From the NCBI GenBank assembly GCA_963743885.1, contig CAVURJ010000002.1, positions 177,706 through 241,705 of the forward strand: a stretch of 64,000 nt of DNA. The letters are read 5' to 3'. Under the pieces are notes generated by a model, which was not told the origin of the DNA, did no database searches, and worked only from the letters and a program-made list of their open reading frames with translations. This document shows positions 1-64,000 of this stretch, one piece after another. The position numbers and the translations under genes were made by a program. Numbering within the stretch: the stretch's first letter is position 1; every line of letters starts with the position of its first letter. The stretch comes from Candidatus Moraniibacteriota bacterium (GTDB lineage: Bacteria > Patescibacteriota > Minisyncoccia > Moranbacterales > UBA1568).

Positions 1-456
1 GATGCCGTTGCTATTCTCGTCGGATTCGGAATCGTAGAAGAGAAAATCATCCTCGTCCGGATGTTGATCAAGCATGTCGGGCATGCCGTCGTCATCGGAA
101 TCGGTGAAGTACTTCCGCTGGTCGACGATCGGATCCGGATCAATGGCATCGACGAGGCCGTCGCTATCGAGATCCTTCTGGTAGGCCTCGTCAGTCACGA
201 CATAGGTCCGGGTGACTGGCTTGTATTCGATAACTTCCTGGATGACCTTCTTCATGACGGTCTTGGTCGTCTCTTTTGCTGCGGGGGCTTCTTCTTCGTC
301 TTCATCGCGTCTGTCCTCGTTATCGTCTTCATCTTCGTGTTCGTCCTCATCTTCATCATCCTCTGCCCAGGCTGTTGGTACGGTTGGTGAGGTCATAGGG
401 AAGACGGATGCTGTCCCGTAGGCAACGATGATAGCGAGAGCGAGGAAAAGGCGCAT
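1..456 (-). CDS. secreted acidic protein with thrombospondin-type-3-like Asp-rich calcium-binding repeats (5-prime partial in window; N-terminus at 456)
   Basis: Manual translation of the minus strand from ATG at 456-454 gives a signal peptide MRLFLALAIIVAYGTASVFPMTSPTVPTAWA. This is followed by poly-Asp/Glu, then DLDSDGLVDAIDPDP and DSDDDGMPDMLDQHPDEDD repeats (DxDxDGxxD pattern). No stop in window. The listed + ORFs 61..390 and 212..421 are low-complexity antisense. Confidence 0.55.
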   Translation of the reverse strand, partial: MRLFLALAIIVAYGTASVFPMTSPTVPTAWAEDDEDEDEHEDEDDNEDRRDEDEEEAPAAKETTKTVMKKVIQEVIEYKPVTRTYVVTDEAYQKDLDSDGLVDAIDPDPIVDQRKYFTDSDDDGMPDMLDQHPDEDDFLFYDSESDENSNGI

Positions 457-485
457 TGTGAGTGTGCGGATCATAGGGGTGTGCC

Positions 486-902
486 TTAGGAAGCTTTCGT
501 GCTTGTCGAAGTCTTCGGTTTGCTGCTCGATGACGAGGATGATGATTTTGAAGTCGACGGCACTTCCACGACCTTCTTGGTGACGGTCGGTTCGAGTGTT
601 GTCTTGGTCACGGTCTTCTGGTTTGCCTTTACAAGTCCAGGCTGGTCTTTGAGGAGCTGTTCGTACTGCGCTTTCGAATCAGCCATTGATTGCCGCAAGT
701 TATTCTTGCGTTCGGCGAGATCGAGATAGTACTGGTAGCGGGCAGCCTCAGTTTCCCGCTTCATAGCGGCGTAGGCTTCCTGTTCGGATGTGAATTTCTG
801 AGCTCGTTTGGCGTTCTCAACCGTGACGATAGCGACGAAGGGACCGAAGAAGGCTCCGGCGGTGATAAGAGCGAGTGTGAGTTTGGTCTTGATACCTGGC
901 AT
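486..902 (-). CDS. membrane-anchored coiled-coil protein with Ser/Thr-rich C-terminal tail
   Basis: ORF 486..1055 trimmed to the internal Met MPGIKTKLTLALITAGAFFGPFVAIV (start 902). It has one TM helix, a coiled-coil segment and an SSSSSSSKPKTSTSTKAS tail. A minus-strand extended -10 tatggtataat lies just upstream (936-944 on + coordinates). Confidence 0.5.
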   Translation of the reverse strand: MPGIKTKLTLALITAGAFFGPFVAIVTVENAKRAQKFTSEQEAYAAMKRETEAARYQYYLDLAERKNNLRQSMADSKAQYEQLLKDQPGLVKANQKTVTKTTLEPTVTKKVVEVPSTSKSSSSSSSSKPKTSTSTKAS

Positions 903-935
903 GATGTCTGTTTTTGAAGAGTTATAACGTCTACT

Positions 936-944
936 ATTATACCA
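936..944 (-). promoter_or_regulatory. extended -10 promoter (tggtataat on the minus strand)
   Basis: The reverse complement of attatacca; about 35 nt upstream of the minus gene start at 902. Confidence 0.5.
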
Positions 945-951
945 TAATTCG

Positions 952-980
952 CGGTTTTCCGTTCGACGGGCGGAAAACGG
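952..980. promoter_or_regulatory. 10-bp-arm inverted repeat (cggttttccg-N9-cggaaaacgg) in the divergent promoter region
   Basis: Lies between the minus-strand -10 (936-944) and the + gene start at 1003: candidate operator. Confidence 0.4.
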
Positions 981-1002
981 ATTTTTCTGGTAGAGTGGAG
1001 CC

Positions 1003-1806
1003 ATGAATCGCCCGCACGCAGTATCTATGACGCTTTTGCTTGTCCTATCTTTCATAGGAGTGGCTTGGTTTGCTTTGCGGACAGTCGTTCCGCACTCGGA
1101 GAATCCTGCTTCGGAGGAGGTAGCATCCGTTCCTGAGGAGATTCCTCCTTTGGCTCATCCTGATCCGGTGCCCGAGCCAGTAGCTGTACCGGTCGAGGAG
1201 AAGGAGAAGAAAGAGGTTATTCCGGTATCGATCCCCGCTCTTTCGGTCCCGTTCACATCGCAGGCGCCGTCGGCGAAGTGGGGCGATGATACGTTCCAGA
1301 ATGGCTGTGAGGAGGCGTCACTCGCCATGGCGGCATATTGGATCTCTGGCAAGCCGCTTACGAAAGAGATTGCGGAGCGCGAGATCGTCGCGCTTTCAGC
1401 GTTCGAGAGGAAGGATATCGGCCATGCCGTTGATACGTCGGCTGCCGATACCGCGAAGCTGTTCCGCGGATATTACGGTACGGGGACGGCGGAGGTCCGG
1501 TATGATATCTCGGCTGCTGATATCCGTGCGGCGCTTGCGGAGGGAGCGGCGGTCATCGTGCCGACGAACGGCCGCAAGCTCGGCAATCCGAACTTCAAGC
1601 AGCCAGGGCCGCTCACGCATATGCTCGTCGTCATTGGCTACGATGCAGCGACAAAGGAATTTATCACCAATGATCCTGGGACGAGACTGGGCAAAGGGTA
1701 TCGCTATGGCGAAAAAGTCTTGCTCGGGGCGATTCGTGACTATCCGACCGGTCGGCATCTGCCGATCGCGGAGGAACGGACAGCGATGATCGTTGTTCGT
1801 AAGTAA
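1003..1806 (+). CDS. C39-like (papain-fold) cysteine peptidase domain protein, N-terminal membrane anchor
   Basis: The motif QNGCEEASLAMAAYW resembles the Peptidase_C39_2 catalytic Cys region. A downstream His lies in THMLVVIGYD. An N-terminal TM helix and a Pro/Glu-rich linker are present. Confidence 0.6.
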   Translation: MNRPHAVSMTLLLVLSFIGVAWFALRTVVPHSENPASEEVASVPEEIPPLAHPDPVPEPVAVPVEEKEKKEVIPVSIPALSVPFTSQAPSAKWGDDTFQNGCEEASLAMAAYWISGKPLTKEIAEREIVALSAFERKDIGHAVDTSAADTAKLFRGYYGTGTAEVRYDISAADIRAALAEGAAVIVPTNGRKLGNPNFKQPGPLTHMLVVIGYDAATKEFITNDPGTRLGKGYRYGEKVLLGAIRDYPTGRHLPIAEERTAMIVVRK

Positions 1807-1994
1807 CTGTCTCAATTCTCATGTCGAGCTGTAAATCCGAAAATTTCGAGCGAAAATCCTGAAAAGCGCGAAGGGCTACTATCGTAACCCGACAAGCTTT
1901 GAAGGGTTTGCAGCCGAAATTTTCGGATTTCAGCCGGCAAGCGATATTTTTTCTTTGTTATTCATGCGGTGAGAATTGAGACAGTTACTTGGCC
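1802..1994. repeat. F1 TIR foldback element (MITE-like), copy 1
   Basis: Terminal inverted repeats agtaactgtctcaattctca ... tgagaattgagacagttact. About 80% identical to the copy at 3059. The left end overlaps the stop codon of 1003..1806. The right end runs into gggtatact (-10). Confidence 0.75.
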
Positions 1995-2051
1995 GTAGCC
2001 GGCTCTCGGAAAACGGGGTATACTGGAGACATAATTTTGAATATTCCGCAT

Positions 2052-2426
2052 ATGGGATTGTTTTCTGCTTTTGGCGGGTCTCGGCCATCCCGGCCGTCGA
2101 CTGGCGCATCGTCTTTCGGTCATTCATCGCATCCGTCTCCTTCGGCGAAGCCTGTGGGATCGTCGCTTCATGGTAGGGTATCGGGCCTGGAAATTAAGAA
2201 TCTCCATCGCGGGCTTATCAATAGTCTGGGGCGGACCAAAGGCGAGCGTGCTTTTGCGCAGCTCGCGCCGAACATGGACCGAGAGCGCGGTATAGGGTCG
2301 TCTGGCATCAGCGCGAACGAGGCGCGGGATGCGGTTCGGAACATGGAACGGAATCCGTATGATGGTCTCGACAAGCACGATGCGGCGAAGGTGCAGGAGG
2401 CGCTGAATAAGCGTCTCGACTCGTAG
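2052..2426 (+). CDS. hypothetical protein
   Basis: ORF 1989..2426 begins with TTG inside a repeat element. The first ATG is at 2052 (MGLFSAF...), downstream of a gggtatact -10 at 2013-2024. Codon usage looks coding; no recognisable domain. Confidence 0.4.
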   Translation: MGLFSAFGGSRPSRPSTGASSFGHSSHPSPSAKPVGSSLHGRVSGLEIKNLHRGLINSLGRTKGERAFAQLAPNMDRERGIGSSGISANEARDAVRNMERNPYDGLDKHDAAKVQEALNKRLDS

Positions 2427-2435
2427 TCGGCTTTT

Positions 2436-2990
2436 GTGGCAGGAAAAGAGATTATTCTTCCGGGCGGAGTCGTGTGTCATGCACGCAAGCATCGTCGTGC
2501 GCGACAGCTCAGAATCATCGTACGAAGAGACGGGAGCGTCCGGTTGACGCTGCCGTTTTTCATTCCCTATCGGATAGGTGAGGTGTTCTTGAGGAGTAAG
2601 GAAGCCTGGATCAGGGAACGTCTGGCGGCCTTGCCGGCTGAGCCGGAAGATCTACTGCTTCGGGGAGACGAAGAGGAATACCGTACACGCTCCGAGGAAG
2701 CACGGATGCTTGTCGAGAAGCGTCTTGCGCACTTCCAGCCGCTCTATGGCGTCGCCTGGCAGCGGATCAGTATCCGCAATCAGAAGACGCGCTGGGGGAG
2801 CTGTTCGCGGAGAGGCAATCTTTCCTTCAATTACCGTCTTGTCCATCTGCCGGAGCGGCTCTGCGATTATGTCATCGTGCATGAGCTCTGCCATCTCATC
2901 GCGTTTGATCATTCGCCGAGGTTCTGGGCTCTCGTTGAACGGACGTTTCCGGACTATCGGGAGATTCGTTCCCGGCTGCGCGTTTTGTGA
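2436..2990 (+). CDS. DUF45/YgjP-like (M48/WLM-family) metal-dependent hydrolase
   Basis: GTG start. A HEXXH zincin motif lies in VIVHELCHLIAFDHSPRFW. The size and layout are typical of the YgjP family. Confidence 0.78.
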   Translation: MAGKEIILPGGVVCHARKHRRARQLRIIVRRDGSVRLTLPFFIPYRIGEVFLRSKEAWIRERLAALPAEPEDLLLRGDEEEYRTRSEEARMLVEKRLAHFQPLYGVAWQRISIRNQKTRWGSCSRRGNLSFNYRLVHLPERLCDYVIVHELCHLIAFDHSPRFWALVERTFPDYREIRSRLRVL

Positions 2991-3058
2991 CAGCCGGACC
3001 TGATATTTGACATATTTTTATTTTTCTGCCATAATTATATCCTTACTCTGAAACCGAT

Positions 3059-3251
3059 AAGTAACTATCTCAAATCTCATGTTTTGAGAAAACATTCAAA
3101 TTTCGTGATAGAAAGCGTGAAAAGCGAGAAGGGCTATTAGTAATAACCCGACGAGCTTTGAAGGGTTTCTAGCCGAAATTTTGATGTTTTATCAGACAAG
3201 CCCCGGTTTTTGTCTTAACGCGGGCGGTGAGATTTGAGCTAGTTACTAAGG
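3059..3251. repeat. F1 TIR foldback element, copy 2
   Basis: TIRs agtaactatctcaaatctca ... tgagatttgagctagttact. Conserved core gaaaagcgagaagggctattagtaataacccgacgagctttgaagggtttctagccgaaatttt. Confidence 0.75.
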
Positions 3252-3338
3252 TTTCGTTATCCTTTCTTTGAGCCGGGAGCCATGCTCCGCGATCTCTCCG
3301 AGGGGAGAGAGAAGGCTTAAATCAGTAACATTTGAAAA

Positions 3339-4544
3339 ATGTTCAGTAGAAACCCGAGAGGCGGAAAACCCTCTCACCCGAAGCGCAGCGGTGGCGGACG
3401 ATTTACCAAGCCGTCTTCGCGCAAGCAGAAACGCCAGGCGAAGGAGATGGACTTCTCACAGTTCGTGAAGAAAGCTATCGTGACGACTGAGACGGAGACG
3501 TATCATCCGGAACACCGCTTCGCGGATTTCGAGATGCATAGCAAGCTCAAGAAGAACGTCGCAGACAAGGGTTATGTCCATCCGACACCGATTCAGGACG
3601 GCGCCATCCCGCGCATCCTCGAAGGACGCGATGTGATCGGCATCGCCAATACCGGGACCGGCAAGACAGCCGCGTTCCTTCTGCCGCTCATCCATAAGAC
3701 CTTCAAGCACAAGACGGAGAAGGTTCTTATCATCGTGCCGACGCGCGAGCTGGCGCTTCAGATCGAAGAGGAGCTCCGCAATTTCTCCGCTGGTTCGGGG
3801 CTGCGCAGCGCACTCTGTATCGGTGGTGCCCACATGAATGACCAGATCAGGAGCATCGCTCGCGATCCGAGCTTCGTCATCGGTACGCCGGGACGGCTCA
3901 AGGACCTGATCGAGCGCAAGAAGCTCCATCTCACTGAGTTCAACAACATCGTGCTCGACGAAGTGGACCGCATGCTCGATATGGGGTTCATCCGTGACAT
4001 CAAATTCTTGGTAGCGCTCATGAAGGAGCCGCGCCAGTCACTTTTCTTCTCGGCGACCATGCCGCGTGAGATCGTAGAGTTGGCTAAGGGTTTCCTGCAT
4101 GATCCGATCACGATTGCCGTCAAGGCGCGCGCGACCTCCGAGAACGTCAACCAGGATGTCGTCCGTGTCGGACCAAAGGACGAGAAGATCGAAGTGCTTC
4201 ACGAGATCCTGCTCCGTCCTGAGTGTAAGAAAGTCCTCATCTTCGGACGCACCAAGCACGGTGTCGAGAAGCTGGCGAAGAGGCTTGTCGAGCGCGGGTT
4301 CTCCGCCGATTCTATCCATGGTGACAAGTCGCAGTCGCAGCGCCAGCGGGCGCTCCGTCGCTTCAGCCAGGATGAGATCGCTATCCTCGTCGCGACCGAT
4401 GTGGCCGCGCGCGGACTCGACATCCCGGATGTCACGCACGTCATCAACTACGAGCTGCCGGAGAACTACGAGGATTATATCCATCGTATCGGCCGTACGG
4501 GCCGCGGCAACAAGGCCGGCCACGCTCTGACCTTCGTCGACTAA
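3339..4544 (+). CDS. DEAD-box ATP-dependent RNA helicase with Arg/Gly/Lys-rich N-terminal tail
   Basis: Motif I GIANTGTGKTAAFLLP, motif II LDEVDRMLDMGF, SAT, the HGDKSQSQRQRAL box and HRIGRTGR are all present. The alternative start at 3447 has aaggag directly abutting the ATG (zero spacing), so 3339 is kept. Confidence 0.88.
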   Translation: MFSRNPRGGKPSHPKRSGGGRFTKPSSRKQKRQAKEMDFSQFVKKAIVTTETETYHPEHRFADFEMHSKLKKNVADKGYVHPTPIQDGAIPRILEGRDVIGIANTGTGKTAAFLLPLIHKTFKHKTEKVLIIVPTRELALQIEEELRNFSAGSGLRSALCIGGAHMNDQIRSIARDPSFVIGTPGRLKDLIERKKLHLTEFNNIVLDEVDRMLDMGFIRDIKFLVALMKEPRQSLFFSATMPREIVELAKGFLHDPITIAVKARATSENVNQDVVRVGPKDEKIEVLHEILLRPECKKVLIFGRTKHGVEKLAKRLVERGFSADSIHGDKSQSQRQRALRRFSQDEIAILVATDVAARGLDIPDVTHVINYELPENYEDYIHRIGRTGRGNKAGHALTFVD

Positions 4545-4627
4545 CTACTCAGAGTGCTATACTGGAGGCGCTGCCGGACCCCCTAACAAAGGGGACGAGG
4601 CGGCGCCTTTCTGTTTTCTGGAATTGT

Positions 4628-5308
4628 ATGCATTTTTTCAAGGCGTTGGAACATCTCATCCGCGAATATGCCCACGAGGTCCCGCTCGAGTGGTTTGTGC
4701 TGCTCGGCTCGTTCGCGGAGGAGGTCATAAGTCCGATCCCGTCCGCGCTCATCATGGGGACGGCTGGGTCGATCGCGCTCATGCAGGGGGCTGTTCCTGG
4801 TTATCTCGTTTTTCTTGTGCTCCTTGGTAATATCGGCAAGACGTTTGGATCGTGGATATACTATTTCCTTGGCGACCGACTGGAAGATCTGCTCATCGGC
4901 AGGATCACGAAATTCTTTGGCGTGAAGCATGAGGAGATCGAGAATATCGGCAAGCGTTTCACCGGGCATCACTGGAAGGACGGTGGCATCCTCTTCATCT
5001 TGCGCGCGATGCCGTTCGTGCCGACGACGCCGGTCTCTATCGCTGCCGGTATCATCAAGATGGACAAGCGGATATTTCTTTTGGCGACGTATGCGGGCAA
5101 TGTCATGAAGGACCTCGTCTATATCTATGCGGGCTATGCCGGTCTGGCGAAGCTTCAGACACTCTGGCGGGAGATTATTCCGGTCAAGGCCGGCATCGAT
5201 ATCCTCGTCGCGATCGGCATCATCGCATTCCTGGTGTTCCTCTATATTCATCGCGGTCGCGGAAAAGAGCTCCTGGCTCGCTGTGCGAATCATCTGACGA
5301 AGAAATGA
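4628..5308 (+). CDS. DedA/SNARE-associated (VTT domain) membrane protein
   Basis: Multi-TM protein with DedA-like GxxxGxxxG-type motifs (GNIGKTFGSWIYYFLG). It overlaps uvrB by 4 bp (ATGA). Confidence 0.72.
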   Translation: MHFFKALEHLIREYAHEVPLEWFVLLGSFAEEVISPIPSALIMGTAGSIALMQGAVPGYLVFLVLLGNIGKTFGSWIYYFLGDRLEDLLIGRITKFFGVKHEEIENIGKRFTGHHWKDGGILFILRAMPFVPTTPVSIAAGIIKMDKRIFLLATYAGNVMKDLVYIYAGYAGLAKLQTLWREIIPVKAGIDILVAIGIIAFLVFLYIHRGRGKELLARCANHLTKK

Positions 5309-7365
5309 GTATGCCAACATTTGATCTCAAAAGCGAATATCAGCCTTCAGGTGATCAGCCGCAAGCGATCGCTGCTTTGGTGCGCGGACTGGAAGCGGGG
5401 ATGCCCAAGCAGACACTTCTCGGCGTGACCGGGTCCGGCAAGACGTTTACGATGGCCAATGTCATCGCGCAGTCTGGCAAGCCAGCGCTCGTCATTGCGC
5501 ACAACAAGACGCTCGCGGCACAGCTAGCTCAGGAATACCAGGTATTCTTTCCGGACCACGCTGTGCATTATTTCGTCTCCTACTATGATTACTACCAGCC
5601 GGAAGCGTACATGCCGGTGACGGATACCTATATTGAGAAGGACGCACAGATCAATGAGGAGATCGATCGGTTGCGCCATGCGTCGACCCAGTCGCTTCTC
5701 ACGCGCCGCGATACGATTATCGTGGCATCGGTCTCGTGCATTTACGGTCTCGGCAGTCCTGAAGAATACGAGCGATCGAACCTGCGGCTCGAGGTCGGTA
5801 TGCCGGCATCGCGCACGGAGCTCCTCCACAAACTCGTCTCCATCTTTTTCTCACGCACCAATGCTGATATCGCGCCGGGGCAGTTCCGGAGCCTCGGCAA
5901 TCGCATCGAGATCATGCCGATTTCGGAGAAATACATCTATCTACTCGAGATCGTCGGCGGACGTATCGGTGCCATTACCAAGATCGATCCGGTCTCACAG
6001 AAGATCCTCGAGACGCCCAAAGCGATTTTCCTTTTTCCAGCCAAACACTTCATCACGGACAAGGACCGGCAGGAACAGGCGCTCCAATCTATCGCGCTCG
6101 AGCTCGAGCTTCGGCTTAAGGAGCTTGAAGCGGATGGTAAGTTGCTCGAGGCGGAACGGCTCAAGCGCCGGACGAACTATGATCTCGCCATGATGCGTGA
6201 GATGGGTTATACCAATGGCATCGAGAACTACTCCCGCCATCTCTCAGGCAAAAGCTCCGGTGAGTCGCCAGAGACGCTTCTCTCGTATTTCCCGCGCACA
6301 GCAGATGGCAAGCCAGACTTCATCACGATCATCGATGAGTCGCACGTGACTTTGCCGCAGCTCCGCGGCATGTATGCTGGCGACCAATCTCGCAAGAAGA
6401 CGCTCGTCGAATATGGTTTCCGTCTGCCGAGCGCGCTCGACAACCGTCCGCTTCGCTTCGAAGAATTCGAGGCGCGTGTTGGTCAGGTGATTTTCACGTC
6501 GGCGACGCCTTCGGACTATGAGCGCGAGGCGAGCGGCCAGATCGTTGAACAGGTCATTCGTCCGACGGGACTCTTGGATCCGGAAGTCGAAGTGAAGCCG
6601 ATCCGTGAGAAGGGAGAATATCCTGGTCAGATACAGGACTTTATCGCACAGACGGAGATCGAGGTCGAGAAGGGTGGTCGCGTCATCGCGACGACCCTGA
6701 CCAAGAAGATGGCCGAGGACTTGAGCACGTACTTGAAGGATAAGAAGATCAAAGCCGAGTACCTCCACAGCGATGTGAAGACGATTGATCGTATCAAGAT
6801 CCTGACAGCGTTCCGCAAGGGGGAGTTCGACTGTATTGTCGGCGTCAATTTGCTCCGCGAAGGTCTCGACCTGCCGGAAGTGACCTTCATTGGTATCCTC
6901 GACGCGGACAAGGAAGGTTTCCTTCGATCCGAGACGTCGCTCATCCAGATCATCGGGCGCGCGGCTCGCAATGCGGCCGGTCGCGTCATCCTGTATGCGG
7001 AGTCAATCACTGGGTCGATGCGCTATGCGCTCGACGAGACAGCTCGCCGCCGGACGCTCCAGATCGCCTACAATACGGAGCATGGCATCACGCCGCAGAC
7101 GATCAAGAAGAACATTCATGATATCACTGAGGCGCTCGAAAGCGAGCATGACCGGGCGGTCCGGGCCAACGTCGTATTGGATAGGGAAGTGTTTGCTAAG
7201 GATCCGAAGAAGCTTATCCGTCTCAAGGAGCGGGAGATGCAGGATGCTGTGAAGGTTCTCGACTTCGAGACTGCCGCGATATTGAGGGATGAAATAGCGG
7301 CATTGGAAGCGATATCTTACAAAGGTAAAGGAAAGATGACGAAGCCCCGTAGCAAAGTTTCGTAA
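5305..7365 (+). CDS. uvrB: excinuclease ABC subunit B (UvrB)
   Basis: The N-terminus FDLKSEYQPSGDQPQAI, Walker A GVTGSGKTFT, beta-hairpin region YVSYYDYYQPEAY and C-terminal UVR coiled coil all match UvrB. Confidence 0.97.
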   Translation: MSMPTFDLKSEYQPSGDQPQAIAALVRGLEAGMPKQTLLGVTGSGKTFTMANVIAQSGKPALVIAHNKTLAAQLAQEYQVFFPDHAVHYFVSYYDYYQPEAYMPVTDTYIEKDAQINEEIDRLRHASTQSLLTRRDTIIVASVSCIYGLGSPEEYERSNLRLEVGMPASRTELLHKLVSIFFSRTNADIAPGQFRSLGNRIEIMPISEKYIYLLEIVGGRIGAITKIDPVSQKILETPKAIFLFPAKHFITDKDRQEQALQSIALELELRLKELEADGKLLEAERLKRRTNYDLAMMREMGYTNGIENYSRHLSGKSSGESPETLLSYFPRTADGKPDFITIIDESHVTLPQLRGMYAGDQSRKKTLVEYGFRLPSALDNRPLRFEEFEARVGQVIFTSATPSDYEREASGQIVEQVIRPTGLLDPEVEVKPIREKGEYPGQIQDFIAQTEIEVEKGGRVIATTLTKKMAEDLSTYLKDKKIKAEYLHSDVKTIDRIKILTAFRKGEFDCIVGVNLLREGLDLPEVTFIGILDADKEGFLRSETSLIQIIGRAARNAAGRVILYAESITGSMRYALDETARRRTLQIAYNTEHGITPQTIKKNIHDITEALESEHDRAVRANVVLDREVFAKDPKKLIRLKEREMQDAVKVLDFETAAILRDEIAALEAISYKGKGKMTKPRSKVS

Positions 7366-7456
7366 TCGGAACTTTTGCTACCGGGGGATCCGCGCGCTCG
7401 AAGAGACGTTCGGTGGCAAGAAGTCACACAAACGTCGATAGTTTTGGAAAAGAAAG

Positions 7457-7491
7457 GCCGCACATGATTCGTGTGCGGCTTTACTGCTTTT
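7457..7491 (+). terminator. rho-independent terminator after uvrB
   Basis: gccgcacatgattcgtgtgcggc stem-loop, then tttactgctttt. Confidence 0.6.
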
Positions 7492-7499
7492 GACAAATG

Positions 7500-7985
7500 T
7501 CAGGGTGGCGGCAAGTGCTTATGTTTGTTATCTTTCCGTCCCATAGTATCGTATCCTAGACTTGTCCTGAGTAAGTTGCGTATCTGGATCGGGCTGAGAC
7601 AGTCCACATGCATATACATGCTGCCCGGAAGGCAATCGCCGAAAATCTCATAGATCGAAGACCGTATATATCTCATGGATTGCTGGTTCAACCGGCCTCT
7701 GCTGTTTTGGATGAGAAGCATTTCCCAGAAGATGTCGGCAATTTGTCGGCGGGCCCATCTGGTATTGTGACGGTCTTCCGGTAGGGCTGAGATCAGCCAC
7801 TGGAAGATAGGAGTATTTGACCCATGCATGCCGTCGGTTGGCGGCAGATCGATATGCATGGTGATCGTGCGTGTCTGGATGATTGTTGGAGCATCCAGAT
7901 AAATCGATCCGAGGAAAGTCAGGGAATATTCTTCCGATTGCCGTGGTTTGGGCTCCCGCGGTTTTGGGTTTGGCGGATGTCTCAT
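7500..7985 (-). CDS. hypothetical protein (weak call in a gene-poor, lower-GC 0.77-kb region)
   Basis: A 161-aa minus ORF is the only sizeable ORF between uvrB and 8140. No domain recognised. It could be a decayed pseudogene. Confidence 0.22.
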   Translation of the reverse strand: MRHPPNPKPREPKPRQSEEYSLTFLGSIYLDAPTIIQTRTITMHIDLPPTDGMHGSNTPIFQWLISALPEDRHNTRWARRQIADIFWEMLLIQNSRGRLNQQSMRYIRSSIYEIFGDCLPGSMYMHVDCLSPIQIRNLLRTSLGYDTMGRKDNKHKHLPPP

Positions 7986-8139
7986 TCGGACGCTCCTTTC
8001 GTAGGATTGGGCTTTGTGAAGTTGCTATTACCCGCATTGTGCATCTGAAAGGAAATCATGTCAATGCCGTCTTACCTGCAAGGCACGCGGCTTTCCGTGT
8101 GTGGTATACTGTAATCGTTAACCGTAAACAAAAACATCT

Positions 8140-8475
8140 ATGTCGCAGAAACAGGCCATCATGGTCGGGACAGTAGTCGTCCTGGCGGCCATCGCTTCGG
8201 TGTTCACGTACCGGCAGTATGTTGGAGACCAGTCCGGCATGCCGGCTCCTGCTACGCAGCCTGGCAAGGCTACGACAGCATCGCCGCGCACCATCGTTCC
8301 GGTGGAGCGGACTATTCCGTCGAGTGTCGATGATATCTCCTCGGTCATCATTAGTGAGACGTCGGCCGATACGGCGGCGCTTGATGCCGAAGAGAGCGGA
8401 GAGCTTTCCGAAATCGAGGCCGAGAGCGAGAGCATAAACAGCTTAAATGAATCCTATGATGACAACAGCTTCTAA
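8140..8475 (+). CDS. small membrane-anchored acidic protein
   Basis: N-terminal TM helix (IMVGTVVVLAAIASVF) followed by an acidic Ser/Glu-rich tail. Preceded by tggtatact at 8102-8110. Confidence 0.5.
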   Translation: MSQKQAIMVGTVVVLAAIASVFTYRQYVGDQSGMPAPATQPGKATTASPRTIVPVERTIPSSVDDISSVIISETSADTAALDAEESGELSEIEAESESINSLNESYDDNSF

Positions 8476-9331
8476 GCAGGGTATGAAGACGGTATTTTCG
8501 ATCCTGTCCGCCATTGCTGTGACGGTGCCGTTGTCGGCGTCCGCAGTGATGATGAGTCCGGAAGAGCGTGCTGCTCAGCGTACGGAGCGCATGGAGGATC
8601 GTCAGGAAAAGCGTGCCGAGATAGTTGCTGACCGTGAGGCGCGCAAGGAAGAGCGGCAGGATGATCGCCAGGCGGCATTCTGTGAACGTTTCGCTGGGAA
8701 CGCGGAGAAACTCGCCGACACTATCGCCGAGCGTGAGTCCAAGATCCGCGAGCGCAAGGAGAACCGTGTGAACCGCATGGAGGAGAATCGTGATGGTCGC
8801 GATGAGAACCTCGGCGAGAACCGCTCGGAGGCTGATCAGCGCCGAAGCGAGATGTACCAGAAGCTCGAAGGGCGTGCTAAGACTGATGCCGAGAAGGCCG
8901 CAGTAGCAGAGTTCAAGAAGACAGTCGAGTCGGCCGTCGAGACCCGCCGTGATGCGGTGGACGTGGCGATTGCTGCGTTCCGTACTGGTGTCGATAGTGC
9001 CGTGTCTGGACGTAAGGGATCGGTAGAGTCAGCTGTGGCTGACTTCAAGGCGGCTGTCGAGGCGGCTGTAGCCAAGGCCAAGTCCAGCTGCGAGGCTGGC
9101 ACTGACCCGGCGACGGTCCGTTCGACGTTCAAGACGAGTATTGAAGCGGCGAGGAAGGCACTCCAGTCCGATCGTCAGGATGCTGAGAAGGTCGGAGAAC
9201 AGGTGAGGGTGCTCGCTGAGACCCGTCGCACAGCGGTGAAGAAGGCAGTTGATGACTTCAAAGCGTCTGTCGAAGCGGCTCGCGCTGAGCTCAAGAAAGC
9301 CTTCGGTGAGGACGTGGCATCCGCGGACTAG
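8447..9331 (+). CDS. secreted Ala/Glu/Arg-rich alpha-helical repeat (coiled-coil) protein
   Basis: Signal peptide (MKTVFSILSAIAVTVPLSASA), then repeated AVxxAVxxFK helical heptads. Overlaps the previous gene in a different frame. Confidence 0.55.
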   Translation: MNPMMTTASKQGMKTVFSILSAIAVTVPLSASAVMMSPEERAAQRTERMEDRQEKRAEIVADREARKEERQDDRQAAFCERFAGNAEKLADTIAERESKIRERKENRVNRMEENRDGRDENLGENRSEADQRRSEMYQKLEGRAKTDAEKAAVAEFKKTVESAVETRRDAVDVAIAAFRTGVDSAVSGRKGSVESAVADFKAAVEAAVAKAKSSCEAGTDPATVRSTFKTSIEAARKALQSDRQDAEKVGEQVRVLAETRRTAVKKAVDDFKASVEAARAELKKAFGEDVASAD

Positions 9332-9417
9332 AGAGGTCTCATGCATCGTGCTATCATATCCAGGGAGGCGGCTCGCCTCCTTGGATATTTCTTTTTCGTT
9401 GAACTGCATTTTTTCCT

Positions 9418-10119
9418 ATGACCGACGAGATTAGGAAGAGATTTACCATCGTTGCTGATGATTATGGGATTCGCCAGACGGCGGAGCCTATCTTGCGTTT
9501 GGTGCGCGAGGGCAAGATCGATCGGGTCGCGGTGCTCATCCACTATGTCTCCGCCGAGCAGGCAGCAGCGCTCCTTGCGACCGGTGTGAAGATCGATCTC
9601 CATCTCGAGCTCATGGACATGATCCAAAGTGGCAAGAAGGTGCGGGAGAGTGCACTCTGGCGCATCATAAAATTTTCTCTCCGGCTCCTGGTTGGCCGGG
9701 TGACGGTCCGTAAGGCCGAGGAAGAATGGCGCTCGCAGATCGAGCGTTTCCGCGAGCGTTTCGGACGGTTGCCGGATGGGATCAATTCGCACGAGCATGT
9801 TCATTTCTTTCCGCCGTTCACCAAGCTCTTTTTCCGGATTGCGGGGGAATACGGCATCGGGCATGTCCGTTTCAGCACGGACGGCCTGATGCTTGATCGG
9901 CATGTTGCGCTCGTCGGCAAGGTGCTTTCCCTTTTGCGCAATCGTTCCCTTTCGCGCTTGGCTTCATCCGGAGTTATCACTTCCCGCTATCTCGTGAACC
10001 TCGACTGGCTGCCGGACTTTCCGGCCTTTGTCGCCAATCTCGGCGATGAGGACAATATCGAGCTGGTCGTCCATCCCGAGCGCGAGGAGGAATACCGCAC
10101 ACTGCTTGACTACTTCTAA
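9418..10119 (+). CDS. ChbG/HpnK (YdjC-like) carbohydrate deacetylase family protein
   Basis: FTIVADDYGI, NSHEHVH and the size match the YdjC family (NADDFG...DSHHHVH pattern). Confidence 0.75.
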   Translation: MTDEIRKRFTIVADDYGIRQTAEPILRLVREGKIDRVAVLIHYVSAEQAAALLATGVKIDLHLELMDMIQSGKKVRESALWRIIKFSLRLLVGRVTVRKAEEEWRSQIERFRERFGRLPDGINSHEHVHFFPPFTKLFFRIAGEYGIGHVRFSTDGLMLDRHVALVGKVLSLLRNRSLSRLASSGVITSRYLVNLDWLPDFPAFVANLGDEDNIELVVHPEREEEYRTLLDYF

Positions 10120-10335
10120 CGTAACTCTCTCAAATCTCACCGCTAGTTATAGAAGAAACGCGAGGAGTGCTTGTCCGTAAAAATCACTCCCGTTCCGGCT
10201 GCAAAACCCGAAAAGCTTGTCGGGTTATTGCTAATAGCCCTGCCTACCGGCAGGCAGGCCTTCGCACTTTTCGACTTTTTCGCTCGAAACGTGAGCGATT
10301 TTTCCTGGACATGAGATTTGAGAGAGTTACTTGGC
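10120..10335. repeat. F1 TIR foldback element, copy 3 (inverted orientation, with a 20-bp internal insertion)
   Basis: TIRs gtaactctctcaaatctca ... tgagatttgagagagttac. The internal core is the reverse complement of the copy-2 core. It starts at the stop codon of 9418..10119 and is followed by gggtatact upstream of uvrA. Confidence 0.72.
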
Positions 10336-10361
10336 CGGACTCTTGATAGTTTAGCCAAAAC

Positions 10362-10370
10362 AGGGTATAC
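10362..10370 (+). promoter_or_regulatory. -10 element gggtatact upstream of uvrA (10454)
   Basis: The same motif recurs at 2013-2024, 8102-8110, 14157-14165, 22027-22035, 24379-24387, 27989-27997, 39140-39148, 51180-51188 and 56104-56112, each 30-90 nt upstream of a + gene. Confidence 0.55.
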
Positions 10371-10386
10371 TACCTGTTCTTCTTTA

Positions 10387-10437
10387 CCCTGTGAAATTCC
10401 GCCGGTAGGCGGACCAGCGAAGCTGGATTTCACAGGG
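10387..10437 (+). ncRNA. REP-like structured hairpin element, copy A (in the uvrA 5-prime leader)
   Basis: cctgtgaaat[tccgccggtaggcgga][ccagcgaagctgg]atttcacagg: a 10-bp outer stem enclosing two small hairpins. Homologous copies lie at 24341 and 30153. Confidence 0.55.
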
Positions 10438-10453
10438 TTAATGACCAGATACT

Positions 10454-13009
10454 ATGAAAGAATCCAAGAAACACAAGGAACCATCTGCGATGATCTCTGT
10501 TCGTGGCGCCCGGACGCACAATCTCAAGAATATTTCCGTCGACATGCCGCGCAATGCCATGGTGGTCTTCACTGGGCTTTCTGGCTCGGGCAAGTCGTCG
10601 CTCGCGTTTGATACCATCTTCGCCGAGGGACAGCGCCGCTATGTCGAGTCGCTCTCCGCATATGCGCGCCAGTTCTTGAATACGATGCAGAAGCCGGATG
10701 TCGATGAGATCCTCGGCCTGTCGCCGGCCATCTCGATCGACCAGAAATCAGCAAGCCGGAATCCTCGTTCGACCGTCGCCACCATCACGGAGATCTATGA
10801 TTATCTCCGCGTGCTGTTTGCACGTCTCGGACGGCCGCACTGTCTCGAATGCGGACGCGAGATCCAGAAGCTGTCCGTCGAGGAGATGATCGAGATCGTC
10901 TCTGATAAGGTGAAGGCGACCAAGAAGAAGGAAGGCGCTCTCATCATCGCGGCACCGGTCGTGCGTGGCCGCAAGGGCGAGTATTATCAGCTGCTCTACA
11001 ATGCGCTCGGCAAGGGCTTCAGCGAGATCTTCCTCGATGGGGAGCGCAAGAGTTTGCGCGAGCGCGTCATCCTTTCTAAGAATAAGAAGCACGATATCGA
11101 TCTCATCGTCGACGAGATACCGCTTCAGGAGTTCGGGAAGTTTCCCGAGACGTCCGCTGAGCGGCTCTCGGAAGCGGTGGAGCGTTCGCTTGAGGAGAGC
11201 GAGGGTTTGGTGAATATCCGCATCGCTGGGGAGACGCTTGTACTTTCGTCCAAGTTCTCTTGCCCGTATGACGGCTTCTCCTATCCAGAGGTAGAGCCGC
11301 GGCTCTTCTCCTTCAATTCACCGTACGGTGCTTGCGAGGCGTGCAATGGTCTCGGCACCAAGCATTTCTTCGGCGATGAGCCATGTGACGTCTGCCATGG
11401 GTCGCGTCTGCGTCCGGAGGCACTCCACGTGAAGATTGGTGGGAAGAATATCGTCGAGCTGACAGCTATGACCACTGTCGAGGCCAAGGCGTTCTTTGAT
11501 GGTCTTGAGCTCTCTGAGCGCGAGCGGCAGATCGCATCCGTAGTGCTGCGCGAGGTGGGCGGCCGTCTGCAGTTCCTGCTCGATGTCGGCCTCGACTATC
11601 TCTCTCTCGGCCGCCGCGCCAATACACTCTCGGGCGGCGAAGCGCAGCGCATCCGTCTGGCATCCCAGCTTGGGTCCAAGTTGGTCGGTGCGCTCTATGT
11701 GCTCGACGAGCCGACGATCGGCCTCCACAGCCGTGACAATGACCGGCTCATCGCGACACTTCAGGCACTCCGCGATCTCGGCAATACTATCATCGTCGTC
11801 GAGCATGACGAGGATACGATCTTTGCGTCCGACTACATCGTCGATATCGGCCCTGGCGCCGGCGTGCACGGCGGCGAGGTCGTGGCCTCCGGCTATCTCG
11901 ATGATCTCCTGACAGCCAAGAAAAATACATCCGGATCACTCACGCTCGCGTACCTGCGCGGCGAAGAGCGGATCGCTATCCCGGAGAAGCGCCGTGGCAA
12001 GGAGAAAGGCGCGCTCAAGGTCCGCGGTGGCAATCTCTACAATATCAAGGGCATGGATCTCGATATCCCGCTCGGCCGCTTCGTCGCGATCACGGGCGTA
12101 TCCGGTTCGGGCAAGTCGACGCTCATGTATGAAATCGTCCACAAGAATCTCCAGGTTCGCCTCGATCGTCGCTATCGTGACAACAAGACGTTCAATTGCC
12201 AAGCATTCTCTGGATCGGAATATCTTTCCCGTGCCGTGCTCATCGATCAGAGCCCGATCGGTCGTACGCCGCGGTCCAACCCGGCGACGTATACCGGCGC
12301 GTGGACACATGTCCGCGATATGTTCGCTGCGACCGAGGAGGCCCGTGTGCGCGGCTGGAAGGCCGGCCGCTTCTCGTTCAACCGTCCCGGCGGACGCTGC
12401 GAGACGTGCGAGGGCAACGGTTTCATCGCGGTGGAGATGCACTTCTTGCCGACAGTCTATGTGGAGTGCGATGTCTGCAATGGCAAGCGCTTCACCAAAG
12501 AGACACTCGAAGTGAAGTACAAGCACAAGAGTGTCTATGACGTGCTTGAGATGACGATTGAGGAAGCGTACGCGTTCTTCTTCGATATTCCAGCGATCGC
12601 TGACCGGCTCAAGACCTTGAATGAAGTGGGCCTCGGCTACCTCAAGCTCGGCCAGAGCGCGACCACACTTTCGGGTGGCGAGGCGCAGCGCGTGAAGATC
12701 TCAAGCGAACTCTATCGCCAGCATGTCGAGCGCACTATCTACCTCCTCGACGAACCGACCATCGGGCTCCACTACGAGGATGTGAAGAAGCTTATAGAGA
12801 TCCTCGATCGCCTCGTGCAGAAGGGGAATACCGTCCTTGTCATCGAGCACAATATGGATCTCATCAAGTCTGCTGACTACGTGATCGATATCGGTCCCGA
12901 AGGCGGCGTCGGCGGCGGTCAGGTCGTCGCCTACGGCACGCCGGAAGAAGTCTCGCTCAAGAAGGCTTCGCATACGGGGATGTATCTCCGCAGAGTGCTC
13001 AAGCGCTAG
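10454..13009 (+). CDS. uvrA: excinuclease ABC subunit A paralog lacking the insertion domain (UvrA, 851 aa)
   Basis: Two ABC modules ([10 protein letters not shown] / [18 protein letters not shown] x2) and zinc-finger Cys pairs are present. Compared with the second uvrA in the window, about 100 aa are missing between [16 protein letters not shown] and CDVCHGSRL (the insertion domain). The UvrB-binding-domain-like segment is retained. Confidence 0.93.
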
Positions 13010-13013
13010 CGCG

Positions 13014-13048
13014 AGGTATCATGTATCTTGTATCAAGTAGTATGTATG
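13014..13048. promoter_or_regulatory. phased heptamer array (5 x nGTATnn), directly after the uvrA stop
   Basis: ggtatca tgtatct tgtatca agtagta tgtatgg: GTAT recurs every 7 bp. Confidence 0.6.
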
Positions 13049-13076
13049 GGGCTCACGAAACCCCTTTTTGCTTTTT
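13047..13076 (+). terminator. rho-independent terminator after uvrA
   Basis: ggggctcacgaaacccc, then tttttgcttttt. Confidence 0.65.
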
Positions 13077-13132
13077 GAATCAATTTTAAAAAAGTCTTAC
13101 GATTTACGCAATCGCGAAAATTGTCAGACTTT

Positions 13133-13167
13133 TTCATACGAGATACAAAATACTAAATACCAAATAC
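13133..13167. promoter_or_regulatory. phased heptamer array (5 x nnnATAC), inverted partner of 13014
   Basis: ttcatac gagatac aaaatac taaatac caaatac. Confidence 0.6.
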
Positions 13168-13298
13168 GGTTCGGAAGGGGCTTTACAGTGTAGAGGAATC
13201 ATGCCACAATGGGCCGTTGCGAGTCAGTCAACATACAGGCTCAAAACCGCCATCTTCCCGGGCGTCGCGCGGGAATGTACTTTGAGAAGGAGTGAATC

Positions 13299-14030
13299 AT
13301 GGCGACTGACAAGGTCGACATCGCGGAGACGAATGCTATTTCGGCTTCGCAAATGAGTGAGTTCTTCCGGCTGGCAGCCAAACACGGCAGCCATGTCAAT
13401 CGGGAAACATTTCAGATGTTTCTCGAGTGGAAGCCGCTGTTTCTTGAACCGGGTACGAACGAGTTTCTCCGTTTGGCGCGCACCATCGATGAAATACGCA
13501 TCAAGATGGGCGTGAGCGATAAACAGTTCCGTACTCTCTGGACTCCCGAAGGTCGTCCGTATCTCGAGCGTATGATCGCCGGCCTAGTTGATACGATCAT
13601 TCGTGTCGACCGTTCCATTAGACCGGTTTACCCTAATTGGGCGAAGACGATAATGCATCCGGAGCTAGAAGCGACTGGCCCGGCCGAATATGACCTTTTC
13701 GAAGTGGAGCCTTGGCTTCATGAAGGCCAGAAGAACGGTCAACACATAGCGGGCTATCAGATTTATAAGTATTTGAAGGAACAGAAGATGCTCAAGAGCT
13801 GTCTGTCCCTCCGTGACGGCGAAGAAATCCGAAAAAAAGGCCCAACCGTTTTTCAGAAGGTCTTCGGAGATAGAGAGATCCTTCTGTGGAAGTCAGTTGT
13901 ACAGCATCGCGACAACCGCATCGCTGTCCCATACATTCGCAAGGATCGCGGTGAGATGGGAGGAGACTGGCTCGGTCTCAGTGAAATCGCGTTTGGTAAA
14001 GGATCTGTGACCCCGCGTTTCACAAGGTAA
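13299..14030 (+). CDS. hypothetical protein
   Basis: 243-aa ORF with SD aaggag upstream, coding-like codon usage and no recognised domain. Flanked upstream by phased heptamer arrays. Confidence 0.5.
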   Translation: MATDKVDIAETNAISASQMSEFFRLAAKHGSHVNRETFQMFLEWKPLFLEPGTNEFLRLARTIDEIRIKMGVSDKQFRTLWTPEGRPYLERMIAGLVDTIIRVDRSIRPVYPNWAKTIMHPELEATGPAEYDLFEVEPWLHEGQKNGQHIAGYQIYKYLKEQKMLKSCLSLRDGEEIRKKGPTVFQKVFGDREILLWKSVVQHRDNRIAVPYIRKDRGEMGGDWLGLSEIAFGKGSVTPRFTR

Positions 14031-14061
14031 CACCCCAATCTCGTACTTTAGACCTCACTGG

Positions 14062-14100
14062 CCCCTGGAAACAGTAACATCGTTTCCCGGGGTCTTTTTT
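14062..14100 (+). terminator. rho-independent terminator after 13299..14030
   Basis: cccctggaaac ... gtttcccgggg 10-bp stem, then tcttttttat. Confidence 0.6.
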
Positions 14101-14132
14101 ATACATAATACGTAATACTGAATACAAGATAC
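14098..14132. promoter_or_regulatory. phased heptamer array (5 x nnAATAC)
   Basis: tttatac ataatac gtaatac tgaatac aagatac, between two terminator hairpins. Confidence 0.6.
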
Positions 14133-14135
14133 AAA

Positions 14136-14156
14136 GCGGCCTCTAGGCCGCTTTTG
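14136..14156 (+). terminator. second short terminator hairpin (gcggcctctaggccgc plus tttt)
   Basis: Perfect 6-bp GC stem with a 4-nt loop and a T-run. Confidence 0.5.
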
Positions 14157-14158
14157 GT

Positions 14159-14207
14159 GGTATACTATATACATAGTTCTTCATACGTTATACATAATAC
14201 ATAATAC
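14159..14207. promoter_or_regulatory. phased heptamer array (7 units ATAC, one degenerate) overlapping the -10 tggtatact of gene 14222
   Basis: ATAC ends at 14165, 14172, (14179 degenerate), 14186, 14193, 14200, 14207: exact 7-bp phasing. Confidence 0.6.
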
Positions 14208-14221
14208 GTAATATAACTCTT

Positions 14222-15370
14222 ATGGCTACTATTGCAGAGTACGTCTCGGAGCGCGCCAAGGCAGGCGTTCCCAAGGCAGAGATCAAGGAGGAATTGCTCT
14301 CGGTCGGCTGGACCGAAGAAGAAGCAGATGCGGCCTATCGTGATGGTGTGATCGCGCTTGGTGTCCCGGTTCCGAGCGAAGGCGACCGCCCAGCGATCGG
14401 TAAGAAGGCATCAGTCGCGGACGTTGTGCTCAATTTCTTTTCGTTCATCCTGCTCGGCATCGTCGCGACGGCGCTCGGCACGCTCTACTTCGGCATCATC
14501 AATGAAACCTTCCCGGATGCGCTTGAAGCCTATTACAGCAGCGCGGCGACCAAGAGCTCGATCCACTATGCGATCGCGGCGCTTCTCATCGGTTTCCCAC
14601 TCTACTACGCGGCGATGCGGATGTGGTTCCGCGCGTTCCGTGACAATGAGAGCCGTTCCGAGTCCAAACTCTCCAAGTGGCTGACATACCTCGTGCTCCT
14701 CGCGGCATCGGTCACAGTCGTCGGCGACCTGATCACGGTCGTCTTCACGCTCCTCGAGGGTGAGATCACGATGCGGTTTTTCTTGAAGGCCCTCACGATC
14801 CTCGTCATCGCCGGTGCTATCTTCGGCTTCTACTTCCTCGAGCGCCGGATGGTGCAGTATCGGAAGGATGTCCCGCGCTCCGTCTTTCAGCGCTTCGGCC
14901 TCTTGGTCGCCGCGCTCGTCATCCTTGGCATCGTGCTCGGCTTTTTCGCAGGCGGATCGCCGGAGACAGCCCGCAAGCGCACCCTCGATACCAAGCGCAC
15001 GAATGACCTCTCATCGCTCTCGTCTTGCATCCAGAGCTACGCGAGCGATCTCGGAGCGCTGCCAGCATCGCTCTCGGACCTCAAGCAGTCGAGTATGTAC
15101 GCCTACTGTGCACAGTACATGCGCGACCCCGAGACGCTCAATGAGTATGAGTACCGTATTGTGACCGCCTCGCGCGTCCAGGGCGCGGCCCGGGTTGGGG
15201 AGTTCGAGCTCTGCGCGGACTTCGCGCTCGCAGCATCGGATACCGATGGCACCGATGCGATGTACCGGAATGGAGGCGCGCTCTGGGATGAGCACGCTGC
15301 CGGCCGTGAATGCGATACGGCGACCGCTCAGCTCGGCACGCTCACCGTACCGTCACCACTCATCAAGTAG
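14222..15370 (+). CDS. multi-TM membrane protein (DUF5671-like)
   Basis: Soluble N-terminal domain, then about 4 TM helices, then a Cys-containing C-terminal domain. This architecture is common among CPR hypothetical membrane proteins. Confidence 0.5.
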   Translation: MATIAEYVSERAKAGVPKAEIKEELLSVGWTEEEADAAYRDGVIALGVPVPSEGDRPAIGKKASVADVVLNFFSFILLGIVATALGTLYFGIINETFPDALEAYYSSAATKSSIHYAIAALLIGFPLYYAAMRMWFRAFRDNESRSESKLSKWLTYLVLLAASVTVVGDLITVVFTLLEGEITMRFFLKALTILVIAGAIFGFYFLERRMVQYRKDVPRSVFQRFGLLVAALVILGIVLGFFAGGSPETARKRTLDTKRTNDLSSLSSCIQSYASDLGALPASLSDLKQSSMYAYCAQYMRDPETLNEYEYRIVTASRVQGAARVGEFELCADFALAASDTDGTDAMYRNGGALWDEHAAGRECDTATAQLGTLTVPSPLIK

Positions 15371-15442
15371 TGGTCGCCACGATCAGAAGAATAGGGTAGA
15401 ATGGATGGCGTAAGCTATCCATTCTTGCTTTACGAAAAAAAT

Positions 15443-16816
15443 ATGAAAAAGAAAAAGATCGTCGCTATCGGCTGCGGGGGAGCCGGCATGTTCAGCCTCG
15501 TCGTCGCCTCCGAACTTCGGAAGGGTCGTTTCGAGACGGTCGTGCTTTCTGATGAGCCGGACATCTACTGCCGCTGCACTTCCTCATATATCCTCTCGGG
15601 CGAAGCCGAGCTCGACGATGCCATCCAGCCGGAGAGCATGGTATGTGACTATGGTCTCCAGATCGTCCATGACAAGGCGGTCCGCATCGACACGGCGCAG
15701 CAGCGTGTCGAGACCGCGTCCGGCGCCAGCTACCCATATGATTCCCTCGTCATCGCGACCGGCGCCAGCCCATGGAAGCCGCCAATCCGAGGTATCGATG
15801 GTGCGAAGATTTTCACGGTCCGTACGAGCGACGATATCCGACATATCGAGGAGGTGGCCAAGGATACCAAGACAGCTGTCGTGATTGGTGCTGGCGTCAT
15901 TGGCATCGAGGTTTCGGGTGCGCTCAAGACTCGCGGCGCCGAGGTGCATCTCGTCGAGAGCACGGGTTCTGTCGCGTCGAGCATCGCGGAGAAGGAGTTC
16001 GCTGATCGGATCGTTTCACATCTCCGTGACAGCGGACTCAAGCTTTCCTTCGATACCCGGGTCGAAGAGATTCGGGATGGCGCGGACGGCAGGAAGGAAG
16101 TCATCGTCGTGAAGAAGAACGGGACGCCGCGCGCTATCGAGGCGGATATCGTCATCGTCGCGGCTGGAGTCCGGCCCAATCTCGACATCATCAAAGATAC
16201 CGGCATCGAGGCGGACGAGCAGGGTATCCTGGCCGATCGTCGGATGCGGACCAGCATCGCGGATATCTATGCTTGCGGCGATTGCTGTCATCCATTTTCC
16301 GCGGTTACTGATGAGCGGGCCACGAGCGCGCTCGCGAGCCTGGCCATCCAGCAGTCCAAGATCGTCGGCTTCCAGATCGCTGGGTTCCCGATCAAGTATG
16401 CCGGATCGACTGGTGCGGCGTGCTTCAAAATTTTCGGCAAGGAATACGCGAGCGCCGGACTGACGGAAGAAGCGGCGCGCAGGCGGTCCCGATGGGTCGT
16501 CGTGGGCCGCGCCGAGACGACAGATGTCTACAAGGACCTCAAGGCGGCGCAGCCACTCTTGGTCAAGCTCATCTTTGCTGGTCCCTTCATGCGGCTCGTC
16601 GGTTATGAAGGCTGGGGCAATGGTGTCATGCCGTCGGCGTCGGTGGCGAGCTTCGCGATTGGTCAAAAGACGAACATCATCAAGATGCTCCGTTACAATT
16701 ACTTCGCCCATCCGAGCCTGACTCCGTGGCCCTTCATGGACCCAATCATCATGGCGACCGAGGATGCGATGAACGCCATCATGAAAAACGTGAAAGCATC
16801 TTTGCATATCAAGTAG
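15443..16816 (+). CDS. FAD-dependent pyridine nucleotide-disulfide oxidoreductase (NADH oxidase/CoA-disulfide reductase family)
   Basis: FAD motif IVAIGCGGAG, NAD motif VVIGAGVIGIE, the YACGDC motif and a C-terminal dimerisation-like region. Start taken at MKKKKIV. Confidence 0.82.
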   Translation: MKKKKIVAIGCGGAGMFSLVVASELRKGRFETVVLSDEPDIYCRCTSSYILSGEAELDDAIQPESMVCDYGLQIVHDKAVRIDTAQQRVETASGASYPYDSLVIATGASPWKPPIRGIDGAKIFTVRTSDDIRHIEEVAKDTKTAVVIGAGVIGIEVSGALKTRGAEVHLVESTGSVASSIAEKEFADRIVSHLRDSGLKLSFDTRVEEIRDGADGRKEVIVVKKNGTPRAIEADIVIVAAGVRPNLDIIKDTGIEADEQGILADRRMRTSIADIYACGDCCHPFSAVTDERATSALASLAIQQSKIVGFQIAGFPIKYAGSTGAACFKIFGKEYASAGLTEEAARRRSRWVVVGRAETTDVYKDLKAAQPLLVKLIFAGPFMRLVGYEGWGNGVMPSASVASFAIGQKTNIIKMLRYNYFAHPSLTPWPFMDPIIMATEDAMNAIMKNVKASLHIK

Positions 16817-16834
16817 TTAGGTACGGATAGATCC

Positions 16835-17022
16835 CTCTTTTGTTCTAGTTTTTTCATTCCGTGGCCGCTCTCGAACGGCTCCGACTCGCTCTGTCGAACG
16901 GGGAGCTGTTCGTTCTGAGAGCCGAAACGGCTCCGAACGCCACGCTCGACCGTTACCGACTCGCTTCATCGCATCCGTGACCGATAGCTGACCAAGGGAA
17001 GAAAAAACCAGAACAAAAGAGA
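16835..17022. repeat. F2 foldback element (about 188 bp, 20-bp TIRs)
   Basis: ctcttttgttctagtttttt ... aaaaaaccagaacaaaagag inverted ends, with the arms extending about 40 bp. Internal direct repeats cgaacggctccga. Shares the cgttctgagagccgaaa core with 61293-61325. Confidence 0.6.
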
Positions 17023-17130
17023 AGAGGCGTACGTATAGTACCTGTTCATTGCAGGTTTTTTTTGTATGCGCCCGGGCGGTTCCGGCGGTCGTATATGAGA
17101 GTGTAAGCCGTAATTGATTAAGCTAAACAT

Positions 17131-17850
17131 ATGGATAAGAAGATGCTTTTCATTATTGTTGGTGCGACTGCTATCATTGGTGGCCTCGCAGGCTATGGCG
17201 TGAGTCGAGCTGAGCGTTTTGATGGCGCACAGCGTCTCGCTGGCCGCGTGTCGGACATGCGCCAGGACATGCGGGAATTCCGCACTGATGCACGTGATGA
17301 TCGTAAGGATGCGAGCCGCACCGGGAGTGGTATGGGCAATGGTTCCGGCATGGGCATGATGGATGGTTCCGGCCGTGGCATGGGTCTCAATCGTCAGAAC
17401 TGCGTGGCTGATGGCTGTCTCGCGGTCGACGGGTTGGACTATCCGGCCGGTACGCTTTCCGATGCCGCCAAACAAGCACTCGAAGCGGCTCTCGCTGATG
17501 AGTACCACGCGTACGCCTTCTACGATGCTGTCATCGCCAAGTATGGCGACAAGCGCCCGTTCATCATGATCCGCCGTTCTGAAGAGCAGCATATCTCGAC
17601 GCTCAAGGCGCTCTTTGAGAAGTATGGCATTGCCATCCCGGAGAATCAGTTGCTCGGCCAGGTCGCGGCTTCGGATACTTTCCAGGCAGCCTGCCAGGTC
17701 GGCGTGGATGCGGAGATCGCCAATGCTTCGCTTTACCACGATAAGCTGCTGCCGGCAGCCAAAGACTATGCCGACATCACGGCGGTCTTTACCAATCTCA
17801 TGAATGCCTCACAGGAGCGTCACCTGCCAGCATTTGATCGCTGCAATTGA
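17131..17850 (+). CDS. DUF2202 (ferritin-like) domain protein, N-terminal TM anchor
   Basis: LADEYHAYAFYDAVIAKYGDKRPFIMIRRSEEQHISTLKALFEKYGI matches the DUF2202 ferritin-like signature. A Gly/Met-rich linker (GSGMGNGSGMGMMDGSGRGMG) is present. The antisense ORF 16966..17739 is rejected. Confidence 0.68.
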   Translation: MDKKMLFIIVGATAIIGGLAGYGVSRAERFDGAQRLAGRVSDMRQDMREFRTDARDDRKDASRTGSGMGNGSGMGMMDGSGRGMGLNRQNCVADGCLAVDGLDYPAGTLSDAAKQALEAALADEYHAYAFYDAVIAKYGDKRPFIMIRRSEEQHISTLKALFEKYGIAIPENQLLGQVAASDTFQAACQVGVDAEIANASLYHDKLLPAAKDYADITAVFTNLMNASQERHLPAFDRCN

Positions 17851-17922
17851 GGGCTTATCTTGAAAGGCTCTCCGCGAGGAGGGCCTTTTTCGTATAATTT
17901 GGAAAGTCGGTGTGGAAGAGGT

Positions 17923-18138
17923 ATGATGGCAGCGGAAGCCGTAACGTATACATTTATGTCGGAAAACATCAATTCGTTCGAGAAAATCGTGCCGGCTGAG
18001 CAGCTGCGTGAGCAGGAAATCATTACGCCGATGCCGGAGAAGCGCCCGCATGATCCGGCCATGGTGGAAGATTTGATCAATAGGATCAATGAAGAGGAGC
18101 GGGATGAAGAAGAAAGGATCAAACCGACGCTTCAGTAG
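17923..18138 (+). CDS. small acidic hypothetical protein
   Basis: Start trimmed to MMAAEAV; Glu/Asp-rich C-terminus. Weak call. Confidence 0.3.
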   Translation: MMAAEAVTYTFMSENINSFEKIVPAEQLREQEIITPMPEKRPHDPAMVEDLINRINEEERDEEERIKPTLQ

Positions 18139-18142
18139 ATGT

Positions 18143-18403
18143 ATGTCGAAAAGCTTTTCTGAAAAAGCACTCGCTGTCGCCCGTCGCATCCCACGCGGCG
18201 AGACGATGACGTACGGAGAAGTGGCTCGTCGCGCTGGTAGTCCGCGCGCGGCCAGAGCTGTCGGGTCGCTTATGAAGAAGAATCATGATCCAGCCGTCCC
18301 GTGTCATCGGGTCATCCGAAGTGACGGGAGTCTTGGCGAGTACAACCGCGGCGGCACAGAGGCCAAGCGGCGTCTGCTCCGATCAGAGGGTATCGGATAT
18401 TGA
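18143..18403 (+). CDS. MGMT-family (methylated-DNA-protein-cysteine methyltransferase DNA-binding/active-site domain) protein
   Basis: The PCHRV active-site motif (VPCHRVIRSDGSLGEY) and a preceding HTH (TYGEVARRAGSPRAARAVG) are present. It is a stand-alone C-terminal domain of about 85 aa. Confidence 0.8.
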   Translation: MSKSFSEKALAVARRIPRGETMTYGEVARRAGSPRAARAVGSLMKKNHDPAVPCHRVIRSDGSLGEYNRGGTEAKRRLLRSEGIGY

Positions 18404-18420
18404 ATTTTAATGGGGAATAT

Positions 18421-18897
18421 ATGAAACGTATACGTATACCAGGACAAAAAGCAGCCGCCTTCACGTTGCCGGATCAGGATGGTCAGGAGCATAGCCTGAA
18501 GGAATATCTCGGAAAGTGGGTCGTGCTCTATTTCTATCCGAAGGACGATACGCCCGGCTGTACAGCTGAAGCCTGTAGCTTCCGTGATGGATATGCTGCG
18601 CTCAAGCGTCAGGGCATTGTGGTGCTCGGTGTCTCGGCTGACCCGGTGAAGAAGCACAAGAAATTTGCCGAGAAGTATTCGCTTCCATTTCTGCTCCTTG
18701 CGGATGAGGAGAAGAAAGTCGTGGAGCTCTATGGAGTCTGGAACAAGAAGCGGTTCATGGGTCGCGAGTACATGGGCATCACCCGCACGACATTCCTCAT
18801 TGATCCAGAGGGACGGATCGCCAAAATCTACGAGCAGGTGACGCCGGACAAGCATGCCGACGAGATCCTGGCTGATGTGAAGGCGCTTAAGCAATAG
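18421..18897 (+). CDS. bcp: thioredoxin-dependent peroxiredoxin Bcp
   Basis: YFYPKDDTPGCTAEACSFRD, with the peroxidatic Cys in the PGCT context and the resolving Cys 5 residues later; AhpC/TSA fold length. Confidence 0.88.
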   Translation: MKRIRIPGQKAAAFTLPDQDGQEHSLKEYLGKWVVLYFYPKDDTPGCTAEACSFRDGYAALKRQGIVVLGVSADPVKKHKKFAEKYSLPFLLLADEEKKVVELYGVWNKKRFMGREYMGITRTTFLIDPEGRIAKIYEQVTPDKHADEILADVKALKQ

Positions 18898-18945
18898 CGC
18901 TTGCGTTTCCAGAAAAAAGCGCTAGACTGGAGGCGGTTCTTTCTG

Positions 18946-19329
18946 ATGGAGGCGGGGATCATGGACGCACATCTGACGTTTAAGCTTTGTTGGTGTGGCC
19001 GTCATGGCTATTTTGCCAATTCCAAGACAGGGGAGCGTTTGGCGGGAGACGTGTTTAGCCAGAGTTCCGCTGTCGAGATTGTCCAAATAATTGTCGCTGA
19101 AGACAAATCATTACATCTGAATCTTGATCAGTTCCGTGCATCTCTACGGGAGACGGTATTGCCACCGGAAGAGCTTCCGGGGATGCCCGAGCTATTGGAA
19201 CTGGATAACAAGCTCGATGTTTCGACTGAGATTCTCCCGACGACTGAAGAGGAGATGACCGAGAGCATTCATGAGTTTTTAGACATGTTCTTTCCGGGAT
19301 ATCAGGCGACGCAGCGGGTGTTGCAGTGA
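18946..19329 (+). CDS. hypothetical protein
   Basis: ORF 18901 (TTG) trimmed to the first ATG (MEAGIM). Acidic C-terminus; no domain recognised. Confidence 0.38.
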   Translation: MEAGIMDAHLTFKLCWCGRHGYFANSKTGERLAGDVFSQSSAVEIVQIIVAEDKSLHLNLDQFRASLRETVLPPEELPGMPELLELDNKLDVSTEILPTTEEEMTESIHEFLDMFFPGYQATQRVLQ

Positions 19330-19420
19330 GATTGTTTTCCGTACTAGAGCCTTCATCTGAAGGCTCTTTTCTTTTGGTTTGAAAGGGGGGCGGAAAAAGG
19401 GTAGTATGGATGGGCACACT

Positions 19421-19924
19421 ATGAGAAAGATCATCGTCCGCGACAAGATGCAATCGGGGTATTTATATGTCCTCTCCGAGCCGATGGGAGAGCATTTCGC
19501 GCCGGATTTTCGTCCGGAGCTTAGTCCCAAGGAGATGCTCGCGCTCGGCGTCTTCGGCGGCAAATACATGACGGATTGCCAGGACGAGTTCCCGGCTGAT
19601 TGGTTCGATGGAGCGAAGCTGTCTCCGGAGAAACGGGATGTCTCCCTCAATTATTTCGGTGTCGATGCCAGCCAGCCGCTCTCGGTCTGGCAGGTGAAGG
19701 GCTGGATCCATCCGGATGATCCGCGCGGCTGGTTTCAGTGGTACTGTCGCTACTACATGGGTCGGCGGATGCCGGAAGAAGATGCGCGCCAGATCCGTCG
19801 CTGGAAAATGATTCGCCGCCACCTCGCCCAGATCACGCACAACTGCCGGCCGCGCGACCTCGCGTGCCGGCCGCGCCAGCGCCAAGCGCTTCTCCATTGG
19901 GCGTACGACAGCCGCAAGATATAG
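19421..19924 (+). CDS. Trp/Cys-rich hypothetical protein immediately upstream of the PIF1 helicase
   Basis: Distinctive motifs are present (LALGVFGGKYMTDC, GWIHPDDPRGWFQWYCRYYMGRR), but I cannot place it in a named family. Confidence 0.5.
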   Translation: MRKIIVRDKMQSGYLYVLSEPMGEHFAPDFRPELSPKEMLALGVFGGKYMTDCQDEFPADWFDGAKLSPEKRDVSLNYFGVDASQPLSVWQVKGWIHPDDPRGWFQWYCRYYMGRRMPEEDARQIRRWKMIRRHLAQITHNCRPRDLACRPRQRQALLHWAYDSRKI

Positions 19925-19940
19925 ATTTTTTTGATCACGT

Positions 19941-21545
19941 ATGACCCAGGACCAGGCGCTTTCCATACTCAAGACCGGCGCGAGCGTCTTTCTGACGGGC
20001 GAGGCTGGTTCGGGCAAGACGCATACTATCAACCGGTATACCGAATACCTGCGCGAGCACGAGATTGACTATGCGGTGACGGCATCGACCGGCATCGCAG
20101 CGACGCATATCCGCGGCATGACCATCCACTCATGGAGCGGCATCGGTATCCAGTCGGATCTGAGTGATGACGACCTCAAGCATATCGCTGAGAACCGCTA
20201 TGTCGGGAAGCGTATCAAACAGGCTAAGGTGCTCATCATCGACGAAGTCTCGATGCTCGACGGCCGGCTGCTCGCACTTGTCGAGCGGATCTGCCGCCTC
20301 GTGCGCAAGCTGCGGCTGCCGTTCGGCGGGCTGCAGGTCATATTGGTCGGCGATTTCTTCCAGCTGCCGCCAGTGACGGCCAAGGAGCGGACTATGGAGT
20401 TTGCCTTCGATGCGGAGATCTGGCAGGTGCTTCAGCCGACCGTCTGCTATCTCTCCGAGCAGCATCGCCAGGAGGACAGCCGGTTCCTCGGTATCCTTTC
20501 CGCCATCCGCCGCGGTACATTCGATGAGATGCACTTCGAGAGTCTGAGCGAGCGCATCATCACGCCGGCGGAACTGCCGGACGATATGACGCGCCTGTAT
20601 TCGCACAATGCGAACGTCGACACACTCAACGCTGCCGAGCTCAAACGCTTGCCTGGCAAGACCTGTGCCTATGCCATGGCGGTGCGTGGTCCGGCAGCGC
20701 TCACTGATGCACTCATCCGCGGCTGCCTGTCGCCGGAGCGGCTCGAGCTCAAGGAGGGGGCGGCGGTTATGTTTACCAAGAACAATCTGAGTGGCGGATT
20801 TGCCAATGGTACGCTTGGCACGGTGATCGGCTTTGATAGCACGACCAAGTATCCGCTCGTCGAGACGCGCGAAGGCCGGCGCATTCTGGTGGAACCGATG
20901 GAATGGGTGATCGCCGAAGGGGATGAGATCCTTGCCAAGGTCACGCAGCTGCCACTCCGCCTTGCCTGGGCGATGACCATCCACAAGAGCCAGGGCGTGA
21001 GCCTCGATGCGGCCGTCATGGACCTCTCGCAGGTCTTCGAGTACGGCCAGGGATACGTGGCGCTCTCGCGGGTACGCACGCTCTCGGGCGTGCATCTGCT
21101 CGGCGTCAACGCGCGCGCCTTCGAGGTGCACCCTATGGTGCTGGAGCAGGATGCGTGGTTCCGCGAGGCATCGCTCCGCGCGGAGGAGGATCTGCTCGAG
21201 CGCTCGGAATCATCACTTCGTGAGCAGGAAGAAAATTTCATCCGCATGTGCGGTGGCCGACAACGCGGACCCAAGCGGACTTCGCGCGGACCCATACAGA
21301 AAAAAGAAAAGAAAGTGAAGGCTGCCAAGAAGCCCGTGAAGCAGACCGCTGCCGAGAAGAAGGAGAGTGCTCTCGAGAAGATCCGCGCCGAGCATATGAA
21401 CGCGTACCGCTCCTGGACCGATGAGGAGGAGAAGAAGCTACGGCAGCTTTTTGCTCTCGGCAAGAAACCGAAGGATATAGCGGAGAAGCTCGGCCGGCAG
21501 CCTGGCGGTGTCCGCTCGCGCCTCAAGAAGCTCGGGCTCCTGTAA
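19941..21545 (+). CDS. PIF1/RecD-like (SF1B) DNA helicase with C-terminal basic HTH-like tail
   Basis: Walker A GEAGSGKTHT, LIIDEVSML, VGDFFQLPPV and the Pif1-type C-terminal domain (TIHKSQG, VALSRV) are present. The C-terminal 70 aa are Lys-rich with the HTH-like segment KKPKDIAEKLGRQPGGVRSRLKKLGL. Confidence 0.85.
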   Translation: MTQDQALSILKTGASVFLTGEAGSGKTHTINRYTEYLREHEIDYAVTASTGIAATHIRGMTIHSWSGIGIQSDLSDDDLKHIAENRYVGKRIKQAKVLIIDEVSMLDGRLLALVERICRLVRKLRLPFGGLQVILVGDFFQLPPVTAKERTMEFAFDAEIWQVLQPTVCYLSEQHRQEDSRFLGILSAIRRGTFDEMHFESLSERIITPAELPDDMTRLYSHNANVDTLNAAELKRLPGKTCAYAMAVRGPAALTDALIRGCLSPERLELKEGAAVMFTKNNLSGGFANGTLGTVIGFDSTTKYPLVETREGRRILVEPMEWVIAEGDEILAKVTQLPLRLAWAMTIHKSQGVSLDAAVMDLSQVFEYGQGYVALSRVRTLSGVHLLGVNARAFEVHPMVLEQDAWFREASLRAEEDLLERSESSLREQEENFIRMCGGRQRGPKRTSRGPIQKKEKKVKAAKKPVKQTAAEKKESALEKIRAEHMNAYRSWTDEEEKKLRQLFALGKKPKDIAEKLGRQPGGVRSRLKKLGLL

Positions 21546-21596
21546 GCGTATATGATAAGATAGATACGCACCGTATCCGATAAGAGGGAAACCACT

Positions 21597-22016
21597 ATGC
21601 ATTACAAGACCATCAAACCAAGCGTATCCGTGCTCGACCAGGAGTGGAAGGCGCCGGAGCACAAGAGCTCTACGTTCAAATTTCTTTCGCGCTGGTTCCC
21701 GAGCCTCATCAATATCTGCTTGCATTGGTATTGGTATCTCACCGATCGTGAGTACCGTTTCGTCATCGACCTGGACCGGCTCTTCCGCGGGCGCACCGAG
21801 CGCATCGACCTCTTGCCCGAGCCGTCCGGTGAGCGCGGTTTTGTGCTCTCGATCGATCGGACGAAGGCGCTCTATTTCGTCCAGGACGGGGATAGCTTTT
21901 TTTACGAGGGCTGGAGCCTGAGCGGGCATGACGAGCTCTACGAAGAGGGTACACCCGTTGTCTCTGACGCACTCCGCGATTTCTATGATGCCAAAGAAAC
22001 AGAGGACGGCGCGTGA
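21597..22016 (+). CDS. hypothetical protein
   Basis: 139 aa, Trp-rich (HWYWYLTDREYRF), no recognised domain. Confidence 0.45.
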   Translation: MHYKTIKPSVSVLDQEWKAPEHKSSTFKFLSRWFPSLINICLHWYWYLTDREYRFVIDLDRLFRGRTERIDLLPEPSGERGFVLSIDRTKALYFVQDGDSFFYEGWSLSGHDELYEEGTPVVSDALRDFYDAKETEDGA

Positions 22017-22185
22017 TTCTTTCTGGTGGTATAATCGGAATAGGGCAAACGAGATGGCGGAAGGATGGTGTAGCGGTAAGAATGATTGGAGGATATCGTT
22101 GTAATGGATGCTGACGTCTTTTTGTTCGGATTCACTGTTTGACGATTCTCGCGCCGCAGCTTCCTTATACGTTATAGGATCTTTT

Positions 22186-22740
22186 ATGGAAAATAGTTCA
22201 CAAGGAAATCAGGGAGATATCCAGGATCATCCATCGCTTCGTACGGCGCGTGATGATGCTATGGAACGTGAACTTCTGGATCTCGCCGATAGTTGCCATT
22301 GCACTGCTGACCACTTACGGGATGCATATGAGCGTTTATGCGGCATGTCCGAGAGTCTCTATTCTGATGTGATCGTCGAGCGAATCCGGTCCAAGATGCA
22401 GGAAATGGTGAATAAGGGTTTCCCGATGTGTCGGCTTGGCGAGCTTGCTGGGACGCGTCAGACTTTCGTGAATGCTATTTTGGGATATAGGCGCTTCATC
22501 GATGACCTGAAGATCAGCGATGAAGAGAAGGGTATGCTCTGTACGGCGGTCAGAGGAGTCCGTAATGGCATCATTGAGTGCCGTGTCGATAACAGGATGG
22601 TCGGTCGCGTCGAGGTCAGTAAGCAGGGAGGCGCTGGCACTGAAGAGCGTCTCGCGCGCGAAGTAACCGATATGATCAAATGTACCATCAAAGCTGTCGG
22701 ATCGGATGAGAAGTATGAGTTCTGGTTTCGGGAGCGGTAG
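22186..22740 (+). CDS. hypothetical protein
   Basis: ORF 22108 trimmed to MENSSQ. A tggtataat -10 lies at 22027-22035. No domain recognised. Confidence 0.42.
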   Translation: MENSSQGNQGDIQDHPSLRTARDDAMERELLDLADSCHCTADHLRDAYERLCGMSESLYSDVIVERIRSKMQEMVNKGFPMCRLGELAGTRQTFVNAILGYRRFIDDLKISDEEKGMLCTAVRGVRNGIIECRVDNRMVGRVEVSKQGGAGTEERLAREVTDMIKCTIKAVGSDEKYEFWFRER

Positions 22741-22887
22741 TAGCTGAACGGAGTGCAGGCTCGCTTCGGCAGAGTTTCAGCGAGGCGAGTAAAATCGGGT
22801 CGAATACCCCGCGGCTTGCTCGCCTCGATTCGAGTCGAAGCTGGCCCGCCTAAGACCGGAACTTACTCCGGGGCGAATGCCATTTAT

Positions 22888-23376
22888 ATGGATGTAGCTA
22901 TCATTATCTTCGTCATCGTTTGCCTAGTGATCGGCCTCATCGGCACGATTTTACCGGTTGTGCCCGGCGTCGGGCTCATCTTTCTCGGTATCTTCGCGTA
23001 TGCCTGGCATTTCGGTTTTGCGGAGTTCGGTCTCGGTACGCTTATCGCACTCGGCATCGCTGCGGTACTCTCGCTCCTCTTCGACTATCTCGGGAGCGCC
23101 TATGGCGCCAAGCGTTACGGTTCGACCGGCTGGGGTGTCGTGGGCTCTATCGTTGGCGGCATGGTCGGCATGGTCGTCTTCGTTATCCCCGGACTTATTC
23201 TTGGTATCTTTCTTGGTGCGGCGTTTGCTGAAGCGATCTTCGCCGGTAAAAGCGCCGAACACTCGTTCCGTATCGGTCTCGGCTCTGTCGCCGGATTTCT
23301 TGGCGGGACCATCCTCAAATTTCTCCTTGGCGTTATCATGATCGGCATTTTTCTCGTGAAGGTGCTGTTCTCGTAA
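22888..23376 (+). CDS. DUF456-family small membrane protein
   Basis: Start at MDVAIIIF. Four Gly-rich TM helices with the YGAKRYGSTGWG motif typical of DUF456. The antisense ORF 22951..23460 is rejected. Confidence 0.65.
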   Translation: MDVAIIIFVIVCLVIGLIGTILPVVPGVGLIFLGIFAYAWHFGFAEFGLGTLIALGIAAVLSLLFDYLGSAYGAKRYGSTGWGVVGSIVGGMVGMVVFVIPGLILGIFLGAAFAEAIFAGKSAEHSFRIGLGSVAGFLGGTILKFLLGVIMIGIFLVKVLFS

Positions 23377-23480
23377 TCGTTCCTTATGAATATTGACATC
23401 TCTCACTTTTTGCGCTACTATGAAAGTCATGTTTTGTAGTGTTTTTTTGTCCCTTACCAATCGAAGAAAGGAAGAACAGC

Positions 23481-24023
23481 ATGAACACGTTTTTCGATAT
23501 ACCGCGTGATTTCGGCCCGATTATCATGGTCGGGATTGGTTTCGTTCTTCTTGTTGGTGTGCCCATCATCGAATGGATGCTTCGGCCGATCACGCGAAGG
23601 ATCAAGGAATACCGCCGGCGCAGCAAGGTGCGGCGAGAAGTCAGCGGAATAGTTGTAGTGCTTGATTTCGAAGTCATATGTGTCGACCGGCAGGTCGTGC
23701 ATCTCTCTGGAGTGCCGCTTTCTGACCGGTTCATTGCCGAGGCCAATCGTTATCTTCACGATATAGAGAATGAGAGGCGGGCGATCAATTCCGTGAGAGC
23801 CGAGGCTCTGAGGTTCTTCTCTGATGATCCGGACCGGGCGCTGCTTGCGGTCGGCGCATACGAGGACTGTGTCGAGCGATTGCAGGACGACTGCGCTAGC
23901 TTGGGGTTCATCTATGATGCTGATGCGGACGCTTTGCTGTATCAGGATGAGCCTGCTCCGAGCGAGGAGACGGATGATCCGACGGCGGATTTTCGCCCAT
24001 CGCTCCGTCTGGTTTCGATGTAA
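23481..24023 (+). CDS. membrane-anchored hypothetical protein
   Basis: Start at MNTFFD. One TM helix, then an acidic C-terminus. A terminator-like hairpin plus T-run lies at 24070-24105. Confidence 0.42.
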   Translation: MNTFFDIPRDFGPIIMVGIGFVLLVGVPIIEWMLRPITRRIKEYRRRSKVRREVSGIVVVLDFEVICVDRQVVHLSGVPLSDRFIAEANRYLHDIENERRAINSVRAEALRFFSDDPDRALLAVGAYEDCVERLQDDCASLGFIYDADADALLYQDEPAPSEETDDPTADFRPSLRLVSM

Positions 24024-24069
24024 TCGTTGGTCGATCAACGCCCTTAGGGGTAAATACCTACCACCTCAA

Positions 24070-24105
24070 GCCCTCTTGTGCCGCGCGCAAGGGGGCGATT
24101 TTTTA
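24070..24105 (+). terminator. rho-independent terminator after 23481..24023
   Basis: gccctcttgtgccgcgcgcaagggggc, then gattttttat. Confidence 0.6.
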
Positions 24106-24340
24106 TCAACAAAAACCACCGGCTTTAGCCGGTGTGTGCGTTTAAAGCGTAGCAAGTTTTCCACTCAACCTTAAAAAAATCGCCTCTTCATTCTTTCGTT
24201 CCCTTCCGCTCAATTTCCAATACTTCACTCCCCAAGAGACCATGTTTTCAAATAAGGCTTTTTCCGCCGGCTTTGCCGGCAGGATAGAAACTACCAGCGA
24301 GAGCTGGTAGTTTTCATTTTGGTTGTATTCCGAGGGTTTA

Positions 24341-24379
24341 CCCTATGAAATTCCGCCATGTGCGGACAATTTCATAGGG
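24341..24379 (+). ncRNA. REP-like hairpin element, copy B (shorter variant)
   Basis: ccctatgaaattccgccatgtgcggacaatttcataggg: the same outer stem and first inner hairpin; the second inner hairpin is missing. It sits immediately upstream of the -10 tgtataat. Confidence 0.5.
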
Positions 24380-24419
24380 TGTATAATTTGGGTATTCGTG
24401 ATTTTTATTTTTCAGAGAA

Positions 24420-24704
24420 ATGAAAAAGAGAGACAAGCGAGAGCTAAATAGAGGATTTGGGCTGACTGTTCTTGGTGCTTTGCTTGGTTTTTTTGTAAGC
24501 CTAACCGCATCGGGAGTATTTGAAGGATTGATACATGGTTGGTCTGTTAAGGTTATTTTTGTTGTCGTTGGGTTTGGCTTTGTTTCGGTTTTCTTTGTTT
24601 CATTATTTTCACACCTTATTGATAATATCGATCGAGTAGGAAGTATGTCCGAAAAGGAATTTTTCGAAGACTATCTTCAATCTATTTTTCATTTGAAGAA
24701 ATGA
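24420..24704 (+). CDS. small two-TM membrane protein (AT-rich gene)
   Basis: 94 aa with two hydrophobic helices. Markedly lower GC than its neighbours. Overlaps the next gene by ATGA. Confidence 0.45.
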   Translation: MKKRDKRELNRGFGLTVLGALLGFFVSLTASGVFEGLIHGWSVKVIFVVVGFGFVSVFFVSLFSHLIDNIDRVGSMSEKEFFEDYLQSIFHLKK

Positions 24705-25369
24705 TTACGAACAGCATGAAAAGAGTGGCGGTGCTTATCATCTCGGGAGGGGTGTTCATAGCGGCGACGGCGTGGCTGTTTTCGCATGCGTCGGTGCAGT
24801 GGAAAGCGCTAGATCTCTGGGAAGTGGTGACTGGCCACTATATCATCGAGCACGATACGCTCAGCGGTACAGATAGGTATGTCGGCGTGAGCCGTGACCG
24901 TATGGATCGGGTAGCGTTGATCAATACGGAGACGAAGGAGAAGATGCGGGAAATTGCAGTGCAGCACAAGGCAAAAGAGGAGGCGGAGAAGGAACGGGCG
25001 GAGGCCACGGAAGCGATGCGCGTGGATAGCGCATGGACGTTGCTTAGGGGGGATCCGGGCGATAGCTGTTCCGGTCCGACATACACTGGTGAAGTCGCGG
25101 TACATGGATGGTATATGTTGGAGTATCCTTACGGCAATAAGACATGGGCGTTCAAGCTTGCCCCAGAGGATCGGAAGAAGATATTCGTTGCAGAATATGA
25201 TTATTCTTTTAGGATTGCGGATGCATCGGCCGCACTCAAGCAACGGTTGCATCAGGCATCGGAGAAACATCCGGCCGAACTGACAATTCGCGGGATGATG
25301 TATTATTGTGAAGGGATGCCGATCGTAAGCATCGACGCGCCCGGCCCGAAAGGCATCATATTCAAATGA
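24701..25369 (+). CDS. membrane-anchored hypothetical protein
   Basis: N-terminal TM helix, charged coiled segment, Cys-containing C-terminus. Co-oriented and translationally coupled with 24420..24704. Confidence 0.5.
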   Translation: MITNSMKRVAVLIISGGVFIAATAWLFSHASVQWKALDLWEVVTGHYIIEHDTLSGTDRYVGVSRDRMDRVALINTETKEKMREIAVQHKAKEEAEKERAEATEAMRVDSAWTLLRGDPGDSCSGPTYTGEVAVHGWYMLEYPYGNKTWAFKLAPEDRKKIFVAEYDYSFRIADASAALKQRLHQASEKHPAELTIRGMMYYCEGMPIVSIDAPGPKGIIFK

Positions 25370-25373
25370 TCAT

Positions 25374-25736
25374 ATGAAAGTCTGCAAGACCGTCGGGGAA
25401 TATGAGAAGAGCCTGCCTGAGGAAGCGCTCGCGGAATTCGTCGCGCTATGGGGCGTGATCCGTGAGATGGTGCCGGAGGGCGAGGAGGCGATCCGCTATG
25501 GCGTGCCGACGATCCGGATCAATGGGAGGAATCTGGTCCATCTGGCCGCCGCGAAAAACCATCTCGGATTCTATCCGGCCCCTTCGGGCGTGAAGGCGTT
25601 CGAGAAGGAAATCCGGGGGAAGTATGCATACAGCAAAGGCACGATCCAATTCCTGCTCGGCAAGAAGCCGCCGCTCGGTCTGGTCCGTCGCATCGTCCGC
25701 TTCCGCCTCGCCGAGGAGCGCGCGAGGAAGAAATGA
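25374..25736 (+). CDS. DUF1801 (YdhG-like) domain protein
   Basis: GVPTIRINGRNLVHLAAAKNHLGFYP ... GKYAYSKGTIQF matches DUF1801. Confidence 0.72.
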   Translation: MKVCKTVGEYEKSLPEEALAEFVALWGVIREMVPEGEEAIRYGVPTIRINGRNLVHLAAAKNHLGFYPAPSGVKAFEKEIRGKYAYSKGTIQFLLGKKPPLGLVRRIVRFRLAEERARKK

Positions 25737-25750
25737 TTGCATCCCAATCC

Positions 25751-25785
25751 TCTTCCTTCTTCTTCTTCTTCTTCTTCTTCTCTTT
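25751..25785. repeat. (CTT)n microsatellite, about 8-10 units
   Basis: tcttccttcttcttcttcttcttcttcttctc is intergenic, 15 bp after the DUF1801 gene stop. Confidence 0.9.
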
Positions 25786-25831
25786 CGCTCCCTCATCCCT
25801 TCACGCCTTCCTTTCCGCATTTCTTTTGATA

Positions 25832-25865
25832 GTGTCATAATTCCGCGGCCGCGGAATTATGACAC
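25832..25865. repeat. 34-bp perfect palindrome P1 (gtgtcataattccgcggccgcggaattatgacac)
   Basis: A perfect inverted repeat with the sequence gcggccgc at its centre. An identical copy lies at 26617. Confidence 0.85.
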
Positions 25866-25989
25866 GGCGCTAAGAAACGATACACGCTATTTTCTATGAT
25901 GGAATATGAGGGTAAGATAGAGGTAAGATGGAGATAAGACGGGTATAGGGAGAGGTAAGAATGTGGGTGGATAGGATAAGCAGAAGCAT

Positions 25990-26625
25990 ATGTATAAATT
26001 CGGCCCGGTACAACAGAAGATCCTTCTTTTGTTAGTCGGAGGTATCGCGCTTGGATTGGAGACGTCATCAATTCGGTACTATCGGAAGCTGGGGATGCTG
26101 ATGAAGGACCTGAAGGAGATCGATGCTCGCAATTTGCGTCGCTCGATGGGACGTTTGTGTCTGCAGAAGCTTGTGGAGGAAGTGTACCTTCCCGACGGTT
26201 CGTTCAAGCTGGTCTTGACGGAGGCGGGGAAACGGCAGGCGCGTATCCAGCTTCTTTTCGGTAAATCAATCCGTTTCCGGAATCCGAAGCGTTGGGATAA
26301 GAAGTGGCGCATCGTTATGTTCGATATCCCAGAAAAGGAGAAGAAGTTCCGCGATATCTTACGCGAACACCTGCGCGAATTGAGATTTTATAAGCTGCAG
26401 CATAGTGTCTTCGTGTCCCCGTATCCGTGCGAGAAGCCGCTGTTGGAGTTGGCGGCCCTCTATAAGGCGGGGCCGTATGTAAGGGTAGTGACGGCCGAGC
26501 GGATAGATAACGAAGAGAAGCTCAAGGACCATTTCTTCCGTTCGAAGCCTGTGAAATCGAAAAAATCTTTGAAATCCGCGAAGCTTTCAAAAAGAAAAAA
26601 CAGTTCAAAAAATTCCGTGTCATAA
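25990..26625 (+). CDS. PaaX-like transcriptional regulator (N-terminal wHTH plus Cas2-like-fold C-terminal domain)
   Basis: WRIVMFDIPEKEKKFRDILREHLRELRFYKLQHSVFVSP is the Cas2-like fold of the PaaX C-terminal domain. Its stop codon lies inside a 34-bp perfect palindrome. Lys/Ser-rich tail. Confidence 0.5.
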   Translation: MYKFGPVQQKILLLLVGGIALGLETSSIRYYRKLGMLMKDLKEIDARNLRRSMGRLCLQKLVEEVYLPDGSFKLVLTEAGKRQARIQLLFGKSIRFRNPKRWDKKWRIVMFDIPEKEKKFRDILREHLRELRFYKLQHSVFVSPYPCEKPLLELAALYKAGPYVRVVTAERIDNEEKLKDHFFRSKPVKSKKSLKSAKLSKRKNSSKNSVS

Positions 26626-26650
26626 TTCCGCGGCCGCGGAATTATGACAC
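26617..26650. repeat. 34-bp perfect palindrome P2 (identical to P1)
   Basis: It contains the stop codon of the PaaX-like gene (…aattccgtgtcaTAA…). A T-rich run follows. Confidence 0.85.
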
Positions 26651-26696
26651 GTGTTTTCTATAATGAAATATCGTTTTATCCTTAACAGGAACGGGT

Positions 26697-26972
26697 ATGA
26701 AAAAAGTATACAGACAGTGCCAGTCATGCGGGATGCCACTGAAACGGGACCAAAATGGTGGCGGGACGGAGCTGGATGGTTCGTGTAGCACTATGTATTG
26801 TAGCTCTTGCTATCGTGACGGCGCTTTCGTCCGGCCGGAGATGACTCTTGAGGAGATGCAGCAGCAGGTCGATGATGTTCTGAAGAATGAGATGGGGTGG
26901 TGGAAACCGTTTCGTTGTCTGGCTGTGCGCCAGATCCCGCGTCTCGCCCGTTGGTCACAAAACGAGCGGTGA
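26697..26972 (+). CDS. zinc-ribbon domain protein
   Basis: CQSCGMPL ... CSTMYCSSCYRDGAF: two CxxC pairs in a zinc-ribbon arrangement. Confidence 0.6.
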   Translation: MKKVYRQCQSCGMPLKRDQNGGGTELDGSCSTMYCSSCYRDGAFVRPEMTLEEMQQQVDDVLKNEMGWWKPFRCLAVRQIPRLARWSQNER

Positions 26973-26985
26973 TTGATTTCAAATT

Positions 26986-27019
26986 GTAACATAATTCCAC
27001 GGTCGTGGAATTATGTTAC
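26986..27019. terminator. palindrome P3 (variant of P1/P2) plus T-run: likely bidirectional terminator
   Basis: gtaacataattccacggtcgtggaattatgttac followed by tttttgttttg. It lies between the convergent genes 26697..26972 (+) and 27095..27901 (-). Confidence 0.6.
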
Positions 27020-27094
27020 TTTTTGTTTTGAGGATTTTTGATAAGAAAAAACCGCCGCACAGCTTGGCTGGCGACGGCGTTGTGCCCGGGGTGG

Positions 27095-27901
27095 CTAACT
27101 GAAGAACGCGGGGACCTGGTTGACTTCGACGAGCAGGCCTTCGTTCGAGTGGCGCGGGCGATGTATCTCCTTCCATCCGGAATCCCAGAAGGGTGTTTCG
27201 GCAGGGCGGATCTTGCGCACCCACTTGGCGTACGGGTGGATTTTTCCGCTGTTCGGATCCTTGCGCGTGTAGTGCATGATCTCGCAGTTGTGGATGCGGT
27301 CCGCGGGGTCGTCGGAAGAGACGAGCTCGCGGAAGCGTTGCTGCGAGGGGCGTTCGAGGCGGACCTGGAAGCCGCGCATCACTTCGCCGTGACAGACGAG
27401 GATGACATTTTCATAACCGCTGCATTCGCGGTGCAGCGTGAGGAGTACGCGGTCGATGCGCATACAGAGGCTCATGAACGATTCGCCATTGGGCGGACGC
27501 CAGAAGAACGGCTCGATACTCCGCATCTTGAGCGCGGCAGCGAAGCGCGCATTGCGCTCGTTCTCGGGAGCGATATCGATGTCGCCCCAGTCGCGCTCGG
27601 TGAGGTACGGATCGCTGAGCCAGTCGCTGAACGGCAGGCCAAGCAGGGCGGCGGTCTCTTTGGCACGGATGTATTCCGACACGTAGTAGCGGTCGAAGGC
27701 GACTGCAAGATGCTTCTGGATCCAGCGGCCGGTGTCTTCTGCTTGTTGGCGCCCGAGGGCGGTGAGCCGGAAACTGCCGGAGTGGCGGTTGCGGAATTCC
27801 TCGGAATAGGCGGAATGGTCGCCGGCCTCGGAGAGTCGTTTGGCGGCGTTGCCTTCGGATTGTCCATGGCGGACCAGGATGAGATTGACGGGCAGTGTCA
27901 T
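27095..27901 (-). CDS. histidine phosphatase superfamily (phosphoglycerate mutase-like) protein
   Basis: LILVRHGQSEGN RHG motif, a downstream catalytic His (VCHGEVMRG) and the expected length. The + ORF 27038..28000 is antisense to it and rejected. Confidence 0.82.
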   Translation of the reverse strand: MTLPVNLILVRHGQSEGNAAKRLSEAGDHSAYSEEFRNRHSGSFRLTALGRQQAEDTGRWIQKHLAVAFDRYYVSEYIRAKETAALLGLPFSDWLSDPYLTERDWGDIDIAPENERNARFAAALKMRSIEPFFWRPPNGESFMSLCMRIDRVLLTLHRECSGYENVILVCHGEVMRGFQVRLERPSQQRFRELVSSDDPADRIHNCEIMHYTRKDPNSGKIHPYAKWVRKIRPAETPFWDSGWKEIHRPRHSNEGLLVEVNQVPAFFS

Positions 27902-28037
27902 GGGAAAGGACTCCTTTTCCTTCGGTTGAAGTGTCTCTACTCAACTACGGAAAAGCAGTCTTGTCAATGGTCGGGTAGTTTCTGGATGGTGGTATACTAG
28001 TATCAGCTAGCCTAATCAGTAACCTACATCATATTCT

Positions 28038-28934
28038 ATGCCACGGATTACCCGTCCGGACGGACAGATCGATCCGGAGAAGCTCAAGGAGAGCATCGAG
28101 CAGTGGAAGGCGCCTGTCATGGTCGTCATCGCGCTCGTCTTCTTTTCCGGCCCACTCTCGGCCATCCTAAGTAGTATGTATCTCACTATGGAAACTATCA
28201 TTCTCATCGCCGCAGTCGTCGTGTTGCTTTTCTCAATCAAGCAGATCAATCAGTACGAGCGCGGGATCAAATTTACGATCGGGAAATTTACCGGCCTGAT
28301 GGCTCCCGGCTGGCGGCTTGTCATTCCGGTCTTCCAGTCGTATCAGAAGATCGATATGCGTGTGCGCGCGGTGGACGTGCCGAATCAGGAGGCTATCACC
28401 AAGGACAATATCTCGGTCACGGTGAACGCTGTCATCTACTACAAGATTTCTGAGGCAGAGAAGGCGATCCTCGAGGTGGAGGACGTGTACTACGCGGTGT
28501 CACAGCTGGCGCAGACGACGATGCGTAATGTCGTCGGAGAAGTCGATCTCGATGAGCTTTTGTCCAAGCGCGATGCTATCGCTGAGCGTATCCGGGCCAT
28601 CGTGGATCAGGCGACGGATGTCTGGGGCGTCAAAGTCAATTCTGTCGAGCTCAAGGATGTGACGCTGCCGGAGGAGATGAAGCGTGTGATCGGCAAGCAG
28701 GCTGAGGCAGAGCGTGAGAAGCGCGCGGTCATCATCAAGGCCGAGGGCGAAGTCATCGCGGCCGAGAATCTTGCCAAGGCGGCGACGATCCTGTCGAGTG
28801 CGGACGGGGCGCTCCATCTGCGTACGCTCAATACGCTCAATGATGTCTCGTCGGACCAGTCCAACACCATTGTCTTCGCGACGCCGATCGAGATCCTGCG
28901 CGCCTTCGACCGGCTCGGCAGGAAGGGGGAATAG
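28038..28934 (+). CDS. SPFH/band-7 (stomatin/HflC-like) membrane protein
   Basis: N-terminal TM helices, then the SPFH core (QYERGIKFTIGKF ... ISVTVNAVIYYKI ... coiled coil EAEREKRAVIIKAEGE). Confidence 0.88.
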   Translation: MPRITRPDGQIDPEKLKESIEQWKAPVMVVIALVFFSGPLSAILSSMYLTMETIILIAAVVVLLFSIKQINQYERGIKFTIGKFTGLMAPGWRLVIPVFQSYQKIDMRVRAVDVPNQEAITKDNISVTVNAVIYYKISEAEKAILEVEDVYYAVSQLAQTTMRNVVGEVDLDELLSKRDAIAERIRAIVDQATDVWGVKVNSVELKDVTLPEEMKRVIGKQAEAEREKRAVIIKAEGEVIAAENLAKAATILSSADGALHLRTLNTLNDVSSDQSNTIVFATPIEILRAFDRLGRKGE

Positions 28935-29062
28935 CGGACAAACGAGGAGGACGACATGTAAAAACCCAGCTCAAGGGCTAGGTTTTTGTTTTTTGGTTTG
29001 AGAGGACCTTGCTTCGCTTTGGCTTGTAGGGCGGGTAGAGGCGTCGGAAATTTGCGAAACCA

Positions 29063-29094
29063 TTGACAATGGAGGGTGGTCATGGGCGTATACT
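29063..29094 (+). promoter_or_regulatory. sigma70-type promoter TTGACA-N20-TATACT upstream of the cupin gene
   Basis: ttgacaatggagggtggtcatgggcgtatact; the spacer is slightly long. Confidence 0.45.
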
Positions 29095-29129
29095 GGGGGT
29101 GGAGATAACTTTTTAGAAACGCTACGAGT

Positions 29130-29531
29130 ATGAAAAAAGGATACAAGGCAAATATCGAGCAGCTGACGGCTGAGAACACAAATTTTCGTCAGGTACTCTA
29201 TACCGCCAAGGATTGTCAGCTCGTCCTCATGTCGCTCGTTCCGGGCGGAGAGATCGGGCTGGAGACGCATGACGAAGGGGATCAGTTCTTCCGTTTTGAG
29301 AAGGGCGAGGGCAAGGTGATCATCGACGAGACAGAATACGAGGTGTCGGATGGCGATGCAGTCATCGTCCCGATGGGTGCCAGGCACAATGTCATCAATA
29401 CCTCGGAGACCGAGGCGCTCAAGATGTATACGATCTATGCTCCGCCGCATCACAAGGATGGCATCATCCGTGCGACGCGTGCCGAGGCAGAAGCCGACGG
29501 TCCAGAGTTTGACGGTGTAACGACTGAATAG
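29130..29531 (+). CDS. cupin domain protein
   Basis: The two-His motif GLETHDEGDQFFRFEKGEGKV...GARHNVINTS is typical of the cupin double-stranded beta-helix. Preceded by TTGACA (29063) and TATACT (29089). Confidence 0.78.
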   Translation: MKKGYKANIEQLTAENTNFRQVLYTAKDCQLVLMSLVPGGEIGLETHDEGDQFFRFEKGEGKVIIDETEYEVSDGDAVIVPMGARHNVINTSETEALKMYTIYAPPHHKDGIIRATRAEAEADGPEFDGVTTE

Positions 29532-29677
29532 TAGGGGGAGAGAAAACCATCGGCAAGCGCCGATGGTTTTTGCACATTCTGATGAGCACTCGCGTAGCAG
29601 GATTTCGCAGGGTGAATATTGTGCTATTTTTTGCTTGATGTATACTATAGTATGTAAGTATAGTAAACATTAAAATT

Positions 29678-30139
29678 ATGAAAAAGAAAACGAGGGGAGA
29701 AATCGTGATCTATCAGGCGAAATCTGGTGCCATCGAACTGCGCGGAGATTTCGGCAAGGAAACCATGTGGGCAAGTCTTGATCAGATGACCGCAGTCTTC
29801 GGCCGTGATAAGTCTGTCATATCTCGGCATATAAAGAATATCTTCAAGGAGGGCGAGTTAAGGCGTGATTCAGTTGTTGCATTTTTTGCAACAACTGCGA
29901 AAGATGGGAAAACATACAATGTCGAATACTTCAATCTTGATGTAGTTTTGTCGGTTGGTTATAGGGTCAATTCAAAGACGGCGACTCAGTTCCATCAGTG
30001 GGCGACCAAGACGCTGCGCGAGCATATCACCCGCGGGTATACCATCAATCGCCGCCAGGTTGTCAAGAACTACGATACGTTCCTGAAGTCGATCGCGGAC
30101 ATCCAGGCGCTTTTGTCGGAACATGTATATAGTTTCTGA
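29678..30139 (+). CDS. RhuM-family (virulence protein RhuM / Fic-associated DNA-binding) N-terminal domain protein
   Basis: IVIYQAKSGAIELRGDFGKETMWASLDQMTAVFGRDKSVISRHIKNIFKEGEL ... YNVEYFNLDVVLSVGYRVNSKTATQFHQWATKTL closely follows the RhuM N-terminal domain. At 153 aa it is about half the length of typical RhuM proteins. AT-rich gene and upstream region. Confidence 0.85.
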   Translation: MKKKTRGEIVIYQAKSGAIELRGDFGKETMWASLDQMTAVFGRDKSVISRHIKNIFKEGELRRDSVVAFFATTAKDGKTYNVEYFNLDVVLSVGYRVNSKTATQFHQWATKTLREHITRGYTINRRQVVKNYDTFLKSIADIQALLSEHVYSF

Positions 30140-30152
30140 GATAGCTACTGTC

Positions 30153-30201
30153 CTCATGAAATCCGACTTTGTCGGTCCGCCTATTGGCGGAATTTCATAG
30201 G
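30153..30201 (-). ncRNA. REP-like hairpin element, copy C (reverse orientation)
   Basis: The reverse complement reads cctatgaaat[tccgccaataggcgga][ccgacaaagtcgg]atttcatgag. The second inner hairpin, ccagc/gctgg in A, becomes ccgac/gtcgg here, which is a compensatory change. Confidence 0.55.
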
Positions 30202-30266
30202 CAAATCTTGACACTTTGTGGCGGAGGCGTAGGATGGCGGTATGTTCTTTTCTGGAGGACTGTATC

Positions 30267-30761
30267 ATGTCCGAATTCAATCGTTTGTTCGAAGTATTTC
30301 AGAAGCGCAGTCCCAAGGAGGCTGCCGAGTGGATGCGGGATGTCAACGAGCTCGGCGTTTTTGATGAGGTGCGGTGTCTCGCCGATGTGTACCGGTGCCA
30401 GAACGAAGAGATCCATGACACGTGCACGAAGTGCAATTGTGACGTGCCGTGCAGCTACAGTCAGCGCGAGATCAATTGGATCGCGCGGGGCGGCCCGTGG
30501 AGCTTTTCGTTTGCAGAGAGCGGTATCCAGGATCCCGTGTCCTACGAGGCCTGGGATATGTTTGCCCTCCTGCTCTCCTGTACCGAGCATGCGCTCGAGA
30601 AGGAACGCGGCATGTGCGGGTGCCATCTGACGCCTGAACAGCTTTGGGATCCGGATGGTGCCGAATGGCACGACCGCCTCGCGAAGCGCTTCGCTCCTGT
30701 CCGCCAACCGACCGCCCAAGACGGTTATCGGCCGATTGAGGGATACGCAGCCTGTCAGTGA
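30267..30761 (+). CDS. Cys/Trp-rich hypothetical protein
   Basis: Start at MSEFNRLF. High GC3 coding signal. Multiple CxxC pairs (CTKCNCDVPC, CGC). The antisense ORF 30195..30848 is rejected. Confidence 0.5.
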   Translation: MSEFNRLFEVFQKRSPKEAAEWMRDVNELGVFDEVRCLADVYRCQNEEIHDTCTKCNCDVPCSYSQREINWIARGGPWSFSFAESGIQDPVSYEAWDMFALLLSCTEHALEKERGMCGCHLTPEQLWDPDGAEWHDRLAKRFAPVRQPTAQDGYRPIEGYAACQ

Positions 30762-30837
30762 CAGGCTGTTTTTCTTTGTCCCTGCCGGACTTGCCAAAGA
30801 GGAGTATAATAGAGGTGTAATCATTAAGGCAAAACGT

Positions 30838-31041
30838 ATGCGATGCAACGTAGGCGGCGCGGATCGGTGGATCCGGATTGTCCTCGGAGCGGCGCTAGCG
30901 GTCTATGGCTACACCCAGATGGTCTGGTGGCTGGCTGCGATCGGCGTGGTCGTGCTGCTGACGGGTGTCTTCCGCTTCTGCGGATTGTACACGCTCTTCG
31001 GCATTTCGACCTGTAAGCCTGAGGCGGAGAAGGGGGTGTAG
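30838..31041 (+). CDS. DUF2892 (YgaP-like) small membrane protein
   Basis: Start at MRCNVGGADRWIRIVLGAALAVYGY...FRFCGLYTLFGISTC; two-TM DUF2892 pattern. Confidence 0.62.
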   Translation: MRCNVGGADRWIRIVLGAALAVYGYTQMVWWLAAIGVVVLLTGVFRFCGLYTLFGISTCKPEAEKGV

Positions 31042-31102
31042 GCTTTTGCATGCTGTTTCTGCAGCATGGTATCTAGCTTTAGTTCATCACGAGAAAAATA
31101 GT

Positions 31103-31261
31103 ATGGAAAAGGTGAAAATCGAGAATCATATGTTTTCGGGCGGACTCTGGTGCGCAGCGTGGCTCTTCACGATCGGCTTTCTGCACCTGACCTTCTGGCA
31201 GGGCGTGCTGGCGATCGCCATCTGGCCGTATTATCTTGGTGTCGCCCTTAGTCTGTTGTAG
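31103..31261 (+). CDS. small membrane protein
   Basis: 52 aa, MEKVKIENHMFSGGLWCAAWLFTIGFLHLTFWQGVLAIAIWPYYLGVALSLL. Weak call. Confidence 0.3.
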   Translation: MEKVKIENHMFSGGLWCAAWLFTIGFLHLTFWQGVLAIAIWPYYLGVALSLL

Positions 31262-31264
31262 GTT

Positions 31265-31816
31265 ATGCCGATTGCCAAGAAAGGTATCTATGTCGCTCTG
31301 ATCCGCGGGATCAATATGGGCGGCAAGAATACGGTGAAGATGGAGGCGCTCCGCACGGCGTGCGAGGCGGCCGGCCTCACATCCGTCGTGACGTTTATCC
31401 AGAGCGGCAACGTCGTTTTTGAGTCGGGCAAGAGTGCCCAGGTGCTCGAGAAGCTTTTCGTGGGAATCCTCGAGAAGGAGTTTGCTGTGAAGACAGTGGT
31501 CGTCGTCATTGGGGCGGCGGAGTATCGCGCCATCGTCCGGCATTTTCCGAAGGCGTTTTCGGTGCATCCGGACTGGAGGCATGATGTCTTCTTCCTCGGG
31601 TCGGCCGAAGAGGCTCGGGCGATCGCGAAGGAGTTCGCTGGTCAGGCGGACGGACTGATCGTCTCATCCTACGGCCAGGCAGTCTACTGGTCGCGCGATC
31701 GCGAAGATGGCGCACCAGATAAGTCCGTCAGGAAGCTCCTCGCACACCCGGCCTACAAGCGTATGACCATCCGTAACAACCGCACGACAGAGAAGATTAC
31801 CAGCCTTTTTTCTTGA
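31265..31816 (+). CDS. DUF1697 domain protein
   Basis: The N-terminus YVALIRGINMGGKNTVKMEALR is the DUF1697 signature. Confidence 0.82.
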   Translation: MPIAKKGIYVALIRGINMGGKNTVKMEALRTACEAAGLTSVVTFIQSGNVVFESGKSAQVLEKLFVGILEKEFAVKTVVVVIGAAEYRAIVRHFPKAFSVHPDWRHDVFFLGSAEEARAIAKEFAGQADGLIVSSYGQAVYWSRDREDGAPDKSVRKLLAHPAYKRMTIRNNRTTEKITSLFS

Positions 31817-31820
31817 AAAT

Positions 31821-32102
31821 ATGATTGATCAGGTTTCTTTTATCCTCGCGCTCTTCGCTGCTATCAATCTTGTGGCTTTTTTCGCGATGCTGCTCGACAA
31901 GCAGCGTTCGAAGCGATCCGGGGCGGAGCGGATCTCTGAAGGGATGCTCTTCTTCATGGCGGCGATGTTCGGGAGCGTCGGGGTGTATCTCGGCATGTTT
32001 GTATTTCGGCATAAGACGCGCCAGTGGCATTTCATCATCGGTATTCCCGCACTCATCGCCGAGCAGCTCGCGCTCCTGTATCTGGTATACTGGTATCTAT
32101 AA
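31821..32102 (+). CDS. DUF1294 membrane protein
   Basis: LDKQRSKRSGAERISEGMLFFMAAMFGSVGVYLGMFVFRHKTRQW matches DUF1294. Confidence 0.78.
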   Translation: MIDQVSFILALFAAINLVAFFAMLLDKQRSKRSGAERISEGMLFFMAAMFGSVGVYLGMFVFRHKTRQWHFIIGIPALIAEQLALLYLVYWYL

Positions 32103-32105
32103 TTC

Positions 32106-32873
32106 TTGCGGAAAATAATGATGGACCGAAATGATCTCATATTCCTCGATACCGAGACGACCGGCACAGGGCCGGAAGACCGGCTGTGCCAGGTAGCGTA
32201 TGCCTACGGTGGGCGCGAGGCTGAAGGACTCTTCAAGCCGCCGCTGCCGATCTCGATTGATGCGATGGCGGTGACGCATATCACCAACAGGATGGTGGCG
32301 GATAAGGAGGCGTTCGCTGAGTCGCAGATGAAGCGTGACCTGGAAGCGGTCTTCGCTTCGGGTGGGATCCTGGTGGCGCACAATGCGAAGTTTGATGCGG
32401 AGATGCTCCGGCACGAGGGGTTCAACGTCAAGGAGATGATCGATACCTTCAAGCTCGCGCACTTCCTGGATACGGCGGGCGAGATACCACGGCACAACCT
32501 GCAGTATCTCCGGTACTACCACGATCTCCAGGTGGAGGATGTGGTAGCGCATGATGCGTTGGGGGACGTGCGTGTGCTCAAGCGACTTTTCGATTTCTAT
32601 TTCGAGAGGATACTTGCGACCTTGGGCGATGAGGAGTCGGCGCTCCGCGAGATGCTTGCGATCTCCGCCCGCCCGATCCTCATCAAGAAGTTCAACTTCG
32701 GCAAATATAGCGGCATGGAGGTGAAGCAGGTGATGGAGCAGGATGCCGACTACTTGAGGTGGCTCTTCAACCAGAAGGTGATGGCGCGTGAGCAGGGCGG
32801 AGAAGATGACGAGAATTGGATCTATACGCTCGATTATTACTTGAACCCGAAAAAAGAAGGGACATTGTTCTGA
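32106..32873 (+). CDS. DnaQ-like 3-prime-5-prime exonuclease fused to a DUF3820-like C-terminal domain
   Basis: Exo I FLDTETTG, HNAKFDAEML, Exo III HDALGDVRVL. The C-terminal FNFGKYSGMEVKQVMEQDADYLRWL resembles DUF3820. Confidence 0.8.
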   Translation: MRKIMMDRNDLIFLDTETTGTGPEDRLCQVAYAYGGREAEGLFKPPLPISIDAMAVTHITNRMVADKEAFAESQMKRDLEAVFASGGILVAHNAKFDAEMLRHEGFNVKEMIDTFKLAHFLDTAGEIPRHNLQYLRYYHDLQVEDVVAHDALGDVRVLKRLFDFYFERILATLGDEESALREMLAISARPILIKKFNFGKYSGMEVKQVMEQDADYLRWLFNQKVMAREQGGEDDENWIYTLDYYLNPKKEGTLF

Positions 32874-32877
32874 TGCT

Positions 32878-33213
32878 ATGGCGACGAAAGTCTCGACGAT
32901 CGAATATATCGAGGATCAGCTGGCAGAGGTGCCGGAGGTGCGGTCGCGCAAGATGTTTGGCGAGTACGCGCTTTATGTCGGGGACAAGGTGGTGGCACTC
33001 GTTTGCGACGATACGCTCTATGTGAAGATCACAGAGCCGGGCCGGGCATATGTCGGGGATCGGTATGAGGAGGGGACAGCGTATCCGGGAGCCAAGCCGT
33101 CGATGCTCGTCGATGCCGATCTGATCGAGGACCGTGAGTGGCTCACCGACCTCATCCGTATCACGGCGGAAGCGCTACCGATGCTCAAGTCCAAGAAGCG
33201 GAAAGAATCGTAG
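32878..33213 (+). CDS. TfoX/Sxy N-terminal domain protein
   Basis: RKMFGEYALYVGDKVVALVCDDTLYVK is the TfoX_N pattern. Confidence 0.68.
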   Translation: MATKVSTIEYIEDQLAEVPEVRSRKMFGEYALYVGDKVVALVCDDTLYVKITEPGRAYVGDRYEEGTAYPGAKPSMLVDADLIEDREWLTDLIRITAEALPMLKSKKRKES

Positions 33214-33426
33214 GGGCGGCGTAGTCTGGGCCGAGCCTTGACGTGCTAGTAGGATTGCTGTACACTTCTCTTTTGTCGGCCTGAGTGCCGATTTTGCTTT
33301 CTAGATCCATCCTGGATCTGGAGCGATGTTCCTCGAAAAAGGAGAGTACCCATGCAAAAGCAGACCCGCCAGCGCGGCCATCAGCAGTAGACGTTCAATG
33401 TTGCCATCGGCGGCCACAACATCCCC

Positions 33427-33648
33427 ATGACTCGCGACCAAGTCCTCGCCAACGGCCAGGGCTGGAAGCGCTGCCACGGCGAACACGCTGGCACCCAGGT
33501 CAACTCGCTCAGCATCAAGCGCATCGGCAACAAGGTCTTCCTCAAGGACAAGAGCAAGCTGTCCGGCTACGACGTCCACGAACTGGCTGTCGCCATGCCC
33601 GAGATCCAGACCCTGATCGACGCCGCCGACATGCCTGGCAACTCCTGA
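33427..33648 (+). CDS. small hypothetical ORF with foreign (very high GC3) codon usage
   Basis: 73 aa. Nearly every codon ends in G or C, unlike the rest of the window. Sits in a 0.55-kb gap. Confidence 0.3.
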   Translation: MTRDQVLANGQGWKRCHGEHAGTQVNSLSIKRIGNKVFLKDKSKLSGYDVHELAVAMPEIQTLIDAADMPGNS

Positions 33649-33756
33649 CCCACGCCCCGGCCGGCGCTTCCTGACAGAGGCTCCTGCCAAACCGCTCCCC
33701 ATGCGTCCATCGCGATGCATCGGGGAGTTTTGTTTTTTTAGTATCTCTCGTCGGGG

Positions 33757-33765
33757 GTGTATAAT
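33757..33765 (+). promoter_or_regulatory. extended -10 (gtgtataat) positioned for a leaderless transcript of the CrtI-like gene
   Basis: TATAAT ends 7 nt before the ATG at 33772. Confidence 0.5.
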
Positions 33766-33771
33766 AAAAAT

Positions 33772-35268
33772 ATGAAACAGAAACCGAAGATCGCTATCAT
33801 CGGAGCGGGGCCGGGCGGACTGACCGCTGGGATGCTGCTTGCGCATCGCGGGTTCGACGTGACTATATTTGAGAAGCGTGATGGCTGCGGCGGGCGCAAT
33901 GCCTCGTTCACACTGCCGGGCGGCTTCGTCTTTGATCTCGGGCCGACCTTCCTCATGATGAAGTACGTGCTCGATGAGGTCTTCGCTGAGACAGGGCGGA
34001 AGAGCAGCGACTATCTCTCGTTCACCAGGCTTGCGCCGATGTACCGGCTGTCTTTCGTGGACAAGTATATTGACATGCATGACAACCAGGAGCGGATGCG
34101 CGCCGAATGGGAGCGCGTCTTCCCGGATGAGGTTGGCGGCTTGGAGCGGTTTGAGCGGCGTGAGAGCAAGCGCCTGGCGCGGCTCCTCCCGTGCCTCCTC
34201 AAGGACTACGGCAGCTTTACGCGGCTGTATGACAAGGCCTTCCTTCGGGCGATCCCACATTTCTCCGTCGGTCGGTCGCTCTTCGATGTACTCGGGGATT
34301 ATTTCAAGAGTTCCGATGCACGCATTTGCTTTACCTTTCAGTCCAAGTATCTCGGCATGTCGCCGTGGGAATGTCCCGGAGCCTTCGGTATGATCCCGTA
34401 CGTCGAGCATCGCCATGGCATCTATCACGTGGAGGGTGGCCTTTCGAAGATCTCGGAAGCGATGGCCAAGGTTGTGGAAGAGGAGGGTGGTAGGATCCGC
34501 TACGGCACGGCAGTGGAGCAGATCGTCTTCGACGGGCGGCGCGCGACCGGTGTCCGGCTCGCGGACGGTACGGAAGAATCCTTCGATCGCGTCATTATCA
34601 ATGCTGATTTCGGCCATGCGCTCACGCATCTTGTGCCGGAGGGTGCAGTGTCGAAGTATCCGCGCGAGAAAGTGGAGAGCAAGAAATACTCATGCTCGAC
34701 CTTCATGCTGTACCTGGGGCTGTCCAAGCGCTATGACCTCCGCCATCACACAATCGTCTTTGCTGAGGATTATCGGAAGAATGTCGATGAGATTTTTGGT
34801 GGGCAGCTTTCCTATCCTGATTTTTCGTTCTACGTACGTGATGCTTCGGTGACGGATGCGACGATCGCTCCGGAAGGCAAGACCGCGCTCTATGTGCTCG
34901 TACCCGCGCCCAACCGGCAGCTCGGCAAGGATATCGACTGGGCGGCCGAGACGCCGCGTATCCGCGCCCGGGTGCTCGAGCTCTTGGCATCACGTCTCGG
35001 CATGACGGATGTGGCGGAGCATATCGAAGCGGAGCGCATCGTGACGCCAGCGGATTGGGAGGAGAAGCACGATGTCATGTTTGGCGCGACGTTCAACCTG
35101 GCGCACAATCTCGGTCAGATGCTCTGGTTCCGGCCGCACAATCGTCTCGAGTCCGTGGAACATGTCTATCTCGTCGGTGGCGGGACGCACCCGGGGAGTG
35201 GCTTGCCGACTATCTATGAGTCTGGTCGCATCTCGGCTGATCTTATCCGTCGGGAATTCGGGAAATAA
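33772..35268 (+). CDS. phytoene desaturase (CrtI)-family FAD-dependent oxidoreductase, leaderless
   Basis: KIAIIGAGPGGLTAGMLLA dinucleotide fold and a CrtI-like C-terminus (GGGTHPGSGLP). TATAAT at 33760-33765 ends 7 nt before the ATG at 33772, which fits a leaderless mRNA. Confidence 0.82.
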   Translation: MKQKPKIAIIGAGPGGLTAGMLLAHRGFDVTIFEKRDGCGGRNASFTLPGGFVFDLGPTFLMMKYVLDEVFAETGRKSSDYLSFTRLAPMYRLSFVDKYIDMHDNQERMRAEWERVFPDEVGGLERFERRESKRLARLLPCLLKDYGSFTRLYDKAFLRAIPHFSVGRSLFDVLGDYFKSSDARICFTFQSKYLGMSPWECPGAFGMIPYVEHRHGIYHVEGGLSKISEAMAKVVEEEGGRIRYGTAVEQIVFDGRRATGVRLADGTEESFDRVIINADFGHALTHLVPEGAVSKYPREKVESKKYSCSTFMLYLGLSKRYDLRHHTIVFAEDYRKNVDEIFGGQLSYPDFSFYVRDASVTDATIAPEGKTALYVLVPAPNRQLGKDIDWAAETPRIRARVLELLASRLGMTDVAEHIEAERIVTPADWEEKHDVMFGATFNLAHNLGQMLWFRPHNRLESVEHVYLVGGGTHPGSGLPTIYESGRISADLIRREFGK

Positions 35269-35291
35269 TCAATATCTGAGTTGCGAGGAGT

Positions 35292-35645
35292 ATGCATGAA
35301 ATGCCGAAATTCGATATTGAGAAGAATCATAAGCTGACTAGACAGCATCTCAAGGATATCGGAAGGATAGCTACGGAAGCAGGGATTGATGAGACTCGCG
35401 CTGTCGGGTCGGATATGCCGGTACCTGAAAGCTTGGCGGAAGAGCAGCGGTCGATGATGGAAAATGTCCAGCTCTCTCTTCATCGTATGGTGATTGGTGA
35501 GGAGGGGTGTACGGAAGAGGCTTTGGAGAAGCTGTCATCCGAAGTCGACTTGATCCGATCTATGGGAAACAACACTAAGTCAATGCAGATGTACGATATC
35601 ATCGCCGCGCTTCGGAGAGAGTTATCAGCGAAGCGGGGTGGCTGA
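35292..35645 (+). CDS. hypothetical protein
   Basis: 117 aa, acidic, lower GC; no domain recognised. Confidence 0.4.
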   Translation: MHEMPKFDIEKNHKLTRQHLKDIGRIATEAGIDETRAVGSDMPVPESLAEEQRSMMENVQLSLHRMVIGEEGCTEEALEKLSSEVDLIRSMGNNTKSMQMYDIIAALRRELSAKRGG

Positions 35646-35750
35646 TTGTCTGGCCCTCCTTTACGCTTCGTTGACATTTTTTGAGAAAAATGGCATAAGG
35701 AATACACCGACGATTTGGTTCGGTTTGTTCTTGTTATAAGGAGAGAGATC

Positions 35751-36161
35751 GTGAAGAGAATATTGCTTTTGTTGCTTTGTCTGGCTTGCGTGGCGTTTTC
35801 TTTGGGGGGTTGCCTGGCTACTGCCGGTCATGTAGCCAATTATGCCAGCGACAAGCTGGGAAACTTCAGCAAGAAGCATGACCCGGGACTTGTAAAGGAT
35901 GCAACCGGCTTCGCAAGCGATGTGTACGGAGATGCTGGTAACATGGCTCTCAAGAGTGCCGGCGGCGGTCCGTCTATTTCACAGCAGCTTGCGGATCGGG
36001 ATCGCAATAAGGCCGCTTCTTCCGTCACCAAGGCGGTTCCTGGCGCGGGCAAGCCGGTCTCTAAGAGCAAAGCGCCCAATAAGGAAGTTTCCGCTGGTGG
36101 TAATCCAGTCATCAAGAAGGTTTCCCTAGAGGCGCCGACTGCGCCAGCGGGTGGCAAGTGA
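35751..36161 (+). CDS. lipoprotein
   Basis: GTG start giving MKRILLLLLCLACVAFSLGGC (lipobox LGGC), then a Gly/Ala/Lys-rich low-complexity mature region. Confidence 0.5.
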   Translation: MKRILLLLLCLACVAFSLGGCLATAGHVANYASDKLGNFSKKHDPGLVKDATGFASDVYGDAGNMALKSAGGGPSISQQLADRDRNKAASSVTKAVPGAGKPVSKSKAPNKEVSAGGNPVIKKVSLEAPTAPAGGK

Positions 36162-36398
36162 CAAGATTGAATCCGGGCCACGTCCCGAACAGGGAGGATG
36201 ACATGTGCATCCTCCTTTTTTCTTGGATGCACAGACCGTTCCTGGTAGCGGCCTTGTCCTGTATCGTCATGAGATCAGATGCGGGAGATGAAGCGAGTGC
36301 ACCAATCTATTTTCTGTCTGTACTCCCGCAATGGTGTTCTGTCGGGGGCAGGTGTATACTGCGGATATGATCATTGGTACATGATGTATATGCCGTTC

Positions 36399-36659
36399 AT
36401 GGAGAAGACGTTGTTCGATAAAGTACTCTGGCTGCTTTTCGCGCTTGCAGCGGTCGTTTTCGTGGGGAGCTATGCTTTCGGGCAGTACGTACGGTACAGG
36501 CAGAGCAATATCGAGGATCTGAATACCTGGATGGAGTGCGTGCGGACCGAGCAGTTCACTGATGAGGCGTACAAGTTTTGTCAGGCGAAGTGTAGCGAAA
36601 ACTACATGTTTAAGAAGCATTTCGATTGGGGCGATGGTCGTCCTGATACGGATGACTGA
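36399..36659 (+). CDS. small membrane-anchored protein
   Basis: MEKTLFDKVLWLLFALAAVVFVGSYAF, then a Cys-containing soluble tail. Alternative ATGs lie at 36381/36384. Confidence 0.38.
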   Translation: MEKTLFDKVLWLLFALAAVVFVGSYAFGQYVRYRQSNIEDLNTWMECVRTEQFTDEAYKFCQAKCSENYMFKKHFDWGDGRPDTDD

Positions 36660-36675
36660 TGTTTGATACCTGCTT

Positions 36676-37071
36676 ATGGATCAGATGACATGGTATGCGA
36701 GTCTCGTGAAACCGGAGTGGGCGCCGCCAGCGTGGCTCTTCGGCCCGGTCTGGACCGTGCTCTATATCCTCATCGCCGCTTCCTTTGGGTATGTCGCGTA
36801 CCAGTATCTCGCGGGCCGGCTGCCGCGGCGTATCTTCTTGCCGTTTCTCTTCAATATTATCTTCAATCTCGCGTTCTCGCCGATCCAGTTTGGGCTCGAG
36901 AACAATCTCCTAGCGGCAGCCGACATACTACTTATTCTCGCGACGCTTATCTGGGCGCTCATCGTCGTCTATCCTGTAGTGGCCTGGGTCGCGCTCATCA
37001 ATATTCCGTATCTCCTCTGGGTATCCTTCGCGACTGTGATCCAGCTCACCATCACCTGGCTCAATCGCTAA
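36676..37071 (+). CDS. TspO/MBR (tryptophan-rich sensory protein) family, short form
   Basis: WYASLVKPEWAPPAWLFGPVWTVLYILIA is the TspO N-terminal signature. 131 aa (shorter than usual). Confidence 0.82.
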   Translation: MDQMTWYASLVKPEWAPPAWLFGPVWTVLYILIAASFGYVAYQYLAGRLPRRIFLPFLFNIIFNLAFSPIQFGLENNLLAAADILLILATLIWALIVVYPVVAWVALINIPYLLWVSFATVIQLTITWLNR

Positions 37072-37082
37072 TCTGAAGAAAT

Positions 37083-37634
37083 ATGCTCAAGATCATCATC
37101 GGCGCCTTGGCGGTCATCGGTGCGATCACTGTGATCGTAGCGATCGCCGGATTCTATCGGTTCAATTTCACCGATGGTGGGGATATCGTGACGCCGCGCG
37201 GGCATGACCAGGTCGGCTGCACGATGGAAGCGAAGATCTGTCCGGACGGGTCGGCCGTGGGCCGCTCCGGGCCGAAATGCGAATTTGCATTGTGTCCGAC
37301 TGTTTCTGCGACACATGAGGATATCCGCGTGATGTCACCGAAACCGGATGAGACGGTGACGGTCCCGATTACAGTGAAAGGGGAGGCGCGCGGGACATGG
37401 TTTTTTGAAGGGAGTTTCCCGGTGTCATTCATGACCAGTGATGGACGGACTATCGCTGGCGCGACGGCGGAGGCTCAAGGCGAGTGGATGACCGAGGACT
37501 TCGTCCCGTTTGAAGCGGTGCTCGTGTTTCCGATACCGGCTGGTGCTACTGGAGGATCGCTCATTCTTTCCCGTGACAATCCATCCGGCCTGCCGGAGAA
37601 CGATGCGAAGATTGTGATTCCGGTGAAGTTTTGA
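37083..37634 (+). CDS. membrane-anchored Gmad2-like immunoglobulin-fold domain protein
   Basis: N-terminal TM helix; the C-terminal domain (VTVPITVKGEARGTWFFEGSFPVSFMTSDG) resembles Gmad2/Ig-like germination-associated domains. Confidence 0.5.
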   Translation: MLKIIIGALAVIGAITVIVAIAGFYRFNFTDGGDIVTPRGHDQVGCTMEAKICPDGSAVGRSGPKCEFALCPTVSATHEDIRVMSPKPDETVTVPITVKGEARGTWFFEGSFPVSFMTSDGRTIAGATAEAQGEWMTEDFVPFEAVLVFPIPAGATGGSLILSRDNPSGLPENDAKIVIPVKF

Positions 37635-37649
37635 TGTGCACTGACGCAT

Positions 37650-37680
37650 ACCCGATCCTTCAGTTGGGTCGGGTTTTTTG
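37650..37680 (+). terminator. terminator for the + gene 37083..37634
   Basis: acccgatccttcagttgggtcgggt, then tttttt. Confidence 0.6.
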
Positions 37681-37683
37681 TAT

Positions 37684-37723
37684 AAAAAAAGCCGCCCGGA
37701 AGTATGATGGCTTCGGGCGGGGC
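37684..37723 (-). terminator. terminator for the minus-strand Gam gene
   Basis: On the minus strand: gccccgcccgaagccatcatacttccgggcggc, then ttttttt. Confidence 0.6.
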
Positions 37724-37732
37724 GGTGGAGTG

Positions 37733-38239
37733 TCAGGCCGGTTTGGCTGTGACGACCGGATCCGGACAGACCCGGCAGCGTTCCGGCTGGCGGTACGTGA
37801 TCCAGGGAATGTACGGACGCTCTTCGAGGAGCAGTTCCCGGTTGATCGTCTTTTCGACACGGACATAGCGTTCGAGTCCTTGCTTTTCGAGTCGGGCAAT
37901 CGCCCGCTTGTCGCCGATCTTCTTGACGACGACGCTCGGTGAGACGTAGCGGAACTCGATCACGCCGTGTGTGAAGCGCACGGACTTGCCGTATCGCGTG
38001 ACGATCGTGCGACGGTTCTGCTTGCCATACGTGCCGAGGCGCTTGCGGATATCGACCCGCTCCTTCTTGAGTGGGGCGGACTTGGCCTTGGCACGTTCGC
38101 GGAGCCGAGCGATGTCGGCGGCGAGCTTGGCTTCAATCTTGGCAATCGTCTGTTCGAGAGTATGGAGCCGACTCATGTCGGTATCAGCCTCTTCGTGTGT
38201 GGCAGGGATGGCAGTGATGTCGGTGTGCTTGATGACCAT
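37733..38239 (-). CDS. host-nuclease inhibitor Gam-family (phage Mu Gam / Ku-like) protein
   Basis: N-terminal coiled coil, then VTRYGKSVRFTHGVIEFRYVSPSVVVKKIGDKRAIARLEKQGLERYVRVEKTINRELLLEE. This aligns with Mu Gam (...VSWRVRPPSVSIRGMDAVMETLERLGLQRFIRTKQEINKEAILLEPKAV). It is flanked by convergent terminators. Confidence 0.78.
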   Translation of the reverse strand: MVIKHTDITAIPATHEEADTDMSRLHTLEQTIAKIEAKLAADIARLRERAKAKSAPLKKERVDIRKRLGTYGKQNRRTIVTRYGKSVRFTHGVIEFRYVSPSVVVKKIGDKRAIARLEKQGLERYVRVEKTINRELLLEERPYIPWITYRQPERCRVCPDPVVTAKPA

Positions 38240-38339
38240 GATGGTCTCCTTTCGTGTGCTGGATTGTGAATGAACGGTTGTATCATGAGTTTGCCAGAAT
38301 CTGAATAATCTGTCATACTGTCGACGAACTTCGACAAAT

Positions 38340-39122
38340 ATGGATATTCTGAAAAAAGCATTGGGGACGCTCGGATTCGCCGGGCCAGTGGCGGATGTCT
38401 ATGCCGACCTGGTCGAGAACGGTCGATCGCCGGCGCGCGTGATCGCAGCACGTCTCGGTATGACGCGGCCGTCGGTCTATGATCAGCTCAAGATCTTGAT
38501 TAAGAACGGCTTGGTCGCTGAGTATGACGCGGACGGCAAGGCGCAGTTTGCTGTGCATGATATCGCTGATCTCGGTCGGCGCATGCAGCGTGAAGAAGAG
38601 CGTATCGCCCTTGAGCGCGCGGCGCTCGTGCGTGAAGAAGGCCGTCTTGCGGCGCGTACGGCGACTGCCGAGCCGAAGATCAGATTTTTCGCGGGGCGCG
38701 AAGCGATCCTCGGTAGCATGCACGATATGCTCTGGGATGATCAGCTGATGCTTCGGGTCGTGTGGCCGTATGAGGAGATGCTTCGGACGCTCGGCCGTGA
38801 CGGGCTTGAAGCATTTGATCGCAAGCGGATCAGGAATGATATCCGGCTCGAGACCATATGGGCGGGACGATCGGACGGGAAAAGAGAACAGCTCTGGGGA
38901 GAAGACGAGTCGGGAGTGGAGCGTCGTTTCGCTCCGGGTGGTTTCGCTCCGACGATGGGCTATACCATCTACGGCGACAAGGTGCTCTTCGTCAGCTCGG
39001 CGCAGGAAGCGTTCGGGTTCACGGTTTCGAGCGCCGATTTCGCTTCGCTCATGCGGGAGCAGTTCTCGGTGCTGTGGCAGCTGTCCGCTCCTATGAAGAA
39101 GGTAAGGAAGGGGAAGCGATGA
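38340..39122 (+). CDS. TrmB-family transcriptional regulator
   Basis: N-terminal wHTH (VADVYADLVENGRSPARVIAARLGMTRPSVYDQLKILIKNGLV) typical of TrmB; C-terminal effector-like domain. Confidence 0.62.
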   Translation: MDILKKALGTLGFAGPVADVYADLVENGRSPARVIAARLGMTRPSVYDQLKILIKNGLVAEYDADGKAQFAVHDIADLGRRMQREEERIALERAALVREEGRLAARTATAEPKIRFFAGREAILGSMHDMLWDDQLMLRVVWPYEEMLRTLGRDGLEAFDRKRIRNDIRLETIWAGRSDGKREQLWGEDESGVERRFAPGGFAPTMGYTIYGDKVLFVSSAQEAFGFTVSSADFASLMREQFSVLWQLSAPMKKVRKGKR

Positions 39123-39191
39123 GATGAGAGCGGCAGCTGGTGATATAATGAAAGAAAGAGGAGGTTTCAAATTGTATAATAGAAAGAGAGT

Positions 39192-39611
39192 ATGGATACG
39201 AACACGTGGGTGATACTCGTGTCAGCTGTCTTGGCGATGGCCTTCGGCGCTTTGTGGTATGGTCCGCTGTGGGGCAAGCTCTGGCTCGAGGTGAGCGGGG
39301 CGACCGAGGCGGATATGGCTCGGCGCGAGGAAATGATGAAAGAGACGAATGTCTTGTATATAATCCAGTTTGGCATGACGGTCATCCAACTGTATGTATT
39401 GTCGCATTTCATTGATTTTGCCTGGGATGATATGGCTGGTATTGGGACGGTGTTGCTTGCTTGGCTTGGTTTCGTCGTGCCGACGATTGCTGGTCTCGCA
39501 ATGTGGAATGCCCGGCCGCGGAAGGCCCGTATCGTCATGTTTTTGCTCTCGGCTGGGTACCAGTTCGTCTGTTTCTTGGCGTTCGGTATTATTCTTAGCT
39601 TGTGGCAGTAG
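39192..39611 (+). CDS. DUF1761-family membrane protein
   Basis: Four-TM small protein with the WYGPLWGKLW motif. Two tandem -10 elements (39140, 39172) and SD agaggagg lie upstream. Confidence 0.65.
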   Translation: MDTNTWVILVSAVLAMAFGALWYGPLWGKLWLEVSGATEADMARREEMMKETNVLYIIQFGMTVIQLYVLSHFIDFAWDDMAGIGTVLLAWLGFVVPTIAGLAMWNARPRKARIVMFLLSAGYQFVCFLAFGIILSLWQ

Positions 39612-39620
39612 CGTTGGTAT

Positions 39621-40001
39621 ATGCGGAATCCCCTGATCAATTTGAAGAAGCTCATCGATCCGTGGTCGGTGCCGCATTTCATGTTTGGTGTCGTCGTGGC
39701 GCTCGCAGCGGCTGTGTTCGCCTGGTCGGCGATGTGGACGTTCGCCGGCATCATCGTTCTGGCTCTTCTCTGGGAGTTTTTGGAGATGCGTTTCCGACTT
39801 TCCGAGGCGCCAGGCAATGCCTGGATGGACGTACTCTTGCCGCTTATCGCTTTTACCGTCACGTACCCGCTCATTTCCGGTCCGTCGATCGACAACGAAC
39901 GTCGCATGCCGCTCCTCATTATCGCGGTGATTCTCTATATTATGACGAACTATCTGTCATGGCGCGCCCGCTTCGAGCGTGATCGCGATTTCCAGGGCTG
40001 A
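39621..40001 (+). CDS. membrane protein, hypothetical
   Basis: 126 aa, about 4 TM helices. The antisense ORF 39167..39919 is rejected. Confidence 0.48.
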   Translation: MRNPLINLKKLIDPWSVPHFMFGVVVALAAAVFAWSAMWTFAGIIVLALLWEFLEMRFRLSEAPGNAWMDVLLPLIAFTVTYPLISGPSIDNERRMPLLIIAVILYIMTNYLSWRARFERDRDFQG

Positions 40002-40003
40002 GT

Positions 40004-40720
40004 ATGGCATCAGTAGCGGCGATCAGGCGCGAGCTCCGCGCCAAGGCGAAGCAGGGCAAGGCGGCGATTCTCGCGCGCTTCTTCAAGACGGGCAAGGGGG
40101 AGTATGCCGAGGGCGACCGGTTCCTCGGCGTCACGGTGCCGGAGACCCGCGCGGTGGCGAAGCGGTATCAGGACCTGTCGCTCGCAGAGGTTCTGGAGCT
40201 TCTCTCTTCGCCGATCCATGAGGAGCGGGCGTGCGCGCTCTTTATCATGGTCGGGCAGTACGGGCGTGGGAGTACGAAGACGCGAGCGGCGATCTATCGC
40301 GCGTATCTCGCGCATACTCGATATATCAATAATTGGGATCTGGTTGATCTTTCGGCGTACCATATCGTCGGACCGCATCTTGAAGGGAGAGAGCAGGGTG
40401 TCCTCGGCCGTCTAGCAGTGTCTCGCAGTCTGTGGGAACGGCGCATCGCTATGGTCGCGACTTTTCATACTATCCGCCAGGGCGATCCGGCGCCGGCTCT
40501 TCACATCGCTGAGCGGCTCGTGTATGATGACCACGACCTGATCCAGAAGGCGGTGGGCTGGATGCTCCGCGAAGTCGGTAAGCGTTGTTCGCTGGATGCG
40601 GAATGCGCTTTCCTCGACCGCTATGCGGCGACGATGCCGCGGACCGCGCTCCGCTACGCTATTGAACGGATGAGTCCGGCGGAGAAGCGCCGCTATATGA
40701 TGATGAAAGATCATGCGTGA
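40004..40720 (+). CDS. DNA alkylation repair protein (AlkC/AlkD-like HEAT-repeat glycosylase family)
   Basis: FFKTGKGEYAEGDRFLGVTVPETRAVAKRY ... NNWDLVD ... GWMLREVGKR is the HEAT-like repeat signature of PF08713. Confidence 0.86.
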   Translation: MASVAAIRRELRAKAKQGKAAILARFFKTGKGEYAEGDRFLGVTVPETRAVAKRYQDLSLAEVLELLSSPIHEERACALFIMVGQYGRGSTKTRAAIYRAYLAHTRYINNWDLVDLSAYHIVGPHLEGREQGVLGRLAVSRSLWERRIAMVATFHTIRQGDPAPALHIAERLVYDDHDLIQKAVGWMLREVGKRCSLDAECAFLDRYAATMPRTALRYAIERMSPAEKRRYMMMKDHA

Positions 40721-41261
40721 GAAGTTTTTGCTCCATACCTGCTGCGCCCCGTGTGGGATCGCAGTCATCGATGAGCTCCGCCAGACGTTCGATCTGACGG
40801 TGCTCTTCTTCAATCCGAATATCCATCCGGAAGAGGAGTATCTCCGCCGGAAGCAGGAGGTCATCCGCGTCTGCGAAGAGTGGGGCGTGCCGATGATTGA
40901 TATGGACTATGTGCCGGAAGAATGGCTCACGCTGACTCGCGGGCTTGAGGATGAGCCGGAGCAGGGCAAGCGCTGCTCTACCTGCATCGGTATGCGGCTC
41001 ATGCGCTCGGCGAGGGAAGCCAAGGAGCGCGGCTTCGGTATCTTCGGGACGACGCTCACGATGGGGAGCCGGAAGAGCGCCAAGGTGATCTTTCCGATCG
41101 GGGAGGCAGCTGCTACGCGTTTCGGACTCGCTTTTTATGCTGAAGACTGGAAGAAGAAGGGGCGGGAGGGCATCGCGCGGGCGATGGTCCGGGAGCGTGG
41201 CATCTATCGGCAGAAGTACTGTGGATGTAAATATTCTCTTCGTATGCCGGAAGGTGGATAA
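40713..41261 (+). CDS. queH: epoxyqueuosine reductase QueH
   Basis: LLHTCCAPCG N-terminal Cys cluster plus a C-terminal CGC, DUF208 length. Overlaps upstream by 8 bp. Confidence 0.9.
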   Translation: MREKFLLHTCCAPCGIAVIDELRQTFDLTVLFFNPNIHPEEEYLRRKQEVIRVCEEWGVPMIDMDYVPEEWLTLTRGLEDEPEQGKRCSTCIGMRLMRSAREAKERGFGIFGTTLTMGSRKSAKVIFPIGEAAATRFGLAFYAEDWKKKGREGIARAMVRERGIYRQKYCGCKYSLRMPEGG

Positions 41262-41311
41262 TTTGCACACAGAGTATATACTGTAGGATGTGAAGCATAA
41301 TACAAAATAAT

Positions 41312-41698
41312 ATGGAAAATGAGATAGGAGTAAAAAAGAAGATATGTATCATTGATGACGATGACGATATTCGTGAGATCTACATCATGAAATTCGGACT
41401 CGAGGGGTTCGATGTGGTCGGCGCGAAGAACGGCGAGGACGGACTGAAGCTGATCCGAAAGGAGCATCCGGATATCATCCTGCTTGACCTCCAGATGCCG
41501 GTCAAGAACGGTGTCGAGGTCCTTGAGGAGCTTCGGAATGATGGAGAGCTTTCGAAGATACCAGTGGTAGTACTGAGCAATATCGATAGCGAGGACATGT
41601 TCCAGGAAGTAGGGAGGTTTGAAACGCGCTTCTATCTCATCAAGTCGCTTACGACGCCGCAGAAGGCGGTGGACTATGTGCGCGAGGCACTGCGCTAG
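41312..41698 (+). CDS. stand-alone response regulator receiver domain (CheY-like)
   Basis: Phospho-acceptor Asp in the DLQMP context, an acidic pocket DDDDD, and a T/K pair (VVVLSN ... K). Confidence 0.88.
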   Translation: MENEIGVKKKICIIDDDDDIREIYIMKFGLEGFDVVGAKNGEDGLKLIRKEHPDIILLDLQMPVKNGVEVLEELRNDGELSKIPVVVLSNIDSEDMFQEVGRFETRFYLIKSLTTPQKAVDYVREALR

Positions 41699-41770
41699 AG
41701 GAAAAAGAGCTCGAGGCTTGCTTTTTTGGCTGAAATAGGGTAAGACAGGTGCAGGGAGGGACCGCATAGA

Positions 41771-43300
41771 ATGGGTCCTTTTACAATTGTAGTTCAACGT
41801 AGTCAGACGAAGGAGAGCATCGTGGTAAGAAAAATTACCCGTCATACCAGGACTTCTGTACAAGGAAAGAAGAGCTCGAAGCTCTTTGTCTTGGATACCA
41901 ATGTGCTCATGCACGATCCGCTGAGCCTCTACCGCTTCCAGGAGCACGACATCTTCATGCCGATGATGACGCTCGAAGAACTGGACTCGAACAAGAAGGG
42001 CATGTCAGAAGTTGCGCGCAATGCCCGCCAGGCCAGTCGGTTGCTCGATGAAATCATTTCGGGCTGTGAGCATGAGATCAAGCGTGGCATCGAACTGGTT
42101 GTCGCCTCGCATGGCTTAGCCTCTGGTCGGTTGTTCCTGCAGACCGAGACGATGAATGGTAGTTTACCTTCTTCGTTGCCGAGTTCACGTGGCGATAACA
42201 ACATCCTGTCGGTGATGAAACATCTGTGCGATAACGACTCCATCCGGCATGTCATTCTGGTGTCGAAGGATATCAATATGCGCATCAAGGCTCGTGCGCT
42301 GGGCCTCGAGGCGCAGGACTACTTCAACGACAAAGTTCTCGAAGACGCCGACTTGCTTTACTCGGGCACATTGGAACTGCCGGCGAACTTTTGGAATAAC
42401 CACAGCAAGGATATGAGGTCGTGGAAGCAGGATGCTCGTACGCTGTATCAGGTATCCGGGCCACTGTGTCCTGATCTGTTGGTCAATGAGTTTGTTTATG
42501 TCGATTCTGATAGCAAGGAAAGGCCTTTCCAAGCTATCGTTCGCGAGCGTTCGGGCAAGAGTGCGACGCTGTCTACGCTCATCGACTATGACCATCAGAA
42601 GAATGCAGTGTGGGGTATCGTCGCGCGCAATCGTGAGCAGAGCTTCGCGCTCAATCTCCTCATGGACCCGGAAATCGACTTTGTGACGATTCTTGGCCAG
42701 GCAGGGACGGGCAAGACACTTCTCACGCTCGCCGCGGCGCTTACGCAGACTCTCGAGACCAAGCGGTATACGGACATCATCATCACGCGGGTGACAGTGC
42801 CGGTCGGCGAAGACATTGGCTTCCTTCCGGGAACGGAAGAGGAGAAGATGACGCCATGGATGGGCGCAGTCGAAGACAATCTCGATGTGCTCAACAAGCC
42901 GGCCGAAGTTGGCCATAAGGATGACGGTCAGCGCGCAGGCGGAGCGTATGGTGGCGATTGGGGACGGGCGGCGACGATGGACCTGATCCGCAGCCGAATC
43001 AAGATCAAGTCGCTCAACTTCATGCGCGGGCGGACGTTCATCAATAAGTTCCTCATCATCGATGAGGCACAGAACCTGACGTCCAAGCAGATGAAGACGC
43101 TCGTCACGCGCGCCGGTCCCGGTACCAAAGTGGTGTGTCTCGGCAATATCGCGCAGATCGATACGCCGTACCTCACCGAGGGCAGTTCCGGTATCACGTA
43201 CGTAGTCGACCGCTTCAAGGGTTGGGCGCATTCGGGGCATATCACGCTCCAGCGCGGTGAACGCTCGCGGCTTGCCGATTACGCGGCTGAAGTGCTCTGA
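41771..43300 (+). CDS. PhoH2 (N-terminal PIN domain fused to PhoH-like ATPase; YlaK family)
   Basis: PIN: LFVLDTNVLMHDP ... D residues. PhoH: ILGQAGTGKTLLTLAAAL Walker A, FLIIDEAQNL Walker B. Confidence 0.9.
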   Translation: MGPFTIVVQRSQTKESIVVRKITRHTRTSVQGKKSSKLFVLDTNVLMHDPLSLYRFQEHDIFMPMMTLEELDSNKKGMSEVARNARQASRLLDEIISGCEHEIKRGIELVVASHGLASGRLFLQTETMNGSLPSSLPSSRGDNNILSVMKHLCDNDSIRHVILVSKDINMRIKARALGLEAQDYFNDKVLEDADLLYSGTLELPANFWNNHSKDMRSWKQDARTLYQVSGPLCPDLLVNEFVYVDSDSKERPFQAIVRERSGKSATLSTLIDYDHQKNAVWGIVARNREQSFALNLLMDPEIDFVTILGQAGTGKTLLTLAAALTQTLETKRYTDIIITRVTVPVGEDIGFLPGTEEEKMTPWMGAVEDNLDVLNKPAEVGHKDDGQRAGGAYGGDWGRAATMDLIRSRIKIKSLNFMRGRTFINKFLIIDEAQNLTSKQMKTLVTRAGPGTKVVCLGNIAQIDTPYLTEGSSGITYVVDRFKGWAHSGHITLQRGERSRLADYAAEVL

Positions 43301-43452
43301 CAACAAGTAGTTTTCTCGAAGGCCTCATGGGATTCCCAAGAGGCCTTTTTCCTTTTCCTGATTGACGGAGCTTGGCTTTCCTGGTACGCTATTTCGCAGT
43401 TGTTTGGTATGTCTCTTTCGAAACCTTTTCGGAACGGAAGGAGGATCTCTCC

Positions 43453-43860
43453 ATGGAAGCGTTCATCGGTCAAATAGCGGAAAGCGGGCTACCGGTTGCC
43501 AAGGTGGATTTTGTCTATTATATCCATCCGGTCGGTCCGTCGTGCAAGAAGAAGGTGGCTGAATATCTGGCAGCTATCGGATTGGATCCCGGCCGGAGCC
43601 AGGTATCGGTGCACTATAGCGGTACAACCTGGCCAGCCTGGAGAGTGGATCCCGATTTTCTCGGGAAGCTCCTCGCACTCCGTCTTGAGAATGATTATCA
43701 GGGCTTCGGCTTCGTTTCGTTTCGACAGCGCGCCGATGATCCGAGCAGTTTTATCGAATATTCTCCGGTCGCGCACGCGCCCATCGATGAGGCGCTTGCA
43801 TGGGGAGATGTTTCCAGCCTCGGCCGGGTAATCAGGCTTTATCCGCGGGGGCGGCGCTGA
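43453..43860 (+). CDS. hypothetical protein
   Basis: Start trimmed to MEAFIGQ; no domain recognised. Confidence 0.42.
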   Translation: MEAFIGQIAESGLPVAKVDFVYYIHPVGPSCKKKVAEYLAAIGLDPGRSQVSVHYSGTTWPAWRVDPDFLGKLLALRLENDYQGFGFVSFRQRADDPSSFIEYSPVAHAPIDEALAWGDVSSLGRVIRLYPRGRR

Positions 43861-43861
43861 T

Positions 43862-44170
43862 GCGGCGCCGGCAGAAACAGGGAGAAGGGCTCATAGAGCT
43901 CTCCTCCCTTTCTTTTTTGCATAACGGGTATTCAACCCTATGTTCCCGTCACTCGCTCGGTAACGAAAGCTTACTTTCGTTACGCTCGCTCCGTTAGGGA
44001 ATAACGGGTATTTACCCCAGGGCAAGCCCTGGACCCAAGAAACGAACTGATGTTCGTTTCTTTCCGCGGCAAGCCGCGGGGTATTGAACCCGATTTTACC
44101 TGCACTGCGCTCGGAAATGAGAGCTAGCTCTCATTTCGCTCGCTTCGTTTGGTAATAAAAAAGACGCTAG
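43862..44170. repeat. mosaic cluster of palindromic hairpins (BIME-like), copy 1
   Basis: Five successive hairpins: gctcggtaacgaaagcttactttcgttacgctcgc; ccagggcaagccctgg; aagaaacgaactgatgttcgtttctt; ccgcggcaagccgcgg; gcgctcggaaatgagagctagctctcatttcgctcgc. They are interspersed with gggtatt(c/t)a(a)ccc direct motifs. Confidence 0.65.
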
Positions 44171-44183
44171 CACACACGTGGTG
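44146..44183 (-). terminator. minus-strand terminator after 44309..44650
   Basis: On the minus strand: gacgctagcacaccacgtgtgtgctagcgtc, then tttttt. Confidence 0.65.
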
Positions 44184-44308
44184 TGCTAGCGTCAAGTGGA
44201 CCGGCCTCGTTGAGGGGAAGGGAGGTGCCCCGCTCACCGCCCGTTTTGGAAACGGATGGAGAGCCGAGGCCGGATCCCGCGTGATCGCTGGATGTAAGCG
44301 GCCAGCTG

Positions 44309-44650
44309 CTAATCATAGTCATTGGCCGCAAGACGTTTGAAGTCGGTTGCCGGCAATGGCGGACGATGAGCAGTGTCGGTTGGCGGCAGGGTCGTCGTCG
44401 GATCGTAGCCGAGCTGCTTCTTCACTTTCTGCAGTGCTGCTCCGTAGAAGAAGCCGAAGTTCCCACTCCGGGATTTTTCCGAAGTCTCCGGCTGCAATGG
44501 TGTGCACTGGTGGATCGCTGCCGCAAGGATTGTCTTGAACGACTTCCGTGCGGAATCGGGACGTCCGAGTTCTGTTTCCCAGAGCTCGAGCGCCTTATTG
44601 ACGATACAGCGGACGGTGTCGTTTCCGTTGCCGCGAGCTGCCCGAGCCAT
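44309..44650 (-). CDS. small protein, possible ribbon-helix-helix-like N-terminus; paralog of the next gene
   Basis: SD aaggagg plus a minus-strand TTGACT-N17-TATAAT promoter upstream, and a hairpin plus T-run terminator downstream. The N-terminus TVRCIVNKALELWETELGRPDSARKSFKTILAAAI fits a beta-strand/helix/G-loop/helix RHH pattern (inference). Confidence 0.5.
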   Translation of the reverse strand: MARAARGNGNDTVRCIVNKALELWETELGRPDSARKSFKTILAAAIHQCTPLQPETSEKSRSGNFGFFYGAALQKVKKQLGYDPTTTLPPTDTAHRPPLPATDFKRLAANDYD

Positions 44651-44684
44651 ACCTGCCTCCTTTTTTGAAGTAACTGTGTTGACA

Positions 44685-44713
44685 TTATATACCTTTTTAT
44701 AAAAAAAGTCAAG
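44685..44713 (-). promoter_or_regulatory. textbook sigma70 promoter TTGACT-N17-TATAAT (minus strand) for 44309..44650
   Basis: On + coordinates agtcaa lies at 44708-13 and attata at 44685-90. SD aaggagg precedes the ATG. Confidence 0.7.
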
Positions 44714-44729
44714 TATCGGATTTTCGTGT

Positions 44730-44763
44730 AAAAAAAGGACGCCAACGAAGAGGTGTTGGCGTC
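44730..44763 (-). terminator. minus-strand terminator after 44845..45141
   Basis: On the minus strand: gacgccaacacctcttcgttggcgtc, then ttttttt. The stem ends (gacgc ... gcgtcaagt) are homologous to the neighbouring terminator. Confidence 0.65.
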
Positions 44764-44844
44764 AAGTTCCGATACTCGTGAGATGGAGTGGGTCCGCGTT
44801 GCGGCTATTCTCCTCGCTTGGGGCGAACGGGTCCGGAAGAAAGA

Positions 44845-45141
44845 TCAGCATAGGCTAGCCAAGATGAATCTTTCAGGGATTGGCTGACGGAACCTGAAGT
44901 AATCCGGCAGGCGCGATTTCTTTTCATCCTTTCTTGCGTGCTCCGTGAGCAGCGCTTTGGACAGTCGCTTTACACGATGGAAGAACTCTCTAGTTTGGAA
45001 AGTGCCGAGACGGCATTGAGCGATCGCTACATCATAGGCGTGTTTGAAGTCGGTCTCGAATGTCGAGAGGTCGTTTTCTTTGAGGACTTCAAAGACGCGT
45101 CTGGCGAGCTGTTTTGCATCGGCGTTCTTGCTAGTATACAT
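44845..45141 (-). CDS. small protein, paralog of 44309..44650
   Basis: Start at MYTSKNADAKQ, supported by SD ggagga 7 nt upstream. Shares the LELxE...AAI-QC motif with its neighbour. Has its own ggtgtatact -10 and hairpin plus T-run terminator. Confidence 0.5.
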   Translation of the reverse strand: MYTSKNADAKQLARRVFEVLKENDLSTFETDFKHAYDVAIAQCRLGTFQTREFFHRVKRLSKALLTEHARKDEKKSRLPDYFRFRQPIPERFILASLC

Positions 45142-45171
45142 CAGGTGATCCTCCGGGTTGTGAAATGACTC

Positions 45172-45180
45172 TCTGACAGT
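45172..45180 (-). promoter_or_regulatory. extended -10 ggtgtatact (minus strand) for 44845..45141
   Basis: Reverse complement of agtatacacc, about 30 nt upstream of the SD ggagga. Confidence 0.55.
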
Positions 45181-45369
45181 ATACACCTTTTTTACATTTC
45201 CGGGAGAGTCATGTATTATTGAGTGTCAATCCGAGATATACGCGTTATGTCCGGTAGTGAAATTTCGACTGGACACTTAGAGTCACTACAAGAGGATAAA
45301 TATTTCTGATAAGCAAGAATTAATCTGACTTCTTCGACTTTAAAAAGAATTGTCGAAGTTCTACTGGGT

Positions 45370-46839
45370 ATGCCGAAGCTCTGGGAAAAATCAGTAACGC
45401 TCGAAGCGTTTAAGAAAAAAAACAGGCTACCGGAAGTGCCGGGAGTGTATTTTTTCTTGGGAAAGAAGAAGGAGGTCCTCTATATCGGCAAGGCGACGAT
45501 TCTTCGTGACCGGGTGAAGAGCTATTTCTCGCAGGACATCATGGAGACGCGCGGGCCGAAGATTGCTCTTATGCTCGGGAAGATCCGGTCCATCGCGTAT
45601 CGGAAGACTGATTCGGTGCTTGAGGCGCTCATCCTCGAGACCAATCTCATCAAGGAGCATCAGCCGTCGTACAATACCGACCAGAAGGATGATAAGAGCT
45701 ACAATCATGTCGTCATCACGGATGAACTGTTCCCGCGCGTCTTGGTCATAAGAGGAAGAGATTTAGAAAAATATCCTCCTGTCATTCCCGCGAAGGCGGG
45801 AATCCAGAAAAAGAAATCCTGGATCCCGGGTCAAGCCCGGGATGACATAAGAATAAAATATTCATTCGGGCCGTTCCCATCGGGTGGCGGATTGCGTGAA
45901 GCGATGAAGATCGTGCGGAGGCTTTTCCCATATCGGGATACGTGCGTGCCAACGGACAGTCAACAGTCAACAGCTAACAGTCAACAGCGAACAGAGAACA
46001 ATCAGCAGTCAACAGCGAACAGAGAACAATCAGCAGTCAACAGTCAGCAGCTAATAGTTAGCAATGAACAAAAAGCAGTCATCAGTCAACGAAGAAAAAA
46101 GGCCGTCCCTCAAGCGTGTTTTAATAGGCAGATTGGTCTGTGTCCGGGAGTATGTACTGGTGAGATATCCGCTAAGGAATATGCACGGATAATCAATCAT
46201 ATCCGGCTGTTCTTCGAAGGACGGAAAAGTATGCTGGTGAAGCGGCTCGAGCGCGAGATGAAGGCGGCTGCCAAGGCGCTCGAGTTTGAGCGGGCTGGCG
46301 AGATCAAGAAGACGCTTTTCGGTCTGCAGCATATCCAGGATATGGCGCTTGTGAAGAATGACGAACGACTCACGACTCACGACTCACGACAGGGAGTGCG
46401 GATTGAAGCGTATGATGTGGCGCATCTCATGGGAGAGGCGTCGGTCGGTGTGATGACGGTCGTTTCCGGAAGTTATGCGGATACCGATGAGTATCGGCAG
46501 TTCAGGTTGCGAGGGGATCATAAGGGCAATGATCTCGCAGCGCTCGAGGAAATATTGTTCCGCCGCCTGAAGCATCCTGAGTGGGGACGGCCTGATGTCA
46601 TTGCGGTTGATGGATCATTCCTCCAGCTCGGCGTCGCTGAGCGCCTTTTTGACGGACTTCCTGAGAAGCCGCTTCTGGTTGGCGTTGTGAAGGACGCGCG
46701 ACACAAGGCGAAGGAGATCATCGGGTTGCCGGCGGGCTTCGCTCGGCTTGAGACTGATATATTGCTCGCGAATAACGAGGCACACCGCTTCGCTATCGCT
46801 TTTCATCGCAAGCGTCGCGGGAAGGAATTCTTGAAGTAA
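45370..46839 (+). CDS. uvrC: excinuclease ABC subunit C (UvrC), short form with two in-frame repeat insertions
   Basis: GIY-YIG domain (GVYFFLGKKKEVLYIGKA), Cys motif FPYRDTC ... CFNRQIGLCPGVC, UVR domain (EMKAAAKALEFERAGEIKK) and the RNase H-like endonuclease domain (RIEAYDVAHLMGEA). The C-terminal HhH2 domain is absent or short. Confidence 0.92.
   Translation: MPKLWEKSVTLEAFKKKNRLPEVPGVYFFLGKKKEVLYIGKATILRDRVKSYFSQDIMETRGPKIALMLGKIRSIAYRKTDSVLEALILETNLIKEHQPSYNTDQKDDKSYNHVVITDELFPRVLVIRGRDLEKYPPVIPAKAGIQKKKSWIPGQARDDIRIKYSFGPFPSGGGLREAMKIVRRLFPYRDTCVPTDSQQSTANSQQRTENNQQSTANREQSAVNSQQLIVSNEQKAVISQRRKKAVPQACFNRQIGLCPGVCTGEISAKEYARIINHIRLFFEGRKSMLVKRLEREMKAAAKALEFERAGEIKKTLFGLQHIQDMALVKNDERLTTHDSRQGVRIEAYDVAHLMGEASVGVMTVVSGSYADTDEYRQFRLRGDHKGNDLAALEEILFRRLKHPEWGRPDVIAVDGSFLQLGVAERLFDGLPEKPLLVGVVKDARHKAKEIIGLPAGFARLETDILLANNEAHRFAIAFHRKRRGKEFLK
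45781..45846 (+). repeat. 66-bp palindromic element inserted in-frame in uvrC (translates as VIPAKAGIQKKKSWIPGQARDD)
   Basis: gtcattcccgcgaaggcgggaatccag ... ctggatcccgggtcaagcccgggatgac: two inverted similar halves, each itself a hairpin. It replaces the roughly 8-aa loop that E. coli UvrC has between the GIY-YIG domain and FGPFP. Confidence 0.65.
45957..46095 (+). repeat. tandem repeat block inside uvrC (28-bp unit x2 perfect, plus degenerate cagtcaacag sub-repeats)
   Basis: cagtcaacagcgaacagagaacaatcag occurs twice in tandem at about 45978-46033. The block is read as QQSTANSQQRTENNQQSTANREQSAVNSQQ and expands the loop inside the UvrC Cys motif from about 11 to about 57 aa. Confidence 0.8.
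46366..46388 (+). repeat. heptamer tandem repeat (cgactca)x3 inside uvrC
   Basis: cgactcacgactcacgactcacgac encodes TTHDSR. Confidence 0.8.
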
Positions 46840-46852
46840 TATATTGTTTGGT

Positions 46853-47037
46853 GGAAGTGAAACCCGCCCAGCGTAAGCAAGCAATTTTTCCGTTAGGCCG
46901 CCGAACTCTCGAGCCTTTCTGTAAGCGGAGGATTTCCCTCCCTCTTCACGACCTAAGGAAATCTTCCGATCAGAAAGGCTCGCTCAGACAGCGGCGGCTC
47001 AAACGGAGAAAATTCTTACACGGGGCGGGTTTCTTCC
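46853..47037. repeat. F3 foldback element (17-bp TIRs ggaagtgaaacccgccc / ggggcgggtttcttcc) in the uvrC-uvrA spacer
   Basis: Outer 16/17-bp inverted repeat, plus a perfect internal 11-bp pair gagcctttctg/cagaaaggctc, plus the hairpin ggaggatttccctcc. No convincing ORF. Confidence 0.55.
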
Positions 47038-47305
47038 TTTGTATTTTGTAGAGACTTCATTCTGAAGCCTTTCCCGAGGCCAGAATCTTCCGGAGAAACT
47101 CTGGAGTCCGAGCGGGCACGGTTCCGAAGGAGAGCAAGGACGGAAGGTAATGGGACCGCCACGCCGGGGCGGGACCATGATTCTCCGGAAGGTTGCTGGT
47201 CCGAGTGGGAAGGCGAGTCGCGGCAGGAGTCTTTACAGCATCTTAAAAAGAGAGTACACTGGAAAGCAATTCTGCGTTTTTCCATCCTTCCAAGAACAAC
47301 GCCCT

Positions 47306-50104
47306 ATGTCAGGCAAGAAATCGGTGATTGAGGTACGCGGCGCGCGGGTCAACAATCTGAAGAATATAGACGTCGACATACCGCGCGATGCGCTGGTTGT
47401 CATCACTGGGCTTTCCGGTTCCGGCAAGTCATCCCTGGCTTTTGATACTCTCTTTGCGGAAGCGAATCGGCGATATGTCGAGTCGCTTTCTTCGTATGCG
47501 CGCAATTTCCTCGATGGTTTTGAGAAGCCGGACGTCGATGCGATTCGCAATCTCTCGCCGGCCATCTCGATTGATCAGAAGAGCGTGTCGCGTTCTCCGC
47601 GTTCGACGGTCGGTACCATGACCGAAGTCTATGACTATCTGCGCGTGCTCTTTGCCAAGTTGGGCGTGCCGCATTGCCCGAAGTGCGGCAATCTGCTCGC
47701 GCGCAAGAGTGTCCGCGAGATCCTCGAGGAGATCCTCCTCTTTCCTGACAAGACACCGCTCGTCTTCCTCGCTGAGAGTCCGCTTTTCGTCGGTAAGACG
47801 GAAAAGGAAGCGCTCCAGCTCGTGAACGGCTGGGGATACGTCAAGGCATGTGTACGCGGCGAGATCATGCCGATCGCCGAGGCTATGGCAGCTGCATCAT
47901 CCGAGTCGGCTGACGGTGTCATGGCAGTGATCGACCGGCTCGTGCTCGATCGTGAGCGCCCAGACAAGGAGCGCATCCTCGATTCGCTCCAGACAGCGTT
48001 TCAGGTGGGCCAGGGGACGCTCCTCTTGCGCGTGAATGGCGATGAGGAGATACGGAGCTACAACGAGGAATACCGCTGCGAGGCGTGCGGCATCCATTTG
48101 CCTGAGTTCACTCCGAGTCATTTTTCATTCAACAATCCAGAAGGCGCGTGCGCGAAGTGCGCGGGCTTGGGCGTGACGCTCGAGTTTGATCCGGAGCTCG
48201 TCATCCCGAACAAGAATCTATCGCTATCTGAAGGAGCGATCCGTCCGTGGAGCAAGATGAATGGCGACCGTCCTGGGGGCAACGGGCATATGGCTCAGCT
48301 GCGCGACCTCGCGAAGCGTATGAAGTTCTCGCTCGATGATCCGATCAAGAAGCTTTCGACGAAGCAGTATGCCGCCGTGCTCCATGGCGAGACAAATGGA
48401 AAGGAAGATGCCTTCCCGGGTGTCATCGCGCTCCTCGAGCGCAAGTATCGCGAGACGCGCTCCGATCATCTGCGTGCCGAGATTGAAGAGTATATGCTGA
48501 CCAAGGTCTGTCCGGAATGCAGGGGGAGGCGCCTCTCGAAGGCGTCGCTCGCCGTGCGTCTTGGTGGGTATTCCATCGATGATCTCGTGCAGCTTTCTGC
48601 TGAGAATTTCCTCTCAGTGTTGCCGGCGTTCCGCACAGCGCTTTTGCCACAGGGGGAGAAGCGCCTCATCGAGCCGCTCTTCCGTGAGATGGATGTGCGT
48701 ATGAAGGCAGTGGAGAAGGTGGGTCTCGGTTACCTTGAGCTCTGTCGGAGTGCCGATACACTCTCGGGTGGCGAGGCACAGCGCATCCGACTGTCGGTCC
48801 AGATGAAGTCTGGTCTTTCTGGCATCATCTATGTTCTTGATGAACCGTCGGTCGGGCTCCACAGCCGCGATACGGAGCGGCTCATCAATGCACTTGAAGA
48901 CTTGCGCGGTGCGAACAACTCGCTCGTCGTCGTCGAGCACGATGTCGCGATCATGCGCCGGGCCGACTATATCATCGACATGGGGCCAGGCGCTGGTAGC
49001 GAGGGTGGCGAGGTCATCTTTGCCGGTACGCCGGACAAGCTCCTCCGCTCGAAGCTTCTGACTGGCCAGTATCTTTCCGGCAAGCGCCAGGTTTCTGATA
49101 AGAAGAAGACGCGCAAGGGGAGCGGTGATTTCATCTCCGTCATCGGGGCGTCCGAGCACAATCTGAAGGATGTCGACGTGAAGCTGCCGCTCGGCATGAT
49201 GGTTGCGGTGTCGGGTGTGTCTGGTTCCGGCAAGTCATCGCTCGTGCACGATATTCTCGCCCGGGCGCTCTCCAAGCATTTCTATCATGCCAAGACTGAG
49301 CCGGGAGCCCACAAGAAGATCGAGGGTCTGGGCAATATTGATAAAGTGATCTCCGTCAATCAGGATCCGATCGGCCGCACGCCTCGCTCCAATGCGGCGA
49401 CGTATACGGGCGTCTTCAGCCTGATTCGTGATCTGTATGCAGCGACCTCAGAAGCGGAGCGCGAGAAGTATTCCGCGAGCCATTTCTCCTTCAATATGCG
49501 CGGCGGACGTTGCGAGGCGTGTCAGGGCGGCGGGCTCAAGAAGATCGAGATGTATCTCCTGCCGGATGTCTATGTGCCGTGCGAGGTCTGCCAGGGGACG
49601 CGCTACAACGCGAAGACGCTCTCTATCGAGTATCGCGGTATGAATATCGCTCAGGTGCTCCGTATGACCGTGTCCGAGGCGCGGCGGTTCTTCCTCGACC
49701 AACCGATGATCGAGGAGAAGCTCCGAGTGCTCGAGGAAGTCGGTCTCGGATACCTCGTTCTCGGCCAGAGTGCGACCAATCTTTCCGGCGGTGAGGCGCA
49801 GCGTATCAAGCTTGCGACCGAGCTTGCCCGCAAGTCGACCGGCAAGACACTCTATATATTGGATGAGCCGACGATCGGTCTGCACTTCGAGGATGTACGC
49901 CGGCTCTTGGAGGTGCTTGAGGCACTCGTCGACAAGGGCAATACTGTGCTCGTGGTTGAACACAACATTGACGTCATCAGCGCTGCGGACTGGGTGATCG
50001 AGCTCGGTCCTGATGGTGGTGAGAAGGGTGGCGAGCTAGTCTTCTCTGGACCGCCGGAAAGACTGAAGGCTTGCAAGAAGAGCTTTACCTCAAAATACTT
50101 GTAA
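47306..50104 (+). CDS. uvrA: excinuclease ABC subunit A (UvrA, full-length 932 aa)
   Basis: Start at [20 protein letters not shown] (ORF 47150 trimmed). Both ABC modules, the UvrB-binding domain and the insertion domain (about 110 aa between GLG and [10 protein letters not shown]) are present. Confidence 0.95.
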
Positions 50105-50217
50105 GAATTTTTAATTTTATAATTTTAAATTTTTAAAGAATCTCTGAATTTTCAATATTTAAACATTCAGTAATTCTGGAATTATTTTAAAATTAGAAAT
50201 TTAAAATTTAAAATTTC
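50105..50217. promoter_or_regulatory. AT-rich 7-bp periodic tracts (aatttt / aaattta units) between uvrA and 50223
   Basis: aaattta aaattta aaatttc perfect at about 50197-50217; aatttt starts at 50106, 50113, 50121, 50128. Confidence 0.45.
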
Positions 50218-50222
50218 CGGTA

Positions 50223-51143
50223 ATGTCTTATCATCTTGGGAAAAATATCCTCGCGACGATCACCTATTATGATGCGATGGATTTTCCGCTCTCTGCTTTC
50301 GAGATCTGGAAGCATTTGATTGCTCATGATCGCGACGCCAAGGAAGATCAGTCCTGCCGTCTTGGCGAGGTGGTCGCAGCACTCCAGACCGACCGTCGGC
50401 CGGAACGTATCGTCGAGCAGCTCGGCTTCTATTGTCTTGCTGGCCGCGAGGGGCTCATCGCTGAGCGTATCCGCACAGAAAAGGTCTCGGCTGGCAAGCT
50501 CCGCCGATTGAAGGGACTTTCGCGGCTCATCGCCTGTGTGCCGTTCGTGCATATGTTCGGCGCGGCTGGGAGTCTTTCGATGAAGCATGCTGGTCGCGGC
50601 AGCGACTGGGATGTCTTCGTCGTGCTGCGGTCAGGGCGTATCTGGATCGGTCGGACGCTTCTCACAGGGCTCCTTCATCTCATTGGCAAGCGCCGGCACG
50701 GGGACAAGGTGAATGACCGGGTTTGTCTCAATTATTTCGTCACCGATGACAATCTGAAGATTGGCATGAAGGATCTTTTTTCGGCCCATGAATACCGTTT
50801 CCTTGTGCCACTCTACAATTTCCGCCTTTTCCAGGTGTTTGAGCTCAAGAACGCATGGATCAAGGATTACAAGCCGAATTTCCGGCTGACGGTTTTGCCG
50901 AGTCTCTGGACATCCGATATCAGCCCGAGGTTACTCCGGTTCAAGTCATCCCTTGAGCGCCTGCTTGTGCTGCCGTCACTCGAGAAATGGCTGGCTTCTT
51001 GGCAGAAAGGGAAGATTGCTCGCAACCCGAAGACACACCTTGAGGGCAGTATGATCGAAGCGCATGACCGGGCGCTCATCTTCTTGCCGAAGCCGCGCGG
51101 CCCGCAGGTCTTCGAGCGTTTCAAGAAGCGACTCGGAGCATAG
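50223..51143 (+). CDS. hypothetical protein with possible nucleotidyltransferase (Pol-beta-like) fold
   Basis: FGAAGSLSMKHAGRGSDWDVFVV resembles the GS...D.D minimal NTase motif. Weak. Confidence 0.45.
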   Translation: MSYHLGKNILATITYYDAMDFPLSAFEIWKHLIAHDRDAKEDQSCRLGEVVAALQTDRRPERIVEQLGFYCLAGREGLIAERIRTEKVSAGKLRRLKGLSRLIACVPFVHMFGAAGSLSMKHAGRGSDWDVFVVLRSGRIWIGRTLLTGLLHLIGKRRHGDKVNDRVCLNYFVTDDNLKIGMKDLFSAHEYRFLVPLYNFRLFQVFELKNAWIKDYKPNFRLTVLPSLWTSDISPRLLRFKSSLERLLVLPSLEKWLASWQKGKIARNPKTHLEGSMIEAHDRALIFLPKPRGPQVFERFKKRLGA

Positions 51144-51223
51144 CGTGACGGTTCAGCGGCTGCTTCGGCCGCTTTTTTGTGGTATACTATCACAAGGAGG
51201 AAATATCAAAATACAAACGGTGT

Positions 51224-52444
51224 ATGCCGAAATTTTTATATACTGCGAAGAATATCGCGACTGGCGAGACGTCGGGTGGCGAGATGGAGGCGAAGGACGA
51301 GAAGTCGCTTGCCCAGGATCTGCGCTCGCAGGGGCTCTTGCTCACATCCCACGATGAGATCAAGGAGGTTGCTGGTATCAGTGTCAAGTTTTTTGATCGC
51401 TTCAAAACCGTTCCGCTCAAGGAGAAGATGACGTTCACACGCAATCTTTCCGTCATGGTCTCATCCGGACTGACGGTGTCGCGCGCTATCCATAACCTGA
51501 GCGCACAGACGCAGAACAAGACATTCCGTACTATTCTGGACAATGTCTATGATGACCTGCAGTCTGGCAAGACGCTTTCCGAAGGCTTGGCGAAGTACCC
51601 GGCTGTTTTCAGTGAGCTGTACGTCAATATGATCTATGTCGGAGAGGTGTCTGGCAATCTCGAGGAAGTACTCGATATCTTGGCGCTCCAGCTCGAGAAA
51701 GAGAATGATCTCCTTTCCAAGGTGCGCGGCGCGCTCATCTATCCAGCCGTCATCGTCTTCGCGATGGTCGGCATCGGTATCTTCATGCTTACCTATATCC
51801 TGCCGAAGATCACGAGCACGTTCAAGGATATGAATGTCGAGCTGCCGGCGTCGACCCGCGCTATCATGGGAGCGAGCGATTTTATCCGTGGGCATGCTAT
51901 TCTTACACTGCTTCTCTTCGTCGGTATCACTATCGGGGTAAGGGTTTTCGCCGGCACGGCTCCTGGCAAGCGTTTCTTCCATTTTCTCTATACCCGCATG
52001 CCGATCGTCGGGGATATTGTCATCAAGGTGAATGTTGCCCGTTTCGCCCGTATCTACAGCTCGCTTCTCAAATCCGGTGTTTCGGTCGTCAATTCGCTCA
52101 CTATCGTCTCGAAGACGCTCGACAATGTCTATTACAAAGATGCGATCGGGGAGGCGATCGGCGAGATCCAGAAGGGTGTCGACCTTTCCAAGGTCATTGG
52201 GAGGTACCCAAAGATTTTCCCAATTATCGTCCCACAGATTATTGAGGTAGGCGAGGAGACCGGTAAGACGGAAATAGTGCTTCAGCGTCTGGCGGAATTC
52301 TATGAGGAGGAAGTCTCGCAGATCACTAAGAACATGTCCTCAATCGTTGAGCCGATCCTCATGCTGCTCATCGGCGGCGGTGTTGGATTCTTCGCGGTGG
52401 CGATGCTACAGCCGATGTATAGCGTGATGGAAAATATCAAATAA
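51224..52444 (+). CDS. pilC: type IV pilus assembly platform protein PilC (GspF family)
   Basis: The N-terminus MPKFLYTAKNIATGETSGGEMEAKDEKSLAQDLRSQGLLL, two T2SSF repeats and three TM helices match PilC. Confidence 0.9.
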   Translation: MPKFLYTAKNIATGETSGGEMEAKDEKSLAQDLRSQGLLLTSHDEIKEVAGISVKFFDRFKTVPLKEKMTFTRNLSVMVSSGLTVSRAIHNLSAQTQNKTFRTILDNVYDDLQSGKTLSEGLAKYPAVFSELYVNMIYVGEVSGNLEEVLDILALQLEKENDLLSKVRGALIYPAVIVFAMVGIGIFMLTYILPKITSTFKDMNVELPASTRAIMGASDFIRGHAILTLLLFVGITIGVRVFAGTAPGKRFFHFLYTRMPIVGDIVIKVNVARFARIYSSLLKSGVSVVNSLTIVSKTLDNVYYKDAIGEAIGEIQKGVDLSKVIGRYPKIFPIIVPQIIEVGEETGKTEIVLQRLAEFYEEEVSQITKNMSSIVEPILMLLIGGGVGFFAVAMLQPMYSVMENIK

Positions 52445-52449
52445 AAAAA

Positions 52450-52484
52450 GTATAGCGTATATCGTATCAAGTATCTCGTATGGA
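52450..52484. promoter_or_regulatory. phased heptamer array (5 x GTATnnn) directly after the pilC stop
   Basis: gtatagc gtatatc gtatcaa gtatctc gtatgga. Confidence 0.65.
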
Positions 52485-52505
52485 TGCGAAATACGGGAGT
52501 CCCTT

Positions 52506-53900
52506 ATGTCTTTTCTTATACAAAATACAAAATACAAAATACAGGATACGGGACTGAAGGGTTTCACGCTCATCGAGACGCTCGTGTTTCTCTTTGTCTT
52601 TTCATTGGTTTCAATCGTCTTTTATCAGGCGTATGCAACTGGAATACGGACGATTATCGAGACGAAGAACCGTCTCGGCGCGACAGCGCTTGCCAATCAG
52701 AAGATGGAGATAATCCGGAGTATCGCGTATGACGATATCGGTACGACAAGCGGCATTCCGAGCGGGACGCTCGCTCAAGATGAGACAATCAGTGTCAATA
52801 CGACCCGGTATCAGGTCCATACTTATGTCGGCCATGTCGATGACTTGTTTGATGGAGCGCTCGCTACCGGTACTGATAGCGTGCCGAATGATTACAAGCG
52901 CGTACGTCTAGAGGTCTCATGGGGTTCGGGCGGAACTGATCAGCAAGTCGTGATTTTCGGCAGATTCTCTCCGAATGGTATCGAGACGCCGGCTGGTGGC
53001 GGTATACTTTCTATCAACGTGCTTGATGCTTCAGGATCAGGAGTATCTGGTGCATCGGTACGTATCAGAAATCCATCTGAGTCGGTGGATTTGACTGCGA
53101 TTTCTGACCTGACCGGAAACGTCACTTCGGTCGGTGCCCCGGCTGGATCGCAGAATTATGAGCTGACTGTCTCCAAATCAGGCTATTATGGCGCGCAGAC
53201 CTATGCACCGACAGCATCGTTTACGCCAGTGGACATCCACGCCTCGGTTGTTGATGCTGCACTCAACCAGGCGACAATCGTGATGGATCGGTACGCTGAT
53301 ATCAGTCTTCATTCCGTGGATTCTTTTGGTACCGATGTTCCAGGGGTTGATATGGATATCGAAGGCGGTCGTCATTTTGGTACGAATGTCACGGGTGCAC
53401 CTCCCGTAGTATCAGAGACGTATAGCTTTTCGGACAGTATCACGACGGGTAGTTCCGGCGAGGAGGATATTCAGGATCAGAGCTACGGCACGTATACGGT
53501 GAGCAGTGTGTCTAAATCAGGTTATACCTTTTATAAGCTCTCTCCAGACGGGCCGGCCTATAATCAGCTTTCTGCCTTGGCTGGCGTGAACAATACTGTC
53601 TCGCTCGTTATGCTCGATAATGCCGTGAGTTCGCTCTGGGTAAAGGTGAATGATAAGAGCGTTCCGCCAGATCCTGTTTCGGGAGCATCCGTGCATCTTT
53701 CGGAGAGCATTTCAGGATATGATGCGACCGTCACGACGGATGCGTTCGGCTATGCATTTTTCCCGACGGCGCTGCCGGCGCTTGTCGCGGGAACGTATGA
53801 TCTTGAAGTAAGTGCGACTGGATTTGATACGGATACCGGAACGGTTTCGATCGGTGGAGCAGCGCTTGTCACGGAAACCGTATCGCTTCAAGCCGAATAG
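52506..53900 (+). CDS. large type IV pilin-like protein (prepilin N-terminal methylation motif)
   Basis: G/FTLIETLVFLFVFSLVS is a class III signal/N-methylation site. 464 aa, Thr/Ser/Gly/Val-rich beta-like body. The annotated 5-prime end is built from ATAC heptamer repeats, so the start is uncertain. Confidence 0.62.
   Translation: MSFLIQNTKYKIQDTGLKGFTLIETLVFLFVFSLVSIVFYQAYATGIRTIIETKNRLGATALANQKMEIIRSIAYDDIGTTSGIPSGTLAQDETISVNTTRYQVHTYVGHVDDLFDGALATGTDSVPNDYKRVRLEVSWGSGGTDQQVVIFGRFSPNGIETPAGGGILSINVLDASGSGVSGASVRIRNPSESVDLTAISDLTGNVTSVGAPAGSQNYELTVSKSGYYGAQTYAPTASFTPVDIHASVVDAALNQATIVMDRYADISLHSVDSFGTDVPGVDMDIEGGRHFGTNVTGAPPVVSETYSFSDSITTGSSGEEDIQDQSYGTYTVSSVSKSGYTFYKLSPDGPAYNQLSALAGVNNTVSLVMLDNAVSSLWVKVNDKSVPPDPVSGASVHLSESISGYDATVTTDAFGYAFFPTALPALVAGTYDLEVSATGFDTDTGTVSIGGAALVTETVSLQAE
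52514..52548. promoter_or_regulatory. phased heptamer array (5 x nnnATAC), inverted partner, inside the annotated 5-prime end of the pilin gene
   Basis: cttatac aaaatac aaaatac aaaatac aggatac. In frame 52506 it translates as IQNTKYKIQDT. Confidence 0.65.
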
Positions 53901-53903
53901 GAG

Positions 53904-54542
53904 ATGTTTATGATCAGATGGAACCGGACAACAAAGGGAATGACGCTTGTCGAGCTTCTGATAGCGATTGCTATCATGCTCATAGTGACAGAAGGATTTT
54001 CGCTGCTTATCGTGAAGGTATGGGATAGCAATAAGTTCATCCTCGAAGAGGCGATGGCATCAGCAGCGGCATCGCGTGCGACGAATCAGATCATCATCCA
54101 GCTGCGTGGCATCCAACAGGCGGAAAATGGCGATTATCCCATCGAGTCGGCAGATGATTTTGATCTGACTATCTATACCGATGTTGATGATGATGGTGCG
54201 GTGGAGCGTGTGCACTATTTTCTCGACCAGCCGAATGACCAGTTGAAGCGCGGCGTGACAGAGCCGACTGCCGCTGTGCCGCCGACGTATCCGGCTGGCG
54301 ACCAGACGGTCATAGTGATGGCGAATTACGTGGTGAATGAGAGCGACAACCCCATATTCTATTATTATAATGGCAACTATCCGGATGATATTGTGAACAA
54401 TCCGCTCGCGACGCCGACTGGCGCCGGACTCATCCGGCTTATCCGGGTGCACCTTTACGTCAACATCAATCCGATCCATGCGCCGGACAATATCAATATA
54501 GAATCATTCGTTACGCTTCGTAATCTCCATGTCTATGAATAA
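53904..54542 (+). CDS. type IV pilin / pseudopilin-like protein
   Basis: Leader MFMIRWNRTTKG, then MTLVELLIAIAIMLIV (prepilin cleavage/methylation motif). Confidence 0.7.
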   Translation: MFMIRWNRTTKGMTLVELLIAIAIMLIVTEGFSLLIVKVWDSNKFILEEAMASAAASRATNQIIIQLRGIQQAENGDYPIESADDFDLTIYTDVDDDGAVERVHYFLDQPNDQLKRGVTEPTAAVPPTYPAGDQTVIVMANYVVNESDNPIFYYYNGNYPDDIVNNPLATPTGAGLIRLIRVHLYVNINPIHAPDNINIESFVTLRNLHVYE

Positions 54543-55974
54543 TCGTCGTACAACCAAGGGATCGGTGCTGGTATATGGGCTCGTTATCATGACGGTCGTC
54601 TCTATCGTGTTTACGGGCATCATTACGGTCATCTATGGCCAGGTGAAGTATGCGCTTCAGGTGCACGCGCGTGAGCAGGCGTTCCAGATTGCTGAGAGCG
54701 GCATCCATTTCTACCGTTGGTACTTGGCGCATCAGGTGGAGGGCCGTACGGCGCAGCAGGTGGAGGATTTCTGGACGGGCGGTACGGCATATGGCGTCAA
54801 TGCGGATTATGAGGCGGCATATGTCGATGAGAGCGGATCGATCGGCGGGTATAGGTTGCATGTCGATCCTCCGGAAGATGGTTCGACGAGTGTGACAGTG
54901 ACATCGACCGGATGGACGACCCGCTATCCCGAGATAACCCGTACGATCGTGGTTCGTTTCCGTAAGCCGGTGTGGAGTGAGGATATCGTGCTTGCCAATG
55001 ATAATATACGCTTCGGCGAAGGGACTGAAGTCTATGGTAAGATCCATTCGAATTTCGGTATTCGTTTCGATGGCGTGGCGCATAATACGGTGACGAGCGC
55101 GCTCTCATCGTATGATGATCCGGATCACAACGACCATACGGCTGAATTCGGCGTGCATACGCATGTCAATGTGCCGCCAGTGACTGGTGTGAGCGGCACG
55201 TTGCGTACTGCTGAGGCGCCGCCGAATATCGTGCCGGACCGATCCGATGTTTTTGAGGCTGGCCGATCATTCCCGGTGCCGACGGCGGATTTTAACGGTG
55301 TGCTTGGCGATCTCGCCTATATGAAGAGTATTGCGCAGGCCGGAACCGGCGGGAGCCGCTATTTCGATAACGCCAACCAGGGACGACATATCATCTTGAA
55401 GACGAATGATACGTATGATATCCGGACAGTGCGTAGTTTCAACTCATCGACCAATGAAATTGGCAGTTATCAGGGCGGTTGGTCGACCTATACCATCCCT
55501 GATGACGGGGTCATCTTTGTCGAAAACAATGTTTGGCTTGAGGGAGCGATAAACGGCAAGCGTGTGACGGTCGTGGCAGCCAATCTCTTGTCATCCTCAT
55601 TGAAGAGTATGCATATCGGCAAGGATATCCGTTATACGAATTATGATTGCACTGATATCCTTGGTATCATTGGCCAGAACGACGTAGAAATTTATCGTGG
55701 TAGCGAGACTGATCTCCGTATTGACGGGGCACTTCTTGCTCAGACTGGACGGGTTGGCCGGGATAATTATGGCACATCAGACCATAAGAACGTCATTACG
55801 GTTTATGGGGCGATAGCAACGAATCAGCGGTATGGCTTTGCTTGGACGGATGGAACGATCAGTTGGGGTTATACGGATCGCAATCTTTATTATGACAACA
55901 ACCTCCTCTATTGTCCGCCGCCGTATTTCCCGTCGGGGACGCAGTATGAGATGGATCTGTGGGAAGAACGTTAG
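54529..55974 (+). CDS. pilus-associated hypothetical protein (PilX-like N-terminal hydrophobic segment)
   Basis: RRTTKGSVLVYGLVIMTVVSIVFTGI N-terminal segment, then a 450-aa Gly/Thr/Asn-rich body. Overlaps the previous pilin gene by 14 bp. Confidence 0.48.
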   Translation: MSMNNRRTTKGSVLVYGLVIMTVVSIVFTGIITVIYGQVKYALQVHAREQAFQIAESGIHFYRWYLAHQVEGRTAQQVEDFWTGGTAYGVNADYEAAYVDESGSIGGYRLHVDPPEDGSTSVTVTSTGWTTRYPEITRTIVVRFRKPVWSEDIVLANDNIRFGEGTEVYGKIHSNFGIRFDGVAHNTVTSALSSYDDPDHNDHTAEFGVHTHVNVPPVTGVSGTLRTAEAPPNIVPDRSDVFEAGRSFPVPTADFNGVLGDLAYMKSIAQAGTGGSRYFDNANQGRHIILKTNDTYDIRTVRSFNSSTNEIGSYQGGWSTYTIPDDGVIFVENNVWLEGAINGKRVTVVAANLLSSSLKSMHIGKDIRYTNYDCTDILGIIGQNDVEIYRGSETDLRIDGALLAQTGRVGRDNYGTSDHKNVITVYGAIATNQRYGFAWTDGTISWGYTDRNLYYDNNLLYCPPPYFPSGTQYEMDLWEER

Positions 55975-55979
55975 AGCAG

Positions 55980-56007
55980 GGTATAGGGGTTAGGAGATAG
56001 GCTATAG
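55980..56007. promoter_or_regulatory. phased heptamer array (4 x ggTATAG-like) after the stop of 54529..55974
   Basis: ggtatag gggttag gagatag gctatag. Confidence 0.55.
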
Positions 56008-56043
56008 AAAAACAAGAAAGTTTTTAGTTTGAAAGTCTGCCAT

Positions 56044-56085
56044 CTATACCCTATACCCCATAACCTATCACCTTCGCGCTATAGG
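56044..56085. promoter_or_regulatory. phased heptamer array (CTATAcc-like, 6 units with one degenerate), inverted partner, upstream of the pilM promoter
   Basis: ctatacc ctatacc ccataac ctatcac (cttcgcg) ctatagg, then tggtatgat (-10) at 56104. Confidence 0.55.
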
Positions 56086-56144
56086 TTCATACGCGGATTA
56101 TTGTGGTATGATATAGAAAATTAGAGACAAACAAAAAAGCGAAA

Positions 56145-57239
56145 ATGAGTATACTGCAGAAGAAAATTTTCGATCTCTTTCCGAGTTCGTTCGGGCTTGA
56201 TTTGTCCGACCTTTCGATTAAGGCGCTCTGGCTTGATCGTTCGGGCGATGGCGATATGGTTGCGAGCTATGGTTCGGTGCCGCTGCCGATCGGGAGTGTT
56301 GTCGATGGAGAGATCATGAATGCGGATGTGGTGCAGTCGGCTGTGCAGAATCTGCTCGCGAAGGCCGGTCCCAAGCGTCTCAAATCTCGAAAGGTGATCT
56401 GCTCGCTGCCTGAGACAAAGGCGTTCTTGCGTGTCATCTCGCTGCCGAAGATGGATGAGAGCGAGCTCTGCGAAGCGATCAAATGGGAGATCGAAGCCAA
56501 TATCCCACTTACGCTCGAGCAAGTGTATTATGATTGGGAGATCATGGATCTCGATCTTTCCCAAGAGAAGGGGAAGATGAGCGTGCTCGTCGTAGCGGTC
56601 GCGCGTGGTGTCGTCGATCAGTTCCAGGCGGTGCTTGAAGGTGCCGGCCTTGAGGTGGTCGGACTCGAGACGGAGTCTATTGCCCAGGCGCGGAGTCTCC
56701 TGCCGGAGAAGAATGAGAAGAGTACGACGCTCATCGTCGATATCGGTGATCGGCGGACCAGTTTCCTCGTATCGATCGGCAATACTCCGTGCTTCACGTC
56801 GAGCGTGCCGCTCTCATCGCAGATGATCACGGATGCCATCTCGAAATCGATGCACCTTTCGTTCGAGGAGGCCGAATCAGTCAAGATCAAGCACGGTTTG
56901 GGATCGCTTGCGCTCAAGAGCCCGGTGCTCAAGGCAGCACAGCCGGTCTTGGAGAATATGGCGGTCGAGATCGAGAAGTCTATCGATTTCTATTTGAATA
57001 ATTTGAAGTATTCCGCTTCGGTTGATTCCATCGTGCTCTGCGGCGGCGGTTCCAATATGCATGGGCTCCTGCCATGGATGTCGCGGCGGTTGGGCCGTCC
57101 GGTGGAGTCGGGAAATCCATGGGTCAATGTGCGTCTCGGCAAGAGGATTCCGCCCATCGATCGGGGGCATTCGGTGCAGTATTCGACAGCAATCGGTCTC
57201 GCTCTAAGAGGTTTGGACGAATATGAAGACTTTGCTTAA
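56145..57239 (+). CDS. pilM: type IV pilus assembly protein PilM
   Basis: Actin-like ATPase fold motifs (FGLDLSDLSIKALWL, LIVDIGDRRTSFLV, IVLCGGGSNMHGL). Confidence 0.88.
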   Translation: MSILQKKIFDLFPSSFGLDLSDLSIKALWLDRSGDGDMVASYGSVPLPIGSVVDGEIMNADVVQSAVQNLLAKAGPKRLKSRKVICSLPETKAFLRVISLPKMDESELCEAIKWEIEANIPLTLEQVYYDWEIMDLDLSQEKGKMSVLVVAVARGVVDQFQAVLEGAGLEVVGLETESIAQARSLLPEKNEKSTTLIVDIGDRRTSFLVSIGNTPCFTSSVPLSSQMITDAISKSMHLSFEEAESVKIKHGLGSLALKSPVLKAAQPVLENMAVEIEKSIDFYLNNLKYSASVDSIVLCGGGSNMHGLLPWMSRRLGRPVESGNPWVNVRLGKRIPPIDRGHSVQYSTAIGLALRGLDEYEDFA

Positions 57240-57786
57240 TTTGCTTCCGGAAGAGAAGAAAGAGATGATCCAGCGGAAGCTTCGGTTCCGCTTTTTCCTC
57301 TGGCAACTCTTCCTGATATTTGTGCTTGAGTGTTCTTATCTGGCCATTTTGGGTGGAATCTTTTTCATACTCGATTATCAGCTCAAGAGCTACCAGTCGA
57401 TAGATGATGGCATCGTATCGTCATCCTATCAGGAGAAGCAGCTCGCTGAGTATGAGCGGAAATTTCGTGAAGCGAATGAGCAGGCCGATACGGTCGGAAA
57501 GATCAGCGCGGCGCATATCTACTTCACGGGAGCATTCACGCTGCTTGATCGCATCCTTCCTGAAGGCATCGTTATCGAACGCATAGCCACCAAGGACTAT
57601 ACAGTGGTGCTTTCTGGCAAAGCCGTGAAGCGTGATGATCTGCTTGCGCTGGATGCGAGTCTCAAGAACGAAGGGGAGTGCGTCGAGAACGTGAATGTGC
57701 CGATATCGAACCTCTTTTCTCAGGAAGATATCGAGTTCCAGGTTGATTTTGCCATCAAGGAATCCTGTCTCCGCAATAGCCGCTGA
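57223..57786 (+). CDS. pilN: PilN-like pilus assembly protein
   Basis: NLLPEEKKE start, one TM helix and a periplasmic domain. Overlaps pilM by 17 bp, as in pilMNO operons. Confidence 0.68.
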   Translation: MKTLLNLLPEEKKEMIQRKLRFRFFLWQLFLIFVLECSYLAILGGIFFILDYQLKSYQSIDDGIVSSSYQEKQLAEYERKFREANEQADTVGKISAAHIYFTGAFTLLDRILPEGIVIERIATKDYTVVLSGKAVKRDDLLALDASLKNEGECVENVNVPISNLFSQEDIEFQVDFAIKESCLRNSR

Positions 57787-57791
57787 AGATT

Positions 57792-58544
57792 ATGAATCAG
57801 ATCATACCGAAGAAATATGTCTCGCATGCCGCTATGGCGGGTCTCATCGTGCTTATGGCGCTGATCGTTTGGCTCGGTGTGCTCCCGATGCGGCAGGCGA
57901 TATCGGGAAAGATGGATGATCTGCAGAAATTCTATGCGATCCGTGAGAACCGTGAGCGCCAAGTCGCGCGTTTGCCGGAGCTCGAAGCGCAATTCCAGGA
58001 GATAGTTGTGGGGGAAGACACGATACGTATCCTTCTCGATGAAGAGCATATCGTCGATTTCGTGAAGACGCTTGAAGGATTGGCTAGCGAGACGGGCGTG
58101 GAGATCGTCATCGAGGCCAAGGAAAGCAGCGCGATTATCGAGAAGAAGCCGGTAGTGAAGGCGTCGGCTGCCGAAAGTGAAGCTGCTGCTAGTAGTAAGA
58201 AGACGAAGTCGTCGGGCATTATAGATATGCTTCCGTATGATCGTTATCTCCATATCAATGTCGCCCTTAAGGGGGAGTATGCTGATATTGTTGATTTCCT
58301 TCATAAGATGGAGACATTACCGTTCGCTCTCGATGTAGTCGGTATTGATGTTCGTCTCAATGCCGATACAGGGGAGCGGAATACCACTGTTCCTGAGCCG
58401 GGGCGGAATCCGTTTATGATCGTTCCTTCTGGAGATTCTGTAGCAACGAGCAGCCAATCGGGAAGCAAGGAGCAATCATCCCAGAGTAGTGAGCAGCCGC
58501 CGCTTGAGGCTGATTTCGATACAGTCGTTTATATAAAGAAATAG
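57792..58544 (+). CDS. pilO: PilO-like pilus assembly protein
   Basis: One TM helix, a coiled coil and a C-terminal domain, in the position expected for PilO. Confidence 0.6.
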   Translation: MNQIIPKKYVSHAAMAGLIVLMALIVWLGVLPMRQAISGKMDDLQKFYAIRENRERQVARLPELEAQFQEIVVGEDTIRILLDEEHIVDFVKTLEGLASETGVEIVIEAKESSAIIEKKPVVKASAAESEAAASSKKTKSSGIIDMLPYDRYLHINVALKGEYADIVDFLHKMETLPFALDVVGIDVRLNADTGERNTTVPEPGRNPFMIVPSGDSVATSSQSGSKEQSSQSSEQPPLEADFDTVVYIKK

Positions 58545-58547
58545 GCT

Positions 58548-58892
58548 ATGGCACGGGAATTCTCTTTCGATCTGAAGCGCATGAAGAAGAGTCTCTCTTC
58601 CTGGCAGCCGCTCTTCGTATGGTATCGGCATTATAAGCTGCTGTTCTTCTTCTCGTTTCTGGTTGTGATTGGTTTCGGCGGATATGCCTGGTTTCAGGAT
58701 CTTTATGGGTATAGCTGGAATGATACGGAGAAGCGCGCGTTCCTCGATACGTATTCCAAAGAGACTACTTTCAAGGAGGTGAAGTATCGTGATGCTGTTG
58801 AGCGTCTGGAACAGCGTGCAGAGCAGCACAAGACCGATCCTTCCCTTTCCAAGGACATCTTTACTGGCAAGGAATTGTCTCAAGGCCGTTGA
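58548..58892 (+). CDS. membrane-anchored hypothetical protein (pilus operon tail)
   Basis: 114 aa with one TM helix (LLFFFSFLVVIGFGGYAWF). Confidence 0.42.
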   Translation: MAREFSFDLKRMKKSLSSWQPLFVWYRHYKLLFFFSFLVVIGFGGYAWFQDLYGYSWNDTEKRAFLDTYSKETTFKEVKYRDAVERLEQRAEQHKTDPSLSKDIFTGKELSQGR

Positions 58893-58927
58893 CGAGAGCG
58901 TGGCGGAATGATAGTGTTCTTTCTGTT

Positions 58928-60034
58928 ATGGCTGAAATCCGCTCACGTATAGACCGATTTCGGGAATTGTTTCCCGATGCCCCTACCTTCCGTCTCAAGC
59001 AGATGGAGGAAGCTTTGTTTTCTGATCGGTTCGGGGGATTTTCTGATATATCGAATATACCGCTTCCCATGCGCGAGACGGCAGGGAAGGAGTTGTCGTG
59101 GATGACGGTTTCCGCGGTCCGCGTGCTCGAGAGCGTGAACGGCGATACGTATAAAGCGGTCGTTGAGACGGCTGACCAGAAGCGCATCGAGACAGTGCTC
59201 ATGAAGAACGCTCGCGGACATTTCACGGTCTGTGTTTCATCGCAGGTCGGTTGTGCGATGGCGTGCACATTTTGTGCGACTGGGACGATGGGGCTGACTC
59301 GCAATCTGATCGCTGACGAGATCATCGATCAGTATCGATTTTGGAAGTATTTTCTGAAGGAGCGTCCTGAGCTGCCGCACCTGCCCGCATCGGCTACGCC
59401 GAAAGTGTTGCAGGCGGGGTACATCAGCAATATCGTCTTCATGGGCATGGGCGAGCCGCTCGCGAATTATGCGAATGTGAAAGAATCGATTCGCGCCATT
59501 CTCAAGTATACGGATATCGGACCGACGCGCATCACGGTATCGACGGTAGGGCTGCTTCCTATGCTCAGGCATCTGCTTTCCGATCCTGAGTGGCCGCCGG
59601 TGCGTCTGGCGGTATCACTCCATAGCGCCGATAGCGATACGCGCAAGCGCATGATGCCGAGCTCATTCGATGGTTTTCTTGATGACCTTGCAGCGTGGGC
59701 GGAGGAATATTTCAAACAGTTTGAGAGCAAGCGCCGCCATCTAACGTTCGAGTACGTGATGCTTGCTGGCGTCAATGATACAGCGATGCATGCCGAGGCG
59801 CTCATCCGCTTCGCCCGTCGGATCGGCAAGGTGCGCATCAATCTCATCCCGTACAACTTCACCCCTTCGACAAGCTCAGGACAGGCGGGAGTATATCGCG
59901 GTAGCCTGCCGGGAGACTTCGCTGGTTTTGAGAATAAGCTCCGCGATGCGGGCATCGATGCGACGCGCCGTCGCTCAATGGGCGATGATATCGCTGCTGC
60001 CTGCGGCCAGCTGGTGACAGAAAAGAATAAGTAA
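58928..60034 (+). CDS. rlmN: 23S rRNA (adenine2503-C2)-methyltransferase RlmN (radical SAM)
   Basis: CVSSQVGCAMACTFCATG CxxxCxxC motif, GMGEPLANY, and a C-terminal Cys. The ORF begins with TTG at 58889; the first ATG is 58928. Confidence 0.9.
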   Translation: MAEIRSRIDRFRELFPDAPTFRLKQMEEALFSDRFGGFSDISNIPLPMRETAGKELSWMTVSAVRVLESVNGDTYKAVVETADQKRIETVLMKNARGHFTVCVSSQVGCAMACTFCATGTMGLTRNLIADEIIDQYRFWKYFLKERPELPHLPASATPKVLQAGYISNIVFMGMGEPLANYANVKESIRAILKYTDIGPTRITVSTVGLLPMLRHLLSDPEWPPVRLAVSLHSADSDTRKRMMPSSFDGFLDDLAAWAEEYFKQFESKRRHLTFEYVMLAGVNDTAMHAEALIRFARRIGKVRINLIPYNFTPSTSSGQAGVYRGSLPGDFAGFENKLRDAGIDATRRRSMGDDIAAACGQLVTEKNK

Positions 60035-60070
60035 AGGTTTTCATCTCGAAATCCAAACATTTTCTCGAGA

Positions 60071-60096
60071 CATGAGATTTTGAACAGTTACTAAGG
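60071..60096. repeat. F1 solo terminal repeat (tgagattttgaacagttactaagg)
   Basis: Matches only the right TIR of copy 2 (tgagatttgagctagttactaagg). It directly abuts the ATG of the CapA gene. Confidence 0.55.
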
Positions 60097-60097
60097 C

Positions 60098-61087
60098 ATG
60101 ATATCTTGGAAGACCGCATCCGTACTTCTTTTTTCTGGGGCGATTGCTGCCGTTGCCGCAGGATTTGTATTTTCTGGTAGCAGCAAGCATGCATCTTTTA
60201 CTGCATCGAATATCCCGATTTCTTTTGCTCGACCAGAAGAAGTACCCGCAAAGGAAGAGCCGGCACCGCCCGTCAGCATCATCTTCGGCGGGGATATGAT
60301 GTTTGATCGGTACATCCGGACGACGATGCGACGTCATGGCGACGGGTTTCCACTCGCGCCACTCCAAGAGATATTTCAGGGCGCCGACCTTGTCGTTGCC
60401 AATCTCGAGGGACCAATCACGGAATCGGCATCGGTGAGCGAGACGAGTACTTTCGGGGCGCGTGAGAACTATGTCTTCACGTTTCCGCCCGTGACGGCGA
60501 AGCTCTTGAAAGACCATCATATCGATGCTGTGAGCCTCGGCAATAATCACATTCTTAATTTCAAGGAATCGGGAGTCGAGAGCACGAAGCAGTATCTCGC
60601 CGAGGCGGGAGTTGAGCAGTTCGGTTCGCCGCTTTCTGGGGATGGCCGTGTGCTAGTGCGGGATCTTGGTGGCCTGAAGGTAGCACTCGTGAATTATAAT
60701 CAGTTCGTCTTTCAGGGGAAGGAGAAGGTGTTTGAGGATATCGCGGAGGTACGCCAGGAGGTGGATATCGTCATTCTGTATGCTCACTGGGGGAAAGAAT
60801 ACGAGCCGGAAGAGCCCGCTACTGTCGATCTCGCACACCGGTTCATCGATGCCGGAGCAGACGCTATCATCGGAGCGCACCCACATATCGTAGAAGGGAA
60901 GGAGATGTATAAGGGGAGAGCGATCTACTATTCGCTCGGCAATCTCATCTTCGACCAGTATTTCGAGGAAGATACGATGCGCGGACTTCTTGTCAGGATG
61001 ACGATTGATCCAGAGACGAAAGCGCTCTTGTATGAGGATGTCTCAGTTGTCTTGAAGCGGACCGGGGAGACGGTGCTTTCAAGATAG
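60098..61087 (+). CDS. CapA-family (PGA_cap) metallophosphatase-fold protein
   Basis: IIFGGDMMFDR ... SLGNNHILNF ... ILYAHWGKEY ... GAHPHIVEG are CapA motifs. N-terminal TM helix. The start codon abuts a solo TIR of the F1 repeat family. Confidence 0.82.
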   Translation: MISWKTASVLLFSGAIAAVAAGFVFSGSSKHASFTASNIPISFARPEEVPAKEEPAPPVSIIFGGDMMFDRYIRTTMRRHGDGFPLAPLQEIFQGADLVVANLEGPITESASVSETSTFGARENYVFTFPPVTAKLLKDHHIDAVSLGNNHILNFKESGVESTKQYLAEAGVEQFGSPLSGDGRVLVRDLGGLKVALVNYNQFVFQGKEKVFEDIAEVRQEVDIVILYAHWGKEYEPEEPATVDLAHRFIDAGADAIIGAHPHIVEGKEMYKGRAIYYSLGNLIFDQYFEEDTMRGLLVRMTIDPETKALLYEDVSVVLKRTGETVLSR

Positions 61088-61127
61088 CTTTTTATGAATC
61101 TCCCGCGGGTATATGTTCGGGGATTTG

Positions 61128-61380
61128 TATACGTTGTTAAATTGCTTTTTCTCTCAGAATCCATTTTTCCATTCCGCGACATCCAGCGAACCTGCCTACC
61201 GGTAGGCGGGCATCCCTGACTCTCCGCCAGCTGGCGGACCGTCGAAACTGAGGAGCCACGCCCGACACGCTTGACGTGAGTCATGCGGGCAGGTGTCCGT
61301 TCTGAGAGCCGAAAACAGCGGCTGAACGGCTGGGCGGGAGGATATATTTTTGGAAACGAATGGAAAGAGGATTGGAGGGA
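61128..61380. repeat. diverged F2-like foldback copy
   Basis: ttttccattccgcg (like ttttcattccgtgg of F2), the shared core ccgttctgagagccgaaaac, and right-arm ggaatggaaagagg complementary-like to the left arm. Boundaries are approximate. Confidence 0.4.
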
Positions 61381-61427
61381 AGTAGTAAAGGAACGAAAGT
61401 TGCTTTCGGGGGATAATTCCGGTACCC

Positions 61428-62633
61428 TTGGAAAATATGCAGACCTATTATATCCATACTTTCGGCTGCCAGCAGAACACGGCCGATTCTGAGCGGATCG
61501 CGAGCCTCTATGAGTCCCGTGGTTTTGTGCGTGCGGAAGAGGCGGATGCAGCTGATGTACTCATCCTCAATACGTGCGTTATTCGTGACCGGGCGGAGGA
61601 AAAGGTATACGGCTTGGTACGGAGCATGGAACAGCGCTTCGCAGAGATAGGTAAATCTCTACCGCATATCGTCGTGACTGGCTGTCTGGTCGGTGCGGCG
61701 GCGCGCGTACCTGATGGCAAGATGATGAAGCGTCTCACGTCGCGTCTGCCGATGTCTGAGTTTTTGCCGATGGAAGAAGTCGGTTTCGAGTATCTTCCGA
61801 AACGCAGCGAATCTACCGGTCGACGGATGGCCTCGATCGTCATTTCGAACGGTTGCAATAATTACTGTGCCTACTGCATCGTGCCGTTCTCGCGCGGCAA
61901 GGAGATCTCGCGTCCGTTCGAGGATATCATCGAGGAGGCAAAGTGCGCGGCGGAGGAGGGGTATGATGAAGTGGTGCTTCTCGGTCAGAACGTCAATTCG
62001 TACGGAGCGGATTTTTTGCTGGAAAAAATCAAAGCTGATGAGAGGTATCGGTTGCCGGACGGGACGGAAGTAGATCTCATCATGGTGAAGCATCTCAATC
62101 GTCATCGCATCCCGACGCTTTTTCCGTATCTTCTTGAACGGGTCGCGAATATTTCTGGACTGAAGAAGATTTCTTTTCTCTCGGCGAATCCGTGGGATTT
62201 TTCGGATGAGCTGATCGAGGTGATAGCGCGGTATGAAAATATTGACCGGACGATCCATCTGCCAATCCAGGCGGGATCGGATGAGGTCCTGAAGCACATG
62301 AATCGCTGGTATACCGTAGATGAATACCTGGCGCTCATCGAGAGGATCAGATTGTGTGTACCGGACGCCGTATTTACGACCGATATCATCGTTGGATTCC
62401 CTGGCGAGACGCGCGAGCAGTTTGAGGAGACTGTCGCGCTCGTACAGCGTGTCGGTTTCGCCAAGACCTATATCGCCTGGTATTCGCCGCGGCCCGGTAC
62501 GGCAGCGACCAAAGGCTTGGTGGACGATGTGCCTATTGAGGAAAAGCAGCGCCGCTTCCGAGAATTAGATGAAGTGGCATTCAAGCCGAAAATGAGACAG
62601 AATAGTACCATTGACTCGGATGGTGTTTTGTAG
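61428..62633 (+). CDS. MiaB/RimO-family radical-SAM methylthiotransferase
   Basis: MTTase N-domain Cys residues (HTFGCQQN, LNTCVIRD, VVTGCLV), the radical SAM motif ISNGCNNYCAYC, and a TRAM-like C-terminus. Confidence 0.85.
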   Translation: MENMQTYYIHTFGCQQNTADSERIASLYESRGFVRAEEADAADVLILNTCVIRDRAEEKVYGLVRSMEQRFAEIGKSLPHIVVTGCLVGAAARVPDGKMMKRLTSRLPMSEFLPMEEVGFEYLPKRSESTGRRMASIVISNGCNNYCAYCIVPFSRGKEISRPFEDIIEEAKCAAEEGYDEVVLLGQNVNSYGADFLLEKIKADERYRLPDGTEVDLIMVKHLNRHRIPTLFPYLLERVANISGLKKISFLSANPWDFSDELIEVIARYENIDRTIHLPIQAGSDEVLKHMNRWYTVDEYLALIERIRLCVPDAVFTTDIIVGFPGETREQFEETVALVQRVGFAKTYIAWYSPRPGTAATKGLVDDVPIEEKQRRFRELDEVAFKPKMRQNSTIDSDGVL

Positions 62634-62639
62634 TATAAT

Positions 62640-62815
62640 AGATTCAGTTGTTTGAAAGCATTTTTTATTACCAAACGAAGCGAGTGAAACGAAAGTACAC
62701 TTTCGTTTTCGAGCGAGTGCAGGTAAAATCGGGTTAAATACTCTCCGCCTCTGGCGGAGAGGGATTAGGTCTAGGGCTTGCCCTGGGGTGAATACCCGTT
62801 GTCGAAGTTTTTCTC
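62640..62815. repeat. mosaic palindromic cluster, copy 2 (inverted relative to copy 1)
   Basis: ttttttattaccaaacgaagcgag-[hairpin]-gtgcaggtaaaatcgggtt ... ccagggcttgccctggggt(g/a)aatacccgtt is shared with the reverse complement of 43919-44165. The central hairpins differ (tccgcctctggcgga here). Confidence 0.6.
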
Positions 62816-62833
62816 TGAAATCGGAAAGGGGGA

Positions 62834-63130
62834 ATGGTCATGATGCAAAGAATGCTTGATGTACCGGAATCCAACGTTTCGGAATCGGAAGATCTCGATA
62901 GTGGTTTTAGCGGGCAAGATCATTTGATCATTGCGCTTGTCCTGTTGCTGGTAGCGGCTTTCTGGGTGGCGCTGGTCCTTGCTCCGAAGTATGTTCTTAT
63001 GATGTTGGTCGCCGGTTTTTCTTGTCTCATTTTTGTCCTGCTGGTGGGGGACAATATCGAGACCTGGAAGGTTACGCGATTCGATCCGCTGCTTCGCCTC
63101 AATGTCTGGGGCTGCCAGAGGAAGGAGTAA
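62834..63130 (+). CDS. small membrane protein
   Basis: 98 aa, two TM helices, SD aagggggaatggtcATG. Confidence 0.42.
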   Translation: MVMMQRMLDVPESNVSESEDLDSGFSGQDHLIIALVLLLVAAFWVALVLAPKYVLMMLVAGFSCLIFVLLVGDNIETWKVTRFDPLLRLNVWGCQRKE

Positions 63131-63233
63131 GAGTGGCCGCTTGCGAAGAATGTTTCGCAGGCGGCCCTTTCTGTTTTTTTGGAGAAAATGCTAGTATGGA
63201 GGCGGTTTCACATCTCAATATCTATGTCGGTTG

Positions 63234-64000
63234 AATTTCTCTCAATCATTTCTTGGAACGTGAACGGTATCCGTGCGGTGCACCGGAAGGGCCTGTTCGT
63301 GCCGTTTGTCGAGCAGTACCAGCCGGACATCCTCTGTCTCCAAGAGACCAAGGCATATGAACACCAGTCCGAAGTCGATCTGCCGGAGTATGAGGAATAT
63401 TGGCATTCGGCGGAGAAGAAAGGGTACTCGGGGACGGCAATCTTTACGAAGGAGAAACCGCTCTCGGTCGTGAACGGTTTTCCAGCATCTATCGTCAAGC
63501 AGTTCGGTCTCGGCCCGGACGGCTATGGTGATCCGACGAGCGAGGGTCGCGTGATCGCGGCGGAATATGATGACTTCTTCATCGTGACGGTCTATACACC
63601 CAATGCCAAGGATGACCTTTCACGTCTCGGTCTCCGGCACAAGCATTGGGATCCGGCGTTTCTCGCGTATTGCCAGGAGCTTGAGCAGAAGAAGCCGGTC
63701 ATCTTTTGCGGCGATCTCAATGTCGCGTACACTGAGGATGACCTCGCGAATCCAAAAGAGAACGTCGGGAAGCACGGCTTCACGGATGAGGAGCGCGCAG
63801 GATTCCAGCGGTTCGTCGATGCCGGTTTCGTTGATACGTTTCGTGTGTCCCACAAGGGGAATGGACACTACAGCTGGTGGTCGCACTGGGCCAATGCCCG
63901 GGCGCGCAATATCGGCTGGCGCATCGACTATGTCCTCGTGAGCGCCGCGCTCAAGGATCGGGTGAAGGAAGCATTCATTCTTCCTGAAGTATTAGGGTCG
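63234..64000 (+). CDS. xth: exodeoxyribonuclease III (Xth), 3-prime partial
   Basis: Manual translation from ATG 63234 gives MSVEFLSIISWNVNGIRAV ... PDILCLQETK ... GDLNVA ... SWWS ... IDYVLVS. No stop before the window end, hence absent from the ORF track. Confidence 0.88.

Follow-up and report, generated by a model that had tools for sequence, protein, structure and literature searches.

Direct repeats of the heptamer TAACTGA are found in marine Beggiatoaceae, Cyanobacteria and Bacteroidetes (MacGregor, 2015; PMC4679880). They occur in sets of 2-6 copies, mostly intergenic and in the forward orientation, a few nucleotides before start codons that lack a ribosome-binding site (PMC4679880). 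These sets accompany genes of all functional classes, some lie inside open reading frames (ORFs), and S1, Csp and CsrA have been proposed as their readers (PMC4679880). The heptamers are essentially perfect, and just one indirect repeat has been reported (PMC4679880). Heptamers of Nostoc PCC 7120, for example (TTCAAAA)3 and GAC(C/T)AAT (eight copies), are found no more than 30-100 nt away from the starts or -10 boxes of many genes; their deletion altered the activity of regulated promoters in reporter assays, and a binding protein was postulated (bioRxiv 10.1101/2022.06.06.494920). TTTTGAT heptads at Vibrio cholerae ctxAB are described as varying in copy number among strains and as affecting the promoter via bound regulators (bioRxiv 10.1101/2021.05.14.444153).

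The locus considered here lies in a 64,000-nt stretch of a Candidatus Moraniibacteriota genome (the window), in front of the gene that starts at position 14222. Two arrays of ATAC units with a period of seven nucleotides, A and B, precede this gene together with the following features.

14060-14094, with T6 at 14095-14100, plus strand: terminator T1 (hairpin and T-run) of a 243-aa gene, abutting array A
14101-14132, plus strand: array A, ATACATA ATACGTA ATACTGA ATACAAG ATAC, 5 units
14133-14154, no strand assigned: palindrome T2, AAAGCGGCCT ct AGGCCGCTTT, between arrays A and B
14158-14166, plus strand: extended -10 TGGTATACT, whose ATAC (14162-14165) is the first unit of array B
14162-14214, plus strand: array B, a chain of ATAC units with a miss at 14176 and ATAT as the last unit
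14209-14214, plus strand: TAATAT, a hexamer resembling a -10 that the degenerate final unit creates 7 nt before the ATG
14222-15370, plus strand: DUF5671 membrane protein gene (PF18920), without a Shine-Dalgarno (SD) motif

The first-pass annotation had described two direct arrays of 5 and 7 units at an exact 7-bp spacing. Array A does consist of five exact units by sequence and script, with ATAC starting at 14101, 14108, 14115, 14122 and 14129 (the earlier coordinates, 14104 to 14132, were those of the C of each ATAC). In array B six of the seven are exact (starts at 14162, 14169, 14183, 14190, 14197 and 14204, again by sequence and script), as the in-phase position 14176 reads GTTC, and an additional in-phase ATAT follows at 14211. 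The pentad proper of array B is 14183-14214, with the pyrimidine run AGTTCTTC 5' of it. The two arrays are mutually out of register by 33 nt. Array A spans about -72 to -41 relative to the putative transcription start and is 89 nt 5' of the ATG, so it is not start-adjacent. Array B would occupy the 5' leader, its ATAT unit ending 7 nt and its last ATAC 14 nt before the ATG. Parts of this region recur as a 42-nt repeat family, D1, with copies at 13125, 14090 and 14172 in the window.

Three elements of the earlier description gained support, namely the gene identity, the -10 and the terminator. The DUF5671-like identity of the gene is borne out by the match to PF18920, and the putative -10 at the start of the second array is a recurrent motif of the sigma-70 extended -10 type, since TGGTATACT has five copies in the window, every one on the plus strand and upstream of a gene, and the broader TGNTATAMT has nine occurrences against 1.4 expected. 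As for the terminator, the hairpin between the arrays at 14133-14154 is real (arms AAAGCGGCCT/AGGCCGCTTT, 10/10 complementary); it is a weak bidirectional terminator-like site that is followed by TTTT only and is not conserved in the relatives L173 and L169. The stronger T1 (fold of 14055-14160, -36.9 kcal/mol, z -4.7) is immediately 5' of array A, so it is array A that is flanked, by T1 and T2. Being direct copies rather than an inverted pair, arrays A and B cannot form a hairpin with each other; the fold of 14095-14221 gives only T2 and a small ACUAU/AUAGU stem.

It is well supported that arrays A and B are same-strand copies of a dispersed pentad of the Moranbacteria-like (CPR) lineage. The pentad has about five ATAC cores at an exact spacing of 7 nt, with free 3-nt spacers, and it is found at many gene boundaries in relatives and in many other CPR genomes, including Saccharibacteria contigs such as L005 and L017. 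Counting both strands, the window holds six ATAC pentads, a density of about one per 10 kb, and shuffled sequence holds none. The motif ATACN3ATACN3ATAC has 15 occurrences in the window and none in 100 dinucleotide shuffles, which excludes chance, and chains of at least four units of any 4-mer form eight regions at period 7 against 0-1 at periods 5, 6 and 8-11. The four pentads other than A and B are listed below.

13016-13047, minus strand: GTAT-oriented pentad with one unit GTAG, 6 nt after the uvrA stop
13136-13167, plus strand: ATAC-oriented pentad, 14 nt 5' of the -35 of the 243-aa gene
52450-52481, minus strand: GTAT-oriented pentad, 5 nt after the stop of pilC (T2SSF)
52518-52549, plus strand: ATAC-oriented pentad inside the prepilin leader MSFLIQNTKYKIQDTGLKG/FTLIE of a pilin-like gene

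The pentad after uvrA stands immediately 5' of the uvrA terminator hairpin (13048-13070) and pairs with the one at 13136-13167 in a long fold (13010-13173, -48.8 kcal/mol, z -6.2). The latter precedes the promoter of the 243-aa gene (TTTACA-17-CACAAT, 13182-13210). The segment 13168-13190 (GGGGCTTTACA) was considered as a remnant of a pilin gene and turned out to be the conserved -35 region of this promoter. Inverted pairs at other loci of the family similarly form hairpins (z -2.6 to -9.5). A module of terminator hairpin, T-run and array was also considered for CPR as a whole and is valid in the source lineage only (family D1); across CPR, the flanks up- and downstream of arrays show no difference in fold energies (p = 0.79) or T counts (p = 0.46). 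Rfam gave no family at the gathering score anywhere in the window, and none at E<=1 within 12900-14400.

In their tandem 7-nt direct units, arrays A (5) and B (6+1) resemble the TAACTGA repeats, and array B, but not array A, is likewise forward and near an SD-less ATG. Unlike those repeats, the pentads fix only four of seven positions, peak at five units, and include GTAT-oriented copies after stop codons that form inverted pairs. The Nostoc units differ in being near-perfect and of other sequences, with neither a pentad length rule nor a stop-codon partner described. The ctxAB heptads, as described, are also direct and upstream of a promoter, but are a single locus of perfect repeats with known regulators.

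The pentads are strongly polar relative to transcription. Among the matches listed, arrays within 20 nt upstream of an ATG are ATAC-oriented in 27 cases and GTAT-oriented in 6, while arrays within 20 nt after a stop codon are GTAT-oriented in 27 and ATAC-oriented in 10. Adjacent pairs on opposite strands, again among the matches listed, number 22 in the (-+) and none in the (+-) order; A and B form the sole (++) pair among the 16 adjacent CPR pairs in the matches listed. Arrays inside ORFs are all sense, nine of them in Pfam-verified genes, in addition to the prepilin-leader array of the window; for example, other CPR genomes carry pentads inside TsaD (three copies), MiaA, MurB and DegT. The two strands also differ as RNA, as sense AUAC arrays have a mean MFE of -0.95 kcal/mol and 6% G, against -4.76 for the GUAU strand.

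Spacers are unrelated between pentad copies, which have only cores and register in common. Between orthologous arrays, core changes number 2/160 and spacer changes 23/96 (p = 4e-9), and this comparison indicates that the ATAC cores are kept under selection while the spacers drift. For example, the pentad at 13016 is kept in L173 and L169 with 1/20 core changes each and 3/12 and 8/12 spacer changes, respectively, and that at 52450 persists in L517, L518 and L520 without any core change (0/20). Such a pattern speaks against the arrays being by-products of heptanucleotide replication slippage, whether neutral or acting as contingency loci that tune leader length. Unit number does vary between the window and relatives (8 vs 5 for array B, 5 vs 4 for the upstream array), and array B contains a 21-nt higher-order duplication (period 21 nt x 2.2 by TRF). 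Heptanucleotide repeats are, moreover, common in bacteria and viruses, for which the survey of Mrazek (2007) is cited in the summary given in PMC4679880. The idea that ATAC is unique among 4-mers was dropped, as a viral scan gave abundant matches to the ACTA and CAAT controls too, so period-7 repeats as such are ubiquitous. The traits specific to CPR are the pentad length and the free spacers rather than the ATAC period of seven itself: among the matches listed, 35 of 40 CPR arrays have exactly five units and one of 40 is a perfect repeat, against 47 perfect repeats among 97 non-CPR arrays. Imperfect units make slippage inefficient, and arrays A and B (78-94% matches by TRF, longest perfect stretch of two units) are not long perfect tracts prone to it. 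Together with the length peak at five, the absence of 3-unit ATAC arrays from the window and the strict polarity, this makes a slippage origin very unlikely.

Upstream regions of orthologues of gene 14222 place these observations at the promoter. In close relatives the phasing of array and promoter is kept in part: in L173 the -10 is in phase with a 5-unit chain equivalent to array B, whereas L169 has CTAAC heptads and L171 none. The L169 heptads are G-free (CTAACNN, four copies) and occupy the position of array B in the leader, which suggests that at this locus leader position rather than the exact core matters. The upstream array of the relatives ends 22-28 nt before the -10 and has four units in L173 (one of them CTAC) and four in L169. 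In these genomes it is situated after the terminator of the preceding gene and before the promoter; array A is, with good support, the conserved downstream arm. Farther away, none of 38 distinct distant orthologous upstream regions has an array, although 16 keep TGNTATAMT as a recognisable -10, located 7-33 nt before the ATG and in five regions just 7-9 nt from it; arrays absent beside a conserved promoter are largely the outcome that the first-pass annotation had named as contrary to its reading of array B as a repressor-type site. An SD-like motif is present in 3 and absent in 35 of the 38.

Tandem sites with a spacing of 7-8 bp are typical of ribbon-helix-helix proteins. The omega heptads (WATCACW) of pSM19035, the ParG boxes (ACTC with a 4-bp spacer) and the metboxes of MetJ are direct or inverted units that are bound cooperatively and overlap promoters, at few sites beside the binder's gene. 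The chain of array B, too, starts inside the -10 (14162), with contiguous 7-bp units overlapping the promoter, and the pentads share with ParG boxes a 4-bp core and a free spacer. They differ from all three in being genome-wide, transcription-polar and present in ORFs and 3' UTRs, and they are not confined to the promoters or centromeres of a small regulon. A private repressor operator of gene 14222 is not supported, as pentads also follow the uvrA and pilC stops and lie in a prepilin leader and inside TsaD, MiaA, MurB and DegT, with a polarity unexpected for a simple double-strand operator. In a generalised form of this idea, a global repressor or nucleoid protein would bind the double-stranded pentad cooperatively, with one subunit or one dimer on each ATAC every 7 bp, and at gene 14222 this binding would occlude the -10 and the leader. 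The ATAC cores may indeed be bound cooperatively, since they appear to be under selection; core, spacing and unit number are fixed, conservation holds in both orientations, and in two genomes the -10 falls into the phase of the chain. Such a global site is nonetheless unlikely in view of the polarity, the copies in 3' UTRs and housekeeping ORFs, the lack of a regulon-like gene set and the absence of arrays from distant orthologues. No DNA-binding family was seen among the few neighbouring proteins scanned; Pfam, NCBIfam and PHROGs assign no family to the 243-aa and 306-aa neighbours, and the product of the 243-aa gene, which also lacks a significant PDB match, was set aside as an array binder or mobility gene.

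The best explanation, with a probability of roughly 0.4, is that the dispersed pentads are a strand-specific module of the initiation region that is built on the -10 core. Array B itself is, with good support, the -10 hexamer TATACT followed by in-phase ATAC units that fill the putative leader up to 7 nt before the ATG. At the DNA level, ATAC would correspond to the -11 to -8 core of the lineage's -10 hexamer, and in several genomes the last unit stands in the geometry of a leaderless promoter, xATACT-N6-ATG. This geometry recurs, in that the last ATAC of an array most often lies 6-8 nt from the ATG, and T follows ATAC in all six arrays at a distance of 7. One array precedes a tRNA-Ser gene and stops 6 nt short of it. 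At gene 14222, TAATAT (14209-14214) is a possible second, leaderless promoter. At the RNA level, the G-poor and essentially structure-free AUAC strand would suit SD-less initiation with a short leader or none, the mode that gene 14222 probably has in all relatives. Some factor probably reads ATAC in the 7-nt register, because selection appears to keep the cores while the spacers drift. This factor could be sigma or RNA polymerase contacting the non-template strand, or else a protein, for instance of the cold-shock-domain or S1-like type, that binds about 7 nt of a single strand. The GTAT copies after stop codons would be complementary arms, which with an ATAC arm could fold into long hairpins that enclose or replace terminators. 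The way in which the module would act strand-specifically on the downstream gene start is proposed with low to moderate confidence. What the sequences show directly is the anatomy of the arrays, their family with its polarity, the conservation of cores and promoter, and the potential to fold; the transcription start, a binding factor and any effect on expression are inferred.

There are also observations that an initiation module does not readily accommodate. The GTAT pentads after stop codons are equally conserved in their cores, yet face no gene start, and the copies inside TsaD, MiaA and MurB are hard to reconcile with a role in initiation. Only 2/16 units in the window have T at their fifth position, so most units are poor -10 hexamers. 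Array A is upstream of the promoter and outside the leader. An SD-like motif is present in 19/66 window ORFs, and most SD-less genes carry no array. Inverted period-7 arrays with other cores, AATTT and ATAG/CTAT, occur in the same genome.

Two further roles were rejected. Rho utilisation sites do not offer a general explanation, because the core contains no YC dinucleotides and because cyanobacteria, which are not known to have Rho, are rich in heptamer repeats. A polar roadblock to transcription would conflict, depending on the orientation chosen, either with the conserved terminator 3' of the GTAT array or with the sense arrays inside ORFs.

The arrays could alternatively form an RNA-RNA pairing code. 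The GUAU pentad in a 3' UTR, with its terminator, resembles a small RNA derived from the 3' UTR, and would base-pair, either in cis or in trans, with AUAC pentads in leaders (array B, for example) or early coding regions and so mask the start. The uvrA 3'-UTR array is predicted to form duplexes with array A (-26.7 kcal/mol, z -4.5), array B (-24.9 kcal/mol, z -3.3) and the pilin array (-24.5 kcal/mol, z -5.5), but shared cores give such complementarity automatically. At orthologous junctions the two arms change together (AATTTCT/AGAAATT and AATATCA/TGATATT), and a pairing code common to many sites would need free spacers in a fixed register. However, 4-bp helices broken by 3x3 loops are weak where spacers mismatch, and the arms of the pilC-pilin pair are unpaired. 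With no sign of processing, and no Hfq-like partner known here, such a code is very improbable.

The dispersal of the pentads invites comparison with genomic signatures. DNA uptake signals (DUS/USS) are single 9-12-mers at about one per kb, whose inverted pairs serve as terminators and for which a bias toward genome-maintenance genes has been reported. The pentads are similar in their lineage dialects, inverted pairs and copies in variable parts of proteins, but are periodic 32-nt arrays at about one per 10 kb rather than one per kb. REP/BIME/REPIN elements and RPEs are extragenic palindromic pairs after stop codons, the RPEs also inserting in frame into ORFs of reduced genomes; copies of these families share full-length sequence identity, and REP has the RAYT transposase. 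The pentad copies, unlike these, have only cores and register in common.

A self-propagating signature of either kind would need no role for the adjoining gene; in its uptake form it would profit from a bias in the DNA that a competent CPR bacterium takes up and recombines, and as a REP/REPIN/RPE-like element it would insert at any site that tolerates it. Natural competence is described for Saccharibacteria in PMC10187176, and DUS dialects are known (PMC3630211). The pentad core, too, has lineage dialects with single-base differences. Consistent with this view are the copies located in loops that vary within conserved proteins or in a leader peptide that is cleaved off, the hairpin-forming inverted pairs directly after stop codons, the arrays adjoining uvrA and uvrA2, the heptads within uvrC, and the direct copies that flank a gene variably present among relatives. 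On the other hand, the density is low, the spacers share no identity, which argues against copy-and-paste, no RAYT or transposase was seen in the 64-kb window, and neither the uptake nor the element model by itself predicts the orientation bias. A signature of this kind is thus considered somewhat unlikely.

A broader proposal, quite unlikely in itself, is that the pentads are recognition sites of an undescribed CPR-wide system of lineage-tunable specificity, the cores seen or deduced in relatives being ATAC, ATTC, AATC, CTAC and GAAT. Such a system could be an uptake or recognition signal for self-DNA in type IV pilus competence, or a regulator that binds single-stranded nucleic acid with a 7-nt footprint and marks both ends of transcription units. 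If this were true, the signal would be strong enough to have imposed itself on loops within essential enzymes and on prepilin leaders.

Heptamer repeats beside gene starts have been noted for a decade in Beggiatoaceae, cyanobacteria and Bacteroidetes, and the form seen in CPR is unusually informative. Its four constrained positions of seven, about five units, strict orientation and lineage-variable core are signatures of a trans-acting reader, and co-variation of the core dialect with candidate proteins offers a handle on finding it. For annotation, the pentads account for odd peptides of the 'IQNTKYKIQ' type in CPR proteins and in leader peptides. As CPR have few recognisable regulators and few Shine-Dalgarno sites, a genome-wide element at gene boundaries would bear on how these minimal cells start and stop the expression of their genes.

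Upstream of the DUF5671 gene, ATAC units recur on one strand in two arrays, A and B, each in exact 7-nt phase by sequence and position script.

Features of the locus, with the window copies of its -10 element
14030: end of the preceding gene, encoding a 243-aa protein
14060-14094: hairpin of a strong intrinsic terminator with T6, after the 243-aa gene and before array A
14101-14132, + strand: array A, five ATAC units starting at 14101, 14108, 14115, 14122 and 14129
14133-14154: perfect 10+10 palindrome between the arrays, with only four T behind it
14158-14166: TGGTATACT, between palindrome and array B
14162-14214, + strand: array B, ATAC at 14162, 14169, 14183, 14190, 14197 and 14204, in-phase ATAT at 14211
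14222: ATG of the DUF5671 membrane protein gene (PF18920), after array B
8102, 14158, 27990, 32083, 51180, + strand: copies of TGGTATACT, a recurrent extended -10

The first-pass annotation, which located each ATAC by its C, had counted five and seven units; the five of array A stand, but array B has six exact units and the ATAT, with a miss at 14176 (GTTC in place of ATAC). Its DUF5671-like assignment is borne out by the PF18920 match. The window has 15 occurrences of ATACN3ATACN3ATAC and 100 dinucleotide shuffles have none, and chains of at least four units of any 4-mer form eight regions at period 7 as against 0-1 at periods 5, 6 and 8-11. Array A directly abuts the T run of the terminator, and 14055-14160 has a predicted fold of -36.9 kcal/mol (z -4.7).

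The -10 called earlier for gene 14222 is sound, since TGGTATACT recurs five times in the window, each time on the + strand and ahead of a gene, and TGNTATAMT is found 9 times where 1.4 would be expected. With a transcription start about 7 nt behind the TGGTATACT hexamer, the leader would be about 48 nt long and consist mostly of array B. This leader has no Shine-Dalgarno (SD) sequence, and at 7 nt from the ATG the degenerate last unit of array B produces a TAATAT. SD-like motifs precede only 19 of 66 crude ORFs of the window. Leaderless mRNAs are likely common in the source organism because some -10 elements, such as that in TGTATAAT-aaaaat-ATG (33772), lie so near the start codon.

The promoter comparison took in DUF5671 orthologues of at most 67% identity, with 38 distinct upstream regions. 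None had three or more in-phase ATAC or GTAT units; TGNTATAMT was present in 16, mostly 7-33 nt from the ATG, and an SD-like motif in just three. Among the loci of close relatives, the upstream array of L173 (81% identity) has four units and stops 25 nt short of TATACT, and its leader contains a chain of five units in phase with the -10. L169 (87%) also has ATAC units upstream, in an array that stops 22 nt short of TATACT, and its leader carries another heptad, CTAACNN x4; L171 (83%) has TATACT, 26 nt and then ATG, with no array. These differences, together with the 0/38, thus indicate that the arrays are evolutionarily labile and the promoter of gene 14222 conserved. The repressor-type site proposed earlier for this promoter is not supported. 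The phasing is kept in L173 but not in L171, the L169 leader or the 38 distant regions, and the promoter occurs without arrays in L171 and the 16 regions with TGNTATAMT.

Arrays A and B are not private to this promoter, as the five-unit element (pentad: about five ATAC cores at exact 7-nt spacing with free 3-nt spacers) occupies four further sites in the window.

Further pentads in the window
13016-13047, GTAT orientation: behind uvrA, 6 nt past its stop and just ahead of its terminator
13136-13167, ATAC orientation: in front of the 243-aa gene, 14 nt short of its -35
52450-52481, GTAT orientation: behind pilC, 5 nt past its stop
52518-52549, ATAC orientation: in a pilin-like gene, within its leader MSFLIQNTKYKIQDTGLKG/FTLIE

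A 42-nt family, found at 13125, 14090 and 14172, consists of a pyrimidine run and a pentad. That the pentad is a self-propagating or uptake-type signature is unlikely. The 243-aa ORFan (13299-14030) has direct copies of the T-run and pentad module on both sides. Its protein matched no family in Pfam, NCBIfam or PHROGs and had no significant PDB match; L173 has the gene (59% identity), L169 lacks it, and a GrpB gene lies at that spot in L171. The uvrA-DUF5671 gap looks like an insertion/deletion hot spot bounded by arrays.

A pattern scan with one genome per species gave at least 120 loci, and 26 of the listed matches were taken, by their record titles, as candidate phyla radiation (CPR). The source organism itself, going by the names of its homologues, is a Moranbacteria-like member of the CPR. 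Among the matches listed, CPR arrays had exactly five units in 35/40 cases, the loci having been selected for five ATAC units, highly diverse spacers in 26/40 and a perfect repeat in only 1/40. They form a distinct class; most of the non-CPR and viral matches listed are perfect tracts with 5-18 units, resembling microsatellites. Origin of the pentads as slippage by-products, or as a contingency locus, is improbable.

The polarity of the arrays relative to genes is strict. With crudely called ORFs, among the matches listed, arrays ending at most 20 nt before an ATG are ATAC-oriented (+ strand) in 27 cases and GTAT-oriented (- strand) in 6, and those starting at most 20 nt after a stop codon are GTAT-oriented in 27 and ATAC-oriented in 10. 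Adjacent opposite-strand pairs listed are (-+) in 22 cases and (+-) in none, and the A/B locus is the only (++) pair among 16 listed in CPR loci. The distance from last ATAC to ATG peaks at 6-8 nt among these matches, and T follows ATAC in 6/6 listed cases at 7 nt; in the resulting xATACT-N6-ATG the spacing would suit a -10 hexamer with transcription starting at the A of ATG. One Patescibacteria MAG carries six pentads in about 2.1 kb as three (-+) pairs (L083 2730-4866), one of them between divergent genes, whose start codons are 2 and 7 nt away from the arrays. Some period-7 arrays border tRNA genes (L076 4205-4332, L124 1384-1489): an ATAC pentad stops 6 nt short of tRNA-Ser, and 1 nt from the end of tRNA-Ile there is an AGTTnnn x4 array. 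The element is therefore not restricted to translation starts.

Among the matches listed, every array inside a Pfam-verified gene is sense (TsaD x3, DegT, MiaA, MurB, DUF2298 and a methyltransferase N-terminus). In-frame sense ATAC pentads occur in conserved CPR enzymes (L065 306-1391, Wildermuthbacteria TsaD; L100; L116; L068). In the TsaD orthologue alignment the three array sites are variable loops, carrying peptides that look heptad-encoded, in several dialects (lineage variants of the core), in many CPR lineages and being short in others. Likewise, the prepilin leader of the pilin-like gene (52506-52562) is encoded by an ATAC pentad. Leaders include an exact translation of a perfect heptamer x3 in 25/110 pilin-like orthologues vs 0/110 control segments, with ATAC, AATC, ATTC, CTAC and other cores (for example, NQESRIK from AATCAAG, ATSYKLQ from GCTACAA and QNSKFKI from CAAAATT).

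At the pilC 3' end, pilin leader and uvrA 3' end of four related genomes, cores changed at 2/160 positions and spacers at 23/96 (Fisher p = 4e-9, with one shared reference throughout). Cooperative binding of a protein to the double-stranded arrays is unlikely, slightly more so than a self-propagating signature. Inverted pairs form long predicted hairpins (z -2.6 to -9.5). Hairpin formation cannot be the sole constraint, because the pilC-pilin arms are both conserved and show no pairing in the fold. As RNA, the ATAC strand has 6% G and is unstructured (mean MFE -0.95 kcal/mol vs -4.76 for the GUAU strand). For an RNA pairing code, a reading of low probability like slippage, the uvrA 3'-UTR array has predicted duplexes of -26.7 kcal/mol with array A and -24.9 with B.

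Inverted period-7 pairs with other cores share the architecture of stop codon, array, array and ATG.

Other period-7 arrays in the window
50106-50136 and 50186-50216: inverted pair AATTTTT/AAAATTT, filling the gap from uvrA2 stop (2 nt away) to next ATG (6 nt)
55975-56012 and 56040-56075: inverted pair xTAGGnn/CTATACC, directly behind a PilX-like gene
45370-46839: UvrC ORF with in-frame arrays inside
45956-46050: AACAGnn x about 13 in uvrC, in frame, with a perfect 28-nt higher-order repeat
46365-46390: ACGACTC x3.7 in uvrC, in frame, just past the UVR motif

Across the orthologous uvrA2 junctions L517, L518 and L520 the arms change together (AATTTCT/AGAAATT in L518, AATATCA/TGATATT in L520), which points to compensatory evolution of a hairpin. 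Three relatives lack the xTAGGnn/CTATACC pair (predicted fold -36.7 kcal/mol, z -3.75) at the orthologous junctions and have purine-rich sequence there. The AACAGnn array translates into a Q/S/N-rich insertion, which lies in UvrC between the GIY-YIG domain and UVR motif. Two UvrA paralogues (851 aa, 10454-13009; 984 aa, 47150-50104) and UvrC lie in this one 64-kb window, each with period-7 arrays at the 3' end or inside the gene.

Arrays A and B may best be read as members of the pentad family acting as an initiation-region module (probability about 0.4). Membership in the family is highly probable; the initiation mechanism is the doubtful part. It is favoured because the ATAC core matches the TATACT of this lineage at positions -11 to -8, the array at gene 14222 extends the -10 in phase through the leader, and the structure-free AUAC leader suits initiation without an SD. 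Such a module would not explain well the conserved GTAT arrays after stop codons, the arrays inside enzymes, or array A upstream of the promoter.

Among known elements, the closest are the TAACTGA repeats described from Beggiatoaceae, Cyanobacteria and Bacteroidetes (PMC4679880) and the Nostoc heptamer repeats (bioRxiv 10.1101/2022.06.06.494920), both of which lie beside start codons or promoters and have no known reader. Our literature search found no paper tying heptanucleotide repeats to Patescibacteria. The pentad is set apart from both: it has a 4+3 structure and a fixed length, partner arrays follow stop codons, and it occurs in dialects. The arrays are strand-specifically related to gene starts and ends, and a reader of ATAC in the 7-nt register probably exists.

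Follow-up and report, generated by a model that had tools for sequence, protein, structure and literature searches.

The window studied here, a stretch of 64,000 nt from a contig of Candidatus Moraniibacteriota bacterium, carries a small gene for a winged-helix protein that stands between two identical 34-bp palindromes, and the locus raises the question to whom these palindromes belong and what they do there. Genomes in the candidate phyla radiation are tiny and contain few recognisable regulators, and genetic tools for these bacteria do not exist. The features of the locus, in the order in which they follow each other, are:

25374..25736, plus strand: DUF1801 gene, which precedes the regulator syntenically in the window and in the related loci L036 and L055, and lies about 1 kb upstream in L030
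25751..25781, no strand: (CTT)10 microsatellite, part of the pyrimidine-rich sequence to the left of copy 1
25832..25865, no strand: palindrome copy 1, 95 nt past the DUF1801 stop and 124 nt ahead of the regulator ATG, with neither a T-run nor an adjoining -10 box
25898..25960, no strand: purine-rich tandem repeat (32 nt x 2.1) between copy 1 and the regulator ATG
25990..26625, plus strand: mini-PaaX regulator gene, 211 aa, with a winged helix at the N-terminus, the Cas2-like PaaX_M domain and a Lys-rich tail whose codons extend into copy 2
26617..26650, no strand: palindrome copy 2, holding the regulator stop codon, a hairpin with a T-run on both strands whose end is 8 nt ahead of TATAAT
26659..26664, plus strand: TATAAT hexamer, candidate -10 of the Zn-ribbon gene, from sequence only
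26697..26972, plus strand: Zn_ribbon_2 gene between copies 2 and 3, with its stop 13 nt ahead of copy 3
26986..27019, no strand: palindrome copy 3 between convergent genes, followed by TTTTTGTTTT; the ATT ahead of it creates TGtTACAAT when the minus strand is read
27095..27901, minus strand: His_Phos_1 gene, convergent on copy 3

The sequence GTGTCATAATTCCGCGGCCGCGGAATTATGACAC is found at 25832-25865 and at 26617-26650, identical at 34 of 34 positions with 0 mismatches, and 100 dinucleotide shuffles gave 0 matches to it even when 3 mismatches were allowed. Within the 64 kb no further copy exists besides these two and the variant GTAACATAATTCCACGGTCGTGGAATTATGTTAC at 26986-27019, which agrees with them at 27/34 positions and differs in three mirror-symmetric pairs (3/32, 4/31 and 14/21) and the central base 18. 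The element CATAATTCC is likewise limited to the three palindrome sites in the 64 kb (6 matches vs 0.57 expected). An earlier note on this DNA had described the exact pair, the variant at 26986, the regulator stop within copy 2 and the CTT microsatellite outside the left palindrome, all of which are real; its half-sites of 15 bp have to be corrected, as copies 1 and 2 are perfect dyads right to the centre with arms of 17 nt. The regulator ORF ends at the TAA of GTG TCA TAA inside copy 2. The 253-nt spacer ahead of it, with its CT-rich left flank and the purine-rich repeat, folds as a single long hairpin with copy 1 at the tip. A stretch resembling the TATAAT region, TTTTCTATrATGrAATAT, lies 3' of copy 1 at 25890-25908. 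Rfam at gathering thresholds gave no match at the sites of the window and 18 further loci. Palindromes of this kind can break assemblies: the Logan contig of the same locus, which is the one found with an identical Zn-ribbon gene, starts about 75 nt ahead of the Zn-ribbon start, and its end thus lies in copy 2.

By its predicted domains the 211-aa protein encoded between copies 1 and 2 is a winged helix joined to a Cas2-like PaaX_M domain, a "mini-PaaX" that is neither a true PaaX nor a Cas2. Pfam PaaX_M (PF20803) matches with 5.5e-23 and 81.3 bits vs a cut-off of 24, the Cas2-like domain comprises residues 100-176, and both the FDIPE motif and the acidic residues D112 and E115 of this domain are invariant. 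In a Foldseek comparison with the PDB, E. coli PaaX (8a39) and Rv0674 (3kfw) rank first, with MarR/PadR winged helices and Cas2 after them, so that the PaaX-like winged-helix assignment made earlier holds at the level of the fold. The PaaX equivalog TIGR02277 is matched with 27.3 bits vs a cut-off of 264.55 and over residues 37-168 only, and the protein ends about 35 residues past the Cas2-like domain, which leaves it without the PaaX C-terminal domain and about 100 residues shorter than PaaX. The Cas2 profile TIGR01573 scores 26.1 vs a cut-off of 24.5 over model positions 2-40 of 96 only, Pfam Cas2 stays with 22.6 below its cut-off of 23.8, and the protein differs from the stand-alone CRISPR Cas2 of about 90 aa in being fused to the winged helix. 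TRF detected no CRISPR array in the 64 kb, and no cas families occur among the neighbours. A sequence search of the Cas2-like domain against the PDB gave spurious DnaA matches only and was discarded. PaaX_M and Cas2 are the only Pfam and NCBIfam matches of the regulator, in which no recombinase or HUH motif was found, nor does a HUH motif appear among the invariant residues. The family is large, with about 2,500 clusters at 50% identity (E <= 1e-10) and proteins of about 190-210 aa, and is routinely misnamed "Cas2" or "PaaX"; these genes should not be called Cas2. The same genome encodes a paralogue, P0024, and for the regulator, this paralogue and the Wzy orthologue P0134 no exact gene is on record.

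Because the same layout recurs across the whole protein family, the palindromes are most likely the predicted binding sites of the protein itself. The arrangement of site, gene and site is conserved in the orthologues (L001-L004 and about 14 genome loci), and in 53 of 71 distinct homologue loci, at 38-72% identity, two direct copies of a long dyad enclose the gene. The criterion was a direct repeat scoring >=14 that is common to the upstream and downstream flanks; the same comparison of flank and gene body gave 0/71. Genes were called with a codon-model caller. The conserved form of the site reads GTwwCATAAT-N4-CGRYCG-N4-ATTATGwwAC. Its centre, CGGCCG or CGATCG, is retained, and its arms vary with protein lineage and paralogue and agree within a locus; on one contig (L033) a CATAAT-type site occurs together with a 41% paralogue that has its own TTATTCTACGCGG|CCGCGTAGAATAA pair. 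Arm divergence follows protein divergence, a constraint at the DNA level. The partial correlations of arm distance are equal for the winged helix (0.12) and the Cas2-like domain (0.10) and are therefore uninformative on the domain concerned. The CATAA...TTATG blocks are separated by 16 bp. About two helical turns part the two CATAAT blocks, and between them, on the same face, is the CG-rich centre. Copies that bracket a gene or form arrays are without exception direct repeats (L010, L021, L024, L044, L013, L072). The regulator itself is syntenic across lineages of 55-77% identity, with an orthologous cupin gene downstream in L001. The earlier proposal that the palindromes belong to the regulator is supported by the bracket in the orthologues, by the 53/71 vs 0/71 and by arms that follow the protein lineage. 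Literature searches on PaaX combined with Cas2-like domains or with the candidate phyla radiation, and on palindromic repeats of Patescibacteria, returned no account of this arrangement.

We regard it as somewhat better than an even chance that the mini-PaaX protein has its cognate sites in the three dyads, which would serve as an autoregulatory operator upstream and as an operator or terminator downstream. The sequences themselves show the sites, their conservation, arms that change with the protein lineage, the overlap with a promoter in relatives and the hairpins with T-runs. Binding, repression, termination and any part played by the Cas2-like domain at the site centre are what we infer from the arrangement.

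The upstream copies point to a promoter. AAT stands directly 3' of the site in 10/17 upstream copies vs 3/21 downstream and 4/52 solo copies, and AAT after the right arm makes TGwTACAAT, an extended -10 box overlapping that arm. Family-wide, TGnTAnnnT occurs in the right half of 19/48 upstream copies vs 8/48 downstream copies. The mini-PaaX protein, presumed to act as a dimer, could in this way repress its own gene from an upstream copy that overlaps the promoter, as the extended -10 box in most orthologues suggests. In the window the distance from copy 1 to the ATG is 124 nt, and the interval 25300-27300 yielded no promoter of the sigma-70 consensus type. Autoregulation via bracketing operators, as proposed in the earlier note, is thus supported in the relatives by the 10/17 upstream copies with TGwTACAAT and is weaker in the window, where copy 1 has no adjoining -10 box. 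Copy 2 would cover the -35 and spacer region of the TATAAT at 26659..26664 and probably controls the Zn-ribbon gene from there. Copy 3, on which His_Phos_1 is convergent, is therefore not in the promoter region of a downstream plus-strand gene. The downstream copy is kept whatever the orientation of the next gene, with 38/47 co-directional and 12/18 convergent cases, and judged by its position a copy kept beside a convergent gene is not explained by a simple operator. Of the two-operator bracket, the tie between sites and regulator is supported; the plain picture is not, as the downstream copy is indifferent to orientation, copy 3 stands where two genes converge, copies 2 and 3 score as terminators and other copies lie at unrelated 3' ends or in-frame inside Wzy.

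The neighbour families of the regulator are DUF1801, Zn_ribbon_2, His_Phos_1, Band_7 and Cupin_2, and no paa genes are nearby. The motif is almost wholly confined to Moranbacteria MAGs, with 1-8 copies per genome when strict matches only are counted (e.g., 4 on a contig of 389 kb, 1 on another of 393 kb), which is far from the hundreds of intergenic copies of a plain REP element that were named beforehand as the refuting case. Viral contigs gave 0 matches to the motif. One homologue of the protein lies on a putative viral contig. The look at other copies and their genes that had been proposed earlier thus yields few sites per genome, and the neighbours of solo sites share no family: an all-against-all BLAST of site-adjacent proteins returned no recurrent family but the regulator, and hence no conserved regulon. 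Some solo copies stand at unrelated gene 3' ends, and one lies in-frame inside Wzy_C (O-antigen-ligase) genes of a subclade, including the one of this genome.

Several properties of the sites go beyond what an operator needs and lead to the first alternative, which sees in the dyads the substrates of a DNA transaction (site-specific recombination at CGRYCG, cleavage and repair, or hairpin-based mobilisation) guided or catalysed by the protein of winged helix and Cas2-like domain. On this view, units of site, gene and site would be cassettes, as would accessory genes bounded by sites, and solo sites would be footprints or trans-mobilised copies, comparable to REP/RAYT, attC arrays and pdif modules. 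The in-frame Wzy_C site is intact in 7 homologues, decaying in about 8 and absent from about 100/120, and from this distribution it looks like an insertion event. The Wzy orthologue P0134 on the contig of the window encodes IIPRPRNYDT, which corresponds to the CCGCGGCCGCGG variant peculiar to the window; this implies concerted evolution. Variable positions are mirror-symmetric in 222/294 cases vs 158 +/- 8 for shuffled half-site pairings, a symmetry that a dimer without contact to those bases would not enforce. Hybrid half-sites exist, as in AATG-CGGTCG-TCAG, which consists of the halves of two palindromic types, and half-types are recombined in L072, L078 and L077 as well. Arrays of sites, always direct, part miscellaneous accessory genes (HD, Mrr_cat, MazE, GIY-YIG). 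Asymmetric sites are co-oriented with GC skew in 12/13 loci, a bias of the sort known from ssDNA transposition. The invariant D112 and E115 of the Cas2-like domain would also suit an activity on DNA. If the DNA-transaction reading is true, the activity would spread or homogenise copies, make hybrid half-sites, build cassettes and leave solo sites, in-frame ones included.

Against this, the synteny of the regulator across its lineages, the low copy number and the absence of sites from viral contigs do not fit well with mobility. Paralogues within one genome are 40-65% identical and form no near-identical multi-copy set, and the protein is without a recombinase or HUH motif. Among close relatives no clean pair of filled and empty sites was found, the pairs being colinear or ambiguous. 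The sole break at the centre of a site (L076/L077) is next to a scaffold gap (NN), and in L123/L124/L133 one 3' hairpin is swapped for another. The Zn-ribbon gene was considered as a conserved partner or mobile cassette and rejected, since its homologues at 72-73% identity stand in other contexts, without sites and without the regulator. The alternative in the earlier note, that 25832-27019 is a small mobile cassette of about 1.2 kb, is unsupported as stated for the same reason and because the regulator is syntenic (DUF1801 in the window, L036 and L055, the cupin in L001). Weaker hints of recombination at the sites remain. Overall we consider the dyads as substrates of a DNA transaction improbable, though worth keeping in mind, and a recombination or mobile-element role in general is rated similarly low. 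Its most specific form is also unlikely: here the dyads would be recognition and crossover sites of a novel DNA-transaction system of the candidate phyla radiation, with the winged helix on the arms and a Cas2-like dimer on CGRYCG, REPtron- or integron-like on a Cas2 fold.

The second alternative takes the palindromes as merely strong, repeated bidirectional intrinsic terminators that punctuate small units and are unlinked to the protein. Copies 2 and 3 indeed fold into hairpins of -24 to -28 kcal/mol with T-runs behind them; the sequence features of an intrinsic terminator are present in copy 2 (both strands) and copy 3 and absent from copy 1. With a hairpin and T-run on both strands copy 2 looks like a bidirectional terminator. 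Solo and downstream copies in general have an A-rich left and a T-rich right flank and lie near gene 3' ends, many of them 0-40 nt from a stop codon, and convergent contexts outnumber divergent ones by 20 vs 9, with copy 3 among the convergent cases. A plain terminator does not account, however, for a 34-bp sequence that is kept across genera with arms that follow the protein lineage, for a conserved loop or centre that termination does not need, or for the copy that at least 7 Wzy homologues retain in-frame within an intact ORF. A T-run is missing from copy 1 and from most upstream copies, and the latter adjoin a -10 box instead. In several genomes sites with an asymmetric centre form weak RNA hairpins (z -1.4 to -2.6), and because these fold so weakly, termination is not the general function. 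Taken as the whole explanation, terminators are thus quite improbable. Under the preferred reading, that of cognate sites of the mini-PaaX protein, the downstream copy would mark the unit's 3' end. As a perfect palindrome with T-runs it is, in this genome, probably an intrinsic terminator or insulator as well, copy 3 would end both the Zn-ribbon transcript and the convergent phosphatase transcript, and by their sequence the palindromes of this genome are most likely also transcription stops.

A third alternative, to which we give very little credence, treats the sites as low-copy, protein-bound chromosome landmarks, either fork or transcription barriers of the RTP-Ter type or organisers of the parS/matS type with their own gene beside a pair: sites are few per genome and some are intragenic, asymmetric ones follow GC skew in 12/13 loci (in L039 and L040 over the coding strand), and the winged-helix gene adjoins its own sites and would be autoregulated through them, as the B. 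subtilis rtp gene is adjacent to and autoregulated through its sites, but cumulative GC skew climbs monotonically across the whole window, so that no origin or terminus lies within about 25-38 kb, many sites, those of the window included, are perfect palindromes and hence non-polar, and several paralogue-site pairs per genome would be unusual for chromosome maintenance.

With the sites assigned to the mini-PaaX protein, a large uncharacterised family gains a precisely defined, predicted target on DNA, together with a conserved gene layout and a model of its promoter in which the extended -10 box lies within the site. If the odd features (symmetrisation, hybrid half-sites, in-frame copies and strand bias) reflect a Cas2-like domain acting on DNA, this would be a new role of the fold outside CRISPR.

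Several known systems share parts of this arrangement. In B. subtilis RTP is a small winged-helix dimer with few Ter sites of about 30 bp per genome and its gene beside sites. The co-orientation of asymmetric sites with GC skew recalls RTP-Ter; unlike there, no terminus is near the window, the sites are symmetric and the protein belongs to another family. As with integron attC sites or Acinetobacter pdif modules, same-orientation imperfect palindromes in some relatives part single accessory genes (L010, L021, L024, L044), and hybrid half-sites occur. In contrast to these, no integrase or Xer gene is linked, with no integrase gene in the neighbourhoods examined, the inter-arm spacer is 14-16 bp vs 6-8, and cassette exchange is here only putative. 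The site ends GTwwC and GwwAC misfit the attC cores R'' and R' (RYYYAAC and GTTRRRY). The site arms (ATTATGTwAC) presumably resemble a XerD arm; the Xer/dif layout of 11-bp arms and a 6-8-bp centre is unmatched by CATAA...TTATG blocks 16 bp apart. Like Rho-independent bidirectional terminators, copies 2 and 3 are GC-centred hairpins flanked by A- and T-tracts, whereas here the sequence itself is kept across genera and tracks the protein lineage, copy 1 has no T-run and weak-folding variants exist. The in-frame palindrome that adds a short peptide to an intact gene (Wzy_C) is reminiscent of Rickettsia palindromic elements, except that a single gene family is concerned and the element, of 34-55 bp, is tied to one family of DNA-binding proteins.

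Closer are the REP/RAYT REPtrons, in which the gene of a DNA-binding protein is also flanked by short palindromes, further extragenic copies lie mostly at gene 3' ends and copies are homogenised within a genome. The protein of the window is not, however, a HUH-Y1 (IS200/IS605-like) transposase, its flanking copies are direct and those of RAYT inverted, strict copies number 1-8 per MAG vs tens to hundreds, and mobility is here only a candidate. PaaX is a repressor that acts on palindrome-like operators near promoters, as is predicted for the window protein. The order of N-terminal winged helix and Cas2-like middle domain is that of PaaX and Rv0674, the best structural matches. The window protein differs from PaaX in being about 100 residues shorter, without the C-terminal domain and without paa genes, and its predicted site, a 34-bp dyad centred on CGRYCG, occurs in two direct copies round the gene and at unrelated 3' ends.

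The regulator gene, ORF 25990-26625 with a 211-aa 'mini-PaaX' product, lies between two palindromes, and a third stands past the zinc-ribbon gene:

25751-25781: (CTT)10 microsatellite
25832-25865: copy 1; a DUF1801 gene ends 95 nt ahead of it, and ORF 25990-26625 starts 124 nt past it
26617-26650: copy 2, with the stop codon of ORF 25990-26625 inside it (GTG TCA TAA)
26986-27019: copy 3; the Zn_ribbon_2 ORF 26697-26972 ends 13 nt ahead of it, and a convergent His_Phos_1 gene ends 75 nt away

Copies 1 and 2 both read GTGTCATAATTCCGCGGCCGCGGAATTATGACAC, a 34-bp match with 0 mismatches, and are perfectly palindromic to the centre with arms of 17 nt, which confirms the earlier note's two identical palindromes around the regulator gene. 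The variant that it had placed at 26986 was found as well; it reads GTAACATAATTCCACGGTCGTGGAATTATGTTAC and is unlike copies 1 and 2 at 7 positions, of which six form the mirror-symmetric pairs 3/32, 4/31 and 14/21 and the seventh is central. Shuffled versions of the window gave no match to GTGTCATAATTCCGCGGCCGCGGAATTATGACAC, even at up to three mismatches, and the 64-kb window holds no copies beyond these three. A Logan contig of the same organism (ERR12035942, 3,277 bp) starts some 75 nt ahead of the Zn-ribbon gene's start, so that its end falls in copy 2, which suggests that short-read assemblies break at the identical copies 1 and 2.

The regulator carries a PaaX_M (Cas2-like) domain (E = 5.5e-23). 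Its AlphaFold model, built on 22 orthologues (mean pLDDT 77.5), shows a winged helix at the N-terminus and a ferredoxin-like domain, and is best matched in the PDB by the PaaX of E. coli (8a39) and by Rv0674 (3kfw); MarR/PadR winged helices and Cas2 proteins come next. Domain, winged helix and fold thus agree with the earlier description as PaaX-like, but the protein is not a true PaaX, as it scores 27 bits against a cut-off of 264.55, the C-terminal domain is absent and paa genes are not nearby. CRISPR Cas2 was also rejected, the match being partial and the protein a fusion, with neither an array nor cas1 present. The family is large: at 50% identity it counts some 2,500 representatives with E <= 1e-10, and of the 150 best-scoring ones almost all measure 180-200 aa. 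Source names of close homologues place it in Moranbacteria/Parcubacteria, and the window's 500,284-bp contig encodes a second member, a 65% paralogue.

Strong comparative evidence supports the palindromes as cognate sites of the regulator. Eighty metagenomic loci with homologues 38-72% identical were fetched, of which 71 were distinct and had enough flank. In 53/71 the 300 nt upstream and the stop-codon region have a direct repeat with a score of 14 or more in common; the control comparison of flanks with the gene body gave 0/71. These repeats are long dyads with lineage-dependent arms, e.g. AATCATTTrGTGA, GGTATACT, CTCACCAATGTC and TAGCAAATAAC, and in almost every case the centre is CGGCCG, CGATCG or CGGTCG. 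The more the proteins diverge, the more the arms do, and at locus L033 a paralogue sharing its contig with a CATAAT-type site has a dyad pair of its own. Arms that track the protein lineage, kept centres and separate pairs for paralogues make up the main argument for recognition of the flanking dyads by the protein. Loci L001-L003 (70% orthologue) and L004 (68% orthologue) keep the layout of the window, with a variant palindrome upstream and another at the stop codon. In L004 an IS element (3958-5001; DDE_Tnp_1 and DUF4096 ORFs, minus strand) lies between upstream palindrome and regulator gene and separates them by about 1 kb. A literature search found no published description of such a regulator flanked by dyads.

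One genome per species was also scanned with the pattern GTNNCATAATNNNNCGGNCGNNNNATTATGNNAC, for which, by our own arithmetic, less than one chance match is expected in 596 Gb. The scan gave 50 loci, 1-8 to a genome, and nearly all of them belong to Moranbacteria MAGs. Among 42 distinct 34-mers the outer blocks GTwwCATAAT/ATTATGwwAC, their 14-bp spacing and the centre (CGGCCG 26, CGACCG 10, CGGTCG 5) are constant and the N4 blocks variable, a constancy which is partly imposed by the search patterns. Several genomes have a non-palindromic centre region, e.g. AATGCGGTCGTCAG, and the RNA hairpin predicted for such sites is weak (-9 to -12 kcal/mol, z -1.4 to -2.6); the conserved thing is therefore a DNA sequence pattern and not simply a hairpin. 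Moranbacteria-type sites also occur in MAGs labelled 'uncultured Bdellovibrionales' (L005, L009, L011, L012, L018, L026-L032, L038, L048, L052), 'Micavibrio sp. IMS_BF-2' (L030, L043, L046) and 'Ca. Fimivivens sp.' (L010, L029), some with regulators 55-67% identical to the window's protein. These organism labels are probably wrong, since Ca. Fimivivens is a genus of Clostridia (Oscillospiraceae) in the NCBI taxonomy.

The upstream site is probably autoregulatory. AAT directly follows the site in 10/17 upstream copies compared with 3/21 downstream and 4/52 solo copies, and with it the right arm becomes ATTA-TGwTACAAT, a near-consensus extended -10 promoter. Family-wide, TGnTAnnnT stands in the gene-proximal half of 19/48 upstream versus 8/48 downstream copies. 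Protein bound to the upstream copy would occlude this -10 box and cause autorepression, and such occlusion is a classical design. In the window itself a T-run and an adjoining -10 box are both missing from copy 1, and no promoter of the sigma-70 consensus type turned up around the sites (25300-27300). Ahead of the Zn-ribbon gene, 8 nt past the end of copy 2, stands a TATAAT box, and ATT before copy 3 gives TGtTACAAT on the minus strand, which could be an antisense promoter.

The earlier proposal of a regulator bracketed by its own operators is supported in its core, the cognate sites and the probable autoregulation, but the account is incomplete in three respects. First, the sites in this genome have terminator anatomy: copy 2, on both strands, and copy 3 score as terminators made up of a hairpin and a T-run, and the RNA hairpins predicted for the window copies reach -24 to -28 kcal/mol (z -6 to -9). 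Second, the downstream site is independent of the next gene; it is present with this gene co-directional (38/47) or convergent (12/18) and is therefore part of the regulator unit. Third, the motif has additional copies, within a gene and at unrelated 3' ends. In downstream and solo copies the left flank tends to be A-rich and the right one T-rich; they lie near gene 3' ends, many ORFs ending on the site's own TAA, with 20 sites between convergent and 9 between divergent genes.

The 253-nt spacer around copy 1 (25737-25989) folds into a single long hairpin with the palindrome at its tip (MFE -83.7 kcal/mol, z -3.6). Its 5' arm is CT-rich and takes in the (CTT)10 tract; its 3' arm is rich in purines and contains a 32-nt x 2.1 tandem repeat. 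The fold appears genome-specific, because the spacers of the closest relatives are much shorter. Near-identical contigs L078 (4655-4700) and L086 differ by a 41-bp length polymorphism in a purine-rich low-complexity tract just past the regulator's 3' palindrome, resembling the purine-rich repeats beside copy 1.

A role of the sites in DNA transactions, as recombination sites or parts of a mobile element, seems unlikely to us, and five features that a simple operator or terminator does not explain keep it alive. The first is the miscellany of neighbours: the genes beside solo sites have no family in common, and site arrays enclose HD, Mrr_cat with Zn ribbon, MazE, GIY-YIG, Cdd1 and unknown genes. 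The second is a site lying in-frame within an O-antigen-ligase (Wzy_C) gene in three loci (L023 2290-2323, L032 1896-1929, L016 7642-7675), with a T-run after it on the sense strand. It contributes the peptide ..IIPRPWNYDT.. and is better conserved than the coding DNA around it; among 120 homologues the insert is intact in 7, decayed in about 8 and absent from about 100. P0134, the Wzy orthologue encoded on the window's contig, has IIPRPRNYDT, which matches the genome-private CCGCGGCCGCGG variant (centre GCGGCCGC); this makes it a fourth copy and implies that the copies of one genome undergo concerted evolution. Third, variable positions are mirror-symmetric in 222/294 cases, where shuffled pairings of half-sites give 158 +/- 8, and copies at one locus (L081, L095, L004, L001) may differ in the inner arm with each still self-complementary. 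Fourth, some sites are hybrids with half-sites from two palindromic types. On contigs 97-99% identical (L076 3421-3469, L077 1041-1226) homology stops exactly at the site centre ACGGCCGT, where a different type replaces the left half-site; this breakpoint could be an assembly artefact, with an NN scaffold gap at L077's other boundary. The fifth is orientation: gene-flanking and array copies are always direct, and sites with an asymmetric centre (AATGCGGTCGTCAG) are oriented according to the sign of local GC skew at 12/13 loci (L008, L010, L017, L021, L022, L024, L039, L040, L044, L047, L049, L051, L054), at two of them against the majority coding strand. Across the window cumulative GC skew is monotonic, so that neither an origin nor a terminus lies at the locus.

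The following findings speak against a moving cassette. The window's regulator has DUF1801 upstream, as do those of L036, L055 and, at a distance of about 1 kb, L030; a cupin (77% identical) follows in both the window and L001, more window genes recur downstream in L036, and variation between the window and such relatives is confined to a few kb just downstream of the regulator. Regulator paralogues are old (40-65% identity) with no near-identical multi-copy set seen, the close relatives compared gave no clean filled-versus-empty pair, and the viral contigs searched for the motif gave 0 matches. The 1.2-kb mobile cassette offered earlier as an alternative is unsupported as stated, as the regulator is syntenic and Zn-ribbon homologues elsewhere come without sites and without regulator. 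The low number of loci per genome in the scan speaks against plain REP elements with hundreds of intergenic copies.

The window holds other repeats. A second hairpin family, unrelated to the palindromes (10383-10441 and 24337-24385), TTTACCCTrTGAAATTCCGCC...(loop)...ATTTCAyAGGGT, stands 13-40 nt ahead of plus-strand ORFs at 10454 and 24420. Its copy at 24368 continues into GGGTGTATAAT, which resembles an extended -10 box, and the family may represent a further operator/promoter module. The AT-rich spacer that separates an 851-aa ORF ending at 13009 from an ORF starting at 13299 contains an imperfect inverted repeat of 44 nt (13066-13157; 73% complementary, gap of 4 nt). At 45956-46050 there is a 7-nt tandem array unrelated to the palindromes, ACAGTCA x 13.6, which was also reported as a perfect 28-nt x 2.4 repeat.

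The arrangement of regulator gene and flanking dyads, with the dyads as probable cognate sites, yields clear and cheap experimental predictions. It resembles autoregulated winged-helix repressors with dyad sites in its layout and differs from them in the several features that such a design leaves unexplained here.

What the first reader, a model, noticed from the sequence alone, without database searches (positions are those of the whole stretch)
45779..46095. uvrC carries two in-frame repeat insertions: a 66-bp palindromic element and a 28-bp x2 tandem repeat inside the Cys motif
Element 1 (45781-45846) is a double-hairpin palindrome with gtcat/atgac ends. It is translated as VIPAKAGIQKKKSWIPGQARDD, where canonical UvrC has an 8-aa loop, and it resembles RPE-type palindromic elements that insert in-frame. 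Element 2 (45957-46095) splits the conserved C-x(11)-C-x-x-x-C motif (FPYRDTC ... CFNRQIGLCPGVC) with about 46 extra residues. These are built from a perfect 28-bp tandem duplication read in two different frames, meaning a DNA-level repeat with no protein-level periodicity. Because 28 is not a multiple of 3, gain or loss of one unit would frameshift uvrC and abolish nucleotide excision repair, a potential switchable mutator or contingency locus. A (cgactca)x3 heptamer run at 46366-46388 has the same property.
Basis: partly seen in the sequence, partly recalled or inferred. Interest (0 to 1): 0.75.

Follow-up and report, generated by a model that had tools for sequence, protein, structure and literature searches.

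The report
Repeat DNA inserted in-frame in uvrC
The DNA-repair gene uvrC of this tiny "candidate phyla radiation" bacterium (Candidatus Moranbacteria) carries three in-frame insertions made of repetitive DNA, sitting in flexible protein loops; this is a tidy new example of selfish or slippage-made DNA tolerated inside a gene, and nothing yet shows it is an on/off switch.

Summary
uvrC (45370-46839, 489 aa) carries three in-frame inserts.

1. A 66-bp palindrome at 45781-45846.
2. A 147-bp array of 21 heptamers at 45950-46096, containing a perfect 28-bp x2.4 repeat. It lies between Cys1 and Cys2 of the Fe-S motif.
3. (ACGACTC)x3.7 at 46365-46390.

Element 1 is an inverted pair of Ssn-related motifs. 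Its first hairpin matches the 28-nt Neisseria Transformation Sequence at 27/28 positions.

Element 2 is a heptanucleotide simple-sequence repeat. Period 7 is the commonest tandem-repeat period in Moranbacteria loci.

Across 120 UvrC homologues these three sites are hypervariable. In every relative whose DNA I read, the expansions are heptamer arrays or GTCAT...ATGAC hairpin elements. AlphaFold gives pLDDT below 50 only at these three sites.

Related populations hold coexisting in-frame alleles:
- an 81-bp presence/absence element;
- a roughly 315-bp recombined patch that carries the same dyad.

The contingency or mutator-switch idea is arithmetically possible but unsupported. No out-of-frame allele was seen, the array is degenerate, and four strain clusters with such loops show no length variation. 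No strain-level data exist for this genome.

Verdict: tolerated repeat DNA in permissive loops, a new variant of a known kind, of moderate interest.

The parts
45370..46839 (+). Compact uvrC ORF, 489 aa. Homologues without inserts are about 414-423 aa. It has a GIY-YIG domain, a Cys-rich Fe-S motif, a UVR motif and an RNase H-type endonuclease domain. No C-terminal (HhH)2 domain was detected.
   Evidence: Catalytic and ligand residues are invariant in the alignment (Y27, Y38, R48, E85, N102, D349, D414, H472 and the four Cys).
45781..45846 (+). Element 1: a 66-bp (22-codon) palindromic dyad made of two Ssn-related motifs in inverted orientation, joined by an ATCCAG/CTGGAT stem and closed by GTCAT/ATGAC. 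It is translated as residues 138-159.
   Evidence: It is the only copy in the 64-kb window. AF2 pLDDT is below 50 at residues 140-156.
45780..45807 (+). Hairpin A, TGTCATTCCCGCGAAGGCGGGAATCCAG. It matches the NTS consensus CGTCATTCCCGCGMAVGCGGGAATCYRG at 27/28 positions and contains the dRS3 core ATTCCC-N8-GGGAAT.
   Evidence: SRM regex hit. Consensus taken from PMC11893778.
45819..45847 (-). Hairpin B (minus strand), TGTCATCCCGGGCTTGACCCGGGATCCAG. It matches the SRM degenerate motif.
   Evidence: Its 22-mer CCCGGGTCAAGCCCGGGATGAC occurs exactly in more than 120 stretches of species-representative genomes from many phyla and in 14 stretches of viral contigs.
45943..46155 (+). Cys-rich Fe-S motif. 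Cys codons lie at 45943-45945 (C192), 46117-46119 (C250), 46141-46143 (C258) and 46153-46155 (C262), giving C-X57-C-X3-Q-X3-C-X3-C.
   Evidence: Consensus CX6-14CX3H/QX3CX3C is from PMC10085695.
45950..46096 (+). Element 2: a degenerate array of 21 heptamers (consensus CAGTCAA), 147 bp or 49 codons, lying between Cys1 and Cys2. It is stop-free only on this strand.
   Evidence: It is the longest loop-2 expansion among the 120 homologues. AF2 pLDDT is about 45-63 across it.
45978..46043 (+). Perfect 28-bp (four-heptamer) tandem repeat, 2.36 copies. It is the youngest layer of the array.
   Evidence: 100% matches, score 132.
46365..46390 (+). Perfect (ACGACTC)x3.7 heptamer run in the linker between the UVR motif and the endonuclease domain. 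It encodes RLTTHDSR.
   Evidence: 34 of 120 homologues have 3-11 extra residues here. AF2 pLDDT is below 50 at residues 326-340.

Best explanation
Two kinds of repetitive DNA that circulate in this lineage have colonised uvrC at three surface linkers that tolerate extra residues.

(1) A 66-bp Ssn-related-motif (SRM) dyad.
- It is a miniature palindromic element of the NTS/dRS3 family and carries no gene of its own.
- It arrived either by element insertion or, as shown in a related population, by homologous-recombination import of a uvrC patch that carries it.
- It survives because it is 22 codons long and open in the frame used.

(2) Heptanucleotide simple-sequence repeats.
- I infer they grew by replication slippage, unequal exchange or intra-array conversion.
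- Only arrays whose total length is a multiple of three, and whose sense strand lacks stop codons, can persist in a gene under purifying selection.

The encoded peptides are hydrophilic, probably disordered loops that leave the two nuclease domains and the four Fe-S cysteines intact. On this reading the inserts are tolerated passengers, not a designed switch.

Shown: the identity of the elements, the variability of the loops, strain-level gain/loss and mosaicism in relatives, and the low-confidence structure at the inserts.

Inferred: neutrality, the slippage mechanism, and that the protein still works.
For: Identity of element 1.
- Both hairpins match the published SRM motif, against a mean of 0.44 hits in shuffled windows.
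- Hairpin A matches the NTS at 27/28, including the GTC before the palindrome and the C after it. The Ssn paper reports these as critical for cleavage and binding.
- The same 22-mer lies downstream of another GTCAT hairpin in the opposite orientation in many phyla. The strict SRM pattern scores this in 27 of 122 copies, and more are visible by eye.
- There is a sub-threshold Rfam hit to FtrB, which has the same two hairpins.

Relatives carry the same family of element.
- P0006 has the dyad at the same loop, 63/66 nt identical. The genes themselves are 64% identical at the nucleotide level and 40% at third codon positions.
- P0006 is not among the query's 18 nearest homologues.
- P0006 differs from its population-mate P0123 only by a roughly 315-bp divergent patch carrying the dyad.
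- P0002, the closest relative, has a 53-bp variant in loop 2.

Heptamers.
- Period 7 accounts for 34 of 98 tandem-repeat arrays in 176 kb of Moranbacteria loci, against 6 arrays of period 6 and 3 of period 8.
- The loop expansions of P0015, P0066, P0012, P0010 and P0002 are heptamer arrays or GTCAT...ATGAC hairpins at the DNA level.
- Heptanucleotide long SSRs are a known dominant class in SSR-rich genomes (Mrazek 2007, as cited in PMC4679880).

Recent mobility into uvrC.
- An 81-bp in-frame presence/absence polymorphism separates otherwise near-identical alleles.
- That 81-bp insert is 89% identical to intergenic repeats in this window.

Structure and conservation.
- The only pLDDT<50 segments are 140-156, 223-247 and 326-340.
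- Catalytic and Cys residues are invariant.
- Neighbouring genes keep a constant length (UvrA 931-932 aa) while UvrC ranges 436-527 aa.
Against: - No functional test shows that this UvrC is active.
- Why uvrC in particular accumulates inserts is unexplained. In the loci read, mid-gene heptamer arrays and SRMs occur only in uvrC. My choice of loci was biased towards uvrC genes with inserts, so this enrichment is not robust.
- The perfect 28-bp duplication is recent, and 28 is not a multiple of 3. A simple gain or loss would have passed through an out-of-frame allele, unless it arose by length-neutral conversion.
- The dyad is single-copy in 64 kb. No ssn-like gene was found in the window.
- No target-site duplication is evident, so the insertion mechanism is unknown.
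Confidence: 0.7

Rival explanations
1. Contingency locus. Slippage in the 7-bp or 28-bp units switches uvrC OFF and ON, producing mutator or NER-deficient subpopulations.
For: - The unit lengths are not multiples of 3, and simulated +/-7 and +/-28 variants truncate the protein at residues 204-239 or 347-358.
- There is a perfect 66-bp stretch of 28-bp repeat and a perfect 3.7-copy heptamer run.
- Any second indel inside the 147-bp array restores the frame, since in the consensus unit all three frames encode similar Q/S/T/N peptides. Reversion would therefore be easy.
- The array length differs widely between species.
Against: - The array is degenerate (73% matches), unlike classical phase-variable tracts.
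- Only 2-4 perfect copies are present.
- All 120 homologues, and all strain variants inspected, are in-frame.
- Four 90% clusters with such loops, 17 sequences in all, show no length variants.
- The one apparently truncated allele (P0126) was a scaffold gap.
- The perfect repeat can be explained by length-neutral intra-array conversion.
- No population data exist for this genome.
Confidence: 0.12
2. The SRM dyad works at the DNA level inside uvrC. An Ssn-type ssDNA nuclease would cut it, modulating transformation and recombination at the NER locus. This would explain the recombined patches and the conserved DNA sequence.
For: - The match to the NTS is 27/28, and the positions critical for Ssn binding and cleavage are present.
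- The element is 95% conserved while synonymous sites in the gene are near saturation.
- The dyad sits in the middle of a roughly 315-bp imported patch in P0006.
- Type IV pilus genes lie next to the locus.
- In Neisseria, NTS/dRS3 cluster near variable genes and alter transformation.
Against: - No ssn gene was found in the window.
- Only one dyad occurs in 64 kb, and there are no true SRMs in about 160 kb of flanking Moranbacteria DNA, whereas Ssn-linked genomes carry hundreds.
- High conservation is equally explained by recent spread.
Confidence: 0.1
3. The inserts are adaptive protein segments, for example flexible Q/N/S/T-rich linkers that tune UvrB/UvrC docking or Fe-S chemistry, retained for their peptide.
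For: The same three sites are expanded in many lineages. The first part of insert 2 is predicted to be helical (residues 196-222).
Against: - Contents differ completely between close relatives: dyad versus heptamers versus other hairpins at the same loop.
- The sequences are conserved as DNA repeats, not as peptides.
- Many homologues have minimal loops (C-X7-C).
- pLDDT is low across the inserts.
Confidence: 0.05
4. Assembly artefact or decaying gene. The repeat counts or the dyad are mis-assembled, or uvrC is no longer functional.
For: The sequence comes from a metagenome-derived contig. Repeats do break assemblies of relatives at such elements (the L331 gap).
Against: - The repeats (66 bp of perfect repeat, a 147-bp array) are shorter than typical reads.
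- The ORF is intact and every invariant residue is present.
- The same kinds of insert recur in independent assemblies from many samples.
Confidence: 0.03

Closest known systems
Ssn-related motifs (SRM), the Neisseria Transformation Sequence (NTS) and dRS3 repeats (PMC11893778, Nat Commun 2025)
   Same: Hairpin A matches the 28-nt NTS at 27/28 and contains ATTCCC-N8-GGGAAT. Both hairpins fit the SRM degenerate motif. Both are hairpin-forming. Exact copies are found across phyla.
   Different: - Here two motifs form a compact 66-bp inverted dyad with an 11-nt spacer.
- It lies in-frame in the middle of a protein-coding gene of a Patescibacteria genome.
- It is single-copy in 64 kb, with no ssn gene nearby.
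- The paper describes intergenic clusters flanking genes and does not mention in-frame or intragenic copies.
Rickettsia palindromic elements (RPE): selfish palindromic DNA inserted in-frame in genes (reviewed in PMC10969869)
   Same: A palindromic repeat translated in-frame within a housekeeping gene, at a position compatible with the fold.
   Different: RPEs are about 150 bp, fall into ten Rickettsia families and are present in dozens of copies per genome. This element is 66 bp and single-copy in the window. Its sequence relationship to RPEs was not tested.
Heptanucleotide long SSRs and direct repeats: Mrazek 2007 as cited in PMC4679880; TAACTGA repeats of Beggiatoaceae, Cyanobacteria and Bacteroidetes; Nostoc heptamer repeats (bioRxiv 10.1101/2022.06.06.494920)
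   Same: Tandem 7-nt units are the dominant repeat period in the lineage. They are mostly intergenic and close to gene ends. Which orientation is tolerated depends on the stop codons in the unit.
   Different: Here the arrays sit in the middle of a gene and are translated, and the units differ (CAGTCAA, CGACTCA). From memory, the cyanobacterial STRR3 unit is CAACAGT, a circular permutation of CAGTCAA. I could not verify this in the library.
Phase-variable contingency loci with intragenic SSRs (Haemophilus, Neisseria and Campylobacter type; my own knowledge)
   Same: The SSR unit is not a multiple of three and lies inside an ORF, so a change in unit number shifts the frame.
   Different: Classical loci have long perfect tracts and documented ON/OFF variants. 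Here the array is degenerate and no OFF allele was seen.
Rfam RF02748 FtrB (Francisella sRNA B)
   Same: The consensus contains the same two hairpins (GUCAUUCCCGCG..GCGGGAAUC and AUCCC.G.GUCAAGC.CG.GGAU).
   Different: The score is 31.3 bits against a gathering threshold of 66, so this is not a member. The resemblance most likely reflects a copy of the same type of repeat inside that sRNA.

Membership tests
SRM / NTS (Ssn-related motif) repeats | Matches the degenerate motif HGTCWYN(0-2)YYVSBRHN(0-5)WNVSBRGN(0-2)RNCYNB, or the NTS 28-mer with at most one mismatch | tested here: met
   hits at 45780-45807(+) and 45819-45847(-). Shuffled windows give a mean of 0.44 hits. The NTS match is 27/28, against the consensus quoted.
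SRM / NTS (Ssn-related motif) repeats | A 20-50 nt inverted repeat that forms a hairpin as ssDNA | tested here: met
   both hairpins form. dG is -20.8 kcal/mol for the dyad, z = -5.2.
SRM / NTS (Ssn-related motif) repeats | Many copies per genome (hundreds in SRM-rich species) | tested here: not met
   only this dyad in 64 kb. The rest of the roughly 500-kb contig could not be read.
SRM / NTS (Ssn-related motif) repeats | An ssn gene (a small cd10448 GIY-YIG protein) in the genome, often flanked by SRMs | tested here: inconclusive
   a GIY-YIG motif scan of six-frame translations finds only UvrC in the window. The whole genome was not available.
SRM / NTS (Ssn-related motif) repeats | Bound and cut as ssDNA by the cognate Ssn nuclease | not testable with these tools
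   This needs a biochemical assay.
Rickettsia palindromic elements (RPE) | A palindromic repeat inserted in-frame in ORFs and encoding a conserved peptide | tested here: met
   the same 22-aa peptide is in-frame in two UvrC lineages.
Rickettsia palindromic elements (RPE) | About 100-150 bp, belonging to one of the RPE sequence families, with dozens of copies per genome | tested here: not met
   The length is 66 bp and the element is single-copy in the window. Sequence similarity to RPE families was not tested.
MITE | Terminal inverted repeats and no coding capacity of its own | tested here: met
   GTCAT...ATGAC ends extended by the inverted SRM arms.
MITE | Target-site duplication and a cognate transposase | tested here: inconclusive
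   no direct repeat flanks the three uvrC copies. No transposase was identified.
Phase-variable contingency locus | An intragenic SSR whose unit is not a multiple of 3 | tested here: met
Phase-variable contingency locus | A long perfect tract | tested here: not met
   the heptamer array has 73% matches. The perfect parts are 2.4 x 28 bp and 3.7 x 7 bp.
Phase-variable contingency locus | ON and OFF unit-number variants within populations | tested here: inconclusive
   No strain data exist for this genome. In relatives no OFF alleles and no length variants were seen in four clusters.
Heptanucleotide long SSR | Tandem 7-nt units far beyond chance, with period 7 dominant in the genome | tested here: met
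   34 of 98 arrays have period 7.
UvrC (excinuclease ABC subunit C) | GIY-YIG domain, Cys-rich motif, UVR motif and RNase H-type endonuclease domain, with catalytic residues present | tested here: met
UvrC (excinuclease ABC subunit C) | C-terminal (HhH)2 domain | tested here: not met
   no HhH hit. The protein ends just after the endonuclease domain. Homologues without inserts are about 414-423 aa.

The most novel reading that the evidence does not exclude
The permissive loops of uvrC are a lineage-wide hotspot. Mobile hairpin repeats (SRM dyads that fit the published target motif of Ssn ssDNA nucleases, and 81-bp MITE-like elements) and heptamer SSRs are continually gained, lost and exchanged by recombination between coexisting strains. 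On this reading the dyad acts as a recombination or transformation modulator inside a repair gene, and the non-triplet SSRs make nucleotide excision repair stochastically switchable in CPR bacteria.
Probability: 0.1. Interest if true: 0.8.

Novelty: new variant of a known kind. Interest (0 to 1): 0.45.

Why it matters
It places the newly described Ssn/NTS hairpin repeat family in Patescibacteria, and inside a coding sequence where it is translated.

It shows that the first spacer of the UvrC Fe-S motif can apparently stretch from 7 to 57 residues. That is useful for anyone modelling this little-understood domain.

It gives a concrete locus where coexisting in-frame structural alleles and recombination mosaics can be followed in natural CPR populations.

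If unit-number switching were shown, this would be a rare case of a phase-variable excision-repair gene.

Tried and rejected
- Source contig. An exact look-up of the window's UvrC found no contig on record, so the rest of the genome could not be read.
- Strain variants. The metagenome scan found nothing closer than 60% identity.
- Dyad peptide in other proteins. An 86-aa concatenation of the four open frames found only seven weak, short hypothetical ORFs and did not even recover P0001, so the result is uninformative.
- Rfam. It gave only a sub-threshold FtrB hit, plus a spurious Ysr283 hit on the heptamer array.
- A truncated UvrC (P0126, 255 aa) looked like a possible OFF allele. It is a 100-N scaffold gap that starts exactly at a polymorphic insertion site.
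- ssn genes. Motif scans in the window, and next to SRMs in the fetched loci, found nothing. The second scan used a crude regex and is weak evidence.
- Enrichment in uvrC. I considered claiming that SRMs and heptamer arrays are statistically enriched in uvrC (12 of 34 heptamer arrays, and all true SRMs). I rejected it because I chose the relatives for having expanded loops.
- Out-of-frame intermediate. I considered that the 28-bp duplication proves one existed. I rejected it as not compelled, because intra-array conversion can create the perfect repeat without changing the length.
- STRR3. My recollection that the cyanobacterial STRR3 unit is CAACAGT could not be verified in the paper library.
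Full report
**What is there**

The ORF at 45370..46839 (+) encodes a 489-aa UvrC homologue.
- Pfam finds GIY-YIG (residues 25-102), UVR (290-320) and the UvrC RNase H endonuclease domain (343-476).
- Sequence and fold searches hit solved UvrC domains.
- Named homologues come from Candidatus Moranbacteria, in the Patescibacteria/CPR. An identical protein (P0001) sits on a 500,284-bp public contig.
- uvrA follows at 47150-50104. uvrB (5305-7365) and a uvrA-like paralogue (10454-13009) are also in the window.
- Homologues without inserts are about 414-423 aa, so this copy is about 70 residues longer.

**Check of the observation**

Every feature is present at the stated coordinates.

Element 1 (45781-45846, 66 bp):
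- It folds as ssDNA into a three-way junction with dG -20.8 kcal/mol and z = -5.2.
- It is translated as VIPAKAGIQKKKSWIPGQARDD.
- It is single-copy in the window, even when three mismatches are allowed.

Element 2:
- TRF finds the perfect 28-bp x2.4 repeat at 45978-46043.
- TRF also finds a period-7 array, x13.6, 73% matches, at 45956-46050.
- Read in register, there are 21 heptamers over 45950-46096, which is 147 bp or 49 codons.
- So the 28-bp unit is four heptamers.

Heptamer run: (ACGACTC)x3.7 at 46365-46390 is perfect.

Cys motif:
- The four invariant cysteines are C192, C250, C258 and C262.
- The motif is therefore C-X57-C-X3-Q-X3-C-X3-C, against the published CX6-14CX3H/QX3CX3C (PMC10085695).

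**What element 1 is**

- Its first hairpin with flanks, TGTCATTCCCGCGAAGGCGGGAATCCAG, matches the 28-nt Neisseria Transformation Sequence CGTCATTCCCGCGMAVGCGGGAATCYRG at 27/28 positions. It contains the dRS3 core.
- The second hairpin, read on the minus strand, also fits the degenerate Ssn-related motif of that study (PMC11893778).
- These are the only convincing SRM hits in 64 kb. Shuffled windows give a mean of 0.44 hits.
- The element is therefore an inverted SRM pair with an 11-nt spacer.
- The 22-mer of hairpin B occurs exactly in more than 120 stretches of species-representative genomes. These span Alpha- and Betaproteobacteria, Actinomycetota, Bacteroidota, Binatia, Bacillota and other CPR groups. 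It often lies 12-88 nt downstream of another GTCAT hairpin in the opposite orientation.
- Both modules also occur in viral contigs.
- In low-GC genomes these copies are intergenic or at gene ends. None of 23 lies deep inside a long ORF, so a mid-gene, translated copy is unusual.
- Rfam gives only a sub-threshold hit to Francisella FtrB, whose consensus holds the same two hairpins.

**What element 2 is**

It is a heptanucleotide simple-sequence repeat.
- In 176 kb of Moranbacteria loci, period 7 is by far the commonest tandem-repeat period: 34 of 98 arrays, against 6 arrays of period 6 and 3 of period 8.
- In this window the other ten heptamer arrays lie between genes or at gene starts.
- Heptanucleotide long SSRs are a recognised dominant class in SSR-rich prokaryotes, and stop codons in the unit limit where they can sit (PMC4679880).
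- Accordingly, CAGTCAA and CGACTCA are stop-free in all three sense frames but carry TGA on the other strand.

**The three sites are hypervariable across the family**

In an alignment of 120 homologues, insertions are concentrated mainly at:
- loop 1, after residue about 134;
- the Cys1-Cys2 loop;
- the linker before the endonuclease domain;
- a minor site near residue 403.

The Cys1-Cys2 spacer ranges from 7 residues (LPESGKP) to the 57 seen here, which is the maximum.

For the relatives whose DNA I read, the expansions are heptamer arrays with various units (CAGTCAA, CAACAAT, TCAGAAA, CAATAAC, AGAGGTA) or GTCAT...ATGAC hairpin elements.

The query's nearest relatives each have a different content:
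- P0002 has heptamers in loop 1 and a 53-bp SRM-dyad variant in loop 2.
- P0003 and P0007 have the plain 16-residue loop 2.

The inserts are therefore young and lineage-specific, not ancient protein segments.

**Evidence on dynamics from related populations**

- P0006 carries the same dyad at the same loop, 63/66 nt identical. The two genes are only 64% identical, and 40% at third codon positions. P0006 is not among the query's 18 nearest homologues.
- P0006 is identical in DNA to its population-mate P0123, except for a roughly 315-bp patch centred on the dyad. That patch is about 80% identical to the query, against 63% elsewhere. The dyad therefore entered that lineage by homologous recombination of a uvrC segment.
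- A third coexisting allele, P0115, differs from P0123 by an 81-bp in-frame insertion inside the GIY-YIG domain. That insert is 89% identical to intergenic repeats in this very window, at 44079-44157 and 62666-62741.
- Each of the three alleles is seen in two or more contigs.
- All variants observed are in-frame.
- Clusters at 90% identity whose UvrC has heptamer or hairpin loops show no length variation: 449x3, 451x6, 428x5, 445x3.

**Structure**

An AlphaFold2 model built on 90 homologues has mean pLDDT 78. Its only segments below 50 are 140-156, 223-247 and 326-340, which are the three insert sites. The nuclease domains are confident. All catalytic and cluster-binding residues are invariant.

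**Interpretation**

Most likely (confidence about 0.7), the inserts are tolerated repeat DNA in permissive loops.
- One is a miniature SRM dyad that arrived by insertion or recombinational import.
- The others are heptamer arrays grown by slippage.
- Both were filtered by selection for a length that is a multiple of three and for a stop-free frame.

The contingency-switch idea (about 0.12):
- It rests on correct arithmetic and on the recent perfect 28-bp repeat.
- It has no supporting variant data.
- The perfect repeat could also arise by length-neutral conversion within the array.

A DNA-level role for the dyad as an Ssn target that influences recombination (about 0.1):
- The exact motif and the mosaic patch suggest it.
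- No ssn gene and no other SRMs were found.

An adaptive-peptide reading and an artefact reading are both unlikely.

**Novelty**

In-frame palindromic repeats (Rickettsia RPEs; PMC10969869), SRM/NTS repeats and heptanucleotide SSRs are each known. New here:
- an SRM dyad translated inside a gene of a CPR bacterium;
- a 57-residue stretch inside the UvrC Fe-S motif;
- direct evidence that uvrC alleles with different repeat inserts coexist and recombine in related populations.

Interest is moderate.

Noticed in passing
window 13016-13047, 13143-13167, 14101-14126, 14190-14213, 28981-28999, 50106-50136, 50186-50216, 52456-52481, 52518-52543, 56044-56068: Ten further heptanucleotide tandem repeats with A/T-rich units such as ATACAAA, ATACATA and AATTTTT. 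Most lie in short gaps next to gene ends or starts. Period 7 dominates the tandem repeats of this lineage (34 of 98 arrays in 176 kb). Whether they have a regulatory role is unknown.
   Followed up: partly
window 52506-53900: Pilin-like ORF with a prokaryotic N-terminal methylation motif at residues 18-39. If the annotated start is right, a perfect (ATACAAA)x3.7 run lies within its first 13 codons. Homologous genes in relatives (L191 16625-18076, L192 7675-9102) also have heptamer runs at the 5' end.
   Followed up: no
window 25832-25866, 26617-26651, 26986-27020: Perfect 35-bp palindromes GTGTCATAATTCCGCGGCCGCGGAATTATGACACG, plus one 77% variant. They bracket a PaaX/Cas2-like ORF (25990-26625) and the small Cys-rich ORF that follows it. 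They share the GTCAT...ATGAC ends of the uvrC element.
   Followed up: partly
window 43921-44003(-), 44079-44157(-), 62666-62741(+), fragment 22789-22819: A MITE-like repeat family of about 80 bp. A copy 89% identical to these is an in-frame presence/absence polymorphism inside the GIY-YIG domain of uvrC in another Moranbacteria population (L329 6001-7404 versus L330 1747-3069). One scaffold (L331) breaks exactly at that site.
   Followed up: yes
L001 3206-4588 versus L330 1747-3069: These two uvrC alleles are identical in DNA except for a roughly 315-bp divergent patch that carries the SRM dyad. This is a recombination mosaic within one population. P0130 suggests a second breakpoint near the heptamer site before the endonuclease domain.
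   Followed up: partly
window 1956-1989, 3214-3247, 10298-10331, 60059-60092 (and inverted copy 3059-3114): A conserved motif, ...GAGATTTGAG.AGTTACT, lies immediately before to about 150 bp upstream of several ORF starts, including the uvrA-like paralogue. It could be a promoter or 5'-UTR element.
   Followed up: no
window 10388-10432 and 30157-30201; also 1833-1930, 3130-3201, 10193-10289: More intergenic palindromic repeat families. UvrC homologues P0019 and P0029 carry a loop-1 peptide (IYPVKSSIAGPSKTEFHRA) that looks like a translated palindrome. A link to the 10388/30157 repeat is only my impression from the sequences and was not tested.
   Followed up: no
window 45370-46839 and homologues: The whole clade has a compact UvrC (about 415 aa without inserts) with no detectable C-terminal (HhH)2 domain. 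The window also holds two uvrA-type genes, one of 851 aa without a hit to the Pfam UvrA DNA-binding domain and one of 932-984 aa depending on the start chosen.
   Followed up: partly
L329 12297-13404; L003 458-1510: Reverse-transcriptase genes lie within a few kb of uvrC in relatives. One is paired with a bAvd gene, as in diversity-generating retroelements. No link to the repeats was examined.
   Followed up: no
window 25748-25802: A CTT/TCT-rich microsatellite (about 55 bp) lies just upstream of the first 35-bp palindrome.
   Followed up: no
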